Notes under the pieces: model-generated
The model's input: only the letters and a program-made list of their open reading frames with translations
What the model was told of the DNA's origin: nothing
Database searches by the model: none
Made by a program: the position numbers and the translations under genes
From: Fistulifera solaris
Lineage: Eukaryota
NCBI GenBank assembly: GCA_030295235.1
Contig: AP026162.1
Location: 372,001-436,000, forward strand
Reading direction: 5' to 3'
DNA: 64,000 nt
Part shown: in pieces, positions 1 through 64,000 of the stretch
Numbering within the stretch: position 1 is the first letter of the stretch
How the letters are laid out: the number at the start of each line of letters is the position of its first letter

Positions 1-512
1 TGACCAAGATGAAATAAGGGTAGGCACTATTTGCAATGCGTATCTTTGTTTTCTTGTCTCGAAAAGCTTTGTTTTAAAATCCTTGTCACGGTCAACTATG
101 GGCTATGGGCCAAAGTGTATCTCAACTTTTCCAAGACTGCATTTCAGTCATGAACCATGATTTGGCATTTGATCTCTATGCCCCTCTCTTGTCTCTAGCC
201 GTACAGTAACTTGGGTAATGGAATGAAGAACGGATACGAGAAGATATTACTGGCTGGGTAACGGTGGTGAGTGCCTGGTACTGATGAAGAACTTTTGCGC
301 GACAAGGGACAAGGACACCGCCGAGAAATAATGAGCGTCTGTACTTGGTACGCCTCCCCGACAAAATGGAAACAATAAACCGCATACCGGTAAAACCGCA
401 ACAATAACAAAAAGCGACAAAATGAAACGAGGCCTTCCTTGTAATGTTAATATCCTTCTTTCTCTCATCGTTTGTTAGTTAACTATAAATACAACGTCAC
501 ATAATTACAACC

Positions 513-1920
513 ATGAGACTCACTCGAACACTACTCGACAAAGCGCGGAGTCTCAAGTCGCTCGCACTTTCGGTACATTTCAAACAACCCGAGTTGGGAA
601 TGAAAGAATACGAAATCCTTTCGCGAGCGACAGCGTATTTAGTGGCGGTCGATCCTCCTTCCGAAGACGATGACGACGAGTCAGGGCCGTATTCACATCT
701 GAAACGATCCGAGAAACAACGGGAAGAACGGCTGTTCCAGAATTTACACAAATATTCACAACCTACGGGTCCCGGGCGACAGATTATGGACCTCGGATGG
801 CTGGAGTTTGTTCCACGTGAAGTGCGTCCTCAAGTACACATTGTGGCTTCCAGTCACGTCTTGGCTCCTTATCTGTAAGTGTCATTCGGAAGTATACATG
901 CTGCTAGTTCTTCTTCCATTTGGCGAGTCGACGACTCACATTCGCACACATACGCACGCAGATGGCAAGATTATTATCCACAAGAATGGCTGAAGCGAGT
1001 ACGCGCCGAGCACTGTACCTACTCACTCGAAGTTTTCGATCCTAACAAACCGCAAGAAGCTCTGGCGAAATTGGCTTTGAATCGTGACGTGTTTCATCAT
1101 CCGGAAGGACGAGATATTGCTCTCATTCATTTGCAAGAAGAACATTCGTCACTCAAACTGTTGCGGCGCTTGGGTGTTGCCATGCATCGATTGCGTGATC
1201 CCGACAAATTGTATCAAAAGGAGAGGATTTACTGTTTGATGGCTTCGTCGTGTCGGAACGAAATGTAGCGGATAGTGAATCTTTCCGTGCCGCCGCATCC
1301 AAACAAAACAACAATCACAACGAAGACACTCGCGTCTTTTATCCATACACCGAACAAGGCAAATTGGCATTTCATACCAACGATCGCTTCTTTGCTACAA
1401 CACCCGAACCCCTTCCCGAAGGACTGTGCGGTGCGCCCGTTCTGGATCAAGATGGAGAATTGTGTGGGACAGTGGAAGGGATTGTCCCCGTCACGCACAA
1501 AGACCAGCGCTTGGCCGGCAGTGCTGCGTTTCTACCATCCTATATTGTACAATCCTTCATTGATTATGTGGAACGCGGATTGTTGCAGCAGATCATGCCG
1601 AAAGATTTGTTTGACTTGGTGGTGACGGCGAAAAGACCAATTCCATTGGAGGAGGATTCTTCAAAAAAGACAAGGACGGAAAATATACCGGATTGACAGA
1701 TGTGGAAGAAGCCTATGATTCCGCACTGGATACCTTGCAGAAACGATACACCCCCGAAGAATACCAGGCTATTTCGAAAACAATCGAGGACGAACGCAAA
1801 GAAGTATTGGAAATCATGGATAAGGAAGGTGGAGAACTAGACGAAATCATTGCACGTGTTCGAGCCAAGACGCTACAAATAAGAGAAATGGTGATGGATC
1901 AGTATCAAAAGGAAAGATAA
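513..1920 (+). CDS. Trypsin/chymotrypsin-fold (PA clan-like) protein with Cys at the nucleophile position; intron 875-961; apparent frameshifts near 1220 and 1632
   Basis: Joining ORFs 513-878, 879-1268, 1250-1696 and 1693-1920 via a GTAAGT...CAG intron and two 1-nt homopolymer corrections gives motifs IVASSHVL, DIALIHL and EGLCGAPVLDQDGELCG in trypsin order. Confidence 0.65.
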
Positions 1921-1987
1921 AATTCCCTAGCAAGTAGATTTTTTAATAAGAATATAGCAACACGTTTGCTTCACACATCAATATCGT

Positions 1988-2965
1988 TTACATGGCCTTG
2001 GTGACTTGCGTTTCCCATACTTGCGCGGCATCGGGAGCTATTTCTTCCAATACACTCCACATCCGCGCTCGTTGATTCTCATCATATGCCGAGGACGAAG
2101 CTCGACGCGATTGTTGATTCACAAAATACTGTCCCGTCACACCCTCCACATCGGCTGAACTACACAACCACGTTTCATCCAACGCATCTTCGACTTCAAT
2201 ACCAATTCTTCCCCAACCCGCCAATAGCATTTTCGTATTGACCGTCCCCGGATCCAAGCAATTGCACGTGATTCCTTGGGATGGCAATCGTTTGGCGAAT
2301 TCCATTGTCAACATGGCATCCAAAAGTTTCGATTCACTATACGCGGCATGGGCACTGTACGAACGATGGCGATAATGAAGATCGTCCCAACTTCGTATTG
2401 TCGCACATTGTGATAAAGAAGATGCAATGACAATGCGACTGGCGGTATCGGAAGTCAATGATTCGTTTAAAAGCCTGGGAAGCAAAAGAGAGGTAATGAC
2501 AAAGGGAGCCATAACATTGACCGCAAACGTGAGTTCTAGACCATCTTCGGTCAAAACGTGCTGTTCTGCAAACACTCCTGCATTGTTCATTATGATGGAA
2601 AGAGCAAGATTTTCTTTGTTGCACAATTGTTCAACGTGTTGCACCAACTGTCGACATCCTTGTACGGTCGAGAGATCCGCAGGTGGCAACGGTAAGACCT
2701 TTCCTTGAGAACCAAACGCTTGTACTACTTTCACCGCTGCTGCAATGCGCTGTGAGTCTCTTCCATGAATGAGAACATCGTAGCCTTTCTTTGCCAAGTG
2801 TTTTGCCGTGGTGATACCGATGCCATCGGTCGAGCCGGTCACCAGGACGGCACGGTTGACGATTCCTAACGCAAGAGTTGATTGCATCATTGTGAGAGCA
2901 AGAATAGCTAAAGCTATATGAAATCGAATGATATAATAAGATCTTTTCAAAAGTGGTGAAGTCAT
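1988..2965 (-). CDS. Short-chain dehydrogenase/reductase (retinol dehydrogenase-like) with hydrophobic N-terminal leader
   Basis: VLVTGSTDGIG Rossmann motif, NNAG, YSESK (YxxxK), DPGTVNT. Confidence 0.92.
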   Translation of the reverse strand: MTSPLLKRSYYIIRFHIALAILALTMMQSTLALGIVNRAVLVTGSTDGIGITTAKHLAKKGYDVLIHGRDSQRIAAAVKVVQAFGSQGKVLPLPPADLSTVQGCRQLVQHVEQLCNKENLALSIIMNNAGVFAEQHVLTEDGLELTFAVNVMAPFVITSLLLPRLLNESLTSDTASRIVIASSLSQCATIRSWDDLHYRHRSYSAHAAYSESKLLDAMLTMEFAKRLPSQGITCNCLDPGTVNTKMLLAGWGRIGIEVEDALDETWLCSSADVEGVTGQYFVNQQSRRASSSAYDENQRARMWSVLEEIAPDAAQVWETQVTKAM

Positions 2966-3379
2966 CTTTCCTTAACTTTCGCTGCAACGCCGAATGAAAG
3001 TTATCGAACGTCGAACATTTTCCATCACGAAAAATGAAGCGAACGCACCGCATTTTTGCGCGACAGAAAAAAAAAGATCCGCCGAACGATCCGTCTGTGC
3101 ACCCATCCGTTCGGCACCAAATAATGATGCCGACAAAATTTTCGTACTGTAGACTACCTGGTACCGGTACCAGTTACAGTACCTTTTTCGTTTGCCCATC
3201 ACAAAGCATTTTTCGATCTGACTCATTATTCTTCCGTTGTTTATACCTTTCCTGCTGCGGTGCCCCATCAACCTAACAATGGGTTGAGTGATGAGATTTT
3301 CTCGTTAAAGAACGATCATACAAGCGAAACACTTGTCTTTAAGCTGTCTCACTGACATTTTATCTTTGTCAATTCTATC

Positions 3380-4094
3380 ATGACTCGCCTTGCTCTTCTG
3401 GCCTTGCTTTCCACGTTCCTGACGGTGAACGCGTTTGTCGTTCCAACCGCTTATGTTCGTCGACAACAGAAGCCAAGTCCTCTGGTGATGCAATCGGCCT
3501 TCGATGGAATCAAGGAACCCGTTCAAAATTACGTCAATATTTGGACGCCCATGTTTCAACAAGCCAGAGATGCCGGTTTGGCACCGGATTTCTTGTTGCA
3601 TTGGGGTCATGGTGCCGCCATGGGCACTGTCTTGTTGACCATGGGTATGATTGGTGAGTGTGACAAAGCAAGCATGAATTCTTCTTTATTATACATCAAT
3701 CACTCATACGATAAGTTTCATCATTGCACGACCAGGGGCATGGATGGGATGGCAAATCCGACTGGGCAACGGCGAACAAGTCAATGCGCTTACGTTAGGT
3801 GAGACCATTCGTGAGCAGCATCCGAAAATCATCGGTGGAGCCTTCTTTTTCTTTCTCTTGGGAGGACAGGGGGGACTCGTGTTATTGGATACGCAGGGAC
3901 AAAGTATCTTGGAATCCCCACACGCTCTTTCGGCGGCGGTCGCGATCGGATTACTGGCCGTGCAAGCTATTTTGCCGAAATTCTTTGCATCGACTCCGGT
4001 GGCTCGCGATGCACATGCTTACTTGGGTTCAGCGACGATGGTGGCTCTCGTGGCTCATGCGGTTACGGGACTTCAACTGGGATTGTCGTTTTAA
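3380..4094 (+). CDS. Predicted plastid-targeted multi-TM protein, DUF4079/cytochrome b561-like; intron 3654-3735
   Basis: Signal peptide ending VNA-FVV. GTGAGT...CAG intron restores [12 protein letters not shown]. Conserved His in HWGHG, QHPK, SPHA, AHAYLG. Confidence 0.7.
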
Positions 4095-4494
4095 AGCTAA
4101 TGGAAATCTTGCCACAAAAGGAAGTTAACACATGCGCTTTCGACGTCTCAACATTTAAAAGTGAATTGTGGCGCTCGCTTGATTGTTAATGAAATACATC
4201 CTCCGATAATTTTCCGTCTTTTCGCACGCACTTTCACAAGAACCATGATATGACCCCCTAACGCTCCAATCGCATCGCTGCATGAAGATTTCCACTCGCT
4301 TCATTGTGAAACCCTTCATTTTCTTCTGCACAGTACATGAAAACGTCTTTCGGCATAAGGTACATGTCACGTTCTTTGCCTTGAGGGTTCCCAAAATCAA
4401 TGAATCTTGACCGTTCTATTCTACATGTGATTCTTCAAGCCCGTTCTCATAATATAAGCTATTGATTGCTCGTCACAAACCCACATCTGCTATC

Positions 4495-5191
4495 ATGACA
4501 CGTTTTATCGTTTCCATCGTCTCCTTCCTGCTCACTGGAGCCCACGCGTTTGTGGTCCCCGCGACCCAGACGTATCAAAAACAGCGATCACCCATCGTTC
4601 GGCAGTCGGCACTGGACGAAATTCGAGAGACTGTCCAAGATCAAGTCAGCAATGGAGCACCGTTGGTCGAACAAGCCCATCAGGCTGGATATAATCTTCC
4701 CGGTTTGCATTGGGGACACGGAACCGTAATGGCAATCGTCTTTGTGACAATGGGCCTGACAGGTAAGTGCCGAAGTAGGCTACAGAGAAGAGCCATTTGA
4801 TTGTGTTCTTATGATGTATATGACAATGTTCGGATCAGGTGCTTGGTTGGGATGGCAGATTCGCCTCGGTAATGGAGAAAGGCTCACTTCGTCTGGAGAA
4901 ACCATTCGTGAGCGCCACCCCAAAATCATGAGCGGAGTTTTGATGCTGTTTATCGTAGGCGCATTGTTAGGAATGGCTGCACTAAATGCCCAAGGACAGC
5001 CTATTTTGGAATCTCCTCATGCCAGAACGGCAGGAGTGGTCCTTGCTTTGTTGGCGATTCAAGCGACACTTCCCAACTTTTTTGCGTCGAGCCGATTCGC
5101 TCGTGCGACTCACGCCTACTTGGGATCTGCCACTGTAGTGACGATTCTAGTGCATATTATCAACGGTATTCGGTTGGGAAATTCGTTTTAA
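4495..5191 (+). CDS. Tandem paralog of the preceding DUF4079-like membrane protein; intron 4763-4838
   Basis: AHA-FVV leader, [32 protein letters not shown]. Intron at the same position and phase as in the neighbour. Confidence 0.7.
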
Positions 5192-5593
5192 ATATATTGA
5201 ATTGTAACGTAGCAAGGGAAATGATTTATTGTTGATGTTTGTTTTCACTCGAATGAATGAGCGCGAAAAGTAAAAACTCGTTCGCTTGTAGTTTCACTGT
5301 TGTTCCAAGTGTAGCGGGCAGCCATCTATTATGGTTCATTGTTAGTAAATGCAGTACCGATACGAAGCAATGCGGGTGCAACGGACGACGCTCCGCGGTG
5401 CAGACCGTTGAGCGACCATTTGACAGGGAGATTCATCACAACTTTGCTACACTAGAATTTAATGTTGGTTTAGACGGCTTTACTAATCTCCCCGGAGTCT
5501 AACAGTCATTGCACGCACACACGCTGCCGTTGTTGCTGCGTGACGATAGAGTTACTTCTTGTGAGCGATCAATACAACAAAAGCACTTTGACC

Positions 5594-7694
5594 ATGGTGG
5601 CCTCGAAGTTTCTTCTTTTTTTCGCTCTTTTGAACACTGTAGCAGCGCTACTTCCCAAGAAGGTGAAACGCGTACCTGCGGGGAGGAAATATAAGAAGCA
5701 CGACGATGTTCATATTGTTGTGAACAAAGTAGGGTGAGTTACTCTTTTCTGATTTGCTCAAGCGATCGTTGAATGAAACTCATAACAGTGATCATTCAAT
5801 CATCAGCCCCTTCAACAACCCCATCGAAACATACCGGTATTACTCTCTTCCGTTTTGCCAGAGTCATTCTACAGAAGACGAAGAGGAGGAAGAAGCAGAT
5901 GCCGAAAACGTGAGCATTGATCGCGTGACTTCGCGACGCGAGGCGGCGATTCGTCACCGTCAACGCCTCGGCGAGTCTATGGTAGGCGATCGACGGGAAT
6001 CGTCGCCCTACGAAATCAGTTTTCTGGATGATGTGGAATGGCGATTGCTGTGTAAGGTGACGCTCGATCAAAAAGATTTGAAAAAGTTCAAGGAGGCGAT
6101 TCATAATAACTATTTCTTTGAAATGTTCGTGGAAGATCTTGCAATGTGGGGTTATGTTGGAGATGTTGCGGATGAAGATATCTTATTGGATGACAGTCGA
6201 ACTGTTCTTTTTCCGCATTTGCATTTTAAATTGGGATACAACGAAAACCAAATTGTTTCAGCCAAGGTTACAACTGATGTACGTGCTGTGTGACAACTTT
6301 CGACTGAGAGATGGCTCTTGGGTTACTAACAATGTTCGCCCCCATGTAGTTGGAACGAAAAGTCGACATTACACGAATCGACATTCCGAAAACTATCAAG
6401 TTCTCCTATTCGGTAGAATGGGTTCCAGAGCGCTTAGAATGGAAGGATCGAATGTCTCGTTATTCAGAACATCAAAGCTTTGTTCCGCAGTCCTTTGAAA
6501 TTCATTGGCTGTCCATCATCAACTCTTGTGTATTGGTACTGCTGTTGACGGCGTTCCTGCTGATCATCTTGTTGCGAGTCTTAAAGAATGATTTTGCACG
6601 TTACATGGATCTCGACGATGAGTCGTTGGAAGAGGAAGAGGTAAGTTTGTCGAGGACTTGAAGCTTATTTAGATATCGCTTCGACATGAAGATATGCCAA
6701 CGCCGCCTTTCGATCTCTTTCTGTGCAGTCGGGATGGAAATTGATTCATGGCGATGTATTCCGCTTTCCCGAAAATTCCGATTTGTTTTGTGCCGCAGTT
6801 GGAACAGGAAATCAACTTCTGGTCATGACCTTGTTCCACATTTCGTTGGCACTCCTCCATGTTATCTCGACCACACGCCGCGGATCGATTATGGCGGGGG
6901 TTGTAGTGCTTTATGCGCTTACTTCCATTGTCGGTGGATACACTGCCATGCGACTTTACAAACAGATGAACGGCAAAAACTGGGTCCGTCTCGCTGTCAC
7001 AACTGCACTGTTATTCCCAGGACCTGTTGCTACTGTCTTTATGGTTTTGAACACGCTTGCGTTGATGCACGGATCTACTAGTGCCCTTCCGTTCACAGCT
7101 TTATTGACGGTCACTTGTTTGTATTGCTTTGTTTCATTCCCATTGACGGTTGTGGGCTCAGTCCTTGCCAAAAACTACGCCAATGGCGATTTCAATGCCC
7201 CAACGCGAACGAAAAAGATTGCACGAGAGATTCCGACCGAAATTCCGTGGTATCGCGGGCGAGCATTTTCTGTGGCGGTTGCCGGCTTCCTTCCGTTTTC
7301 GGCAATCTACATTGAATTGCATCACATTTTCGCTTCCATGTGGGGACACCAAATTTACACTCTCTTCGGTATTCTGTTTCTGGCTTTTATTCTTCTGGTG
7401 ATTGTGACATCATTCATTACTGTGGCTCTCCTTTACTTTCAATTGGCAAGAGAGGATCATCGCTGGTGGTGGGCGACGTATGTCAATGGAGGAATGACAG
7501 GATTTTTCATCTTTGCCTATTCCTTTTATTATTACTTTAACAGAAGCGAAATGAGTGGCGCGTTACAAGCATCATTCTTCTTTGGATACATGGCAGTCAT
7601 CTCCTACGCCTTCTTCATTATGCTGGGAAGTGCGTCATTTCAATTCAGCTTGGCGTTCGTGCGATACATTTACTCTAGAATTAAGAGCGACTAA
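5594..7694 (+). CDS. Transmembrane 9 superfamily (EMP70/nonaspanin) protein, TM9SF1-like; introns 5734-5806, 6279-6349, 6641-6728
   Basis: VNKVGPFNNPIETYRYYSLPFC, EIHWLSIINS, GWKLIHGDVFRFP, GFLPFSAIYIEL, EDHRWWW, C-terminal IKSD. Confidence 0.95.
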
Positions 7695-7771
7695 TTATCA
7701 TTTATTGTAATCGAAGCGATCGATCGTCTACTAACTTTTAAATCTATGTGATCCATTTCTATAATGTAGCT

Positions 7772-9208
7772 TTAGCTGCCACGGCGTTTCATTCTCTTGC
7801 GCAAAGTCTTTAACCGAACAGGCAGACGCAGTAGGGCTCGTATGGGTTGCTTTAGTTCCGAAACGCGCTCCCATTCGTCCCACCATGGACCGCCGCCAAT
7901 TTCCGCCCCTCCTTGGGCACTTTGTGCTCTGTCAATCAGAGGTGGTCCCTTTTTTCGTACATACGACTTGCTTGCAGGATGCCACTCAAGCTCCCACAGC
8001 GAAAGAGTTGTTTTCGCTTCGAATGTGTCTTTGCAAAAGCGAACCATGCCTTCATCGGGTGTTGGTGCTCGGAAAACGAGGCCTTTTATCTCGCCGGGAT
8101 CGCATTCGTAAACAATTCTCGCTTCAAATGGACGATCGCCTACTGTACAATTACCTTCTAGCTCCCAATATCCCCAAGTCGAAACTTTCCAGCGCATGGT
8201 GCCTGTCCATGGCACAGCTTCATACATTTTGCCGTTGTAGTGAATCGACACCATTCCCAAAGCTTCTTTCCGACCGAATGGTATGCTGCGAATCCCTCCT
8301 CCAGCCGTAACCGACAACTGCTCGTATCCATCAAACGAGTTGCACTGCGTCCAATACCATTTCGTAGGCAAAGCAGCTCCCCAGTTCTTTTCCGCATAAA
8401 ACGGAGCGTCCACAAAGTTGTACGTCTGGTTGTTCCATGTAATTCGACCGGAAGCACGAGCGTCTGCCATAGTAACTTGCCAGTGCGGTTCAAACACTTC
8501 AAGGGAAGCGAGCCACCCGGCTGTGCTTTTTTGGGTTCCGTTCACGTCGCCCCATCCGCAGAGTGGCTTAACCTGAAAGTCAAAATCACAGGTGCATACT
8601 TTGTCGGTCTCGTCGAAGAGACCTCCTACGGTACCATCTCTTCCTCGGACACGTCCTAAAAAGTGAGTCGGCAATATTTGAAAGCCACTTTGTACCGTTT
8701 TTCGCCATACTTCCGGTGAAAGATTTGTTTGTGTCTTCATGACTTGCTTATCGTAACCAGGCTTGTATTCAAAATTGCAACCGAGACCTTGTTGCTTTTT
8801 CCAGGCCCAAAAACGCGAGTCATCTCGGTCGGCTTGCACAATGTAACCATCCCGTGGACCCACCACTTGAATACAGGCTAATCTCAAATCAGAAGGCGGT
8901 CGATGGCCGGGATCTTCAATGGAAATGATAATGGCAAAACTCACGTCCGGCAACGTCAAACGATAATACCAGCCTTCCGTAAAACGCGCATTCCCACGGT
9001 TCTTGGAAGAGAAACGCCAGAATGGCTGACGGTACGCCGGATGAGAAGGAAGAAAATGACGACCTGAATGTGGCGTTTGGAGTGGGAATGCTTTGGGTTC
9101 AATGGGTTCAACCGATAAATTTGGTGACGTTTTGTGGCGTCGTGAAAACGACCATGACGTGCCAGTTTGAAGCAACCAAAAGACACAAAGATGAAGTAAG
9201 CGCCTCAT
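7772..9208 (-). CDS. VTE1: Tocopherol cyclase
   Basis: QTPHSGRH, FTEGWYYRLTLP, KSTAGWLA, FEPHWQV, YAEKNWG, WYWTQCN, EIGGGPW. Confidence 0.93.
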   Translation of the reverse strand: MRRLLHLCVFWLLQTGTSWSFSRRHKTSPNLSVEPIEPKAFPLQTPHSGRHFLPSHPAYRQPFWRFSSKNRGNARFTEGWYYRLTLPDVSFAIIISIEDPGHRPPSDLRLACIQVVGPRDGYIVQADRDDSRFWAWKKQQGLGCNFEYKPGYDKQVMKTQTNLSPEVWRKTVQSGFQILPTHFLGRVRGRDGTVGGLFDETDKVCTCDFDFQVKPLCGWGDVNGTQKSTAGWLASLEVFEPHWQVTMADARASGRITWNNQTYNFVDAPFYAEKNWGAALPTKWYWTQCNSFDGYEQLSVTAGGGIRSIPFGRKEALGMVSIHYNGKMYEAVPWTGTMRWKVSTWGYWELEGNCTVGDRPFEARIVYECDPGEIKGLVFRAPTPDEGMVRFCKDTFEAKTTLSLWELEWHPASKSYVRKKGPPLIDRAQSAQGGAEIGGGPWWDEWERVSELKQPIRALLRLPVRLKTLRKRMKRRGS

Positions 9209-9375
9209 TTTCGAGTTTATTGTAGTTTAATATTTAGAAAGTGGTCATTCTGCAAGATTCGGTAAATATAATTCATGTCTAAATCAACATCTTTCTTTCA
9301 TACCTGGTAGCCAGCATAACAATGGGAAAATGTCGCTACAAATAAAGTATGATGCGCATATTCCCTATTGTCGGA

Positions 9376-10140
9376 CATCCGGGTTCCCTTCTGTCGATAA
9401 ATTCCCTTACGGAGGCCTACGTGGGTTCTACGGGTAGACATTACAAGCGTATTATTATTGCTCATTTTGGATGTATCGGCTCAAATAATACTCATTCATA
9501 GTTGCACGACGCGCAACAAATAAGATGGGGGCGGAGTTGTAAATGATGACATTGCCAAATGACACTCGAAAGTGGATGCGTTTGCTATTGTTGCGCATCC
9601 GGGTTCCCTTCTGTCGATAAATTTCCTTACGGAGGCCTACGTGGGTTCTACGGGTAGACATTACAAGCGTATTATTATTGCTCATTTTGGATGTATCGGC
9701 TCAAATAACACTCATTCATAGTTGCACGACGCGCAACAAATAAGATGGGGGCGGAGTTTAAAATGATGACATCGAAAGTGGATGCGTTTGCTATTGTTGC
9801 GCATCCGGGTTCCCTTCTGTCGATAAATTTCCTTACGGAGGCCTACGTGGGTTCTACGGGTAGACATTACAAGCGTATTATTATTGCTCATTTTGGATGT
9901 ATCGGCTCAAATAATACTCATTCATAGTTGCACGACGCGCAACAAATAAGATGGGGGCGGAGTTGTAAATGATGACATTGCCAAATGACACTCGAAAGTG
10001 GATGCGTTTGCTATTGTTGCGCATCCGGGTTCCCTTCTGTCGATAAATTTCCTTAAGGAGGCCTACGTGGGTTCTACGGGTAGACATTACAAGCGTATTA
10101 TTATTGCTCAATTCGGATGTTTCGGCGGCAATAACACTCT
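9376..10140. repeat. Tandem repeat, ~220-bp unit, ~3.5 copies
   Basis: CATCCGGGTTCCCTTCTGTCGATAAA recurs at 9376, 9596, 9802 and 10022; units are near-identical. Confidence 0.97.
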
Positions 10141-10887
10141 CTTATGAATGAACTATGCGTACCAACATTGGCAGATTATCGCCATTATAGATTTTCACAA
10201 TTTAGTCCGTTGAAAGCACATCTTTGGGTTAGAATAAATTGTCTCCTTGTGACTGAGAAACGAGTCTTGGAGAAAAACGAACAACACTTTGGCGAATAGT
10301 AAATTTGTAGGTGCAGAATCTGGGAGGAGTTATCTAGATCTAAAGTGCCTTTGAAGGTGTGTTCAGTTGAGCGAGTCTTTTCTCTGCCATGGCAAATTCG
10401 TTTACCAGTCAGATCGATATCCGGTTTGGCGAAAAGCAGATTATAAGAAATCATTTTGGCCTTCCATCCTGCATGTCATAAGCTTGATGAACAATGATGA
10501 ACCAAACAGCGAAAGAATATCCGGTTAGGGAACAAAAGCTCTTTGTGAGTAAAAAGGAAACGAAGTAGAAGAATGTACATGATTGTATCCAGTCGAGGTC
10601 GCTGTGATCGAAGTTTGTTGATGAAGCGCGAAAATACCAGGTACGACAAGTCTCATGAATCATGATTCATCGTACATTGTCACGAAATAACTATTCAACC
10701 AAAGGATCCAAGATGATCGTAAGGATGCAGAAATGCATTGCGAATGTATCTTTTGGTTATAAGCCCCGCTTTTGCAGGTTAAGATATTCACACGCTTGAC
10801 GACGAAAGAAGAGGTTCTGCCACTCAGACCTTGAACAAGTCCATTCCTAATTCGTGACATGAGGGATACGGTCAAAGCGTATTAAGA

Positions 10888-11739
10888 CTAAAATAGTATT
10901 AGCGAATCCAAACCAGGCCATGTTGGAATATCTTTCTCCTCTTCTTCATCGACAGATAGATCACCGTCTTCATCGTCGGGGTCACTCGCGTTACCGTCTT
11001 TCTCTACTTGTTTCTTCTTCTTGTTGTTGACTCCCGTCTTATTCTTCTTCAGTGCTCGAGCATGCTGTTGTTGACCTTCGGCTTGTACCATTTCCATCAC
11101 CACTCGATCCACCAATACCGGCTCCAGTGACTGTTGGAATGCTTGCTGTTCGACAATGCGCCCGTACGTGTAAGTGTCGTGACAGAGAGGAAAAATGAAG
11201 GATTGCGTTGTCAAAGCCGCGGGCGCTTGTACGTACGCCATGCGCGTGCGGTCGTGAAAGAAATCCACGCCCGCGAGACCCACCCACGTGTCCGCGTCTT
11301 CGGGCGGTGGTGTTTCGTGATTTTCGTCTCCAATTTTGGGCTCCGGCAATGGTTCGTCCCAGTATTGAATAGTGGAACGACGTTTTCGTTTGTGTGTTGT
11401 GTGTGTATCAAAACTGTTGTGAGGATGACGGGGAAATGCGGGCTCGGGGGGCGAAGGCAGTGGCGGTAGCAGTGATTTTCGGAACGACCCTGGCGGCAAA
11501 GAAGGGTCCTGGGTGTTGTTGTGACGAGACATTTGGTGTGCGTCAATCGCCGCTTCGACCAATTGCTCCATGTAATGTGTCGTTAAAGCTGCTAGTAATG
11601 CAGTCGTATCCGGGTTGACTTCGTTGGGCATTACATCTCCCGCTCCATGCATCAACAGAGGCATGTCTTGCACCAATTTCGCGACGGTGGACTGAAACGC
11701 CTGGTTCAATTTCTCTTTCGGCGTTGCGTTTCCCGACAT
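10888..11739 (-). CDS. Protein with N-terminal TAF13/SPT3-like histone-fold region, a Pro-rich middle and a basic/acidic tail
   Basis: DMPLLMHGAGD..NPDTTALLAALTTHYMEQLVEAA resembles the TAF13 pattern MMYGFGD..NP.....L..LV..YI; NLS-like KRKRR. Confidence 0.55.
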   Translation of the reverse strand: MSGNATPKEKLNQAFQSTVAKLVQDMPLLMHGAGDVMPNEVNPDTTALLAALTTHYMEQLVEAAIDAHQMSRHNNTQDPSLPPGSFRKSLLPPLPSPPEPAFPRHPHNSFDTHTTHKRKRRSTIQYWDEPLPEPKIGDENHETPPPEDADTWVGLAGVDFFHDRTRMAYVQAPAALTTQSFIFPLCHDTYTYGRIVEQQAFQQSLEPVLVDRVVMEMVQAEGQQQHARALKKNKTGVNNKKKKQVEKDGNASDPDDEDGDLSVDEEEEKDIPTWPGLDSLILF

Positions 11740-12422
11740 AATGACTTGCGAGTGACAAAATGAAATGTTCCGAAACAATTAAGGTGCAATGTGTATTGTT
11801 AACTTATTGTTGGTACTGGTTGACGACCATTTGATGGTCTAATCATCATCGTCAATCGCAACAGAGATCGCACAGCACGCGTCGTTTCGAGCTCGCGGCG
11901 CGATTTATGGGTATTTCCGGGTCCCCCTACAGAGATAAATTTCCTACGGCGGCTACGTGAAAACTGCGTAGACTTTCCAAGCATTGCAACGTATGCAGTT
12001 TGTCTTTCTCTGCGTCAAAAATGCGTCGTTTTGTGTTTGATGGAGCATTCCGATTGATAAGAGCTAGATAATAGCATTGATTTTATTGGCGATGTATTTC
12101 GTTTTTTTAGATGCAATATTCTTTTTTGGGCTAAGGCTTACCGTGACGCGTGACGCATGACCCACAGAAGTCACGATGGCGACGTCACTCAGGTGAGTAC
12201 GTAAAGCTACGTAGAAATTTACGTTCTCGTTCCGGCAAATATTGAAGACGGAAGAAGAAAAAAAGATGGGCGGTCGTCGTCTGCTTTTTTTCGTCGTCGA
12301 CTTTATTGATGTGACTGTTTTCATTATCAAAGAGAGAACACTCACTTAACCCTTCCTATCAAAAACACCAGCAATCCACACTATTACTTGACTCATCAAT
12401 ACGCATAATTTACTTATAAGTC

Positions 12423-13898
12423 ATGGTGCCGCGGCCAAAGATGCTCGCGGAACACGACGGGTCTGCCAACAAACTACGTCATGACCCGTCCTCCGATTCG
12501 GAGGAAGAAGTAGAGAGTTACACCAAGCCCGGAAATCATTTTCAGCATCACTTCATGATTGCAGAACGAAGGAACGTTTCGTTTCGTCGAAAGTTCGTGC
12601 ACCTATTATCACATCTTCGATCCATAGAGCGTGTATCGCCTCCGACGACATTGCTGTTGCTGGTACTCATCGACATGTTTGCCGTGTCACTGGTGGTTCC
12701 TTTACTCTTTCAATATTACAAATCCGCCGGAGTTAACAACGCGGGACAACGAGAACTGTTATCGTCTCTCTTTTCGACTTCGCAAATAGTTGGCGGTCTT
12801 CTCATGGGCTTGGTCACCGACGCCCGATGCGTCCGTCGGAAGAGTCTCTTGTTTCTTTCCTTTGCGGGGTCGGCTCTTTCGTATGCGCTCATTGCGTTTG
12901 GAGGCTTTACAGCGCTGGTCTGTAGCCGCGTCCTGGTAGGATTGGTCAAACAGACCATGACCGTCACGACAGCCATGTTGACGAGCTGGACTTCACGAAC
13001 GACACGAGCACACTATATGGGACGTTTGTCCGCGGCATCGACGGTGGCGTGGATTGTCGGCCCGTCGGTCGGGGCCATGCTTTATCGTTATGTGGATCCG
13101 AGAGCACCGGCCTTGTTGGCTTGTGTCTTGTTTGTAACCAATATTCTACTAGCGGCCAAGTGTTTACCGACGGATGAAGAAAGCGATCCTCCTGACGTTG
13201 ACAGTCCAAGTCAACGCATCACGGTGTTACAAAAGCTCAAGTCGTGTTTTACCTCGCAAACTCTCGGTACGGTTGTATTGGCGCGATTGATATTTACTTG
13301 GGTGGCGAAAGCGACCAATTACTCGCAATTGGGAAATTTCTACGAAGACATGTATGGTTTAGAGCCACACCAACGAGGTTACATTTCCTCGTATCAACAA
13401 TTCCTTCAATTCTTGGTACAATCCACAATGGTGACAGCCGTCATGAGATGGAGTGGTGGGGAACGACAAACTATTTGCTTCTTCACGGCTTTGTTGGCAT
13501 TCACGTTCCTCTTGGAAAGTTTTCAGAGTTTGCCCCTCTTTCTTACCGTCCTTTGCCCGGTCATGTCACTGTGTTTTGGCATGACGCAGTTGTCACTGCA
13601 ATCGCTATTGACGCATGTAGTGCCGCTGCACTCCGTGTTTTCCGTTCTCGCCGCTCTCGATGTGTTACAGAATGCCGTTTCCGTCTCCGTCCCGTTTTAT
13701 CGAACGTTTCTCTTTCGCGTACTAGTCAACGCAAAGAGTGATGACGCCCACCAAAGCAGCATGGCCGACGATCCGGACCCAATCTCCTGGATTCGGTTGA
13801 GTGTATGTCATTGGTTTGTGGCGGCGGTGATAATTGCCGGCCTGCTGCTTCCGAACTGTTTGCGAAGTAAGAAAGAAGCCATAAAGAAGATGCAGTAA
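12423..13898 (+). CDS. Major facilitator superfamily transporter (TetA/DHA1-like)
   Basis: About 12 hydrophobic segments, LIDMFAVSLVVPLL, SRVLVGL, RAHYMGRL, WIVGPSVG. Confidence 0.88.
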   Translation: MVPRPKMLAEHDGSANKLRHDPSSDSEEEVESYTKPGNHFQHHFMIAERRNVSFRRKFVHLLSHLRSIERVSPPTTLLLLVLIDMFAVSLVVPLLFQYYKSAGVNNAGQRELLSSLFSTSQIVGGLLMGLVTDARCVRRKSLLFLSFAGSALSYALIAFGGFTALVCSRVLVGLVKQTMTVTTAMLTSWTSRTTRAHYMGRLSAASTVAWIVGPSVGAMLYRYVDPRAPALLACVLFVTNILLAAKCLPTDEESDPPDVDSPSQRITVLQKLKSCFTSQTLGTVVLARLIFTWVAKATNYSQLGNFYEDMYGLEPHQRGYISSYQQFLQFLVQSTMVTAVMRWSGGERQTICFFTALLAFTFLLESFQSLPLFLTVLCPVMSLCFGMTQLSLQSLLTHVVPLHSVFSVLAALDVLQNAVSVSVPFYRTFLFRVLVNAKSDDAHQSSMADDPDPISWIRLSVCHWFVAAVIIAGLLLPNCLRSKKEAIKKMQ

Positions 13899-14146
13899 CA
13901 TTACTGATCGGAGGCGTACAAACAAAGAATATACAATGATGTTAATAATAACAATATTAGAACAGCATAGACAAAGTATGATCTCTTTTGTAATACTGTT
14001 GGATTCAAATCACAGCCGTAAAAAGTTCTAGTGATCAACCGAAGACGCTTGAGCTGAGAGCAATTCACACGAAATCATTGCGCCTCCCTTGTCCTAAACG
14101 TTTCATTGTTTCCAAGCCATAGGACGCACGACACCTTTTAAACGCG

Positions 14147-14844
14147 CTACACCAGAGTGACAACTGGCTTGCCATCCCGCACGATGAAATTGTAACCCTT
14201 GATAGTGCGCATTCCCACATTTTCACTCAACACAATGCGTCCCTGTGCTTCTCTCGTGTATCCACTTTGCAGGGGATGAACATCGACGATGTAATCCGCC
14301 AACTCCAACAAAGCCGTTTCCCACTCCGGCTTCGACGAAGAGGGCTCCACGAGCCCACCGGCGCCGATCCACGTCGTTAATTCATCTTTGTCTCTTTGAG
14401 GAGTCTCTTGCGAACAGCGTATCATCAATTTGAAACTTTCGGCTTGCAAGGACAGTATCAGTGCATAGATCAAACGTGGGCCCAGCAAGGTTGACAGCAC
14501 AGAAACATCATCCAGAACGATCCAGGGTTGATTGCTCGGTGTCGGCTGTTGTTGTTGTTGAGCGACCCATTCTTTGACTTGTCGATAGAGTTGTTTAGTG
14601 AATGTTTCCGCGTCGAAGGATTGCTCGAGTGACTCGGCCATTTCCGCTGGAATGCACCGGAAATTGTTGGTTGGTTTATGACCCACAGGAGGAGGACCAC
14701 CCGACAGCCACAACACCGAATTTTCTTGAGAAAGCCACGCCTGTAAATGAACCTTCCTTCTTGTTCGACCGAGTCTGTCACAAGAATGGTAGATGCCGCC
14801 GAAGGAAATATGTCCTCCAGAGGTGTTGTGGCTGATCCTAGCAT
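14147..14844 (-). CDS. ELP6: Elongator subunit 6-like RecA-fold protein; apparent frameshift near 14720-14745
   Basis: ILVTDSVEQEGRF at the N-terminus, IVLDDVSVL, ADYIVDVHPLQSGYTREAQGRI. Confidence 0.65.
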
Positions 14845-14941
14845 TATGAATGTAAAGGCGGGTGAGATAAGAATTTGGTTCAAAAAACTTAATGGAATGG
14901 AGAGGAGCGAATAATGATTGCTGTCGCTGTAAGCAATAATG

Positions 14942-15108
14942 ATGTGGGGGTGTGTTTTTTCACGTTTCCCGAAAATATGTGGGTGTGTGTTTTTTCACGT
15001 GTCCCGAAAATGCGGGCGTGTGTTTTTTCACGTACCCAGAAAATGTGGGGGTGTGGTATTTTCACTTACCCAGAAAATGTGGGCGTTTGGCCTTTTTACG
15101 CGTGTCCT
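14942..15108. repeat. Minisatellite, 33-35-bp unit, ~5 copies, in a divergent promoter
   Basis: ATGTGGGNGTGTGTTTTTTCACGT...GAAA-type units start at 14942, 14977, 15010, 15043 and 15077. Confidence 0.92.
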
Positions 15109-15250
15109 CTTCTCATCCCAAAAGCGACGACACTCTATTCTCTTTATTAACGCGTGCCTCCAGCAAATGCATGACCGCCTTTTTTTCATTTTCATTATAT
15201 TCTAACTCTTCCAGGTCACTGTTGAGCAAAAATTCAAACAGAAAATAGCC

Positions 15251-15880
15251 ATGACACAGGACAACCAGGAAATGGATGATTCTGAACACACGAAGAGTTC
15301 TCTTTCCAAATGTATTCCCAGCGACGTGAATTTACATCGGACGTGGTCGATCTGGTACGACAATCCGAAAATGGTCGTCGGCGGCGACTGGAAAGACTGT
15401 TTGCAAAAATTAGCAACTTTCAAGACTGTCGGGGAATTCTGGAGCCTTTACAATAATATAAAAGCACCTTCACAAGTGCCGTTGCAGTCGAACTATTCAG
15501 TCTTTGTTGAAAACGTTGAGCCGACCTGGGAAGACCCCGCTAATATCAACGGAGGTAAATTCATTTTAACAATCAACAAGAAAGAATCAAGGGTAGGAAA
15601 AACGGACAAGTATTGGTTATTTACACTCATGGCCATGTTGGGAGAAACATTAGATACGTCAGGGTCTGAAATTGTCGGAGCCGTCGTGTCGGTGCGCAAA
15701 TCCGAATCCAGAGTCTCCTTGTGGCTCAAAGGGACCAACAAGGACACGTGCGAACGTGTCGGTGAAAAGTGGAAAAAGACGTTGGAAATGGATAGTGCCA
15801 CGACGATCAAATTTCAAGCTCATAAAGTTGCCAAGGCGACTGGGAGGTCGTTTCGCAATGAAGTGCAATTTCAAGTGTGA
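15251..15880 (+). CDS. eIF4E: Translation initiation factor 4E family member
   Basis: LHRTWSIWYD, FKTVGEFWSLYNNI, EPTWEDPANINGGK, GAVVSVRK, RVSLWLK. Confidence 0.95.
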   Translation: MTQDNQEMDDSEHTKSSLSKCIPSDVNLHRTWSIWYDNPKMVVGGDWKDCLQKLATFKTVGEFWSLYNNIKAPSQVPLQSNYSVFVENVEPTWEDPANINGGKFILTINKKESRVGKTDKYWLFTLMAMLGETLDTSGSEIVGAVVSVRKSESRVSLWLKGTNKDTCERVGEKWKKTLEMDSATTIKFQAHKVAKATGRSFRNEVQFQV

Positions 15881-16059
15881 GATAACAGGGTAAGGAAAGA
15901 GGCAACTTCAGGTCATAAAACTCGCGTGTGATTCCGAGGTACGCGTTGTTGCGTGGGATCTAGTCGCGCCGACGATCAACATGGTAAGAAAAGGACATTC
16001 GAGGAACACTTTTTCATGTAAATTATGTTTATAAGCAAGATTTTGTTGTGCATACCCTT

Positions 16060-17022
16060 TTACGGATGTCGTTCCATCGCGAGTTGACGTGCAAGTTCCA
16101 TTTGTTGTCGTATGACTCGACAATGATCTCGTCGATACACTTGCATAGCACCCGGCTCCCAAGTATCGAGTCGACTAATCCGAGATTGATGTGAAGGGTG
16201 TGTCGATAGAAACTCGGGTGGGTTGCCTTTCCCGTGTCCAGTATCATTCTGCATGGCTTGGAAGACTCGTTTTGCAGCGCGAGGATCGAAACAAGCCCGT
16301 GCCGCTAGATCGAGACCAATCTGATCAGCTTCCGACTCTTGTGTCCGGGAGTGGGGCAAATCACGAAGGATCGTCGACGTGGGCATCAAAATAGCAAACA
16401 AAATTCCCGAAGGATCAAGCAAGAGTGCCAGTCGCGACAACAGCGACATGATTGCCGAACTAGAAATGCGCTCTCCCGCATGCCGTGCCAGAGTATGAGC
16501 GACTTCGTGACCTAATACAGCCGCGAGATCGTCTTCATTGCGAACGTATTTGAACAGTCCGGTCATGACAAAAACATGATTACCCGGTAATACAAATGCA
16601 TTGGCAGTATCGGAGCGGACGATCGTGTACGTAAATGGCTGGGAATTGTCCTGTAGATTGTATTCGCGAGAGAATTCTTGGGCCGCCTTGGCAATACGGG
16701 CTCCCACCCGATGCACAGTGATGGAGGCACGATGATTGGGAGGCAGTATATCTCTCTGAAAATGCTGAAGTAAATTCAAATATTCCGCGTCGCCCATTTC
16801 GTTTTCCCAAATGGGTGAGGTGGCAATCCATCGAGATCGTTGGGTCAACGGCACCGTATCCAAGAAGGAATAATAGCAGTAACCTCCTGCGAGGACGGTA
16901 CTGGCTGCGGTGACACAAATGTAAGGAGGCAGCTGCTGCTTGTTGCTATTCTTGCTTTTGTAGTAATACTGTGACGAAAGGTTGCGTCGAATGGTGCGGA
17001 AAGTGAACGGTCTGGAAAACAT
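16060..17022 (-). CDS. OMA1: M48 family zinc metallopeptidase, OMA1-like, probably mitochondrial
   Basis: ANAFVLPG, LAAVLGHEVAH (HExxH), SRTQESEAD, EFLSTHPS; Arg/Ser-rich leader. Confidence 0.88.
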   Translation of the reverse strand: MFSRPFTFRTIRRNLSSQYYYKSKNSNKQQLPPYICVTAASTVLAGGYCYYSFLDTVPLTQRSRWIATSPIWENEMGDAEYLNLLQHFQRDILPPNHRASITVHRVGARIAKAAQEFSREYNLQDNSQPFTYTIVRSDTANAFVLPGNHVFVMTGLFKYVRNEDDLAAVLGHEVAHTLARHAGERISSSAIMSLLSRLALLLDPSGILFAILMPTSTILRDLPHSRTQESEADQIGLDLAARACFDPRAAKRVFQAMQNDTGHGKGNPPEFLSTHPSHQSRISRLDTWEPGAMQVYRRDHCRVIRQQMELARQLAMERHP

Positions 17023-18202
17023 GTTGCTTAACAATTGTTTTGGCGTTCGCGGATAACTGGCTACGGCTTCTGATATGGATCTTTGTCTCTCAGACTCTCT
17101 CTATAGCAGCTGACTATCAAATATGGGGTTCTATTTCTTCCGTTATATTAGAGCGTGTGTTCTCTTCGTCGTTATTCGAAGGGGAAGATGACGATGAATG
17201 TTTACCAGGTATGAATGAATCAATAAGGAAAAGATGGACGAAAGGACGAAAGAAATGAGAAATACAAGTACCATACGTGTAGGTACTTGTGCCTGTACAG
17301 CTGGCTTCGCGCATTATGCGCGAGCTGTAGCTTCAGTACAATTCTACACAAAACGTCTTCTACACGCCAGCCGACCCGTCGCGGAAGAACATTTCTCGAT
17401 AAATTATCGCCAAAAAAAGATGAAAGTTCGACACTCGCTCAGCAACTTGCTGAGCTGTATTTCGCGACTGAAATACAGTTTTAGTTATCTTTACGTACCA
17501 CTCACATGGGCTGTCTGATTTCCGTCGCGAAATCCGTTGCCGTTGATACCCAAAAGCGAAGCCGATATTATTTGCCTGGTCGTTCGGCCAATCATTTTGT
17601 CGTCGCTATCAAACACACAGAAACAAGTTCCCATATAGTTATTCAATTATTAGACACGCTAAACTTACCTGTCGACTGGATCTCGCAGAAAAAACCTTCA
17701 ACGCTACGAATTTCCGAGCTGTAGCGCACCTTTACGGGGCGTCGAGTCTGGAACAATTCTGGGTCCATTATTGTTCGCACTCTACTTATACAAATCAGCT
17801 GCCGAAAAAGCGAGTTACTGCTTCTATCTATCAATTAAACAATAATAGTGTTCCGTTGAGTTGCTTTTTCTATTAGATGTCCATCTTTCAATCCAAAAGA
17901 TTTGGTTTAAAAGTTGCTCCCTCATTGCAGTTAACTAGACCGGTTTTAGAACATAGACCTCATGTAATTAAAGAGCTAAGTGTGAAACCAACTATGGTAC
18001 TCTAAAAAAATATGAAAGACAAGATGAGTTTTTGTAGTTATGTGTATTCTACTGGCACCGACGACGCCCAAACTCGTCCGACGAGGATGGAGGTCGAACA
18101 GTCCGACGCAATGAACGAAATGCTTGACTCCAAATGACTTGCTTTTTTATTCATTTTCATTGTTATATCGAGCTAAACCGTCATTGCTGATCCACGGAAA
18201 AG

Positions 18203-18945
18203 ATGATGTCGTATGCTTGTAAAGCCTCTAAAAAGAAATCCAACAAATGGATGGCCACGAGGTTCCTCGACATTGCCATGGCAGACAACCGACTGCGAGA
18301 CAAATGGCTGCCGGCAACTGTATACTTCGAAGCTCTTGAAGCCGATAAGTACGAAGATGTAGTTGGAAAGGAAGCCCAAAAACAGCTGATGGCTTCACTT
18401 TGTCGAATTTCAAACGTGCCGTGAACAAAGAGCATCAAGACACCCGATCTAATTTTGACGGTACCCACAAAGGGGTTTTGATCCATGAAAACAAAGCGCT
18501 CGACGCAAAGCAGAACTTTTATTACTACGTCACAAAACCGGGAAAAAGGTTGCTAAGCCCAAACAGGGTAGTGTGTTTCAAACAACGCAGGTTTCTCAGC
18601 CTCCAAACAAACGAAAAAAGACAATTAACCAGGCAACAACTGAGGTAGCGGAAAAGATGCCTGATGAAGTCGAGGAGATGGTAGTTGAGAAAGCTTCAAC
18701 AGCGGAACATTTGCGCTTACTTCGCATATGAGTCAACACATAAAGATGGAATTGTAATGGTTGCAGCAAGAAGAAGAGCAGCCCTAGAGGGATCGATTGA
18801 TGCACCTCTGCCGGCGCCGGATGATCTCCCTACACTTAATTACAAAGAGATCCAGAAGCTAATGAAAGTTTTCAAAGTGCACAGGGGTGCTTTAGACTTT
18901 GATAAAGGATTTATTCTGAAGAGCATGGTGGAAATCAACGACTAA
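18203..18945 (+). pseudogene. Fragmented protein-like ORF remnants, possibly a decayed transposon-derived gene
   Basis: Three consecutive protein-like ORF pieces in shifting frames, ending KVFKVHRGALDFDKGFI, inside an otherwise gene-free 2.3-kb region. Confidence 0.3.
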
Positions 18946-19394
18946 AGAGTAATATATGTGACATTTTGTCCCCTTAGCTCATTCTCTCGAAAAAATGTAC
19001 TTTTTATATCACAGTAAATATTTAGCTGGTACTCGTCTACGTGGACCTACGGCTCGATTACGACATGCGCAGCCAACTGTACTAGCTGTACCTCCGCAAT
19101 CCGCAATCCGCAATAACCGCGTGACGCGCGTGACTCCTTACTCGTCCTCTAATCATTGGTGCCGGTACGAGATCTAAGTGATTTTACAATTAATGCTGAA
19201 AAGTTGCCAGGCTCCTTTGATGATAAACGCGATGATCAAGCACAAAAGAAATTATTCTGCGTGCTTTCACACAGCGACGATGTTGATGTTGATGCGGGTA
19301 CAAATATATTAATAAGAGAATAAACTATTTATCTAGCCTCTCTCAGTCGATTCAATTGTTTGTTTAATTCACAACGGAAGAAATTGAAGCAGTC

Positions 19395-22300
19395 ATGACG
19401 TTGTGGTTCCTCAGCAGCAAAAGCGATTATCAAAATCGAGCTAATCCTCCGCTGAAGGATATTGTCAAATTGCTGTACCCGAACAAATCTGCATCGCAGC
19501 CGCAAAAGAGTGACAATCGCACTCGCTTTTCACACTTATTACTGGAACACGGAGAAAAGTCTATACAAGACTGGGCGGTAGTAGCCAAATCATCCCCAGT
19601 GTCGCTGTCGTCGCTCCAATCTCCTTCCTCCGGTCCTACTCATTCCATACACTGGGCACAATCTACAACAAACGATGCACCGAAAAAGCAGTCGTCTCGT
19701 CGCAAAAAACAACAGGATACATCCAAAGATGCTAGTCCTACCGCTCATATGAATGCGTGGCCCGGGCGTTTGCATCTATGTTCGAGATCACTGGTCTTTG
19801 AACCGAATTCGACTGCTTATCCTATCGTTCGATGTCCCTTCAATAAACTACAAGAAAAACCAGCTGGTCGTGACAAAGTAGTCGAATGGATTGCGAAGAA
19901 GCACATTGCTATTCATTCGGTCATTGCTCCGTTTCAAGCTGTCAATCATGCGGTTCATTTCCGCATCGAATTTTCGCACTCGTCGGTCGACACACTGTTG
20001 CAACACACGGGAGAATTGTACGAAATATGCCAGAAACAAAGTCATCATCAGCTAGCCCAACTGGAGGCGACGTCGCTCAAAACACCACCGGTCATGGATC
20101 CTACAATGCTCCACGTGAGAGAACAACTGGTTACCAGTCCGGTACCGTGTCAGTGGATGACACCCTTGCAAAGCACCGATGGTGTTCTCCTCGTGACCAA
20201 CGAACGATTCACTTTCCAAAGTGCCTCGGGTACGTCGTCGTTTTGGTATCTTGATCAAGTCGCTGCTACAGCCAGGCGCTATTGTGGACTCCGCGATTGT
20301 GCGCTCGAGGTCTACTGGCAGAATGGCACTTCGACATTGTTGGCGTTGGAGCGACGACACGAACGAGAACAAGTTTTGCGACATTTGCATCAAGTTCCTT
20401 GTGTCACCAATCGAGAGTTTGTATTGCAAGTATTGAAAGCGTGGCAAATGAAAGAAATTAGCAATTTTGAATATTTGTTGGCGTTGAATTCGGCAGCGGG
20501 TCGGACGTTTCACGATTTGTCACGGTATCCTGTATTTCCGTGGGTCCTTCGTGACTTTACCAGCAGCAAATTAGACTTGACGAACCCTTCTGTTTATCGT
20601 GATATGACAAAACCCGTCGGTGCATTGAACGAAGAACGACTCGAGTATTTTCGCAATCGCATGTTGGGAATGCACGACATGGGTGAAGACTTTTATATGG
20701 GACTCACTATTCGGCTCCTGGATATGTGCTGTATTATTTGGTGCGGAGCATGCCCGAACACATGCTGTGCTTGCAGAATGGGAAATTTGATGCGCCGGAT
20801 CGAATGTTTCATAGCATTGAGCAGTGTTTTCAATGCGTGCTAACGAACCACGCCGATGTCAAAGAGCTGATCCCTGAATTTTATAGTCAAGACTTTGACT
20901 TTTTGATCAATGCACGAGGGCTCCAACTGGGGGCGACGCAGAATGGTGATCATGTGAATGATGTGCAGCTACCAACTTGGGCGCGGTCGGCTCGAGATTT
21001 CTTACGCAAACATCGCGAAGCTCTCGAGTCCGATATTTGCACGAAAATGCTACCAAAATGGATAGACTTGATCTTCGGGTACAAATCTAGAGGAGAAGCG
21101 GCAAAGGAAGCTTCCAACCTATTCCATCATACTGCGTACCTTGGTCCACACGATCTGGCAGCAATGCAATCGGCGAAAGACCGTTTCCAGGCGGAGCTGC
21201 AGGCAACAGAGTTTGGCATTGTCCCGGACATGCTATTCATCGGCCCTCATCCAGCCCAAATTGACAAGTTCTCGGAAGATTGTGTTTCGCAAGACATTGG
21301 TCGCACTACGAGTCGAGAAGACTCAAGTAGAGAGGCATGGGAGCTCTTAGACCCTCCATCAAGCCACGATGATATACATACTGATGCGGTGCCTGGCTTA
21401 GTTGTAGAATCCCCTGAACAAGAAGAGATCGAATCTACGTTGTCTATGGACCAAAATGATGTGTTTGGTGTTTCGAATGAAAATTTAGAAACACTGGGAT
21501 CTTCGGAACGTGCTCGCGAAGTGCAAGTATCAACACCTACAATGGACGCCTCTAAGGTTCAAAAACATCACCACCCAATCCGACAGCGTCTGACGCAAAC
21601 GGTGCAATTTCAAAGTGGGACATGCAAATTTTAGAAAGGAGGCAATTACACAATGACTCCGTCAGTGGCTGTGCACTCCTGCTAGGAACTCTTGAGAACA
21701 GCAAATCGGTCTTGGTTACGACCTCGTTAGATGGGGGTTTGAAAGTTCACTCAATGCTTCTTGAAACAGCTTCTATGGATCCGAAGGATCTGATCGCCTC
21801 CACGCTTTCGCGATTTACTATGATCAATCGTAAGCAGACGCCATTGTCTTCCGGTTCGTCAAAACTGGTCGAGTATCGCAATCATTCCACGAGAGACCCA
21901 CTAGCAAGTCTTGTCCTGGCTTTAGATGGCACAGGTGGCGCTGTGGCATTTGCTGGAGGTCATGATGATGTGGTCTTAGCCTATGGAATCAATTCAGCCT
22001 GCGCTGTCGCCTCCGTGTACTCACACCGAGACGCCGTCACTGGTCTAGACTTGATAGCACGCTCACCATTTGATTCAGGGAATGCGCTTTGGTTAGAGAA
22101 TGCGACTCATATCCTGATAAGTGGAAGCTGGGATGCCACGGTGAAAGTGTGGTCGGTTGCTGTGTCAGGAGGTGAAACAGTGGCGGTCAATCGAGAACCC
22201 TTGGCCGAGCTGTTCGACGCGGCTTCGTCGATCGTTTGCGTGGCGGCTATTTCCATCCCCACCGGCGGTATTCTTGCAAGCGCAGGTTGTGCGGATGGTA

Positions 22301-22782
22301 GTTTCTGTGTTTGGAATATACATAGCGATGGAGTACAGGTCGTAATTCACAATGAACCTGCAAAGCGGGGATCGGGACCTTGCTCTGTTGTAAAATGGGT
22401 GTCTTCCGGGGGCGCTTTACACATGTTTGCTGCTTTCTCGACCGGCAAAGTGGCAGCCTATTCTTTGGTTGAGGGAGTTCGTTTGGAACGACGTAATGCT
22501 GTTTCAGTGGGAGTTCCTATCCTTTCATTGGCTTACGCCGATGGTTTTATCCTTGTTGGATGCGCTGATGGTGGGCTCCGGCTGATTCCGCTACGACAAG
22601 GTTGTTATTTTGAAGCCAAACCGACCCTATGGCCGGCTGTGAACAACAAATCCTCTCCCGCTATCAGTAACATCAGTCTTTCGTACACCATTCCTGCCAA
22701 CAAAGACGACGAAGTACGGTGCGTATGCTGTACAGGAGGCGCCGACGGTAGCGTCGCATTGTTTGAACTAAGAAAGGCTTAA
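19395..22782 (+). CDS. PH/GRAM-BEACH-WD40 protein (FAN/NSMAF-like); apparent frameshifts near 20692 and 21560
   Basis: WQMKEISNFEYLLALNSAAGRTFHDLSRYPVFPW, (Y)GTHYS, GKFDAPDRMF, DVKELIPEF, WIDLIFGYK, then WD40 motif ISGSWDATVKVW. Confidence 0.92.
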
Positions 22783-22852
22783 GCTAAGAGCGACGAGCTG
22801 CTGACGTTAAAGGCATCTAGTGATAATCTTTCGCAAATTTAAATATGCACAT

Positions 22853-23372
22853 TTATTCTTCGTCTTTATCAAAAACTGTGTCCCAAAATTTGGGATTGCG
22901 CTCAATATTCTTCTCCTTTAAACGAGTCACTGGAGTCAATCGGCCTAAAAATAGCAAAAGTTGAGAGGGAAAATCGAACAAGCATGACTAGCCCGATACG
23001 CCGGTCGTCTAACTTACCATTTTCATCGGGCATCCATTTAAAGTATCCCGCACCCGACGGACCTTGGTAATCCTCGGTCGGGTCCGGAGTGTCGCGATCT
23101 GTTTTTCTCATTTTGTCTTTCTCACCATAGAAATTGGATTTGCGTTTGCCGTAGAAAGCAGCACCGTTCCCGAGCCTGCGAGCACTGGCATCGTCAATGA
23201 AAGCATCCAATTCTGCAAAGAAGTTCTTGACGCCTTGAAACGGCCCGCCGCCTTCTTCTGCGCGCAGCGATAATGGGCAGTTTCTTCCGGAGGGTGGTTG
23301 CGAGAGGAATGCCGAGCTGAGCTGAAGAACAGCGAGGCCGACGATGAATGAAAGAGCGCGTTGCACAAACAT
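22853..23372 (-). CDS. Small predicted plastid-targeted hypothetical protein; intron 22945-23017
   Basis: Signal peptide ending SSA-FL. GTAAGT...TAG intron gives the C-terminus GRLTPVTRLKEKNIERNPKFWDTVFDKDEE*. Confidence 0.7.
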
Positions 23373-23901
23373 GTTTATTGTCTAGTTCTCTTTTAATAAC
23401 TGAAGTAGCTTTTCTAATATTATGTTACGAAGCTTCGCTCCTTTTTAGTCGATGCAGAATAATAACGCAGAAACGAAGTGCATCGAAAATGTTGCACAAG
23501 TTATTGGGCACGAACCTTCGCTGTCTTTGCATACGTGTTTCTGATCGTGACTCACCCAAACGGCATTCCTCTTAGGACTGGAAGCGGCACTCAAGATCCT
23601 ATTTCAGTGTATCGAAAACAGTTTGGGGGTGACGTCCGATACCGGTTAAATTCACTGTTAATGAAAGAGTAGTCACGCTTAACCACGCTACCAGGTATGA
23701 GTGATGGGTACCGCTAAGAGGAGGAACCTATTTTTTTTTCGTGGTTGTGGAGCATTTATTTTGTTCCTCGTGGTTTTCGTTCATGTCAATAGTTATTGCT
23801 ACTGATAGCATTCTCGTTGCGCATCATCAACCACAACCAAAAGTTCAAACTGTAACTGGCCCACGGCTAGCCCAATTCAGTAGCGCTGCAACGGGAAGAA
23901 A

Positions 23902-24852
23902 ATGAATCATCGATTCGCTCTTATGATGGCTTTCATTTGTTCTTTGCGTCGAGCATCCGCCTTTACTTCTTCTTTGCTAAAAAGAGAAGAGCCACGAAAG
24001 GTTTCTTCAGTTCTGTTCCTTTCATCCGAGGCTCAAGTAACACCATGGAACTCACCCGTTGTGTCGGAACGGGTGGCAAATCGTCGGCGCAATAATAATG
24101 CTCGATTTCGACAGCACGTGAATCCATTGGCGAGACAATATCAACAACCCACGGTTTTGACGGATTCTTGGCCTCATGATACCTTTACAATCTGCAACAA
24201 ACCGTTACATCTGGATATTGGTTGCGGTAAAGGAGGCTTCCTTCTGGATATGGTCAAAAAGACGGCGGAAGACTGTGCGTCGTCAGAATCGTCGATGGCC
24301 GATGCCTTACCGTACAATTATCTTGGCTTGGAGATTCGTCCTGGTGTTGCTTTAATGGCGAAAGAGCGCATTCCAGTGCATGGTGCTGTAGGTGTCTTGG
24401 ATTTTGTTGGGTGCAATGCGAACGTGGATTTGGATCGAATCATGGATCGCTATAATTCCCAAAGCAACCGCCTCTTGTTGGACCGTGTATCCATTCAATT
24501 TCCAGACCCTCATTTCAAAAGTCAGCACGCCAAGCGACGCGTGGTTACACCTGCGCTGGTAAATACATTAGCCAAATACATGCCGGAGGATAGTCACGTG
24601 TTTTTGCAAAGCGATATTCAGTCTGTTCTCGACGACATGAGACTAAGATTTCGAGAAAGTGCGTACTTCAAAGACACCATCGATTCTGTGGAACAGTATT
24701 TGGAAGAGAATCCATGGGGAGTTCCGACAGAAAGGGAAATCAGCGTGCTAAAGAAAGATCTTCCAGTTTACCGAACGATACTGACCAGAAACGGTGTCGC
24801 TTTTGTTGCTGGCAACAATGAAATCAGCGAGCTCGATCAAGACGAGGAATGA
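23902..24852 (+). CDS. trmB: tRNA (guanine-N7)-methyltransferase TrmB-type, predicted plastid-targeted
   Basis: ASAFT leader, RFRQHVNPL, LDIGCGKGGF, YLGLEIR, QFPDPHFKSQHAKRR, LQSD, PTEREISV. Confidence 0.93.
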   Translation: MNHRFALMMAFICSLRRASAFTSSLLKREEPRKVSSVLFLSSEAQVTPWNSPVVSERVANRRRNNNARFRQHVNPLARQYQQPTVLTDSWPHDTFTICNKPLHLDIGCGKGGFLLDMVKKTAEDCASSESSMADALPYNYLGLEIRPGVALMAKERIPVHGAVGVLDFVGCNANVDLDRIMDRYNSQSNRLLLDRVSIQFPDPHFKSQHAKRRVVTPALVNTLAKYMPEDSHVFLQSDIQSVLDDMRLRFRESAYFKDTIDSVEQYLEENPWGVPTEREISVLKKDLPVYRTILTRNGVAFVAGNNEISELDQDEE

Positions 24853-25024
24853 TCCAAAGCAGGACAACACATCGCAAGTGTCTTCGTCAAAAAAGATTTA
24901 TAAGGGCAATGCAGCACGAGAGTTCGTAGACTTGCAGCAACGCAATACATTACAAATTTTATTTACCGCTACTGTTATCAATCATCTATATGAGCTTGCG
25001 TTGGCAACAAAAATGTGCACAAAA

Positions 25025-26174
25025 CTAATCCGAAAGGTCGGCTCGACGATCCGTGACGAACATGTGCCCTGCCGCGTGAGTGATAGCGAACGGCACTTGG
25101 CTGTCCATTAAGACGGTCTGTGGAGTGACGCCGCAGGCATGGAACACAGGAATTTCGTCGGGGAGCACGTTCACGTGGTCGCCCCATTCGGGAGGATTGT
25201 TGAGATCGATTCCGAGAATGTCGGGTCGCCCTATACAAATAGGTCCACCGTGTGCATGCCGGAACTGAGATGTAATCTCAACGTGCCTAGAAATTTGCAT
25301 AGCAGGAATGGGCTTCATGGATACCACAATATTGCCCTTCAATCTCCCCGCTGGTCGACAAGGAAGATTTGTTCGATACATGGGGACATTCTTTCCTTGC
25401 TCAGCGGAACGAAGAGGAATGCCAGCTTTCTGAAGGGCGCCATCGTAAGAGAAACTACATCCAATCAAAAATGCGACAGAGTTTTCAGGCCAGATATCTC
25501 TCACGTCGTTTCGTTCCTCGTGCAACTTTCCGCTTCGATATACTGCGTATCTTCAACAATTGTTAGATTTGCAATAATTCCTTCATAGAAGTAGACAGTT
25601 CCGCTACTTACTTCGGACAATCAGTTCGTAAATCCGCGGTGGGAGCCAGCAAGGTAGGAATAGCCGAACCAACGTCACATACTTCGAGCAGGGGGACAAG
25701 CTTGAGGATTTCTTTGACAAAATAAAAGAAATCAAATGCAATAGGACCTTGTGGCAGCACAACAAGGTTACATTGCAACATTCCGGGGCAGACACCGTTC
25801 GTGGGGCCAGTGAATTCACCCGAACGAACTCTTTGGCGGAACGTTCGTGTCACTAGAATATCGGGATGGCTAAATGTTGGGGCTCCGTACCAATTCAATG
25901 TTGCTCCTTTCCTCTCCAGTGAATAAGGTCGTTCCGGCCTTTCCCACCTTTCGCATATATTCAAAAGCTTTGCGTCGTCTTTCGTTTGGGTTTCAGGCGG
26001 ACGGAGTGTCAAATTGGGCATCACTGCTTGTAACTTCTGGAATTCGCTTTCAGTGAAGGTGTTAGCTGGACTGCCCTCTTGAGGCTGAAGCGAAGGAAGC
26101 ACATTGCGAAGAATATCAGTTGTGACGGTCGTTTCTGTGAGGTCGCGGCAAGGATCGTCACCTTGAGCGTTCAT
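25025..26174 (-). CDS. DUF1445 / D-glutamate cyclase-like putative hydro-lyase; intron 25551-25611; apparent frameshift near 25728
   Basis: GPTNGVCPGMLQCNLVVLP, (FCQRNP)..PLLEV, DLRTDCP, AFLIGCSFSYD, NVPMYRTN, HGGPI, HACGVTPQ, THAAGHMFVTD. Confidence 0.88.
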
Positions 26175-26610
26175 GTTGCTTACGGCTCGATTTTCTACGA
26201 GCCGTGAATTGAAGAATGCAAGATTTTTTTTAAAAAAAAGTACAGAAATAGCGTTTGTTTAGTCGAGGTGTCGTTATCAACTATCAACGTCAATAAAGGA
26301 ATGCATGCCTGCCTGGAATGGACCTGGTAAGCAAAACAGAAAATGGACCTCTTCGATTTGACAATACGCCAAAGAGTACCTGCTTTTCACAAAAACTCGA
26401 AATAGATCATCATCGTCGCGAAGAATTCAATTCTCGGGGAATTCTCTTGCGCTCATACGCCAAAGCAACAAAATACAAAAGTAGGTCATCGTGCATGTAA
26501 TTTGAGAATAAAAGTGCCATGAATTATGCATTGTATGGACCGCGTCGATGAATTCTATAGTATGCCTTCATAAAGAACAATTGCCCCTACGCTATCATTA
26601 TGCAAATGAG

Positions 26611-29249
26611 CTATGCCGGCTTTTCGCTCGGTCGATGCCCTGCATTAGAATAAAGAACGCGGTAAAGTTCTTTGGCTAGGGTCCTCGGCTCGCACGGGAA
26701 CGGTTTAAACGTAAATACATCCGCACCCGCTTCAAGGAACTCACTCTCCTTATCATTAGCCGAAAGCCCACATATCCGACAATGGACGCCCTTCTTTCTC
26801 AATGCCACTACTGTTTCAGTTCCTAGAAGTTGCTTCTCAACGCTCGCCATGTACATATCCATGAAAATCAAGTCAAAGGATTCCGTCTCTACTAAACGAA
26901 GAGCAGTTTCACCGTTCGATGCTTCTCGAAAAGACCAGCCAGGAGCCACTGTTTTGGCCGTCCTGATAAACAGTTTCCTTAACACTGGGTCATCGTCAAC
27001 AAACAAAACAAATAACTGCTCAGGAAGTTTACCGCAAAGACCACCTTCTGGAGTGATATTGAAACGTTCTTCCAGCTGATGCGCGATCGTCGTGGGGCTT
27101 ATTGGCGGCTGACGGAGACAGACTACAAATCTGGCACCAGGATGGTCTTTCTATCCGCTGGTAAAGGACTCGTCTAACTTGATCTCTCCTCCCATCAAAT
27201 TGACCAAGCTCTTGCACAAAAACAATCCGATTCCCTAAAAACTCAAATCCAGATACGTATTAGATATAATAGAAAGCAGTTGCTTGAGACGAATGAGCAC
27301 CTACCGTTCCCTGGCTGAGACTGTCAAGGCTCTCCTGAAATTTGTTGAAAAGTGAACCCCGCTTTTCTGGTGGAATTCCAGGACCGGAATCTTCGATCGA
27401 CAGCTCCACCATACCCTCAGCTACCTGGGCGCGAAGACGCACGTACCCGCTTTCTACAAACTTCAAACTATTTCTCCCGAGATTCAAGACAACCTGCTTC
27501 AATCGCAGCCGGTCTGTCACAACCAAGAGCTGCCGAGGACAGTCTAAGTCAACAAGAAAATTGGCGTTTCGTTGATTCAACATCGAATGCACAGGCTCCA
27601 AAACATCAAGAAATAAGTCGGTAGGTTCCATGGTGACTTTCAGTTGCTGGGTTGCCGCTCGGTGCATATCGAGCATATTTCGCAAGAGGTCGTTCACGAA
27701 CTTCATGGCATTCTCAATAATAGCTATGTCTTGTCGAGTCGTGGAGCACGACTCCTCGGTCGCTAGAGGTTCGTTTTCAAAGACTGCTGCCTTGACAAAG
27801 CTACATGCAGTCATTGCAGCGGCTACGGGATTGCGTACCTCATGACCTAAAAAATCATTGAGTTCGCGCTCGGCTCTTGTAGCCTCGTGGGCATTCTTCA
27901 AAATCATCTTCGCTTTTTCCACATCAGCAACTGCCTTGAGCTTATTTCGCTCCTCAACGCGTCGAGTCCGCGCACAAATGAAGAGAGCTAAACACAAACT
28001 GGCAAGGAAAATAATGATGCCACCGACACATACAAACAGCACCCCCGGCTTGTAAGTGTCATCGATCGTCAGAACTGATACAATCCATCGCCTATCAGCG
28101 GCCCTGATGATTCGCTCCATATACAAAACTTGTGTCCTCTGTAGCTCGGTCAAACTTACTTCCGAAAGAGGAGTCAACAATGGTCCGCTTTCATTATCAG
28201 AAGTCGTCACCGACGCCGCTCCTAGAAAAACCGGAGCTTCTTTGAAATCAGATGTATCAAAGATGTATACAGCAGAGTTTTGCTGTTGGTTCTCGGTGGA
28301 CCGTTTGATCAGATCAGGAATACGAATAACAATAGATGCTAGGTCTTTCGGCCAAACACCTGGGTCATCCGAGATCCGAACACCGGGGTGCATAAGTATA
28401 ACACCATAAGAATCTTCCTCTGTTTCTATCACTAATTTCAGCCGATCTGTTAACGCCTCTCTTCCTTCCCTCGATACATTTTTTTGACAGCCTTTTGACG
28501 TGGTCCCCATGAATTATAATCTAGACCAAGGGCAGCCTCGTTCTTTTCGACCGGTTCCACATAGTCTGTGACATATTATGTGTGAGTGCTGCAGTAGAAT
28601 GCGGATGCAAAACCCTTATGAAAACACGTACGAATAGGAAAATAATAACTGGTGTTCAGACGCGGTTCAACGATTGTCGAGTTTTCGTAATTAAAGCCAA
28701 TAAATCCTCCGTAGTTCAGTTTTGGATAGTGCTCTTCGTAAACGCCCTAGCCTCGGCCTCGGCCTCGTCTCGCTCATTGTGTGAAATATTCGGATGGAAC
28801 TGAGCTGCCTGGAAATCCAATCCATTGAAAACCAAATACTCATACATTTCGCGAAAATCAACACGATTGAATTTCCTGTTTCTGCATTTTCCGTGAATCC
28901 GCAGTGCGGCGGCGACATATTCCTCCCACGCACCCTCAATCTTGTTAATCAAATCCAGAGCGCTACGAGCAAACTGGTGCTCTTTATCTCTCTTGGCTGA
29001 ACTGATTCCCATTGCCATAAACGCAGCTGCCGCGCCACTTCCCAGAATGGTTATCATTAGCGCCGAAAGTCCTGTTTTCTTTTTGTGCATGGTGCTTGCA
29101 AGAGCGCCGTCGTTCCTGATAATTGAACACGATTCCAAGTCAACTTTTCGTCCCGTTTTCGATCGCTTTTGGATATGGCTTGTATCGGAAACGCTCGACA
29201 TTGCTCTACCTGCTTTCGCTTTTAGTAAATGTATGCGTTGGTTCGGCAC
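26611..29249 (-). pseudogene. CHASE hybrid histidine kinase copy 1 (HK1); introns 28566-28631 and 27235-27304; frameshifts near 28740 and 28460; in-frame TAG at 27151-27153
   Basis: TM segment, CHASE motif FPIHYVEP..NEAALGLD, H-box HEVRNP, LGRNSLKF, DSGPGI, GTGIGL, REC with VDDD/IFMD/KPF. TAG replaces the Tyr codon of the paralogs. Confidence 0.7.
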
Positions 29250-30038
29250 TTCTTTACTAAATTGATCGAGAATAGCATCCGACAGTAACGAAGTGAGAGG
29301 GCGTCAAGGCCGAAGTGCGGTCGAACACATCGGACGTGTACTGCGACGACGTTTCCAATCTACACCTCACAATCTTCACTCCTAGATGGTTGTTATGAAG
29401 ATCGGAGTACAGTACTTGTGACGGAGTATCTTCATTCGTCATCCCTCGCTGCTCCGCGGCTTCGGCAGGTTCACCTTTTGGGGTCACTTGTCTGTCACGA
29501 ACCAGGATCCTCGTGTTTCTATAATACCGGTACCGTATTTCACTCAATACTGAGTAAGAAAGATCCAATATTTGGTCGTGTATGAAAATCCGTCTCATTT
29601 GTTGGTGATGGAAATGGCCTTTTCATTCAATCCAGTTCAATCAAGGTTCGTTTTTCAAAAAAGGGTTGTTTTCCCCCTGCATGTCCCTTGCCAAACTAAT
29701 AAACCCCCTGGCGAGACGACTCCTCAAGAGTGGTTCTTTGAAGTCGAATGCCGTAATTTTCTGCCACAATCCACGCAAATAAACTAACTTAAATGTTCAT
29801 CCGACTGTCAGTTCTACATTCGGGTGGTATATGTAGTCATCCGCCAGCTCCTGGGCGGGATTCTCCCGCTCAATTCGTAGAACATCATCGATTTGGGACA
29901 AACGGGCACCTAGGTCGACGGCTATGTTGTCTAATAATATCCACTAGAGAGCAACGCCCATGTACACGTATGCCGGTGAACAGCGTAAATCCGACTCCCA
30001 ATTTGTAGAGCTGGAAAAATGAAAAGCAGCTCTACAAA

Positions 30039-32608
30039 TCACACATCTCTATTTTCTTCCCATGGCCTGCTCCCTAAGTTGTAATTGAGGATTCTGCACA
30101 GTTCTCGAGTAACTATCCTTACATCACAGGGGAAAGGCTTAATCGTAAATACGTCCGCACCCGCCTCAAGGAACTCGCTCTCCTTATCATTAGCCGAAAG
30201 TCCACATATCCGACAAAGGACTCCCTTCTTTCTCAATGCCACTACTGTTTCAGTTCCTAAAAGTTGCTTATCAACACTCGCCATGTACATGTCCATGAAA
30301 ATCAAGTCAAAGGATTCCATCTCTACTAAACGAAGAGCAGTTTCACCGTTCGATGCTTCTCGGAATGACCAGTTCGGTGCCACCGTTTTCACTGTCCTTG
30401 AAAATAGCTTTCTGATTATTGGGTCGTCGTCAACAAACAAAACCGAGAGTTGCTCTGGAAGTTCATTAGAATAAGAATGTGGATTTTGACCAAAGACTTC
30501 GTTCGACTGTTCAGTGATCATTTTGGGGTTAAATGGAGGTTGACGGAGGCTAACTACAAACCTGGTTCCAGGCTGGTCGTTGTATCCACTGGCGAACGCT
30601 TCGTCCAGACTTATCTCTCCTCCCATAAGCTCAACCAAATTCTTACATAAGAACAATCCCAATCCCTTAAACAAAGAAGTAAAGGGTAAGAGGGCTGTGA
30701 GTCAACTTGACAGATAAATTCTATTTATTACTTACCGTACCCTGGTTAAGACTGTCCAAGCTTTCTTGATACTTCTTGAAAAGCGATTGGTGCTTTTCTA
30801 GCGGAATTCCCGGACCAGAATCCTCAATCGATAGTTCCACCATGCCGTCCACTACCTGGGCGCAAAGACGCACGTACCCGCTTTCTACAAACTTCAAGCT
30901 ATTTCTCCCAAGATTCAAAACAACCTGCTTCAATCGCAGACGGTCCGTCGTGACAAAAAGATGATTTGGACAGTCTACTTCGACTCGAAAGTTGGCATTT
31001 CGTTGATTTAGCATCGAGTGGACCGGCTCAAGAACATCGTGAAGCAAGTCAGTAGGCTCCATTGTAACTTTTAACTGCTTGTTGGCTGCCCGATGCATAT
31101 CTAGCATATTCCGTAATAGATCGTTGACAAAAGTCAACGAATTTTCTATTATTGCTACGTCCTGCCGAATTGTAGAGCGAGCCTCATGGGTTGTCAGCGG
31201 TTCCTTTTCATTGACAGCCGCCTTCACAAAGCTACATGCAGCCATTGCCGCAGCAACGGGATTGCGTACCTCGTGGCTCAAAAAATCGTTGAGTTCCCGC
31301 TCGACTTTAGTAGCTTTGCGAGCATTTTTTAAGATAAGGTTCGCTCTCTCCGCGTCTACTTCCCCTTTCACCTCGCTGAGGCGCGCTAGCCGCTGCGTAT
31401 GCGTATGAATCCATAGAGCCAAACATAAACTAGCAAGGAATATAATGGTCCCACCAATCCATACAAACATAGTATCAGGTTGAAACGTCTCATCGACAGA
31501 AAGAACTGATACTGTCCAGACTTTATTCGCCGCCGTGATATTCCTCTCGAGATACAATCTGCTTGTCGTGCGTATCATATCTAAAGTAATATCTGGAAGA
31601 GACTTGAAAGTACTATCAGTATTGTTGCCATTGGGCGTCATCTTGGCCGCTCCGAGAAAAAGCGGTTCCCCACTAGAATCGGAGTAATCAAAAATGAAAA
31701 CAGCAAAACGCCGCTGCTGTCCCACCATTGACCGCTTGATCAAATCAGGAATACGAATCGCAATGGAGGCTATATCTTTGGGCCAAGCAACACGCGCGGT
31801 GGAAACCTCAATACCAGGGTGCATTAGTACCACCCCATAGGCCTTCTCTGATGTTTCCATGACCAAATGCAGGCGATCAGTTAGCGAGGGCTGTCCTTCT
31901 GTCATGCAAAATTGAACTGCTCTCTGTCTAACTCCCGATGCGTGGTAATCCAGACCAATAGCGGGTTCATTGCCAATTACTGGTTCCATGTAATCTGACG
32001 TGAAGCAACGTGATACTGTTAGTGTCGAATAAAGATTTGTTATCAAGAGTAAAAAACACTGACCGATACTTACGAACGGGAAAGTAAAAGCTAGCATTGA
32101 GCCTTGGCTCTGTAGCTGTCGAGTTTTCGAAATTAAACCCAATAAAGCCTTGATAGTCGACGCTCGGATAATTTTCTTCATAAAACACCCTTGCTTCCGC
32201 TTCCGCCTCTGCTCTTTCGTTGTGTGTCAAATTTGGAGCGAACTGGACTGCTTGAAAGTCGAGCCCGGAGGAAACTAAATACTCGTACATTTCATGAAAT
32301 TCGACTCGACCGAACTTCCTGTTCCGGAACCTTCCATGAATCCACGTTGCGGCATTGACATAGTCCTTCCAGGCGTGCTGGATCTTATTCACTAAATTCT
32401 GGGAGCTGCGGATAAACTGATCTTCCTGGTATTTTTTGGCTGAACTGATTCCCATGAACAAGAATGCCGCTGCTGTGGCGCTTCCCAGAAGAATTACTAA
32501 CAACATCAAAAGTGCGGTAGTTTTGTGTTTGATAGTTGCGAGGGATGAGCTCTGGCTGCTGCTACTGGTGAGCGAGCATTTTTCGATTTCATTGCCTTGC
32601 AGCTTCAT
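30039..32608 (-). CDS. CHASE hybrid histidine kinase copy 2 (HK2), frame intact from 32608; introns 31995-32073 and 30666-30735
   Basis: TM-CHASE (FPVHYMEPVIGNEPAIGLD)-TM-HisKA (SHEVRNP)-HATPase (RNSLKF, DSGPGI, GTGLGL)-REC (VDDD, IFMD, KPF). Confidence 0.92.
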
Positions 32609-33473
32609 CGGTTTCTTTTCGGTGTGAATGTATGTGTCGAATCAGATCGATCAGTTCTCACTGGGATTGTGCATAAACGAAGTTTTCATCAAAGTTCGAC
32701 AGCGTTTTTTGCTCATGGCTCATGGATACATTGTAGATCATTGCGACGTTAAGCTCGTCTGAACGAGGAATTTGGCGGGCCATACAAACGTGACCAAAGC
32801 TGTTTCACACAAACAAGGTTACGTCGCCGCACCGAAAGTGCAACATCCTCCATCACTTTTCTCTTTATTACGAAAATTGAAACCCTTTCCTTGCTCCTTG
32901 CGCTCCATGTTTACGACGATACACATGCATGACGTGAGCAATCTACCTCGTAGCTTTATTCACGTTATTCCAACAGAAATTGGGTCCCGATGTCTTTGAC
33001 AACAACCCATAACATTTTCTTCTCTCTCTCTCTCTCTAAGACTGCCCTACTTGCAGTCCCATGTAAATGGAATTATTCTAGTCAACACAAGATAATTCTG
33101 GGCAACATTACAACTCAAATACAACAATACAACACGCATCGCACGTCGCGCCTTATTTGTACCGCCAGTACCAGGTACCAGTACCCTGGTAATGCTCTCA
33201 CCGAGACGCACTCCCAAGAACGTTCTTGCGCACTCGTCACTCGTCCCCTTTCCCCTTACACATTTCGGTACCGCTACGAATGCATTTTTGCATTTTGCAC
33301 CATAGTACTTGTAAAGTCTATAGAGCTAAGGCTATTAGTTGCTTCTCTAGCTGCTACTGACAAGGACGCAAAATTATCCGCAATGAAGTAAAAATAATAA
33401 TGCTTTTTTAGAAAACTAAGGTTTGACTAATCTCAATGCGCAAATTCGTCTGACGTTTGTAATGGGTGATGTC

Positions 33474-35982
33474 TTAGGAGTAAAGAACACGGCAAAGTTC
33501 TTGCGTTAGCGCCTTCGACTCACACGGAAACGGTTTGAATGTGAACACATCTGCACCCGCTTCAAGAAATTCGCCTTCCTTATCGTTTGCCGATAGCCCG
33601 CATATCCGGCAACTAATTCCTTTCCTCCTCATAGCCTTTATTGCTTCTGTCCCTAAAAGTTGCTTTTCGACACTAGCCATGTACATATCCATAAAAATTA
33701 AGTCAAAGTGCTCCTTCTCCACTAAATTCAATGCAGTTTCACCGTTAGATGCTTCTCGAAAACTCCAGCCAGGTGCCACCGCTTTTGCCGTCCTGGTAAA
33801 GAGCTTCCGTAAAATTGGATCATCATCGACAAATAACACCGAGATTTTCTTTGGAAGCTTACTACTGATATCAGATCGTAGACTTGGATAGATAACTTCG
33901 TTTGGTGGAACTGCGACTGCCTCGGTGTTCAATGGAGGCTGACGAAGTCTAATAACAAACCTGGTACCAGGCTGATCGTTGTATCCACTGGCGAACGATT
34001 CGTCCAAACTTATCTCTCCTCCCATCAGCTCAACCAGAGTCTTACACAAGAACAATCCCATTCCCTTGAGTAAAAAAAACACAATGTTAGACGATAATAC
34101 ATCCACCCCAAAAGACAACCCTCACTTATACGTACGGTTCCCTGGCAAAGCATGTCAAGGCTCTCCTGAAATTTTTGAAAGAGCGTATATCGCTTTACCG
34201 GTGGAATACCTGGACCGGAATCCTCAACCGATATCTCCACCAGACCGTCAATTACCTGGGCGCGAAGACGCACGAACCCGCTTTCTACAAATTTCAAGCT
34301 ATTTCGTCCCAGATTCAAAACAATCTGCTTTAACCGAAGGCGGTCAGTCATGACGAAAAGATGACGCGGACATTCAATGTCGACTTTATATGTAGCATTT
34401 CGCTGATTTATCATCGAGTGTACCGGCTCGAGAACATCGTGAAGCAAGTCAGTGGGTTCGAGTGCGACTTTTAATTGCTTATTAGCCGCCCGATGCATAT
34501 CCAGCATATTTCTCAAAAGGTCGTTGACGAACTTCAAAGAATTCTCTATAATAGCTACGTCATGCTGGACAGTCGAGCGAGCTTCATGGCTTGAAAGCGG
34601 GTCTCTATCATGGACAGCTGCCTTCACAAAACTACACGCAGCAGTCGCGGCGGAAACGGTGTTACGCACCTCGTGACTGAGAAAGTCGTTGAGTTCCCGC
34701 TCGATCCTCGTAGCTTCGTGGGCATTTTTTAATATCAATTTCGCTTTCTCTGAATCTGCTTCCGCCTTCATCCTGTTTACCTGCTCTACTTTTTTTTGTG
34801 TGCGTGTACACCCAAAGAGCTAAACATAGACTTGCCAGAAAGATAATGGTGCCACAAATTGAGACAAACAACACATGTGGCTTGAACGTGTTATCAACCG
34901 AAAGAATTGATACAGTCCAAACTTTATTCGCAGCCTTGATATTTTGCTCGAAATACAATCTCCGCGTTGTTCGGATCTCATTCAAATTTGCCTCTGCAAG
35001 GACTGTGATCATAGAACCGATGTTTTTGCCGTGGGGAGTCGCCTTGGCCCCTCCGAGAAAAAGAGGCACTCCACTCGAATCGGAGTGATCGAAAAGGAAA
35101 ACAGCCGAACTACGCTGCTGGTTTTCGCTCGACCGTTTGATCAGATCAGGGATACGAATAACAATAGAAGCCAAATCTTTGGGCCATACACCCAGTTCAG
35201 TGGAGAGTTCTATGCCAGGATGCATGAGCACAACTCCATAAGATACCTCATCTGTCTCTTGTACAAGTCGCAGGCGATCCGTCAGAGCTGGCTTTCCTTC
35301 TCTAGTGCAAAATAAGACAGTTCTCTGGCGGGTCCCGGAAGCGTGGTAATCTAGATCAATAGCAGCCTCGTTGCCTATGACTGGTTCCATATAATCTGCG
35401 AAGAAACAACACTGTGTTAAAAACACAATACTAAATCCTTCTTCGAAAAATGGCCCACACTTACGAATAGGAAAGTAGAAACTGGCGTTGAGCCGTGGCT
35501 CAATGGTTGTCGAGTTTTCGAAATTGAAGCCAACAAAACCCCGGTAGTCTATTGTCGGGTAATTTTCTTCATAGTACGCCCTGGCCTCAACCTCCCGCCC
35601 CGCGGCGCTCTTCGTTTGTAATGTTCGGAATGAACTGAGCGGCTTGAAAATCGAGCCCGGAAGATACAACATATTCATACATTTCACGAAAATCAATACG
35701 GCTAAAGTTTCGGTGACTGCATCTTCCGTGAATCCACGCGGCTGCGGTAAGATAGTCTTCCCAAACGTGCTCAATTTTGTTGACGAGGTCTAGTGAACTG
35801 CGTGTAAATTGATTTTCTTGATCGTTCCTAGCCGCAGTGATCCCCATCGACAAGAACGCCACTGCAGTTCCAGTTCCCAGAATGACGATCATAAAAACTA
35901 AAAGTAGAGTGTTCTTGTGTCTGGCACTGGGAGCGGTTGCAGCTACGTCGTTGCTTGCCAGCGAACAATTTTCTAGGTCCAT
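33474..35982 (-). CDS. CHASE hybrid histidine kinase copy 3 (HK3); introns 35396-35464 and 34065-34135; apparent frameshifts near 35595 and 34790
   Basis: Same domain order and intron positions as HK2; H-box reads HEVRNT. Confidence 0.88.
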
Positions 35983-36782
35983 CTCTGTAGACGCACTTGC
36001 ATGTCCTTCATCAAGCTTTTTCTTTACTAGGCTTTGAAGCCCCCATTGTCTTTGTTTCAGCTCTAAGAGGAATGAAACTTGTGAATAATCTTTTCTTCTT
36101 GATTCAGCCGCGAGGATCCCTCGAGAAACCTATCTGGCCAAGAAGAACAAACCAAAATATCGAGTATTCATGTATCGGAAATGCGAAACATGGGCGCGAT
36201 TACTCCGACGATCCATTGATAAGCCCATCATGTCTGCTATGTTCCGCATTATAAGAAGCAGGATCAACATTACTCCGACAATGAATAAAAACAACAAAAC
36301 GGAGTAAAAGCGTTCTTATCCGGCGCTGTTATTCTGCTCTCCGCGTTGCCGGATAGGGTTCACTTTTCTTTTCTTCAAAAATAAATCAGAATTTCCGTCC
36401 GTCTCAAAATATCCTGGAATGTATCTGTAGTAGTAATAAGCGTAGTTTATCAACTTATCCACGACTGTATTTCAGTCATGAAAGTATAAGCATTTGAGCG
36501 ACATTCGTTCGTTTCGCAAATACCTTGAGCTACATTGGTCATTGTTGCAATGAAATCGACTTTAGCAGCGATTCCGCAACACTTAATTCTAGTTTAGCAT
36601 GGAGAGCCTCACGAAACATCTCGGTCATGAGTCATGAATGAATACTTGAGAACATATCACCATTAGACTGCACCCCCAGATTTTCTTGGTACTTGAACGC
36701 CGCACTTCCAAATTATTTGGCCACGAGAGAACATAGTTTTGTTGATACAAGTACATCACCTTGACGAAAGAAAACAGGAAAG

Positions 36783-36851
36783 GACGTTAAAATTCTGCCT
36801 CTCAGTACAAGTTTCTACGTAGAGCCTACGGCAAGGCAGAATTTTAACGTC
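36783..36851. repeat. Perfect 18-bp inverted repeat with 33-bp spacer (hairpin)
   Basis: GACGTTAAAATTCTGCCT at 36783-36800 and AGGCAGAATTTTAACGTC at 36834-36851. Confidence 0.9.
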
Positions 36852-37310
36852 GATCCCTTATATCCATTGGACAAACCATCCTACAATTACGCTCAAGCTC
36901 AACGCCCCGTACCCATTTGTTTTCAATTTTTAGAGTCTACAGTCAGCTAACTATCGTTCACTGTAAAATTTTTTCAGGCGTATTTTCCTGCTATTCTATT
37001 TGTACTTTCTTCAGGCCCTCTTGCAGGTGTGAGAGGACTCATGGTTCAGTGAAACATAACTCGCCGCAAGTTTTTATTGTGACGAAGTTTATTTAGCCTG
37101 TATTATTGTCCATTGAATACAGATACAAGCAGCCACTTTGTCCATTAGCAACGCACTCTGGAAAATCAATCGTTGCTCGGCCGAGACAGGCAGCGATCGA
37201 CAATGTCGGTTCCAGAAGACCAAGACGAAAGTAGAGAACGACAAATCTGCAGCTACAACGATTCGAACTCATCTGTATGTTGTGAGCAATAAAGGCCTTT
37301 TTGAAACAGA

Positions 37311-39937
37311 TTACTCCAGAATTTCTCCTTTTGACCGATAATTCGAATTTGAATACAGAACCCGACAAAGTTCTTGGGTCAGGGCCCTCGACTCGCAAGG
37401 AAACGGTTTGAATGTGAATACATCCGCACCCGCTTCAAGAAACTCACTCTCTTTATCGTTTGCTGACAGACCGCATATTCGGCAATCGACTCCCTTCTTC
37501 CTTAAAGCCACCACAGTCTCAGTCCCTAAAAGTTGCTTCTCGACATTGGCCATATACATATCCATAAAAATCAAGTCAAAGTGCTCCGTCTCCACTAAAT
37601 TCAATGCAGTTTCACCATTTGATGCCTCTCGAAATGACCAGCCAGGCGCTACTGTTTTCGCCGTCCTGGTAAATAGTTTCCGTAAAATTGGATCATCGTC
37701 GACAAACAAAACAGAAATTTTCTCTGGGAGTTCACTGGTGAGTTCGGGGTGTGGGCTTCGATCAGAGGCTTCTTCGGGCTGATAAGCGATCGTCTCAGGA
37801 TTTAATGGAGGCTGACGGAGATTTACGACAAATCTGGTACCCGGATGATCTTTGTATCCACTGGTGAACGATTCGTCGAGACTTATCTCTCCTCCCATAA
37901 GCTCGATAAGATTTTTGCAAAGAAACAAGCCAATCCCCTAAAATAAAGCATCGCGACATTAGAAACGAACATTGTACCGCAATCACTTCAGATATGCTGT
38001 ACGTACCGTTCCTTGACTAAGACTATCGAGGCTCTCCTGAAACTTGTTGAAAAGTAAACCCTGCTTTTCCGGTGGAATCCCAGGACCAGAATCCTCGATC
38101 GATAGTTCCACCATGCCGTCCACTACCTGGGCGCAAAGACGCACGTACCCGCTTTCTACAAACTTCAAGCTATTTCTCCCAAGATTCAAAACAACCTGCT
38201 TCAATCGCAGACGGTCCGTCGTGACAAAAGATGATTTGGACAGTCTACTTCGACTCGAAAGTTGGCATTTCGTTGATTTAGCATCGAGTAGACCGGCTCA
38301 AGAACATCGTGAAGCAAGTCAGTAGGCTCCATTGTAACTTTTAACTGCTTGTTGGCTGCCCGATGCATATCTAGCATATTCCGCAACAGATCGTTGACGA
38401 ACTTCAAAGCATTTTCAATAATCACCACATCTTGCCGAATTGTCGAACGAGCCTCTTGAGTTGTCAGCGGTTCCTTTTCATTGACAGCCGCCTTCACAAA
38501 ACTACATGCAGCCATTGCCGCGGCGACAGGATTGCGTACCTCGTGAGCTAAGAAGTCATTGAGTTCACGCTCGGCTCTGGTAGCCTCATGGGCATTTTCC
38601 AAAATCAGCTTCGCTTTTTCTGCGTCTGCATCTGCCTTCATTCTGTTGAGTTGCTCAACTCGGCGCGTATGCGTAAATATCCAAAGAGCCAAACACAAAC
38701 TGGCAAGGAATACAATGGTGCCCCCATCGATACAAACAGCACATTTGGCTTAAAAGTGTCATCGATAGAAAGAACCGATACAGTCCACACTTTGTTGGCA
38801 GCCCTGATATTCTCCTCGAAGTACAGCTTGCTTGTTTTTTGTATCTCGGTCAGCGTTGTTTCGGGAAGGGGCGTAAGCAACGCACCACTGTGGTCGCCAT
38901 AAGGTTTCACCTCAGCACCACCGAGGAAAAGCGGCTGGCCACCAGAGTCGGACCTATCGAAGATGTAAACAGCAGAGCTCTGCTGCTGGTTCTCAGTGGA
39001 CCGTCGGATCAGATCAGGAATACGAATCACAATTGACGCTAGGTCTTTCGGCCAAGCATCTGGGTCAGTTGAAAGCCTAATCCCGGGATGCATAAGTATA
39101 ACACCATAAGATATGTCCTCTGTTTCTTGTACAAGACGCAGACGATCCGTTAAAGCCGGTTCTCCTGTTTCTATACATGTCAAAACTGTTTTTTGCCGTA
39201 CTCCCGATGCGTGATAGTCTAGACCGATAGCGGCTTCATTGCTGAGTACTGGTTCCATGTAGTCTGTGAAATATGAACGAGTTGTTAACAATACATCAAC
39301 ACTGTGGTGCGCAGCATAATTTTGCACTTACGAATAGGAAAGTAAAAGCTGGCGTTAAGCCGTGGCTCAAGGCTTGTTGAGTTTTCGAAGTTAAAGCCAA
39401 CAAACCCTCGGTAGTCGACGCTCGGATAATATTCCTCGTAGTAAGCCCTCGCTTCAGCTTCAGCTTCATCTCGTTCATCGTGTGTTATATTAGGATCGAA
39501 TTGTGCTGCTTGAAAGTCGAGTCCGGATGCAACTAAATATTCGTACATTTGTCGAAAATCGACACGATCGAATTTCCTGTTTCTGCACCTTCCATGAATC
39601 CATGATGCAGCAGTGACATAATCCTCCCACGCGCCTTCAATTTTTGTGATTAAATCGAGTGCGCTACGAGCGAACTGATCTTGTTGATCCTCTATTGCCG
39701 ACCCGATCCCAACGGCTAAGAACGCCGCTGCAGTACCACTGCCTAAAATTACTACCATTAACACCAGCAGCAAGGTCGTCCTTTGCTTGAAAGCTGAGAT
39801 GGTCGCCGAGCCTTCGTTGCTGTCGAGCGAGCCTTTTCAAGATCGATATCAGATGAATTCCTTGATTGTTCATGTGACAGTATCTTTTGGTTGCTAGTGG
39901 ACATCTCGACCATGGCATCTCCTCCGTTGCTAACCAT
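37311..39937 (-). CDS. CHASE hybrid histidine kinase copy 4 (HK4); introns 39264-39331 and 37938-38006; apparent frameshifts near 39836, 38725 and 38228
   Basis: FPIHYMEPVLSNEAAIGLD, AHEVRNP, RNSLKF, DSGPGI, GTGIGL, REC with VDDD/IFMD/KPF. Confidence 0.9.
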
Positions 39938-40604
39938 GATGTTATTTGAGTGAACGTTTGACTTAACAACGCACGTTTGCGAGAATAGGATTAAACTTTG
40001 TTTTATACGTACTCAGAGGATCGATTAGGTTCGAAATACGAAGGACGGCGAACGATGATGATTCGAAACGCGTGTCATTAATTTTTCCGCCACTTCTCGT
40101 TTGGCTCCGAGCTCCGATGCGGCGGAGAGCGGAGAGCCGGGCAAGGGGGCCGTTTTGTTTTTGTTTGTGGTTTGCGGACGGCGGACCGGACGTCGGACAG
40201 CCATGGTCATGGGTCATTTTCCTTTCAGACACTATTCTTACCTGGTATTTGTTAAGTCTTGAGCATTCAGCTTTTTTGTTCTTCTGGTTTCGTTTCTTCT
40301 TTCTTCGTTCTTTTGTACAATATTGTATCGCAGGTTGCAGGTTGCATAATTCTTACTTACTACGTACAAAATGACGACACTTATTTCCAAACTTCAAGCT
40401 ACGGATTGAAAAGTCACGCGGGAATTCGTTGCCTCTGCGACGGAAACAAGTTTCCTACTACTTTCGGGAAACGAGCATTCGCAAAACGCATGAATGCAAA
40501 ACGCAAGACGCGATAGGGGTCTAATGATTGAAAATAAAAGTGAACAAGTACGAACAAAATACTTGCAATGCGAATGAATGGCTTTCTTGATAACTTACTA
40601 CCAA

Positions 40605-41944
40605 ATGAAAACATACAATAATAAGCACGGAGCGCGCAAGATTCTAAAGGAGGAAGATTATCAGGCCGCTCTTTCCGACATAATTACGCGTGATTATTTT
40701 CCTGAAGTAGACGCCTTGAAGAGGCAAGTCGATCAGCAGCAGCAGCGCTGCATAACAGACAGTTCACACGGAAAATTTCAAATGCAACAGACTTTTCGAT
40801 TACAAGAAGATAATCAGCACGCCAGTGTTCTCGATGTGCGTGGGACGGAGCTTCCCACATCCCGTCACATGGAAAGTCTTTCCGCCTTTCACGATCGTGT
40901 GACAAGCGAGGATAATGCTTCATTCGATCAGGTGCAAACTGAAGAAGTAAGAAGGAATGCAAAAATTGCTGCTCTTTGCAACGCACCCGCACGTACGGAG
41001 AAGCGACCGCTTCTGACTCTTCGCAGCAGCTCGCATGCAATGAGTCCACTGCCACTCGCATCGAATCAATTTGACCCACCATCACATCAGCTTTCTATCA
41101 GCGCCTATCAGAGAGAGTCGAACAATGCGTTTTTCTTTGCGCCTGAAGACTGTCGCACTGCTGGTCGTCCGACACTGGCAATCACATCGTCCTCAAATGC
41201 TTCTAAAAGTCCTTTCGTACAAACGATGCCGCCTCCGGCCAATCGAGGGGACACGTCAACGACGAAGATCGTTTCGCAGAAACAAATTGTACCTTCAGCA
41301 ACTCGCTTTCCGTCCAGGGAGATTACTCCTAAATCTGCGCTAAGCAACTGGGATCTGGAAAGCCAAAGTGATTTATGTTCGTCAACGGATGACGGCAGTG
41401 AATTTACTGATTTTGACCGTTCTCCTGGTTTTCCGTTACACGTCGAAAGAGATCAAGCAATCAAAAAGTGTAATAGTGAGCTCAATAAACTCGTCCGAAT
41501 GACACCGCTAATTGTGCCAGGGTCTCGGGGGCTGAGGAGTCGTCGCCCCTTATCACTTGGGGCACAGTGGATAGTACACCACTTGTTGTACCCCAGCAAG
41601 ACGTGCACGCGTCTCCTGTCTTTCAGTTACCACAAACGAGTGCCAGAGATGAGGCAGCTACAAAGGCACACGAAAGGCTTGCTCGTCGATCAGCAACGTC
41701 GCATCAAAGGAACTCTGTTCTTCCAGCTTTACGAGCAAGCATACAGAGAGACAAGAGTTCAGCTGGGCAAAAATGTCGCCCCGTATCCGCTCGTTCTAGC
41801 AAATCTCTTGGATCCGCGTTGCGAAAGTCTTACCTTCGAGCGCCTGGATCTGCGCAACGTGGATCTAGTTCGAACGTGATGATACCCGCTTCCACGGATA
41901 CGGCCTACCGGCTTACGCCAAGATTGCCTCGGAAGCTTGGATAA
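40605..41944 (+). CDS. ESS2: Splicing factor ESS-2/DGCR14-like; apparent frameshift near 41528
   Basis: ILKEEDYQAALSDIITRDYFP, LSAFHDRVTSEDNASF, and SPLITWGTVDSTPL after the frame shift. Confidence 0.8.
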
Positions 41945-42446
41945 TAATCACTTCATCGAAAATTGCTGGGTTCTATTGCGTTCCACAGCTGAATATCACT
42001 CCTCTAGCTGTAAAAGTCGACCGATGAAGAATGCGATAAAATCAGTGTATTCAGTCCCTTCTTGGTAAGCGCGCGTAGCTAGTCTTATCTTAAAAAGCAT
42101 AGGTTTCCTTTTTCCCTTTCCATTCTTGTATTTTCTTATACTTTCTATCAATAAACTCAATCAGGTCCAACAAGGATGTAAACTCGGAAGCATTTCGAGC
42201 GCAGTGCTGGTTATTATAGCTTTATGAACCCTTAACCCGTAACCGTAAACTTGCCGGAGGGGCGGAAAAGATGCAGCAAACGCAAAAACGACGACAGCAC
42301 TCAATAAAACAATATTAACATTGCTTTTGCTACAAATCATTGTTGAATCTAGCTTCAAAAAAGAATCAAACGTGAGCATCAGCATCAAGTTCGACCCAGA
42401 CAGTGTTTTCGGGACCCTTCATTAAAGTCTCGCCAACAATTTTGCA

Positions 42447-44423
42447 ATGTCATCCGAAGACCTTTCTCATCTTCCTTCCAGCTCTAAACGGCAACGAACG
42501 ACAAGTCTGCTGACAATGCACCGCCCAATCACCAACGTACCGGCTCTTTTACTAGAGCAGCAATTAGAAAGCTTGCAAGCAGAACTAGATCACGAGAGGT
42601 CTTTACGAATTCTCGACCAGCGGCGGGCGCAACAGCAGAAGGAGCTGCTCGAACAACAAGTTGAGTTTGCCGTGAAAGAAGCAACTAATGCAAAGCAATT
42701 GATCAATGACTTTCGTACGGAGAGTCAAAACACTCTGCAGAAAATGAAAGACGCAAGAGATATGGCGTACGAAGAAGTCCGCAAATTACAAGTCGAGCTC
42801 ATTTACGCTAGAGAAGAGGCGGAGAGCGGGGATGATGAGGATCATACCTGGAAATCAGAATACAACAGTCTTAAACAAAAACTACAGTTTCAAGCAGAAT
42901 ACGAGCAAAAGCTGCTAGAGCAAATCAAAGATTTGGAGAACGAAGTGAAGAAACTTTCCGAAGAATTGCTTCGAACAAAGTCACCCGATTCACAACAGAT
43001 GAATTTAAGCCCCTCTCAAGATGCCCCATCTGACTTGCTGAAAGAACTACAGCGCGTCCGCATTGAATTGGCGGAGACGGAGCGATCTCACAGACAGCTG
43101 CAGCGATCACTCCAGGCAGCGGAGCAGCGCAACAAAACGCTTGTCGATGAGCGCGAAGTGGCGCAACGTGGTGCTGAACGGTTACCCAAAGTTCTGGCGG
43201 AACTCGACAAGTTACGAACAGACCACGAAGATTCACTGGCTACGCAGACAGCTTGGAAAACGTTTGGCGAAGAGCTTTTCGAAAAGCTCAAGGCTACGGG
43301 TATGTATAACATGTTTATCAAAACAAGCAATCAGTTGCTACCTCCGGAAGTGTCAACCGTTCTACGAATTCTTGAATCAGTGCAGCAAAAGTCTGAGAAG
43401 ACAACGCAAGAAAACAACAAGCTTTGTGAAAAACTTCGAGCATTGGAGTCGGCAATGAAATCTACCGAAACGCAATCGTTTCAGAGCCTAAACAAACAGC
43501 TGGAGTGGTCTAAAGAAACAAGTAAACTCGAGCAGAAACTTGTGATATCTGAACAAGAGGTGGCTTTGCTGAAGAAGAAGAACTCTATTTATCAGGGTGA
43601 AATAGAAAGTCTACGTGATCTTATTAGGACATTCGATGATCTTCCTTTGGCGCCGCACGGCTCGGCGGCATCGGACAACGCGAAAGATGCATCCGCTTTG
43701 AAAACCATGCAGTTATCACTGGACACGAAAGCACAGGAAATTGCCGTATTGGAAAAGGAACGAGAGGAACTCAGAGCTCAACTCGAGTCAACCAAACTGG
43801 CAAGCACCGAATCGAAAGAGGAACTTGAACGAGTCAAAGCAAAATTCGTCAAGCTGCGCGATGCTCTCCAAGACGAACGCGCAAAAGTTGAACAAGCAGA
43901 GGCAAGAGTCATTGAGGCTGAGGCCCTCGCTGGTAAGGGATCATTTGACCCCAATCGTACGCGCGTGTTGCACTTAAAAGAAACGCCGTTAGTTCAGTCT
44001 CTCAAAGAGGAAATTCAGGTTTTGAGACGCCAGTTAGAAGTGAAGTCCGCGTCATCGTCAAAATTAGCACCGGACCCCGACAAACTGAACCAACGGTTGA
44101 AACAAAATTTCAAAGAACAAATTGCACTTTTCCGCGAGGGCGTTTATTTGATGACCGGATTTAAAGTAGACATGTTACCTGGAACCGAACGACCGACATT
44201 TCGCGTGCGCTCCATGTTTGCAGAGCGAGAGGAAGATCATCTGATGTTGAAGTGGCCGAAAGGAGGCGAAACAATCAAGTCTCTTGATATTCTTGGCACG
44301 GAACTGGCCAATTTGTTGGCTGCCAGTCCTAGTTACGAATACATGACAAAATTTCATAGCCTTCCGGCTTTCTTGGCCAGCGTGCAGCTCAGCTTGTTCG
44401 AAAAACAGACAATGATGATGTAG
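42447..44423 (+). CDS. MAD1: Spindle assembly checkpoint protein MAD1
   Basis: Long coiled coil, RVLHL Mad2-interaction-like motif, RLKQNFKEQIALFREGVYLMTGFKVD, FRVRSMFAE, SLPAFLASVQLSLF. Confidence 0.9.
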   Translation: MSSEDLSHLPSSSKRQRTTSLLTMHRPITNVPALLLEQQLESLQAELDHERSLRILDQRRAQQQKELLEQQVEFAVKEATNAKQLINDFRTESQNTLQKMKDARDMAYEEVRKLQVELIYAREEAESGDDEDHTWKSEYNSLKQKLQFQAEYEQKLLEQIKDLENEVKKLSEELLRTKSPDSQQMNLSPSQDAPSDLLKELQRVRIELAETERSHRQLQRSLQAAEQRNKTLVDEREVAQRGAERLPKVLAELDKLRTDHEDSLATQTAWKTFGEELFEKLKATGMYNMFIKTSNQLLPPEVSTVLRILESVQQKSEKTTQENNKLCEKLRALESAMKSTETQSFQSLNKQLEWSKETSKLEQKLVISEQEVALLKKKNSIYQGEIESLRDLIRTFDDLPLAPHGSAASDNAKDASALKTMQLSLDTKAQEIAVLEKEREELRAQLESTKLASTESKEELERVKAKFVKLRDALQDERAKVEQAEARVIEAEALAGKGSFDPNRTRVLHLKETPLVQSLKEEIQVLRRQLEVKSASSSKLAPDPDKLNQRLKQNFKEQIALFREGVYLMTGFKVDMLPGTERPTFRVRSMFAEREEDHLMLKWPKGGETIKSLDILGTELANLLAASPSYEYMTKFHSLPAFLASVQLSLFEKQTMMM

Positions 44424-44807
44424 CCTTTATAGTCAGTCTTGATTAGGAAGTAAGTAGAATAATGATCATAATGTTAGAATGATAATCTCATTGGATGTAA
44501 AGACGGGATACGAGCAATGCGAAATGGATCACACCGGTATACGACTGTCGATTAGAAAGTACAGCTACAGTTACTGTTGTCTTACTGGCTTTCGATGCGA
44601 TTGTTATTGAGAGGTGCGCTCTCGTCTTATTTGTTGTCATTGCGTTGGTTGATCATCTTTATCGCGGTGTAGATGATCAACTTCTAATAGCGAAAGCGTT
44701 ACCTTTCGAGAATCGATAGGGTTGACGTACTTCTTGCGTAACTAGACGGCGAGCGAAGTCAAATCCGTAATCGTTGTATTTTGCGGGCGTCAGCGAACGT
44801 CGACACC

Positions 44808-47800
44808 ATGAAGTCAAATGCGAGAAAGGAAATGATAGCCAATCGGGCCTTGCTGGCGCGAAAGCAGCGTCCAGGGAACTCTGGCAAAGTTCATTTTTCG
44901 AACTTGGATGAGCAGGACTCGACTTCGGGATCAATAGCGACTAATAACACACAATCGACGAGTGCGTATACGCAAAGCTGGAGCTACCTCCGATCAAATC
45001 CGACAAATAATAATGAGTTTGACAATCCCGAACGTCTGAACGCATCAACGCGACAGTTGCCCTTGCCAGTAACCACCAGTCCAAGTACATCGTCTGTACC
45101 GATCAAATCTCCGAGCTCGAGAAAGGATGTATCCTATCACATAACAATCGGTCAATCACCGCGACATCAAACGAATGGGGCAAAGCTTTCGCCGAAAAAT
45201 CACTTGCTAGAACGCAGTACCGAGGTAGCAGACGAAGTTGCCGCTCTGCTAGCATCAGTTCGGAGAACTACGTCACCTCGTCGTCTCAATGCTGCGGAGG
45301 ACAAGAACGAAGTGCACGGTAATCAGAGTTACGAAAGCGCAATGATGAATTCTTCGCAACTCGAAAACAGCATGACAGAAGACAGAAAGGCTCAAAATAA
45401 TGAAATTAAACAATCTGCGGTGGCTAAGATTGAGACCGAGAACATCACCGTTCGTCGAAATCATGTGAAGAATCATATTCATACTGAAATCAAAGAAGAG
45501 TTCGAGGACACCGACGAGGAACAGGTGACCCCCGTTGCCAATCGACCATTGACCTTGGAGGATTTGGAACCGACTATTAGCGAACCGCTGGTCACTCCAG
45601 CGTGTATTGTCGATGGGTCGACTGTGGTTCTCCGTTCTCAAGAAACTTTGAGGACTTTGAGCCTTGATAAACATCCAGATGAAAGTCATGCTACCTATAA
45701 AATGAACGGATACGGGCTAGGCCAACCGGAAGAGCTCCTCCACCTTCACATCCAGGAATCCAATATGGCTCGAGTAAACAACGATGACCCTACCGTGCTT
45801 TGTTACTGGGATCGTATCGTGTTAAAATCGCAACGCTTCAAAGGCAATGTTTTGGGTGCTATCCGGCGTCGACACTGGGAAATCGGTTTCACGCAGCAGT
45901 CTCTACCCGGGCCCGCTGAACAGTGGAGAGTGATACGGACGGATTTCAAGACAGCAATTAACATTGGTCGCTCGGCCATCGATAATGAAGCAATCCTGAG
46001 AGCCAAAATGGGACCGACAGAGCCTGTTCAATTTGGAGACCCAATCGTTCTCCGTAATTGCCATACCGGTGGCATTTTGTCCCTGGCAGAGCCAAACCTT
46101 CAGAATTTGCGCCTTACTGCGGATTCGCACGATCCCAATCGAATCCGCCACGATGATCTTCATGATGCTACAACTTTAGGTAAGCTTCAGCGACACGATC
46201 GGATAGTGCCGGTGCCAGCTGAGGCCTATCACTTTTTACCTCCGGCGATCCCAGCAGCGCCACTCCGGAGCATCTCGCGTGTTCTACAACAACAACAACA
46301 TCCATTTCTGAATGGAAACTTTTATTTTCAAGCCTTGGATCGAAACGAGAAAGTCGCAGCAAAAGCCACCACTTGCCCTAAAGAAGCCTCTCACCAAGAG
46401 GTTCTCCTTATGGATGAGCTCTTGGGCTCGTTCTTGGGGCTCGAGGGCGAATACATAAAAGTACTTGGCCCCAATGAAGATGTGCTTGAGTTTCGCTTTT
46501 CGCTGACAGACTCACCCGTGACTACGTTCGACAAATTCTGTCGGCATATTGTCCAAGGTATGCTTCCACTCTCCAAAGCCTACATCAACGTTAAGCGCTT
46601 TTTGGGCACCCACGAGTCACGGTATGCATATGGCTGTGTCGTTCATGCATTCTGTGAGGAGCTTGATACCATGATACAAGAATACATCGGTTTCATAGCA
46701 AATATTGAAAGTGACTATCGTAAATCTATGGTTGGAGGCCAGGCCATGACACTCTGTAATTTGCAAGTACTAATAAAGCCGGCAATGGACGTGATGCTGG
46801 TGCTCGAGGCCGCGACTCTTGCGGCGCGCACGAAAAAAGGTGGAGCTCTCCTAAATAGTTTACGCGATCTCGTGCTGCAATCATTCGAAGGCAACAACGT
46901 TGCTGAGGCGGTTCTCCACCAGCTACTGAAGGCGGGAGCAGCCCCATACCTCAAGATGCTCAGCGAGTGGTTAGAATGTGGCGATCTTAGTTTTGACCCA
47001 CATTCTGAATTTATGGTGCAAAAGATGGGCGACAACAGATCTTGGGAATATCGCTACTCGGTTTGTCTAGAACATGTTTTGAAAGATCTTTTTCCTTCTG
47101 AGTTGATAGTTGAAAGGATTTTTGGCAACTGGGAGATATTGGAACGCTCTGAGAAGTTGTACCAAAGCAGATTTGAGTATCGCGTCTCAGCCACTTTGTT
47201 ACTTTGAGAGTACATCTACCTTTGCTAACTACGTGCAAGGAAATTATGAAAAAGCTTCCCAAGCGCTTGTTGACCTGCTTTTGAATGACTTTGATTTAAT
47301 CGGATCTCTTCGTTTGGTCAAGCGATTCTTTCTCTTGGATCAAGGTGATTTCTTCATTAACTTCCTGGATGCAGCTGAAGACGAACTGCGAAAGGATTTG
47401 GACACAATCTCGATGGGAAGAATCCAATATTGGTTGGACCTGTTTATTCAAAACGTTGATAAGCACTTCGATGATTCCTTGGCTATAGCACCTTCCGCTA
47501 GGAGCCTATCCCGACAGGGCCTGGCACTTACCGGTCTTCACTGCTGTTTTGCATCAGGAAGCTTAGCAGATCGTCTAGACGAATTGTTCGCTGCAACTGG
47601 AGGACTAGACACAAAGGAACCTTGGACTCCACTTCGACACGCATACGGTGGCAACACTTCCGATACCTTGACGGGTCTTGATGCCTTCATGTTTGATTTC
47701 AGATCAATTCCGTTTCCGATATCTTTGATTTTTATCAGAGAAGGCCATGGATAGCTACCAGCTCTTGTTCAGACACCTCTTTTTGCTAAATACGTTGAAC

Positions 47801-48529
47801 GAAGACTGGTCGGAATATGGCAAGATCATCAGGACATGAAAGAGTTGCAGTCACTTCGCAAAGCTCTAGGTCCTACATTCTTGCTTCGTCAGAGAATGGT
47901 GCATTTCGTTCAAAATCTCATCTATTACTTAATGCATGAAGTGCTCGAACCCCAATGGATAGAAATGGAGGCTTTCATATTCAACTATGACGGCAAAAAG
48001 ACGAGACTATCGATGACATCGTGAATGTTCACATATGTTTTCTGAATCAAGCGCTTGAAGCATGCCTATTGACTAACCGCAATCTTGTGAGGTCGCTGAC
48101 GAAACTGATGAAAACGTGTCTCCTCTTTTCCGACCAAATGAAGCTCTTTATGAAAGCAACCAAAATATCAGACGACAAATATCATGTCGCAAATGAAAAA
48201 CAGAAGGTGGTACAGCGGACGCTAAATGATCGAAGGGATTCAAGGCGCTTCCTAGTTGACCAAAAGACTTTGCAGAAAACTATTCAGAACTCACGGATGG
48301 AGCGAAGAGAAAGAATCCAACGACAAACAGCTAGGGTAGAGCACGAAATCAATGGCGAGTCTTACCCTAGGATGATCAGCCGTTTCGATGAAGTATTCTC
48401 CAAGAATTTACGAGATTTCATGTCGCAGTTGACACAATCCGACGATCTATACCACTCGCAAAGGTGAATCTTTGCATTCGTCTGGATTACAATGGGTACG
48501 TAACGAAAGCTATGGGTTTAAAGAAGTAA
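44808..48529 (+). CDS. GCP2: Gamma-tubulin complex component (GCP2/Spc97-like) with long N-terminal extension; several apparent frameshifts (near 47120, 47730, 47780, 47996, 48460)
   Basis: QEVLLMDELL..FLGLEGEYI, YGCVVHAFC, KGGALL, APYLKMLSEW, DPHSEFMV, LATGRYWN, KRFFLLDQGDF, LRQRMVHFVQNLIYY..EVLEP.W, end RLDYNGY. Confidence 0.85.
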
Positions 48530-48862
48530 GCGCAATTAGTTTTATGAGGGTAAATGTTAGCTAGCCTAATTTCTAATTTCCGCAACCCTACTTGGTAGTA
48601 AAGTTACTACAATCAGTACTGATGTTCCCTAAGTAACCATGTCAACGGCGATACGGCCGTTTTGCCTCTACGCGCCGGAAGCGTATCGGTACTCAAAATC
48701 GGTTATCGGCGAGACGAGAAACTGCTTCCACGACATTCGATTGCGGTTTTTCCTCGGCGAAAGATTTGGACTGCGCTGCTTCATCCTTACCTGAAAAACA
48801 TTTAGTCTATTCGACCCTCTTTTTCCTTCAACAATCACTTGTAAGAACTCTTGACGAGTACA

Positions 48863-49411
48863 ATGCCATCTACTACCAAAGGAAAAAATCGGAGCAGCAA
48901 TTCTGCGCAACGTCGTCTCAACTTCGATCAACAGGGCTCGAGGACGAGCGACGAGATTATCAGTATCGATGATGATATCGCGCAGACGACAGACTTGGTA
49001 TCATCTCCGCAGAAAAGAAGCTCTGTAACATCTTTTGAGTCACCAGCTCCAAGCAAAAAGCAAAAAAGTGTCGTAATTACACCCGAGGCTCAAAAGGAGG
49101 ATCTTTCCCAATTTGTCCCGAAGTACATACACAAGAATGTCGAGTACTGCCGTGAAGGCTCGTCTACTCTTCCCAGTAAGACAATTCAAGTTTACCAATG
49201 GATTCGAGAGCGGTACAAAATTCCTTCCGACTTTGAACAGCAACGATTCTTTGGTCCCTTGAGCGGTACAAGCTATGAACAGCGTGTTATCACTGAATAC
49301 AAGCTCGGCAAATTAGATCGCAAAGAAGATGCGCCCGACGATGAGACTTTGATTTGCTCGGGCTGTGCGCAAACGGGTCATCTGCGAGATGACTGCCCAG
49401 CACTCATTTGA
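48863..49411 (+). CDS. Hypothetical protein with C-terminal CCHC zinc knuckle
   Basis: CSGCAQTGHLRDDC (CX2CX4HX4C); disordered basic N-terminus. Confidence 0.7.
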   Translation: MPSTTKGKNRSSNSAQRRLNFDQQGSRTSDEIISIDDDIAQTTDLVSSPQKRSSVTSFESPAPSKKQKSVVITPEAQKEDLSQFVPKYIHKNVEYCREGSSTLPSKTIQVYQWIRERYKIPSDFEQQRFFGPLSGTSYEQRVITEYKLGKLDRKEDAPDDETLICSGCAQTGHLRDDCPALI

Positions 49412-49512
49412 CAATGGAGTTTGTGAGACGCAAACACCTTATTGACGATAGAACTCTCCACTTGCACAGAGCAATACGTAAAAGCTTAGAACGATAAAAT
49501 GAAGATTTATCT

Positions 49513-50702
49513 TTACTTGAGTAAATTCTTTAGAGCGAGCCACTCAAACACGTTGCTGGGACGAGTTTGCCACCAGAAACCTGGCCAGTGCTGCATCCAA
49601 GAAGACTCTCTCAGATTGAAAGCGTAGTCGAGCGGAGGCTCCCAGCCGTGCTCTTTATAGATGCGAGTTATATCATTCAAACATTTAGAACGCCGATCCA
49701 TGTGTCCGGTGCCAGAGCTAATACCACTGGAGAGACCCGTGTCGGCAATGTTACCTTCCACGTAAATGGGAATCTCCGGTACATGAGCTTTGGATTCCGC
49801 GCGAGTTACATTCGCCACGAGAATGGACATCGCAACGTCTTCACAGTTTTTGTATTGATCGACATAGTCCAAAATTTCTCGTGGGTGTTCTTCGTTCCAG
49901 TACATGGCCATGTAACGTTCCTGAAGAAAACACGCTTTGGTCAAATGAAATTCATCTGCTGCCGCAGATAAACATTGGGCCAAGAATAGTAGGTCAATTC
50001 AATGTCAGCTCCAGCATTTTGGATTCGGGAAGGAGCGGAAAGTCGTGGATAGTAACCCACCATTGACTGTGGGTGAGCACGCCACGCGTCAAAGCCCGCT
50101 TGCAACGATTTGCAGCTGACACGAACATCATCGTCCACCATGAAGATGGCTTTCCAGGCCAAGCCTTCAATGGGTAAGAACCTACTGTTCAATGAGTCTC
50201 TCGGAACACGAACAAAAGTCAAATCAGAGTTGTTGCTCGTGTCGCCTGGCCGTAATTTGCTGCTTTTGAAAAAAGTGGAGGGATGGGGAGGGGTGACATC
50301 CAACTCAGCCCACACTATGTAAATGTGATCAACGCCAGATCGCTTTCCACATTTCGAGCCATAGTGTGCAATAGCTTCTTGTAGTTGCTTGGGGCGTTTG
50401 TAAGTGTTAATAATGACGGCAAAGCTTGTCTCTTCAACGAGGAATTTCTCCGGCAGTCGATAACCGCCCACAACGACATCTCCCAAGAAGCAAATTGTTG
50501 ACACAGCGAGAAAAAAGAACAGTATTTGCAAGCCCGTTCGACAACCAAGGGAAAGTAAGGACCATCGAAACCTCAATTCTATCCAAAATCGTGTGCATCG
50601 CGGAACGTTAGTCGACGAAGAAGTTCGTCTCAATTCTACATTCTCCGAGGTCGCTAAGCTTTGATATTTCCGCGGCGTCGCAGGTTGCCTTACTCGCAGC
50701 AT
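49513..50702 (-). CDS. Glycosyltransferase family 64 (exostosin C-terminal/EXTL2-like), type II membrane; apparent frameshift near 49950
   Basis: TM segment, INTYKR, SLNSRFLP, MVDDDV, VGYYPR, LTKACF, NCEDVAM, RRSKC. Confidence 0.9.
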
Positions 50703-51256
50703 ATTAGCAGTCACCTTGAAAACAAAAAACGATGTAAAATACTGAGGCGCTGAAAGAAATAATAATCTTTCTAATTGCTTTTCCATTGCAGCAGTATCGT
50801 CATCATTTTTTTGCATTTTTTCGATGCAAGCGATGATGATGCAACGTCGTTGCGTATAGCGGAGATGAATAGGGACAGGGATACAAACGAACGGATTTTA
50901 TTGCGACCCTCGAAATTTTCGTCTACACTTTGGTCTACAGTAAAATTGCATTTCAACTTATTGTCAACTTGTTCACAAGAATTTCGAGGCAATCAAACGA
51001 GGTATCTATTGCAAATGACGCCTATGGGAATTGAATGCTCCGCAAGCTAGCAGATCAACGGTGAAATAGGACTCAGTCTGTTTTTTTTCTAAAAAAGATG
51101 ATGTTTCATGACTCATGACCAAAACAGTCGTGATTAAGGTCGTAATAATTTTAGAAGTGCCAGTAGTCTATGGCAATAAAACTTTAGCCATAGATTGTGC
51201 TTTCTGTCGTCAAAACTATAAGTGTCATGTAGCATGTCGAGCGCATCCGCAAATTG

Positions 51257-52042
51257 TTAGGGGTCGGCTTCCTCTATTCGTTGTTCCTCTGAAATGGAAG
51301 AGGTCACTTTCTTCTTCCGGACGACTTTCTTTGCCGAATAACCTGCTGGAGGGTTACCTTTTAGTAGTAATAGATCTTCTTCTACAGGATTCTGCATGGG
51401 AGGAACAAATCGCGTTCGCGGCATCCATATCAAATCGGCACCCCCTTCATAAAAGACGCTCTCTAACTCCGCCACTTGAGGAAGTATATCAGCCAGCTTC
51501 CAATCTCCAACTTTCGTGTATGATCGCTTTTCCAAGTCAACTTGTTCTTGAACAGGTCGGATCCATGTGGTTGTCTCGCTCAAGAACTGCAAGGCAGCCA
51601 AGACCATTTCTTTGGCATCCATCATGGGCGGAACCATTCCTGGACGTACGGCTAATGCACACGTTTTGAGAAAGGCTTTCGCCGTCACGTTTCCTCCATC
51701 ATCGTCGACGACTTTCAAGAGACTTGCTAGAAGACTCATGGATGACGGAACCTGCTTCGCATACTGCAAAATCGTTTCGTCGCTCATGTTGCTGTCGATC
51801 GTCTTGAGTGTTTTAGGTTTCTTGACAGGAGGCGGTCCTGTCAATCCCGTATCATTCAAAGGATCCACCCGATGGTCTTTTAGTATTCTGCGCAACAAAT
51901 CCTTCTCTATATCGTTCATCTCCTCGGAAAGCAACTGCTGCTGCAAGAAGAGGAAACCCGCCCCGCGAAAATTTTGAGAATGACGGTAGCGATTGCTCGC
52001 CATGGCTTGCTCGACTTCGGCAAGAGACGGATATTCTGCCAT
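51257..52042 (-). CDS. Hypothetical protein (nuclear-like basic motifs)
   Basis: 261-aa ATG-initiated ORF with protein-like composition and PPVKKPK; no family confidently recognised. Confidence 0.6.
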   Translation of the reverse strand: MAEYPSLAEVEQAMASNRYRHSQNFRGAGFLFLQQQLLSEEMNDIEKDLLRRILKDHRVDPLNDTGLTGPPPVKKPKTLKTIDSNMSDETILQYAKQVPSSMSLLASLLKVVDDDGGNVTAKAFLKTCALAVRPGMVPPMMDAKEMVLAALQFLSETTTWIRPVQEQVDLEKRSYTKVGDWKLADILPQVAELESVFYEGGADLIWMPRTRFVPPMQNPVEEDLLLLKGNPPAGYSAKKVVRKKKVTSSISEEQRIEEADP

Positions 52043-53130
52043 TATGAATTGAATAAAGATGAAGGAAAGTATACAATAATAAAAAGCAATTAATAAATAA
52101 AGGCTCGCGATTCATCATCAAACACCGCATCGCATTATTTTTCTTAATAACCTCAGTCCCGGGTGCATAGGTCCCGGGTCTGACGCTATGCGATATCTCC
52201 ACCGGGGACCGAGCCGCCCACATGCGGAAAGAGCGAATACGAAATAAGTTACCCGCACGCACTACTGCTAGACACTAAAGAAATGTTGGAAGCGGCAAGT
52301 GTAAGGAAAAGAAAAGCGTCGTTGCAAAAAAAGACTTTCAGAATTTCCGTCTGCCTCAAAACAAGGACAGCCGTACATCTGCTAATCATAGTCGAAAGTG
52401 TACCTGGTAGTAACCTTAAGGTTATCAACTTATCCACGACTGCACTTCAGTCATGAATCAAAGTTTTTTCGACGACACTGCTGACCACAATACGTTCGTT
52501 CAGCATGTTATTGAGCTCCTATCTGGCATTATAGCAAAAAATAGGCTTTAGCAGCGTTGGAATTACACGTCATTGTATTTTTGTGTCAAAGCGCCTAGCG
52601 AAACGTTGTCTTCCGTGTTTACTATTGAATATAGTGTTGTCCGTTTTCGCCACGATTGCATTTCAGTCTTGAATCAAAATTCTGCTAGCCTAGCGACAAT
52701 GCTGCAACACTTTGATCGTTCAGCAAATAATTATCTTGGGCTTCATTTGTCTTTATTGCAGTGAAATAGTGTTTTGCAGCGGTTTTTTTTTTGCGTCGAG
52801 GAGCCTTGCGAAACGCTTTCTGCCGTATTTACTATGGACCAAAGTGATTGACTGCAATTCATGAATCTAAATAATTCGTGATGATTTATGATTACAGCAT
52901 ACTCTCAGCTTTTTTTAGATGTGAAAACACTGCACCCCTATTTTTTACACGTCCAGATGGGAAGGCCGAGTACGAAAACATGAATCTAAATGGCACGAAA
53001 AGAAAATGCCAAAAGAGTCGCCTACAGCATCCGAAATCCCTAACCTTAGACCTTACCGAAGACTAGCGTAGCTAAACAAGCTAAAGAACCAAGATCAAGC
53101 GCTTAGCTATATAACCAAAGAAGAAATAAC

Positions 53131-54997
53131 TTATTTTCGTTTGAATATGGCCAATGTCTCCACATGATCGCTCCCTGGGAATAGAACGTATCCAGTTGCA
53201 CTTTGTAGTACCCACCCAGCAGGACTAGATAGAAGACACTCACAATCGCGAGCCAAGGCGTCAAAGCCGCAGCTCACATAGATCAAAGTCTCTACATCAT
53301 TCACCCAATTCACTTTGTCGTCGAACATTGTCAAAAACGTCGACCTTTCGACGTATGGTTGATTTGAATTGAAAGGTTTGCACAGCTCGTCCAAAACCTC
53401 GGCTTCAAGTCCTTTCCGAGGTGGATCTACAATCAGTACCTGCGCACCTAAAGCCTGACCCGCCTTTAGCGCTTGTCCAGCAGAAGCCACGAGATACGAT
53501 GGCTCCTCTCGCTTCGAACCTTGCGATGTAGGCGGTGTTTTGCCCGATTCGACCATTGAAGCAAGCTCTGCCAAAGTCAGAAACTTTTCATCAGAATCTC
53601 CCTGCATTTGTCCGACGCCCCGACCGGATACATTTAAAGGTAACGAATCGACTGCTCGATAAAAGCAACGAGAGTTCGACGGATTTTCATCACTGCAGCG
53701 AATCCATGGAAGGGGTGAAGATCCATTTTCTTCGTTGGCGTGATACGAAAGCGCGGTAAGACCTAACACGCCCACACCAGCGTATAGTTCGCAAACCTTA
53801 CTGCCACCCGGAATAGCACGCGCGACGTCTTCTGCAAGTATGTCAAACCCATCCAGATTCCCTTGACGAAACGTCAACGGAGAAAAATACAGCCATCCTT
53901 GATCCGTCGCCGGAATGGGTTCACGAATAAACTCTGGTCCGGCAATTCGATGCCACCTTCGAGGATTTCGTGAAAAGATGTTGTTGCCAGTACTATCGTT
54001 GCAGTGACACCAGAAGCTATGCCAAAGATCCGGTTCCTTAGCCTCCAGTTCTTTGATCAGTCGCGACAATGCGGGTTGCGTCTGTTTTAGCGTTTCCGCA
54101 TTCCAGATCAATGTGAGGCAGATCTTTCCCGTAACACGTTCCACTTGAAACTGAACGTATCGCAGTCCGTATTCTCGCGTGGTTTCCTGGTACGCAGCAA
54201 TTCCCAACTTTTCGGTTGCATCCACCAAGGCATGGACTGCTCGATTGATAGAAGGATGATGAACAGCACAATCGGGAATTTCCAACACTGTATGTGTTCC
54301 CTGCCGAAATAGTCCGAACTGACATCCATCCTTCGACCAAGTAGAGCTTTTGGGAGCAACGGCCAGCTTCGCTTGCGTCCTCCACGCTTGAACTTTAGAA
54401 GGAACAACTACCTTGTAGAATCCGTCGTCTTTCTCTTCCGTAGCAAACGGCAACCCTCGATTTAAAACATCTACTCGTTTCCGGCGTACGGATGTGGAAG
54501 AAAAGTAGAATTTAGCCGACTGTACAACACCGACTGCCGCCACATTTTGATCGACGACACAGCCTGAGCAATCTTGGAAGTGCTTGCACCCAATCGCCTC
54601 CCTCATGACGGCGTTGATTTACAGCAGGATTTCGGTTCGCCATGTAATCTGTTATCACTGGACGAGGTCCTGTTGGCCGAGTCCGTCGCTTGGAACTTTC
54701 CGAGTCTCCTACTTTGAGCTTTTTGGAATTTGGTTTGCTTCGATTTCGGTTCACTTTTCCTTTTGCGTCATTCCTAAATTTCGGACTGGCATTCTTGGAT
54801 GATGACAATAGTGAGCTGCTAAGAGAAAATCTTGTTGCCGATTTCCTATCTAATGTAACGAATGCCTCGGTTTCAGAAAAAGTGGAAAAGAACAACCATG
54901 ATAGGAGGAGGGAGAAATAAGCAGTCGAGCTCGTTCCTCGTCTCCGCCGGTGAAAAGAACCAGTGTTGCAGCTCAACATTTGTCTATGATGACGCAA
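53131..54997 (-). CDS. TrmA/RlmD-family uracil-5 RNA methyltransferase, predicted organelle-targeted; apparent frameshift near 54610
   Basis: CKHFQDCSGC, WRTQAKLAV, FRQGN, ELYAGVG, VDPPRKGL, IYVSCG, FPGSDHVETL; TEA-FV leader. Confidence 0.9.
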
Positions 54998-55326
54998 TGA
55001 TTAATATCCTTCTACCGATTCAAATAAAGTAATCAAAGGTTGTTTATCCTTCCACCGAGCAATGAAAGTACGGAGTAGAATGGAAGGAAAAAATGTTTGT
55101 GATTTTTGTGATGGCGGTGATGGCGCCGCGGTCGGAAAAATCGGAAACAATACGAGGCGATGATCGCATGACGCATGACAGACGTGTCCGTTGCGGTACG
55201 CGGTACGACACGCATGGAATATTATTCGAAGAACGCATTTTGCATTTTTTTGCCCTCATTCGTCGTCGTTCGTCATTCGCCTTCATCATTCATCGATGAA
55301 GCGACAGACAACAAGAAAATAAGATA

Positions 55327-56235
55327 ATGATTGTCTCCAAGAACCTCAAGATCGTTGCAGCGGGCCGGGGACGCTCCATGTCCCTGCCTTCTATTGCCGA
55401 AGCCGTCCTCAGTCTCATTTCTGCGACGACAACCAGTTTCAACCTTGTTTACTTGGGCACGGCAACTTACGACAAAGACGAAGCATTTCTCATCCAAACA
55501 GAAGCTTACAGAAAGCTTCCTAGTTGTCAAATGATCAAGCTAGATGTGAGTGAGGCAGTCGACAATATACCTTCGGAACAGGAAACACGAGACGCTATAC
55601 TGTCCGCTCATGCTATCCTCGTCAGCGGCGGCAACACGCTTTACGCCATCAATCGCTGGAAAGAACTCAAAATAGACCAATTCATTCGACAAGCAGTCGA
55701 AGAAAATCAACCTGTTCTTTGTGGTGGAAGTGCGGGAGCTATTTGTTGGTTTGATTACGGACATTCAGATTCGATGGACCCGACTACCTTTCTCCATGTG
55801 GACCCAAACTTGACGGAGGAGCAGAAAAGCGACTGGGAATACATTCGGTAAGGACCTCATCAAGCGAAGGCTTTGAGATTTGTCTGTTGCTCTCATCCGT
55901 GATGCATCTAAAGAGTGGAGGGGCTGGGGTATCTACCAGGGCTTTGTGTGCCCCATCACGACGCAATCCAAAGTAACGGAGTTCCTCGATCAGAGGACTC
56001 GGATGCGATGCTACTCAGGTACCCAGATCAGATCAGTATTGGTATTGATGAAAATGCTGCATTGATTGTAGCGGATGGACGAGCTAGAGTTATTTCAGCC
56101 GACGGAAAGGCAGGGTGCGTCCTAAAGAAAGTGATTACTCCCGAGAACGGCCCGACTGTCATTGAACGAATATCCTTCCCACACAGCCACGGATCGGTAC
56201 CAGTTGACCTTCTACTAAAGTGTCGCATGAGTTAG
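55327..56235 (+). CDS. Peptidase S51 (dipeptidase E-like); intron 55848-55913
   Basis: YLGTAT, VSGGNT, GGSAGAICW nucleophile elbow, CVPHHD, IGIDENAAL. Confidence 0.9.
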
Positions 56236-56788
56236 TTATGATTGACCCTTTGCATCCGAGACGGCTTGGTATGTCAGAGTTATCGACGCGAAAACATTTG
56301 CAACTGGTTTCTCTTCAAGCGCTCGAAAGACTCATCAAATAATAATGAATGTTTTTCGCATTCACGCTGCCGTACGGTTCCAAAACGAAATAAAGAGTCT
56401 GCTGTTGCGGCGCACTGGCGTGTATGCGCATTGTCGACACTCAAAAAAGGAAATAATTTATTAATTTTCTGTGTTTCGTGAGTTCATGAGTTTTCCGTCA
56501 CCAGCAAAATGATAGTCTCGCCTCTATAGAGGTCTCACGGGACACGGGACTCATAACCATCATTTTTTTCACTACCTGGTAGCACACTACTCCGTATAAT
56601 AATGCGTCGTATGATGTATGATAGCAATGACAATGACGTCACAACCTTCAACCTTACCAGGTATAATACAACGTGATGATTCACGCACACTCCCATTTTT
56701 TCTTCTATTCATTCATCGGCAAGAACGAATTGCCAGCGCAACAAACAACTGCTAATTTCTCTCGTTTGCTTAATGTTCCCCTACTAAA

Positions 56789-58276
56789 ATGATCCATTCT
56801 ACATTGCAAAGGCTTTACTTGTCACTAATTCCCTTCCCAATCTTGACTCTAACCTTTGTCGCGAAACAATCAGTTTCTTTTGTGGTGCCCAAAATACACA
56901 CTCCATCATTTCGCCTCGGTATTTGCCGGAGACTGTCTTCGACGACGACGTTTGAGGAAGACGAAACGCTCAAGTGGGAGAGAATGTACGAAGCAGGAAG
57001 GTACGACAGGAGTGCAGTCGATTAAATTTAAATTTATCAATCACGCACATTGCCTCACCGCATTTGTTCCCTCTAGCAAACCGGTGATTTTTGAAGACAA
57101 AATTGAAAAAGTGAATTTGAAAAGCGAAGTGAGAGTCGTTTCGTTCGATCTTGACAATACACTGTGGAACACATCGGCTACAATTGACGCTGCCAATGAT
57201 GCGCTCGCATCTTTTTTGGATTCGAGAAAGATCGTGCAACCGATACGCGTAGAAAAAGTAATGGGGGAGCTCTTTCAGAAAAACAAAAGTCGATACTGTC
57301 CACTGGACGAAAGAGCCAAAGCCCCTGTTTACTTGACCTTACTAAGAAAAGATGCGATACGGAATGTTTTAGTAGAAGCCAATGGCTATTCCACCGAGGA
57401 AGCAACTGCACTATCGGAAGAAGCATTCGAATTATGGGTTCAAGCGCGACACGATGCCATTCTGAATAACATGGCTCGTTCTGCGGCGAATTGTTTGAAG
57501 GAGATATCTTCGATGCAACGTAAGGATGGTCATCGTATAATCATCGGAGCGATAACGGATGGGAATTCAGACCCCCAGCGGGTCGAAGCGCTGGCACCAT
57601 TTTTCGATTTTTGTATAAATGCCGAAAGCGTTGGTGTCGGAAAGCCAGATAAACGAGTGTACTTGGAAGCGATCCGTCAAGTTGCTTCTATGCCATCAAT
57701 GCAAGATATTTTTGGAAATTCGCCGCGGACTCTACCTGTGGATTCCTTAGAAGAGAAAGTGGGTCCCTTCTGGGTACATGTTGGAGACGATTTCACGAAA
57801 GATGTCGTCGCGGGGAAAGGACTGAATATGAGAACGGTGTGGTGCCGTGAACTTATTTTAGATAATTTGAAACAACAGAACCTAGTCGACGAGGAGATAC
57901 CTCCGGAGCGTTCTGTAGAAGATCTCGTAAAGCAAGTTTCCGATATGAAAGTCGTCAAGATGGAAATCGGAGCAGGAGACTACTTGTCCGACATGCTGCA
58001 AAAGAATTTGCGGACTCTGTCATTGATAGTTTCATCGATTTAAGCTCTGTACTGAAAGAGTGGCACACAACTGAGACACCCTCTGCCTCGTCATCACTTC
58101 CAGCGGAAGACGCACAGCAAGTGTCACCGCTACAATTGGAAAAGTCAAGTTCACGAGCACTTGCACTAGAGGCCACAGAACCAGTGAACGGAGACGAAAC
58201 GAAGTTTTGTATCTTTTGTGGGACTAAGCTCCCTTCGGTGGCTAAATTTTGCTCGGGTTGTGGACAGGCACAATAA
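56789..58276 (+). CDS. HAD-superfamily hydrolase with C-terminal zinc ribbon; intron 57001-57076; apparent frameshift near 58005
   Basis: SFDLDNTLW, AITDGN, GKPDKRVY, WVHVGDD; C-terminus KFCIFCGTKLPSVAKFCSGCG. Confidence 0.87.
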
Positions 58277-58439
58277 TTATTTCGTAGTTCATTAATGACT
58301 GTTGTGCATCTAAAACACGTTGCGGTACTTTGTATACGCGTTTGCGGTTTGCTAGGGCGCTGGGAGAAAGCTGAAGTCAGAAATGATTCATTCTGTTCAT
58401 GGTGATTGGTGTTCATTGTCTACGGGAAAGGAGGAGTCA

Positions 58440-59810
58440 TCACCGCCTGGCTAATGATTCGACCGCACAAAAGATAACGCCCGCCGCAGTTTCGTTCCAA
58501 TTTTCAATCCAAGCACACTGACCGAGAAGCTGTTTTGAATATCGATCCAAATCGCCGAAGGAATGATTCGGAAATCGAGAGTCTTTGTGAATAGACCCCA
58601 AAGGCTTTAAAAGATTAACGAGCAAGTCGGCCAGCTCTTGGCTTGATTCAAAAACACGGCCATTCACATCGTCTTGCACCAACTCAGAAAGACACGCAAA
58701 GTTCACCGCGCAAACGGGAACGCCGCAACCAAACATATCCAAGATTTTCATTGGTAAATCCAATCCAGAAGTAGAAGTGTGCAGAGAAATTCCCAAATCG
58801 GCGCATGCTAGTAGCTTGGGGTAATCGCTAGGTTCCAACCAGACCGTTTGTATCGCAATATGACGCATCCCCAACTTTGATATTCTTTCTTCATAGATCT
58901 CTTTCTGCGGCCCTTTGCCAGTTACTACAACAAGACATCGTAAATCAAGGCGCTTTGCTTGAATGAGTCGGTCCATGATCACGAGGGCGTCGAGCAATAT
59001 GCCGAAATCTTCGTCGGGTGTCCAGGAGGTCGAGCTCACAATCAACGCAGGTCTCCTCAATCGAGGGAGATACTGATTGTTCTCACAGCATTCTGTGAAA
59101 AGCGTTTGATGTAAATTGTCTTTCGAATGACTCCATTCTCGCGGGCAATTTTGGCACAGTTGTTGATCCAATTTCATCAAGATACTATGTTGTTCGGCGA
59201 CTGATATTCTTTGAAACATGGCCGGCGGGCAGTCGTATAACACCTGTATGGGAATACTCGCCCTGATATTCATGTTTTCCTGTAAAAATTTCTTCATTGC
59301 TCTTGTGACAGTGAAATGCGCATCCGCAAAGGGCGCCATGCTTTGTTCGTATCTTCGGGCTAGTTTTTGAGCGGCACCGGCGTCTAACATAGAATACCCC
59401 AAGTTGTGCCAGTCAATGATGAAAGCAGGTCGTTTGCCGTGCCAGAAAGACATGATCTCGCAGTATAAGACACAAATAGCCATCATAGGCATCGCAGGTG
59501 GATTTTGAACGATGATACAATCAGCGACACTCGGAACGGAAACGAACAGTGCCCACATCAGCCACAAAGTTAAGCTCACTATTCTGCAGACGAAATAGAT
59601 GGGTAAAAATTTTCTCAGAAATGAGAGCGGTGGCGGCATAAATCGCACAACACGGAGTCGTTCTTGGTCCTCTTGCAGCGCCGGTATCAAGTCTTCGCCG
59701 GTGTAGCCCAGCAGCGTTACGTGATGTTCAGCTTCGAGCAATGACATTGTGTGATACTGCATTCGAGGAGATCGCCCTACGTCGCCGAGAACAGCCACCA
59801 CAACGTGCAT
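58440..59810 (-). CDS. ALG1: Chitobiosyldiphosphodolichol beta-1,4-mannosyltransferase
   Basis: VLGDVGRSPRMQYH, QNPP, IDWHNLGYS, SSTSWTPDEDF, TGKGP, HTSTSGLDLPMKILDMFG. Confidence 0.96.
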   Translation of the reverse strand: MHVVVAVLGDVGRSPRMQYHTMSLLEAEHHVTLLGYTGEDLIPALQEDQERLRVVRFMPPPLSFLRKFLPIYFVCRIVSLTLWLMWALFVSVPSVADCIIVQNPPAMPMMAICVLYCEIMSFWHGKRPAFIIDWHNLGYSMLDAGAAQKLARRYEQSMAPFADAHFTVTRAMKKFLQENMNIRASIPIQVLYDCPPAMFQRISVAEQHSILMKLDQQLCQNCPREWSHSKDNLHQTLFTECCENNQYLPRLRRPALIVSSTSWTPDEDFGILLDALVIMDRLIQAKRLDLRCLVVVTGKGPQKEIYEERISKLGMRHIAIQTVWLEPSDYPKLLACADLGISLHTSTSGLDLPMKILDMFGCGVPVCAVNFACLSELVQDDVNGRVFESSQELADLLVNLLKPLGSIHKDSRFPNHSFGDLDRYSKQLLGQCAWIENWNETAAGVIFCAVESLARR

Positions 59811-60004
59811 TTTCCTGTGTACTTCTTTACGAAAGGAACTAACGATTCATTCCCCTAATATTATGTTGAAATAGTTTTCTCGGAATGCTTTTCGATTTAT
59901 TTATTTTCGACGCAATTCGTTATTCGTTTTTGTTTATTGTGTTGCTAGAGACTAATCAAAAGGTTTTGCAGATAACTTAAGGATTGGGCTCAGTGTATAC
60001 TTTG

Positions 60005-60590
60005 TACTCCGTAATACGGAGTGTACCTATGGGAGCTTGACGAAAATTCAGTCGGGGTCTCGTAGAACCAACACATTGATTCTATAGTGACAATAGCAGT
60101 CAACGCGATCGAATTTCCGTTACGCTCCAACAACGGAGAACGAATGGAACGGCGACAAGCTTGGCCACAAATGATAGAACAAAATGAATTTTCGAATATA
60201 AGCCTTTTATTGCTTCTCATTTGAAACGCAACATCTTGATTTACACTTTCAAAGAGCGTCCGGGTCGTTGACTGCTATTGTCACTATAGGATCAATGTGT
60301 TGGTTCTCCGAGACCGCGACTGAATTTCAGTCACTCTCCAACTCCAACTACGGAGAACGAATGGAACGGCGACAAGCTCGGCCACAAATGATAGAACAAA
60401 ATGAATTTTCGAATAAAAGCCTTTTATTGCTTCTCATTTGAAACGCAACATCTTGATTTACACTTTCAAAGAGCGTCCGGGTCGTTGACTGCTATTGTCA
60501 CTATAGGATCAATGTGTTGGTTCTCCGAGACCGCGACTGAATTTCAGTCACGCTCCCTGGTACACCCACCAGGTATTATGGGTGTAAATA
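60005..60590. mobile_element. Fold-back/MITE-like element: ~65-100-bp inverted arms enclosing a 217-bp direct duplication
   Basis: About 60042-60105 is the near-exact reverse complement of about 60483-60546 (and of about 60265-60328). Direct repeat units start at 60125 and 60342. Confidence 0.6.
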
Positions 60591-60749
60591 ATAGGGGGCA
60601 CACATTGGCGATTAAACTGATTTGCAGTCCCGGTTATTTTTTTCTCTGACGTACGTCAGTGCAGACCTCCGACAAGCCGATCATTCATCCCACCTCACAA
60701 GATCAACGATCTTTATGTGTTCATGATTCCGATCAGAGGGTTGAGAGCC

Positions 60750-61883
60750 ATGAAAACTATCCTTTTCGTATTCATTTCAATAATTGTGAGAAGCGCTCTT
60801 ACTTTTTCGACCCCGAGTACCATGGCAACTGCAACCGCCACTCTGTTTGATGTACCAGTGTCGAATCATGGCGCTCGATGTCGCCTCATTCTCTATAAAA
60901 AAGACATCCCATCTTCAGAAGTAAGCATTGTGTCTCCCGGAGAAATCGGAGGTCTCAAATCACCCGAATATTTAGCCCGTAATCCTTCCGGAAAGATGCC
61001 ATTGCTGACATGCCCTGATCTCAATCTCCACATTGCGGAATCCGACACTATCGCAAGATACCTTTGTAGCAAATATGCCGACCGAGGACCATCCTTCCTC
61101 CCGGAGGACCCTCGATCGAACTTGATCGCCCGGATTCATGATATTTACATTTCACCGATTCAAAGTTGTCTCTACAAGTATCCTCCTTTTGCAACATTCG
61201 GTACTCGCAAGGATGCGATTGCCGAACTGATCAAGCAACTGAACATTATTGAAAGTCACATTGTGGATGGCTCTGGACCCTTTCTCTGCGGCCAGGAAGT
61301 TTCACTCGCCGATGCTACACTATTCCCTACGTTGATCTTCATTGAACATATGTTACCCAAGTTTGACATTGAAGCTGGAATTCCTCCCAAAATGGCCAAG
61401 TGGTTTGCGAGTTTGAAGGTAAAAGACCCCGACTTTAAGAAAGTGTACGACGAAATAGCGGATAGTTTGAAGCAGTGGGACGCCAGTGGACGATGGGACC
61501 CCATACTTGGTGCGGGGCTTCGAGATACAGATCCTGCGACCTTGTTTGACAAGATTATTTCGGGCGCAATCCCCGCAGCCATCGTCAAGCAGGATGACAA
61601 GATGATGGCGTTCAAAGATATAAATCCCGCCGGGCCGGCACATGTTTTGATCATTCCGAAAGATCGAAATGGTCTTACACGCTTGGGAAAGGCAAGCGTT
61701 GAACACAAGGAAATTCTTGGTCATTTGATGGTCACCGCTGCCGAGATTAGTAACGACAAGTCACTCGGCTTTGGTGATGGCGCCCGCGTAGTGGTCAACG
61801 ACGGTCCAGACGGCGGACAGGAAGTTATGCATCTTCACGTTCACGTGATCGGAGGACGCGCCATGCAATGGCCTCCTGGTTAA
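60750..61883 (+). CDS. Glutathione S-transferase fused to a HIT (HINT-like) nucleotide hydrolase, with N-terminal signal peptide
   Basis: GST: SNHGARCR, NPSGKMP, IAESDTIARYL, VSLADATLFP. HIT: TLFDKII, AFKDINP..PAHVLIIPK, GGQEVMHLHVHVIGGR..WPPG. Confidence 0.92.
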   Translation: MKTILFVFISIIVRSALTFSTPSTMATATATLFDVPVSNHGARCRLILYKKDIPSSEVSIVSPGEIGGLKSPEYLARNPSGKMPLLTCPDLNLHIAESDTIARYLCSKYADRGPSFLPEDPRSNLIARIHDIYISPIQSCLYKYPPFATFGTRKDAIAELIKQLNIIESHIVDGSGPFLCGQEVSLADATLFPTLIFIEHMLPKFDIEAGIPPKMAKWFASLKVKDPDFKKVYDEIADSLKQWDASGRWDPILGAGLRDTDPATLFDKIISGAIPAAIVKQDDKMMAFKDINPAGPAHVLIIPKDRNGLTRLGKASVEHKEILGHLMVTAAEISNDKSLGFGDGARVVVNDGPDGGQEVMHLHVHVIGGRAMQWPPG

Positions 61884-62114
61884 GAAACTCAGTATTACCG
61901 GCTTCTGGTGGTGCCCATTGAGAACGACTTCTATTCTTTCATTCTAAGAATACTAGCACCGAACATCCAAGTAGCAAATGAATAGGTTTTTAGTACAATT
62001 AATTCATAAGCTTCAAAAGGAAGAAGTGTTCTTGATGCGAAGATCCCGTAGGCTACTCCCCACCAATCAATCACTCCACCATATTTCCAAAACATAATCG
62101 ATAGCTTGCGCCAT

Positions 62115-63431
62115 CTAACCGACGTACAAACTGCGGTCGATGACGGGAGGAATCGGTCGAATCTCTGTTCCAAGTTCTTGTTCGACACGACGCAGATTGG
62201 TTCTGTCCTCATTGCTGATCAAATTGACAGCCAATCCCAGGTGGCCGAATCGTCCCGAGCGACCGATGCGGTGCAAGTACGTTTCACTATTCTTCGGGAA
62301 GTCGAAGTTGATGACGACGTTCACCGACTGGATGTCAATACCTCTGGTAAAGAGATCCGAAGTGACAAGGTGTCTTGTAGCGCCGTTGCGAAACTCGTGA
62401 AACACACGGTTGCGGTTTGCTTGCTGCATCTTGGCGTGAATGTAGTAGCACGAATATCCAAGCTCTGTAATCTTCTTGGCCAAGAGCTCCACTCGGTTCA
62501 CTGAGTTGCAAAAGATAATACTCTGGTTAATCTCAAGTTTGGTGAAAAGAGTGTTGAGACAGTGAACCTTTTGACGCTCTTCGACGTAAGCGTAAAACTG
62601 AGTGATACCACGGAGGGTCAATTCGTCCATGAGATTGATGCTGTAGGGGTTGGGGACAAATTTTTACAGAAGCCCTTGACAGTGACGGGGAACGTGGCGC
62701 TGAAAAGGCAGATTTGATGATCCTCATGACATTGTCCGATGATCTCTTCAAGAACCGGCTGAAACTCCGGAGAGAGAAGCTTATCGGCTTCGTCCATGAT
62801 AATAGTTTTGACCTTGCTGAGGTCAGCCACTTTCTTCGAGCCGAGGTCGAGAATACGACCTGGTGTTGCGACGATAATGTGGACCGAATTGTAAAGGCGC
62901 ATGATATCGTCTTTCAAGGATGTACCTCCCGTGGTCACCATGCACTGGATCCCCATGTGCTTGCCCATTTCTTTGACAATAGCAGATGTCTGCAGAGCCA
63001 GTTCACGTGTAGGGATCAAGATCAAGACTGCCGAAGGAATCAGAATCTGCTTTAGCGACACAGCTCAAGAAGGCGTGATCGGAAAGAGATTACTTACCCT
63101 GAATAAAGTCCTTCGTGGTGTCGGTCTTCTCTAAGCATGGGATGATGTAAGCAGCTGTCTTTCCCGTCCCGTTTTTCGCGCGGGCTAAAACGTTGCGGTT
63201 CTGTAGAATAACAGGAATTGCTTCTTCTTGAATTGGGCTAGGCTTTTCAAAGCCCTTTTCGAATATACCCATCAGCAGTTCGCGCTTGAGAAAGAAATCT
63301 TCAAACTCTCGTCCTTTCGTATCCGTTACATCTTCTGTTTTGTAGCGGGTGTCTTTTGGTGGTGCGGTGAGACCGTCGCGATACGATCCGTTCCCTCCTC
63401 CGTTGTTCGGAGGGTTTTGAACCGATGCCAT
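62115..63431 (-). CDS. DDX6: DEAD-box RNA helicase DDX6/Dhh1; intron 63028-63097; apparent frameshift near 62660
   Basis: [52 protein letters not shown]. Confidence 0.96.
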
Positions 63432-64000
63432 TCTTGATATCTGTTGTGTATTTATGCTGTCAGATGCGATAAAGACGGCCTCCTCTGAAATGTCTTCCGC
63501 CTGCTCGTGAATCTTGTTATCCGTACTAAAACGAAAAGCCTTTGCTTTGAACTTCCCAGTTGTTACCTTGATAAATAAAGTGAACAGCACCGAAAGAAAG
63601 CAAAAGCTCTAGTTAGTAAGGTGGCTTGAAAAGTATGCACTTTAATGGGCACGATGATGCAAGCAGCATGCGCTCCACATGTACGGGCAACGGCTATTTC
63701 TACGGAGCCTTGAGTACTGCGGCTACGTGGGCGGTCAACGGGGCCTCCGCAGCAGCGCCGCTGCAATCTTTTCTTTTTCACGGACGTTGACGTCGTACAG
63801 TAATGGTAAACTACTTTATTTCGTATATTCCAGAATGTGTATAAAATCCGAAGTTTTCCCGTATCCTTCGACACCGACATGAACATCACACGACGATGAT
63901 GGCATTTTTCGCCATTTGAATTCCGCATTCCAACTGCAATGACAGCAATGCTAAATGCTACCGGTATACCTTTACTATAACTTTCCCATTGACTCTGTTG

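Follow-up and report, generated by a model that had tools for sequence, protein, structure and literature searches.

A tandem array of CHASE-domain histidine kinases in the diatom Fistulifera solaris: a likely lineage-specific expansion with a predicted bacterial-type pocket

What do four kinases that resemble cytokinin receptors and stand side by side in a diatom genome sense, and does each of them sense something different? The question is raised by a 64,000-nucleotide stretch of the Fistulifera solaris genome (contig AP026162.1 of assembly GCA_030295235.1, positions 372,001 to 436,000; the window in what follows), for which an original prediction had proposed a locally expanded receptor family with diverging sensor domains on conserved signalling cores. 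The array is largely known and its discovery value is low, since its genes were previously reported as the first diatom cytokinin-receptor homologues. The sharpened question is what CHASE kinases outside plants sense. We consider it likely that the array represents a lineage-specific expansion of a phosphorelay receptor of pennate diatoms, which has a pocket of the bacterial type, a ligand that is probably no cytokinin, a first copy that has perhaps shifted, and a history of subgenome losses.

Gene models and their published counterparts

Window positions 26611-39937 contain four co-oriented paralogs on the minus strand, g1 to g4, running from the g1 stop at 26611 to the ATG of g4 at 39937, exactly as predicted. 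The two introns at identical positions in each copy are likewise recovered by the exon models: intron 1 is in phase 1 and splits the His codon of FP(I/V)HY, and intron 2 is in phase 0 between QGT and G. Gene g1, coding for a TM-CHASE-TM-HisKA-HATPase protein (26611..29201; exons 29201-28632, 28565-27305, and 27234-26611), has GT-AG introns of 66 nt (28566..28631) and 70 nt (27235..27304), and its receiver-coding sequence lies beyond an internal stop. The other three code for hybrid CHASE kinases: the intact g2 (30039..32608; exons 32608-32074, 31994-30736, and 30665-30039) with introns of 79 nt (31995..32073) and 70 nt (30666..30735), g3 (33474..36046; exons 36046-35465, 35395-34136, and 34064-33474) with an intron 1 of 69 nt (35396..35464) and intron 2 at 34065..34135, and g4 (37311..39937; exons 39937-39332, 39263-38007, and 37937-37311) with introns of 68 nt (39264..39331) and 69 nt (37938..38006). 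Spliced transcripts, the existence of which had been set as a check on the prediction, were found: seven of the eight introns are joined in contigs of the runs X3 and X4, which come from one study, are RNA-like according to an automated guess, and show poly(A)-like ends besides the splice joints. For intron 1 of g3 no joint is among those listed for X3 and X4; the spliced form of this gene matches the public protein GAX12249.1.

Frameshifts occur in three of the four window copies (g1, g3, and g4), as might be expected if the copies were pseudogenes or an assembly artefact of collapsed or duplicated haplotypes. However, the indels fall within single-base runs, and those at 28468, 28479, and 28739 (g1), 34790, 35594, and 36017 (g3), and 38720 and 39833 (g4) are corrected in the short-read contigs covering them; the shift near 38228 in g4 is not among the contig rows listed, and protein P0001 reads through that place. 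Furthermore, the copies are only about 70% identical in DNA, one 5.6-kb X1 contig (31201-36799) spans g2 and g3, and corrected g3 equals GAX12249.1 in 809 of 809 residues. Most frameshifts in the array are therefore assembly errors, and the pseudogene or artefact explanation, ruled out for g2, g3, and g4, retains a practically negligible probability for the array as a whole. The frameshift-free g2 codes for 806 amino acids counted from the chosen first Met, g3 for 809 after read-supported indel correction, and g4 for 830.

By sequence, g4 is GAX12250.1/FisN_1Hh181 (FsolaHK21), with GAX21141.1 (FisN_1Lh181) as its homeolog, and the corrected g3 is FsolaHK23. Accession order and architecture indicate that g2 is probably GAX12248.1/FsolaHK24 and g1 probably GAX12247.1/FsolaHK26, the latter being listed as CHASE-H-A with no R. 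In its accessible text, the survey of Kabbara et al. (2019; PMC6324907) catalogues GAX12247, GAX12248, GAX12249, and GAX12250 as CHASE kinases within FsolaHK21-HK26 and terms the Fistulifera CHASE kinases cytokinin receptor homologues, the first in diatoms. That same text does not deal with the arrangement of the genes in tandem, the unequal gene content of the subgenomes, the reason why one receiver is missing, gene conversion, or pocket residues. New here are a homeologous contig with only g1 (intact) and g4, gene-conversion tracts in the kinase cores, and an HPt gene.

Domain architecture, the truncated g1 and subgenome history

The proposed TM-CHASE-TM-HK-REC layout, as in AHK4 and DhkA, is supported. 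Each gene model has two hydrophobic helices, and Pfam CHASE (PF03924; cut-off 25 bits) scores 85 bits in g4 (P0001), 63 bits in g3 (P0261), and 50 bits on an exon piece of g2, whereas the g1 piece reaches 17 bits, under the cut-off, because a frameshift splits it. Together with the fold matches to AHK4 and PcrK discussed below, these scores agree with the CHASE/dCache identity that had been assigned to the inter-TM region. The predicted sensor motif FP(I/V)HY(M/V)EP..NE.A.(G/D)LD is present after splicing, although three residues and not two lead from EP to NE. HATPase_c and Response_reg exceed their Pfam cut-offs. HisKA stays below its own (23.6 vs 26.9 bits in g4, with no HisKA entry for g3), although all six Fistulifera copies have the H-box His as well as the H-, N-, G1-, and G2-box and the receiver DDD/D/S/K motifs, with g3 carrying the H-box variant HEVRNT (Pro to Thr). 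The search for an HPt partner, which had also been suggested, identified a gene with the motif HVVKGAA on contigs C1 and C2, elsewhere on the array's own contig.

The architecture predicted for each copy, TM-sensor-TM-HisKA-HATPase-REC, holds for g2, g3, and g4, which have an in-frame C-terminal receiver with phospho-Asp, and fails for g1 of the window, whose receiver is out of reach behind a premature TAG (27151..27153, minus strand). This codon, near the end of HATPase_c, is Tyr in the five other copies including the homeolog g1L, and corresponds to Tyr650 (HATPase_c 553-664 in g4). Contigs of X2, X3, and X4 cover the site with no other letters; the TAG is genuine and not an assembly error. 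Because three runs uphold it, g1 yields a 637-aa protein that lacks the receiver and also the last HATPase_c strand.

Instead of being a fresh pseudogene, g1 of the window (g1H) might be a functional receiver-less modulator, i.e., a decoy or heterodimer partner, or might be expressed by readthrough of the TAG. Its transcript is spliced and runs on to position 26501, where X3 shows a poly(A)-like loose end, the stop falls in the last exon and recurs in a wetland metagenome of a second study, and beyond the stop the receiver frame stays open, with 93% identity to g1L. However, a recent origin of the stop and conversion with g2 (windows of 0.95 identity) account for this open frame, loss of the last HATPase_c strand should destabilise the catalytic domain, and an intact homeolog exists in g1L, so that we regard a functional g1H as very unlikely.

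The homeologous contig retains only g1 (intact, g1L) and g4; g2 has no homeolog in the assembly. The intergenic spacer on C2 matches window positions 29322-29536 and then 36307-37399, as expected from deletion of g2 and g3. In the sensor tree, which contains no plant sequence, the six sensors of Fistulifera group together in a single clade (100/100) with the topology ((g2,g3),((g1H,g1L),(g4H,g4L))), in line with the local, lineage-specific expansion originally claimed. The array would be older than the separation of the two subgenomes. One subgenome would later have lost g2 and g3, and on the other g1 would have been inactivated by a nonsense change with its homeolog kept intact. The locus offers a small, clear case of gene loss biased towards one subgenome in an allodiploid, oil-producing diatom.

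Sensor divergence, predicted pocket and ligand

The claim that diverging sensors are carried on conserved cores describes the paralog identities well (sensors 59-72%, kinase cores 72-93%) and needs qualification in that part of the core similarity is due to gene conversion and the mapped residues of the sensor pocket hardly vary, apart from neighbouring changes in g1. A conversion tract joins g2 (approximately 30900..31190, minus strand) to g4 (approximately 38170-38460); it comprises stretches of 93 and 190 nt without a mismatch at alignment codons 473-568, from the end of DHp to the start of the catalytic domain, and such a run was reached in 0 of 500 permutations. The dN/dS ratios per domain, a comparison that had been called for, are below 1 in every folded domain and show purifying selection. 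Between homeologs, DHp, CA, and REC have ratios of 0.05-0.14, and the sensor has 0.08 in g4 and 0.31, about four times as much, in g1. As the g1 sensor evolves faster in both homeologs (branches 0.094 and 0.077), this is not simply decay of g1H.

The g4 sensor model (pLDDT 93.5) comes closest to AHK4 (3t4j; Z 21.6, rmsd 3.4 over 244 residues), followed by PcrK (6k62; Z 21.4, rmsd 3.5 over 242), with the next structure at Z 15; the model thus predicts a double-Cache (tandem PDC) fold as in these two proteins. Pocket residues were placed through a sequence alignment in two steps, with an identity of about 25%, and not by residue-level structural superposition; for Asp262 of AHK4 a gapless stretch leads from P0001 over P0124 to AHK4 and PcrK, V248, Y250, and L251 fall in an alignment gap without reliable placement, and AHK4 numbering was checked against Table 2 of PMC3491891. 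At the Asp262 position all six Fistulifera copies have Arg, as have 172 of 229 rows of the family alignment, none of which has Asp. Among the other AHK4 pocket residues (M256, I266, T278, F281, R282, L283, L284, V292, and T294), three of nine are identical in g4H (T278, R282, and L283), while T294 is replaced by Met, F281 by Leu, and M256 by Tyr. The predicted pocket is accordingly of the bacterial CHASE type; Arg also occupies this position in PcrK and in the unrelated bacterial-like CHASE protein P0124 and hence is not diagnostic. The invariant Asp of the LD motif is distinct from the adenine-binding Asp262, whose position holds Arg.

Could each paralog nevertheless be tuned to its own chemical cue, making the array a diversifying repertoire? 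The gap in identity between sensors and cores and the fast g1 sensor would suit this idea, as would residues W144, E160, and I/T170 of g1H and g1L, found in 0/231, 0/233, and 0-2/233 family rows, and M170 and H167 of g2. However, conversion inflates the similarity of the cores, and loss of half of the array on one subgenome together with the truncation of g1H fits redundancy. Because the membrane-proximal PDC is the least conserved part and the distal PDC more conserved, dN/dS stays below 1 throughout, and eight of ten mapped contact positions are invariant wherever the copies align, divergent ligands are not indicated, except possibly for g1, and a repertoire seems rather doubtful. Most copies probably share a ligand or recognise related ones, with g1 as the candidate for a shifted pocket.

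As to the nature of this ligand, binding in the manner of plant cytokinin receptors is not to be expected from the alignment because of the Arg at the Asp262 position, and a cytokinin seems less likely than another ligand. Arg at this position is in itself compatible with cytokinin, as PcrK has it and is reported to bind isopentenyladenine (iP). The array might then consist of true receptors for N6-substituted adenines that bind iP in the way of PcrK and sense the diatom's own tRNA-derived or bacterial cytokinins. Besides the Arg shared with this reported iP binder, the two solved structures nearest in fold are also the only cytokinin-linked ones with a CHASE domain that were found, g4 retains the equivalents of T278, R282, and L283, and the accessible text of Kabbara et al. 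(PMC6324907) names the genes cytokinin receptor homologues. Against this stand the absence of Asp262 from all 229 rows and the changes of T294 and F281, three residues that matter for AHK4 binding (PMC3491891). Moreover, according to reviews a CHASE domain by itself does not define a cytokinin receptor, DhkA senses a peptide, and SAR candidates were without functional study as of a 2020 review. We therefore judge cytokinin perception by the array unlikely.

On the preferred reading of a lineage-specific phosphorelay receptor, and by analogy with hybrid kinases generally, each protein would be a dimer in the plasma membrane or ER (plant cytokinin receptors reside mostly in the ER; PMC3491891) that binds a small molecule in the outer, membrane-distal PDC pocket. 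Binding would shift the balance of His autophosphorylation, and the signal would be relayed from His to the Asp of the own receiver, to HPt, and to a downstream response regulator. For ligand screening, g4 may serve as the family-typical and g1L as the divergent receptor, with a pocket that is nearly the same across paralogs and common to cyclase/phosphodiesterase receptors.

Relation to known systems

A family search gave 118 matches; the ten that carry an organism name are all from diatoms and no plant-named match is among the 118, and neither phmmer nor the A2 profile search of PDB sequences matched AHK4. The CHASE-kinase family would thus be widespread in pennate diatoms, with a tandem expansion in the Fistulifera lineage. 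Its occurrence in ten or more diatom genera or samples conflicts with the statement, in the accessible part of a preprint (bioRxiv 10.1101/2024.02.19.579948), that among stramenopiles CHASE kinases occur only in brown algae.

In other diatoms the same CHASE subfamily is also fused to cyclase/phosphodiesterase outputs; five output state changes map onto the sensor tree, and a single clade of these fusions is rejected (AU p 3e-16). A more speculative proposal, which we hold to be quite unlikely, takes the diatom CHASE subfamily as a transferable receptor module that perceives a signal peculiar to diatoms and other than a cytokinin, for instance a bacterial metabolite or a cue for mating or density. 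The module would have changed repeatedly from one kind of output to the other, histidine kinase or cyclase/phosphodiesterase, with g1 as a new-ligand copy (W144, E160) and the spliced, truncated g1H as a dominant modulator. Because the pocket Arg is conserved, the ligand of such a module might be anionic. If true, this proposal would connect the cGMP receptors with which pennate diatoms respond to pheromone with phosphorelay signalling. According to the accessible text of PMC8027222, the GC/PDE genes of Seminavis, taken as a class, are responsive to sex pheromone, but the identifiers of the subfamily's Seminavis examples, Sro198_g083980 and Sro994_g229050, were not found in that text or in its nine text supplements.

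Arabidopsis AHK4/CRE1 (PDB 3t4j) shares with the array the TM-CHASE-TM-HK-REC layout, the double-Cache sensor, and the three pocket equivalents retained in g4, whereas its sensor is only 14% identical and differs at Asp262, T294, F281, and M256. PcrK of Xanthomonas campestris (PDB 6k62) resembles the array in sensor fold, in the Arg at the Asp262 position, and in a motif of the EP...N..LGLD type; in contrast, it is 14% identical, is reported to bind iP, resides in the bacterial periplasm, carries two receivers, and signals to a c-di-GMP phosphodiesterase. Dictyostelium DhkA has the CHASE-H-A-R layout as well, and its ligand is the peptide SDF-2. Diatom GC/PDE receptors such as those of Seminavis, with Pfam CHASE, Guanylate_cyc, and PDEase_I domains, belong to the same CHASE subfamily as the array (53% identity for P0062), although their output is a cyclase/phosphodiesterase and not a phosphorelay.

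Organization and integrity of the array

The array (window positions 26611-39937) consists of four minus-strand paralogs of a CHASE hybrid histidine kinase, i.e., g1 (26611-29201), g2 (30039-32608), g3 (33474-36046), and g4 (37311-39937). Gene models confirm the co-oriented copies of the original prediction, each with two short GT-AG introns at positions identical among copies, one within the His codon of FP(I/V)HY and the other at QGT|G. Pfam models of CHASE, HisKA, HATPase_c, and Response_reg are found in the expected order on 15 exon pieces of the four genes. With the full public proteins of g4 and g3, CHASE reaches 85 and 63 bits, respectively (cut-off 25), and HATPase_c and Response_reg score above their cut-offs, with HisKA below its own. 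Two hydrophobic helices flank a sensor of ~297 residues in each model, which together with the Pfam scores bears out the predicted CHASE sensor between transmembrane (TM) segments. The sensors carry N-glycosylation sequons, and every kinase and receiver motif is found in the models. The array is therefore real and was well described except for one missing receiver: the order TM-sensor-TM-HisKA-HATPase-REC, predicted for each copy, holds for g2, g3, and g4, but in g1 the receiver is lost behind a TAG codon (27151-27153).

Contigs of four public sequencing runs (X1-X4) were compared with window positions 26000-40500. Spliced transcripts, on which the prediction had been made to depend, are found in RNA-like contigs: X3 and X4, two runs of a single study assigned to RNA by the tool's guess only (no run is on record as RNA), contain joints for 7 of 8 introns, and X3 has poly(A)-like ends, one at 26501 and one at 36969. 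X1 and X2 contain no splice joints and behave as DNA; X1 also covers intergenic DNA and is therefore treated as such. Three copies are frameshifted in the window sequence, and indels at 28468, 28479, 28739, 34790, 35594, 36017, 38720, and 39833 are corrected in contigs among the matches listed. Corrected g3 equals GAX12249.1 (809/809 residues), and g4 matches GAX12250.1 across every break, one of which, near 38228, is absent among the contig corrections listed. With the indels corrected in contigs and g3 identical to its public protein, the view of g2-g4 as pseudogenes or assembly duplications was rejected. Elsewhere in the window, BEACH and GCP domains are divided over overlapping frames (19368-22782 and 44742-47754), suggesting frequent indel errors or short introns across this assembly.

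The TAG of g1 is covered without difference by contigs of X2, X3, and X4 and is a genuine lesion. The g1 product therefore has 637 residues and ends before the last catalytic-domain strand and the receiver; it is highly improbable that this truncated protein has a functional role. One X3 contig (28304-30252) extends from spliced g1 exon 2 through the intervening spacer and reaches the 3' part of g2, which may reflect read-through or overlapping UTRs, although one contig does not prove a single transcript.

Between g3 and g4 lies a MITE-like 76-bp element with terminal inverted repeats (36777-36852), for which there are 397 candidates genome-wide, the 40 scored ones matching at 94-100%; contig depth there runs into the thousands, and the element is skipped by one X2 contig. 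Downstream of the array, the next gene is D-glutamate cyclase-like (PF07286; 25025-26258), and other neighbors are a BEACH/WD40 gene, Es2, MAD1, a gamma-tubulin complex component, and a GST-HIT fusion. No connection of these genes with the array was apparent.

Fold and pocket of the sensor

As modeled by AlphaFold2 (pLDDT 93.5), the g4 sensor resembles the plant cytokinin receptor AHK4 (3t4j; Z 21.6, rmsd 3.4, 244 residues) and the Xanthomonas CHASE kinase PcrK (6k62; Z 21.4, rmsd 3.5, 242 residues), and other dCache domains score well under both (Z <= 15). The inter-TM region is thus a CHASE/dCache domain, as the original prediction had it. Sequence searches of the PDB did not reach AHK4 or PcrK with the g4 sensor (two chance matches), gave no match with the sensor-rich family profile A2, and returned only kinase and receiver chains with the full-length profile A1, among 60 of 212 matches listed; generic CHASE clusters only were obtained from the ESM Atlas. 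The pocket was therefore mapped through the bacterial-like protein P0124, which aligns gaplessly to g4, AHK4, and PcrK over the stretch between the 'LD' Asp and the L283-L284 strand, AHK4 numbering being verified with Table 2 of PMC3491891. For AHK4 V248, Y250, and L251, placement by a constant offset was abandoned since an alignment gap lies there.

In this alignment Asp262, the adenine-binding residue of AHK4, lies seven residues downstream of the invariant 'LD' Asp. At the Asp262 position all six Fistulifera copies carry Arg, as do 172 of 229 family rows, with Asp in none of the 229. Among ten mapped contact positions, g4 shares T278, R282, and L283 with AHK4. PcrK likewise aligns with Arg at the Asp262 position, although it is reported, in the available text, to bind isopentenyladenine (PMC7072313); the Arg therefore argues against the plant binding mode only and not against cytokinin binding as such. 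That the array receptors sense cytokinins nevertheless seems unlikely.

Whether each paralog senses a ligand of its own is doubtful, if somewhat less so. Eight of the ten contact positions are invariant among copies (one being a gap in g1L, the g1 homeolog), and only the equivalents of R282 and V292 vary. Near the pocket, both g1 homeologs are distinctive in W144 (0/231 rows) and E160 (0/233 rows).

Divergence within the array and on the homeologous contig

The original prediction of diverging sensors on conserved cores holds, with qualifications. Among the window paralogs, amino acid identity is 59-72% in the sensor versus 72-93% in DHp, 76-90% in the catalytic domain (CA), and 79-90% in the receiver (REC). 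However, identity is lowest in the membrane-proximal PDC (Cache half of the sensor; 46-66%), whereas the ligand-binding distal PDC reaches 60-78%, and gene conversion accounts for some of the similarity of the cores. Stretches of 93 and 190 nt are identical between g2H and g4H (H, window copy), and stretches of 62 and 83 nt between g1L and g4L (L, homeolog), each reached in 0 of 500 permutations; in the receiver, two windows of 25 codons show 95% identity between g1H and g2H. Saturation of dS makes the dN/dS values of paralogs unreliable. Between homeologs, dN/dS computed per domain, as had been proposed, is 0.05-0.14 in DHp, CA, and REC, and in the sensor 0.08 for g4 and 0.31 for g1. A value of 3.67 for the first TM helix of g1 was dismissed, as it covers 24 codons only.

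Contig C2 is collinear with the window (G000:C1:372001-436000) at 85-89% identity, as expected of a homeolog, and the g4 pair bears the public names FisN_1Hh181 and FisN_1Lh181. Only g1 and g4 have orthologs on C2 (86% and 89% identity); where g1 has its stop, g1L encodes Tyr, and the receiver frame of g1L is open. A DNA search of the whole assembly with g2 found no g2 homeolog. The C2 spacer matches window positions 29322-29536 and then 36307-37399, and in the sensor tree the branching of g2 and g3 precedes the H/L split; the simplest history is therefore that C2 lost both genes. Directly downstream of g1L lies an LTR retrotransposon (G000:C2, ~379090-384464), of Ty1/copia type by motif reading only, with LTRs of 514 bp that are 99.2% identical. 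It is absent from the matching place in the window.

Family, phosphorelay, and known receptors

A search with the g4 sensor region gives 118 matches, 115 of them at 30-100% identity and three bacterial-like at 25-28%; all ten organism-named matches are diatoms. A representative library yields 1791 matches at E <= 0.001. In a tree of 46 sensors chosen from 259 proteins (P0013, P0070, and P0023 being left out by the gap filter, and P0022 being absent as well), the six Fistulifera sensors form one clade (100/100), so the predicted local expansion is lineage-specific among sampled sensors. Six rows carry a cyclase and a phosphodiesterase in place of the kinase and require five state changes; a single clade for them is rejected (p-AU 2.6e-16), with several long branches and the group set by domain content after the tree was seen. 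One of them, Seminavis P0062, a predicted gene model, is nested in a kinase clade. The two other CHASE matches in the F. solaris genome are receptors of this type with a weak CHASE, on C25 (L039:1954-4995) and C32 (L040:4685-8129). The Seminavis gene ids of such receptors are absent from the text and supplements of PMC8027222. A2-based searches gave 4 pattern matches in prokaryotic genomes and 37 in viral contigs, none confirmed; the search patterns are diatom-specific, and these negatives therefore say little on family origin. A viral origin has reportedly been proposed for brown algae.

The HPt partner for which a search had been suggested is found as a two-exon stand-alone gene at C1:687402 and C2:658473 (24.8 and 23.7 bits with the second exon alone, cut-off 24.6). 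Receiver matches in the genome number 42. Candidate downstream receivers are one that follows an LRR region (L047:1730-4046, C20) and short receiver-bearing frames (L041:2809-3534 and L042:2758-3657, C5), one of which ends, by eye, in a helix-turn-helix-like stretch. By analogy with established systems, the array most likely feeds a standard multistep phosphorelay: a ligand in the distal PDC would signal via the second TM helix to His autophosphorylation, and the phosphoryl group would pass to the receiver Asp, HPt, and a response regulator. The predicted receptors would be membrane-bound; plant cytokinin receptors reside mainly in the ER membrane. Hybrid histidine kinases form a further tandem pair on two homeologous contigs (G000:C15:57379-61540 and C16:39278-43767), which possibly represents the ethylene-receptor homologs with consecutive accessions in the table of Kabbara et al.

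A literature search, with most subscription papers outside it, found no published account of how the genes are arranged in tandem, of the pocket residue, or of the sensor swap. In the available text of a brown-algal genomics preprint (bioRxiv 10.1101/2024.02.19.579948), CHASE kinases are apparently absent from other stramenopiles, a statement contradicted by the present data. The available text of Kabbara et al. (2019; PMC6324907) presents F. solaris CHASE kinases as the first cytokinin-receptor homologs in SAR, its Table S1 containing GAX12247-GAX12250, GAX21141, and GAX21142, with GAX12247 devoid of a receiver; g3 and g4 are tied to these entries by sequence, g1 and g2 by accession order only. 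As far as their available text goes, PMC6944256, PMC7700396, and PMC10338860 repeat this report, with no function tested so far, and caution against taking CHASE as a sign of cytokinin binding. The array thus consists of already catalogued genes of a known receptor kind, to which the present analysis adds modest yet usable details.
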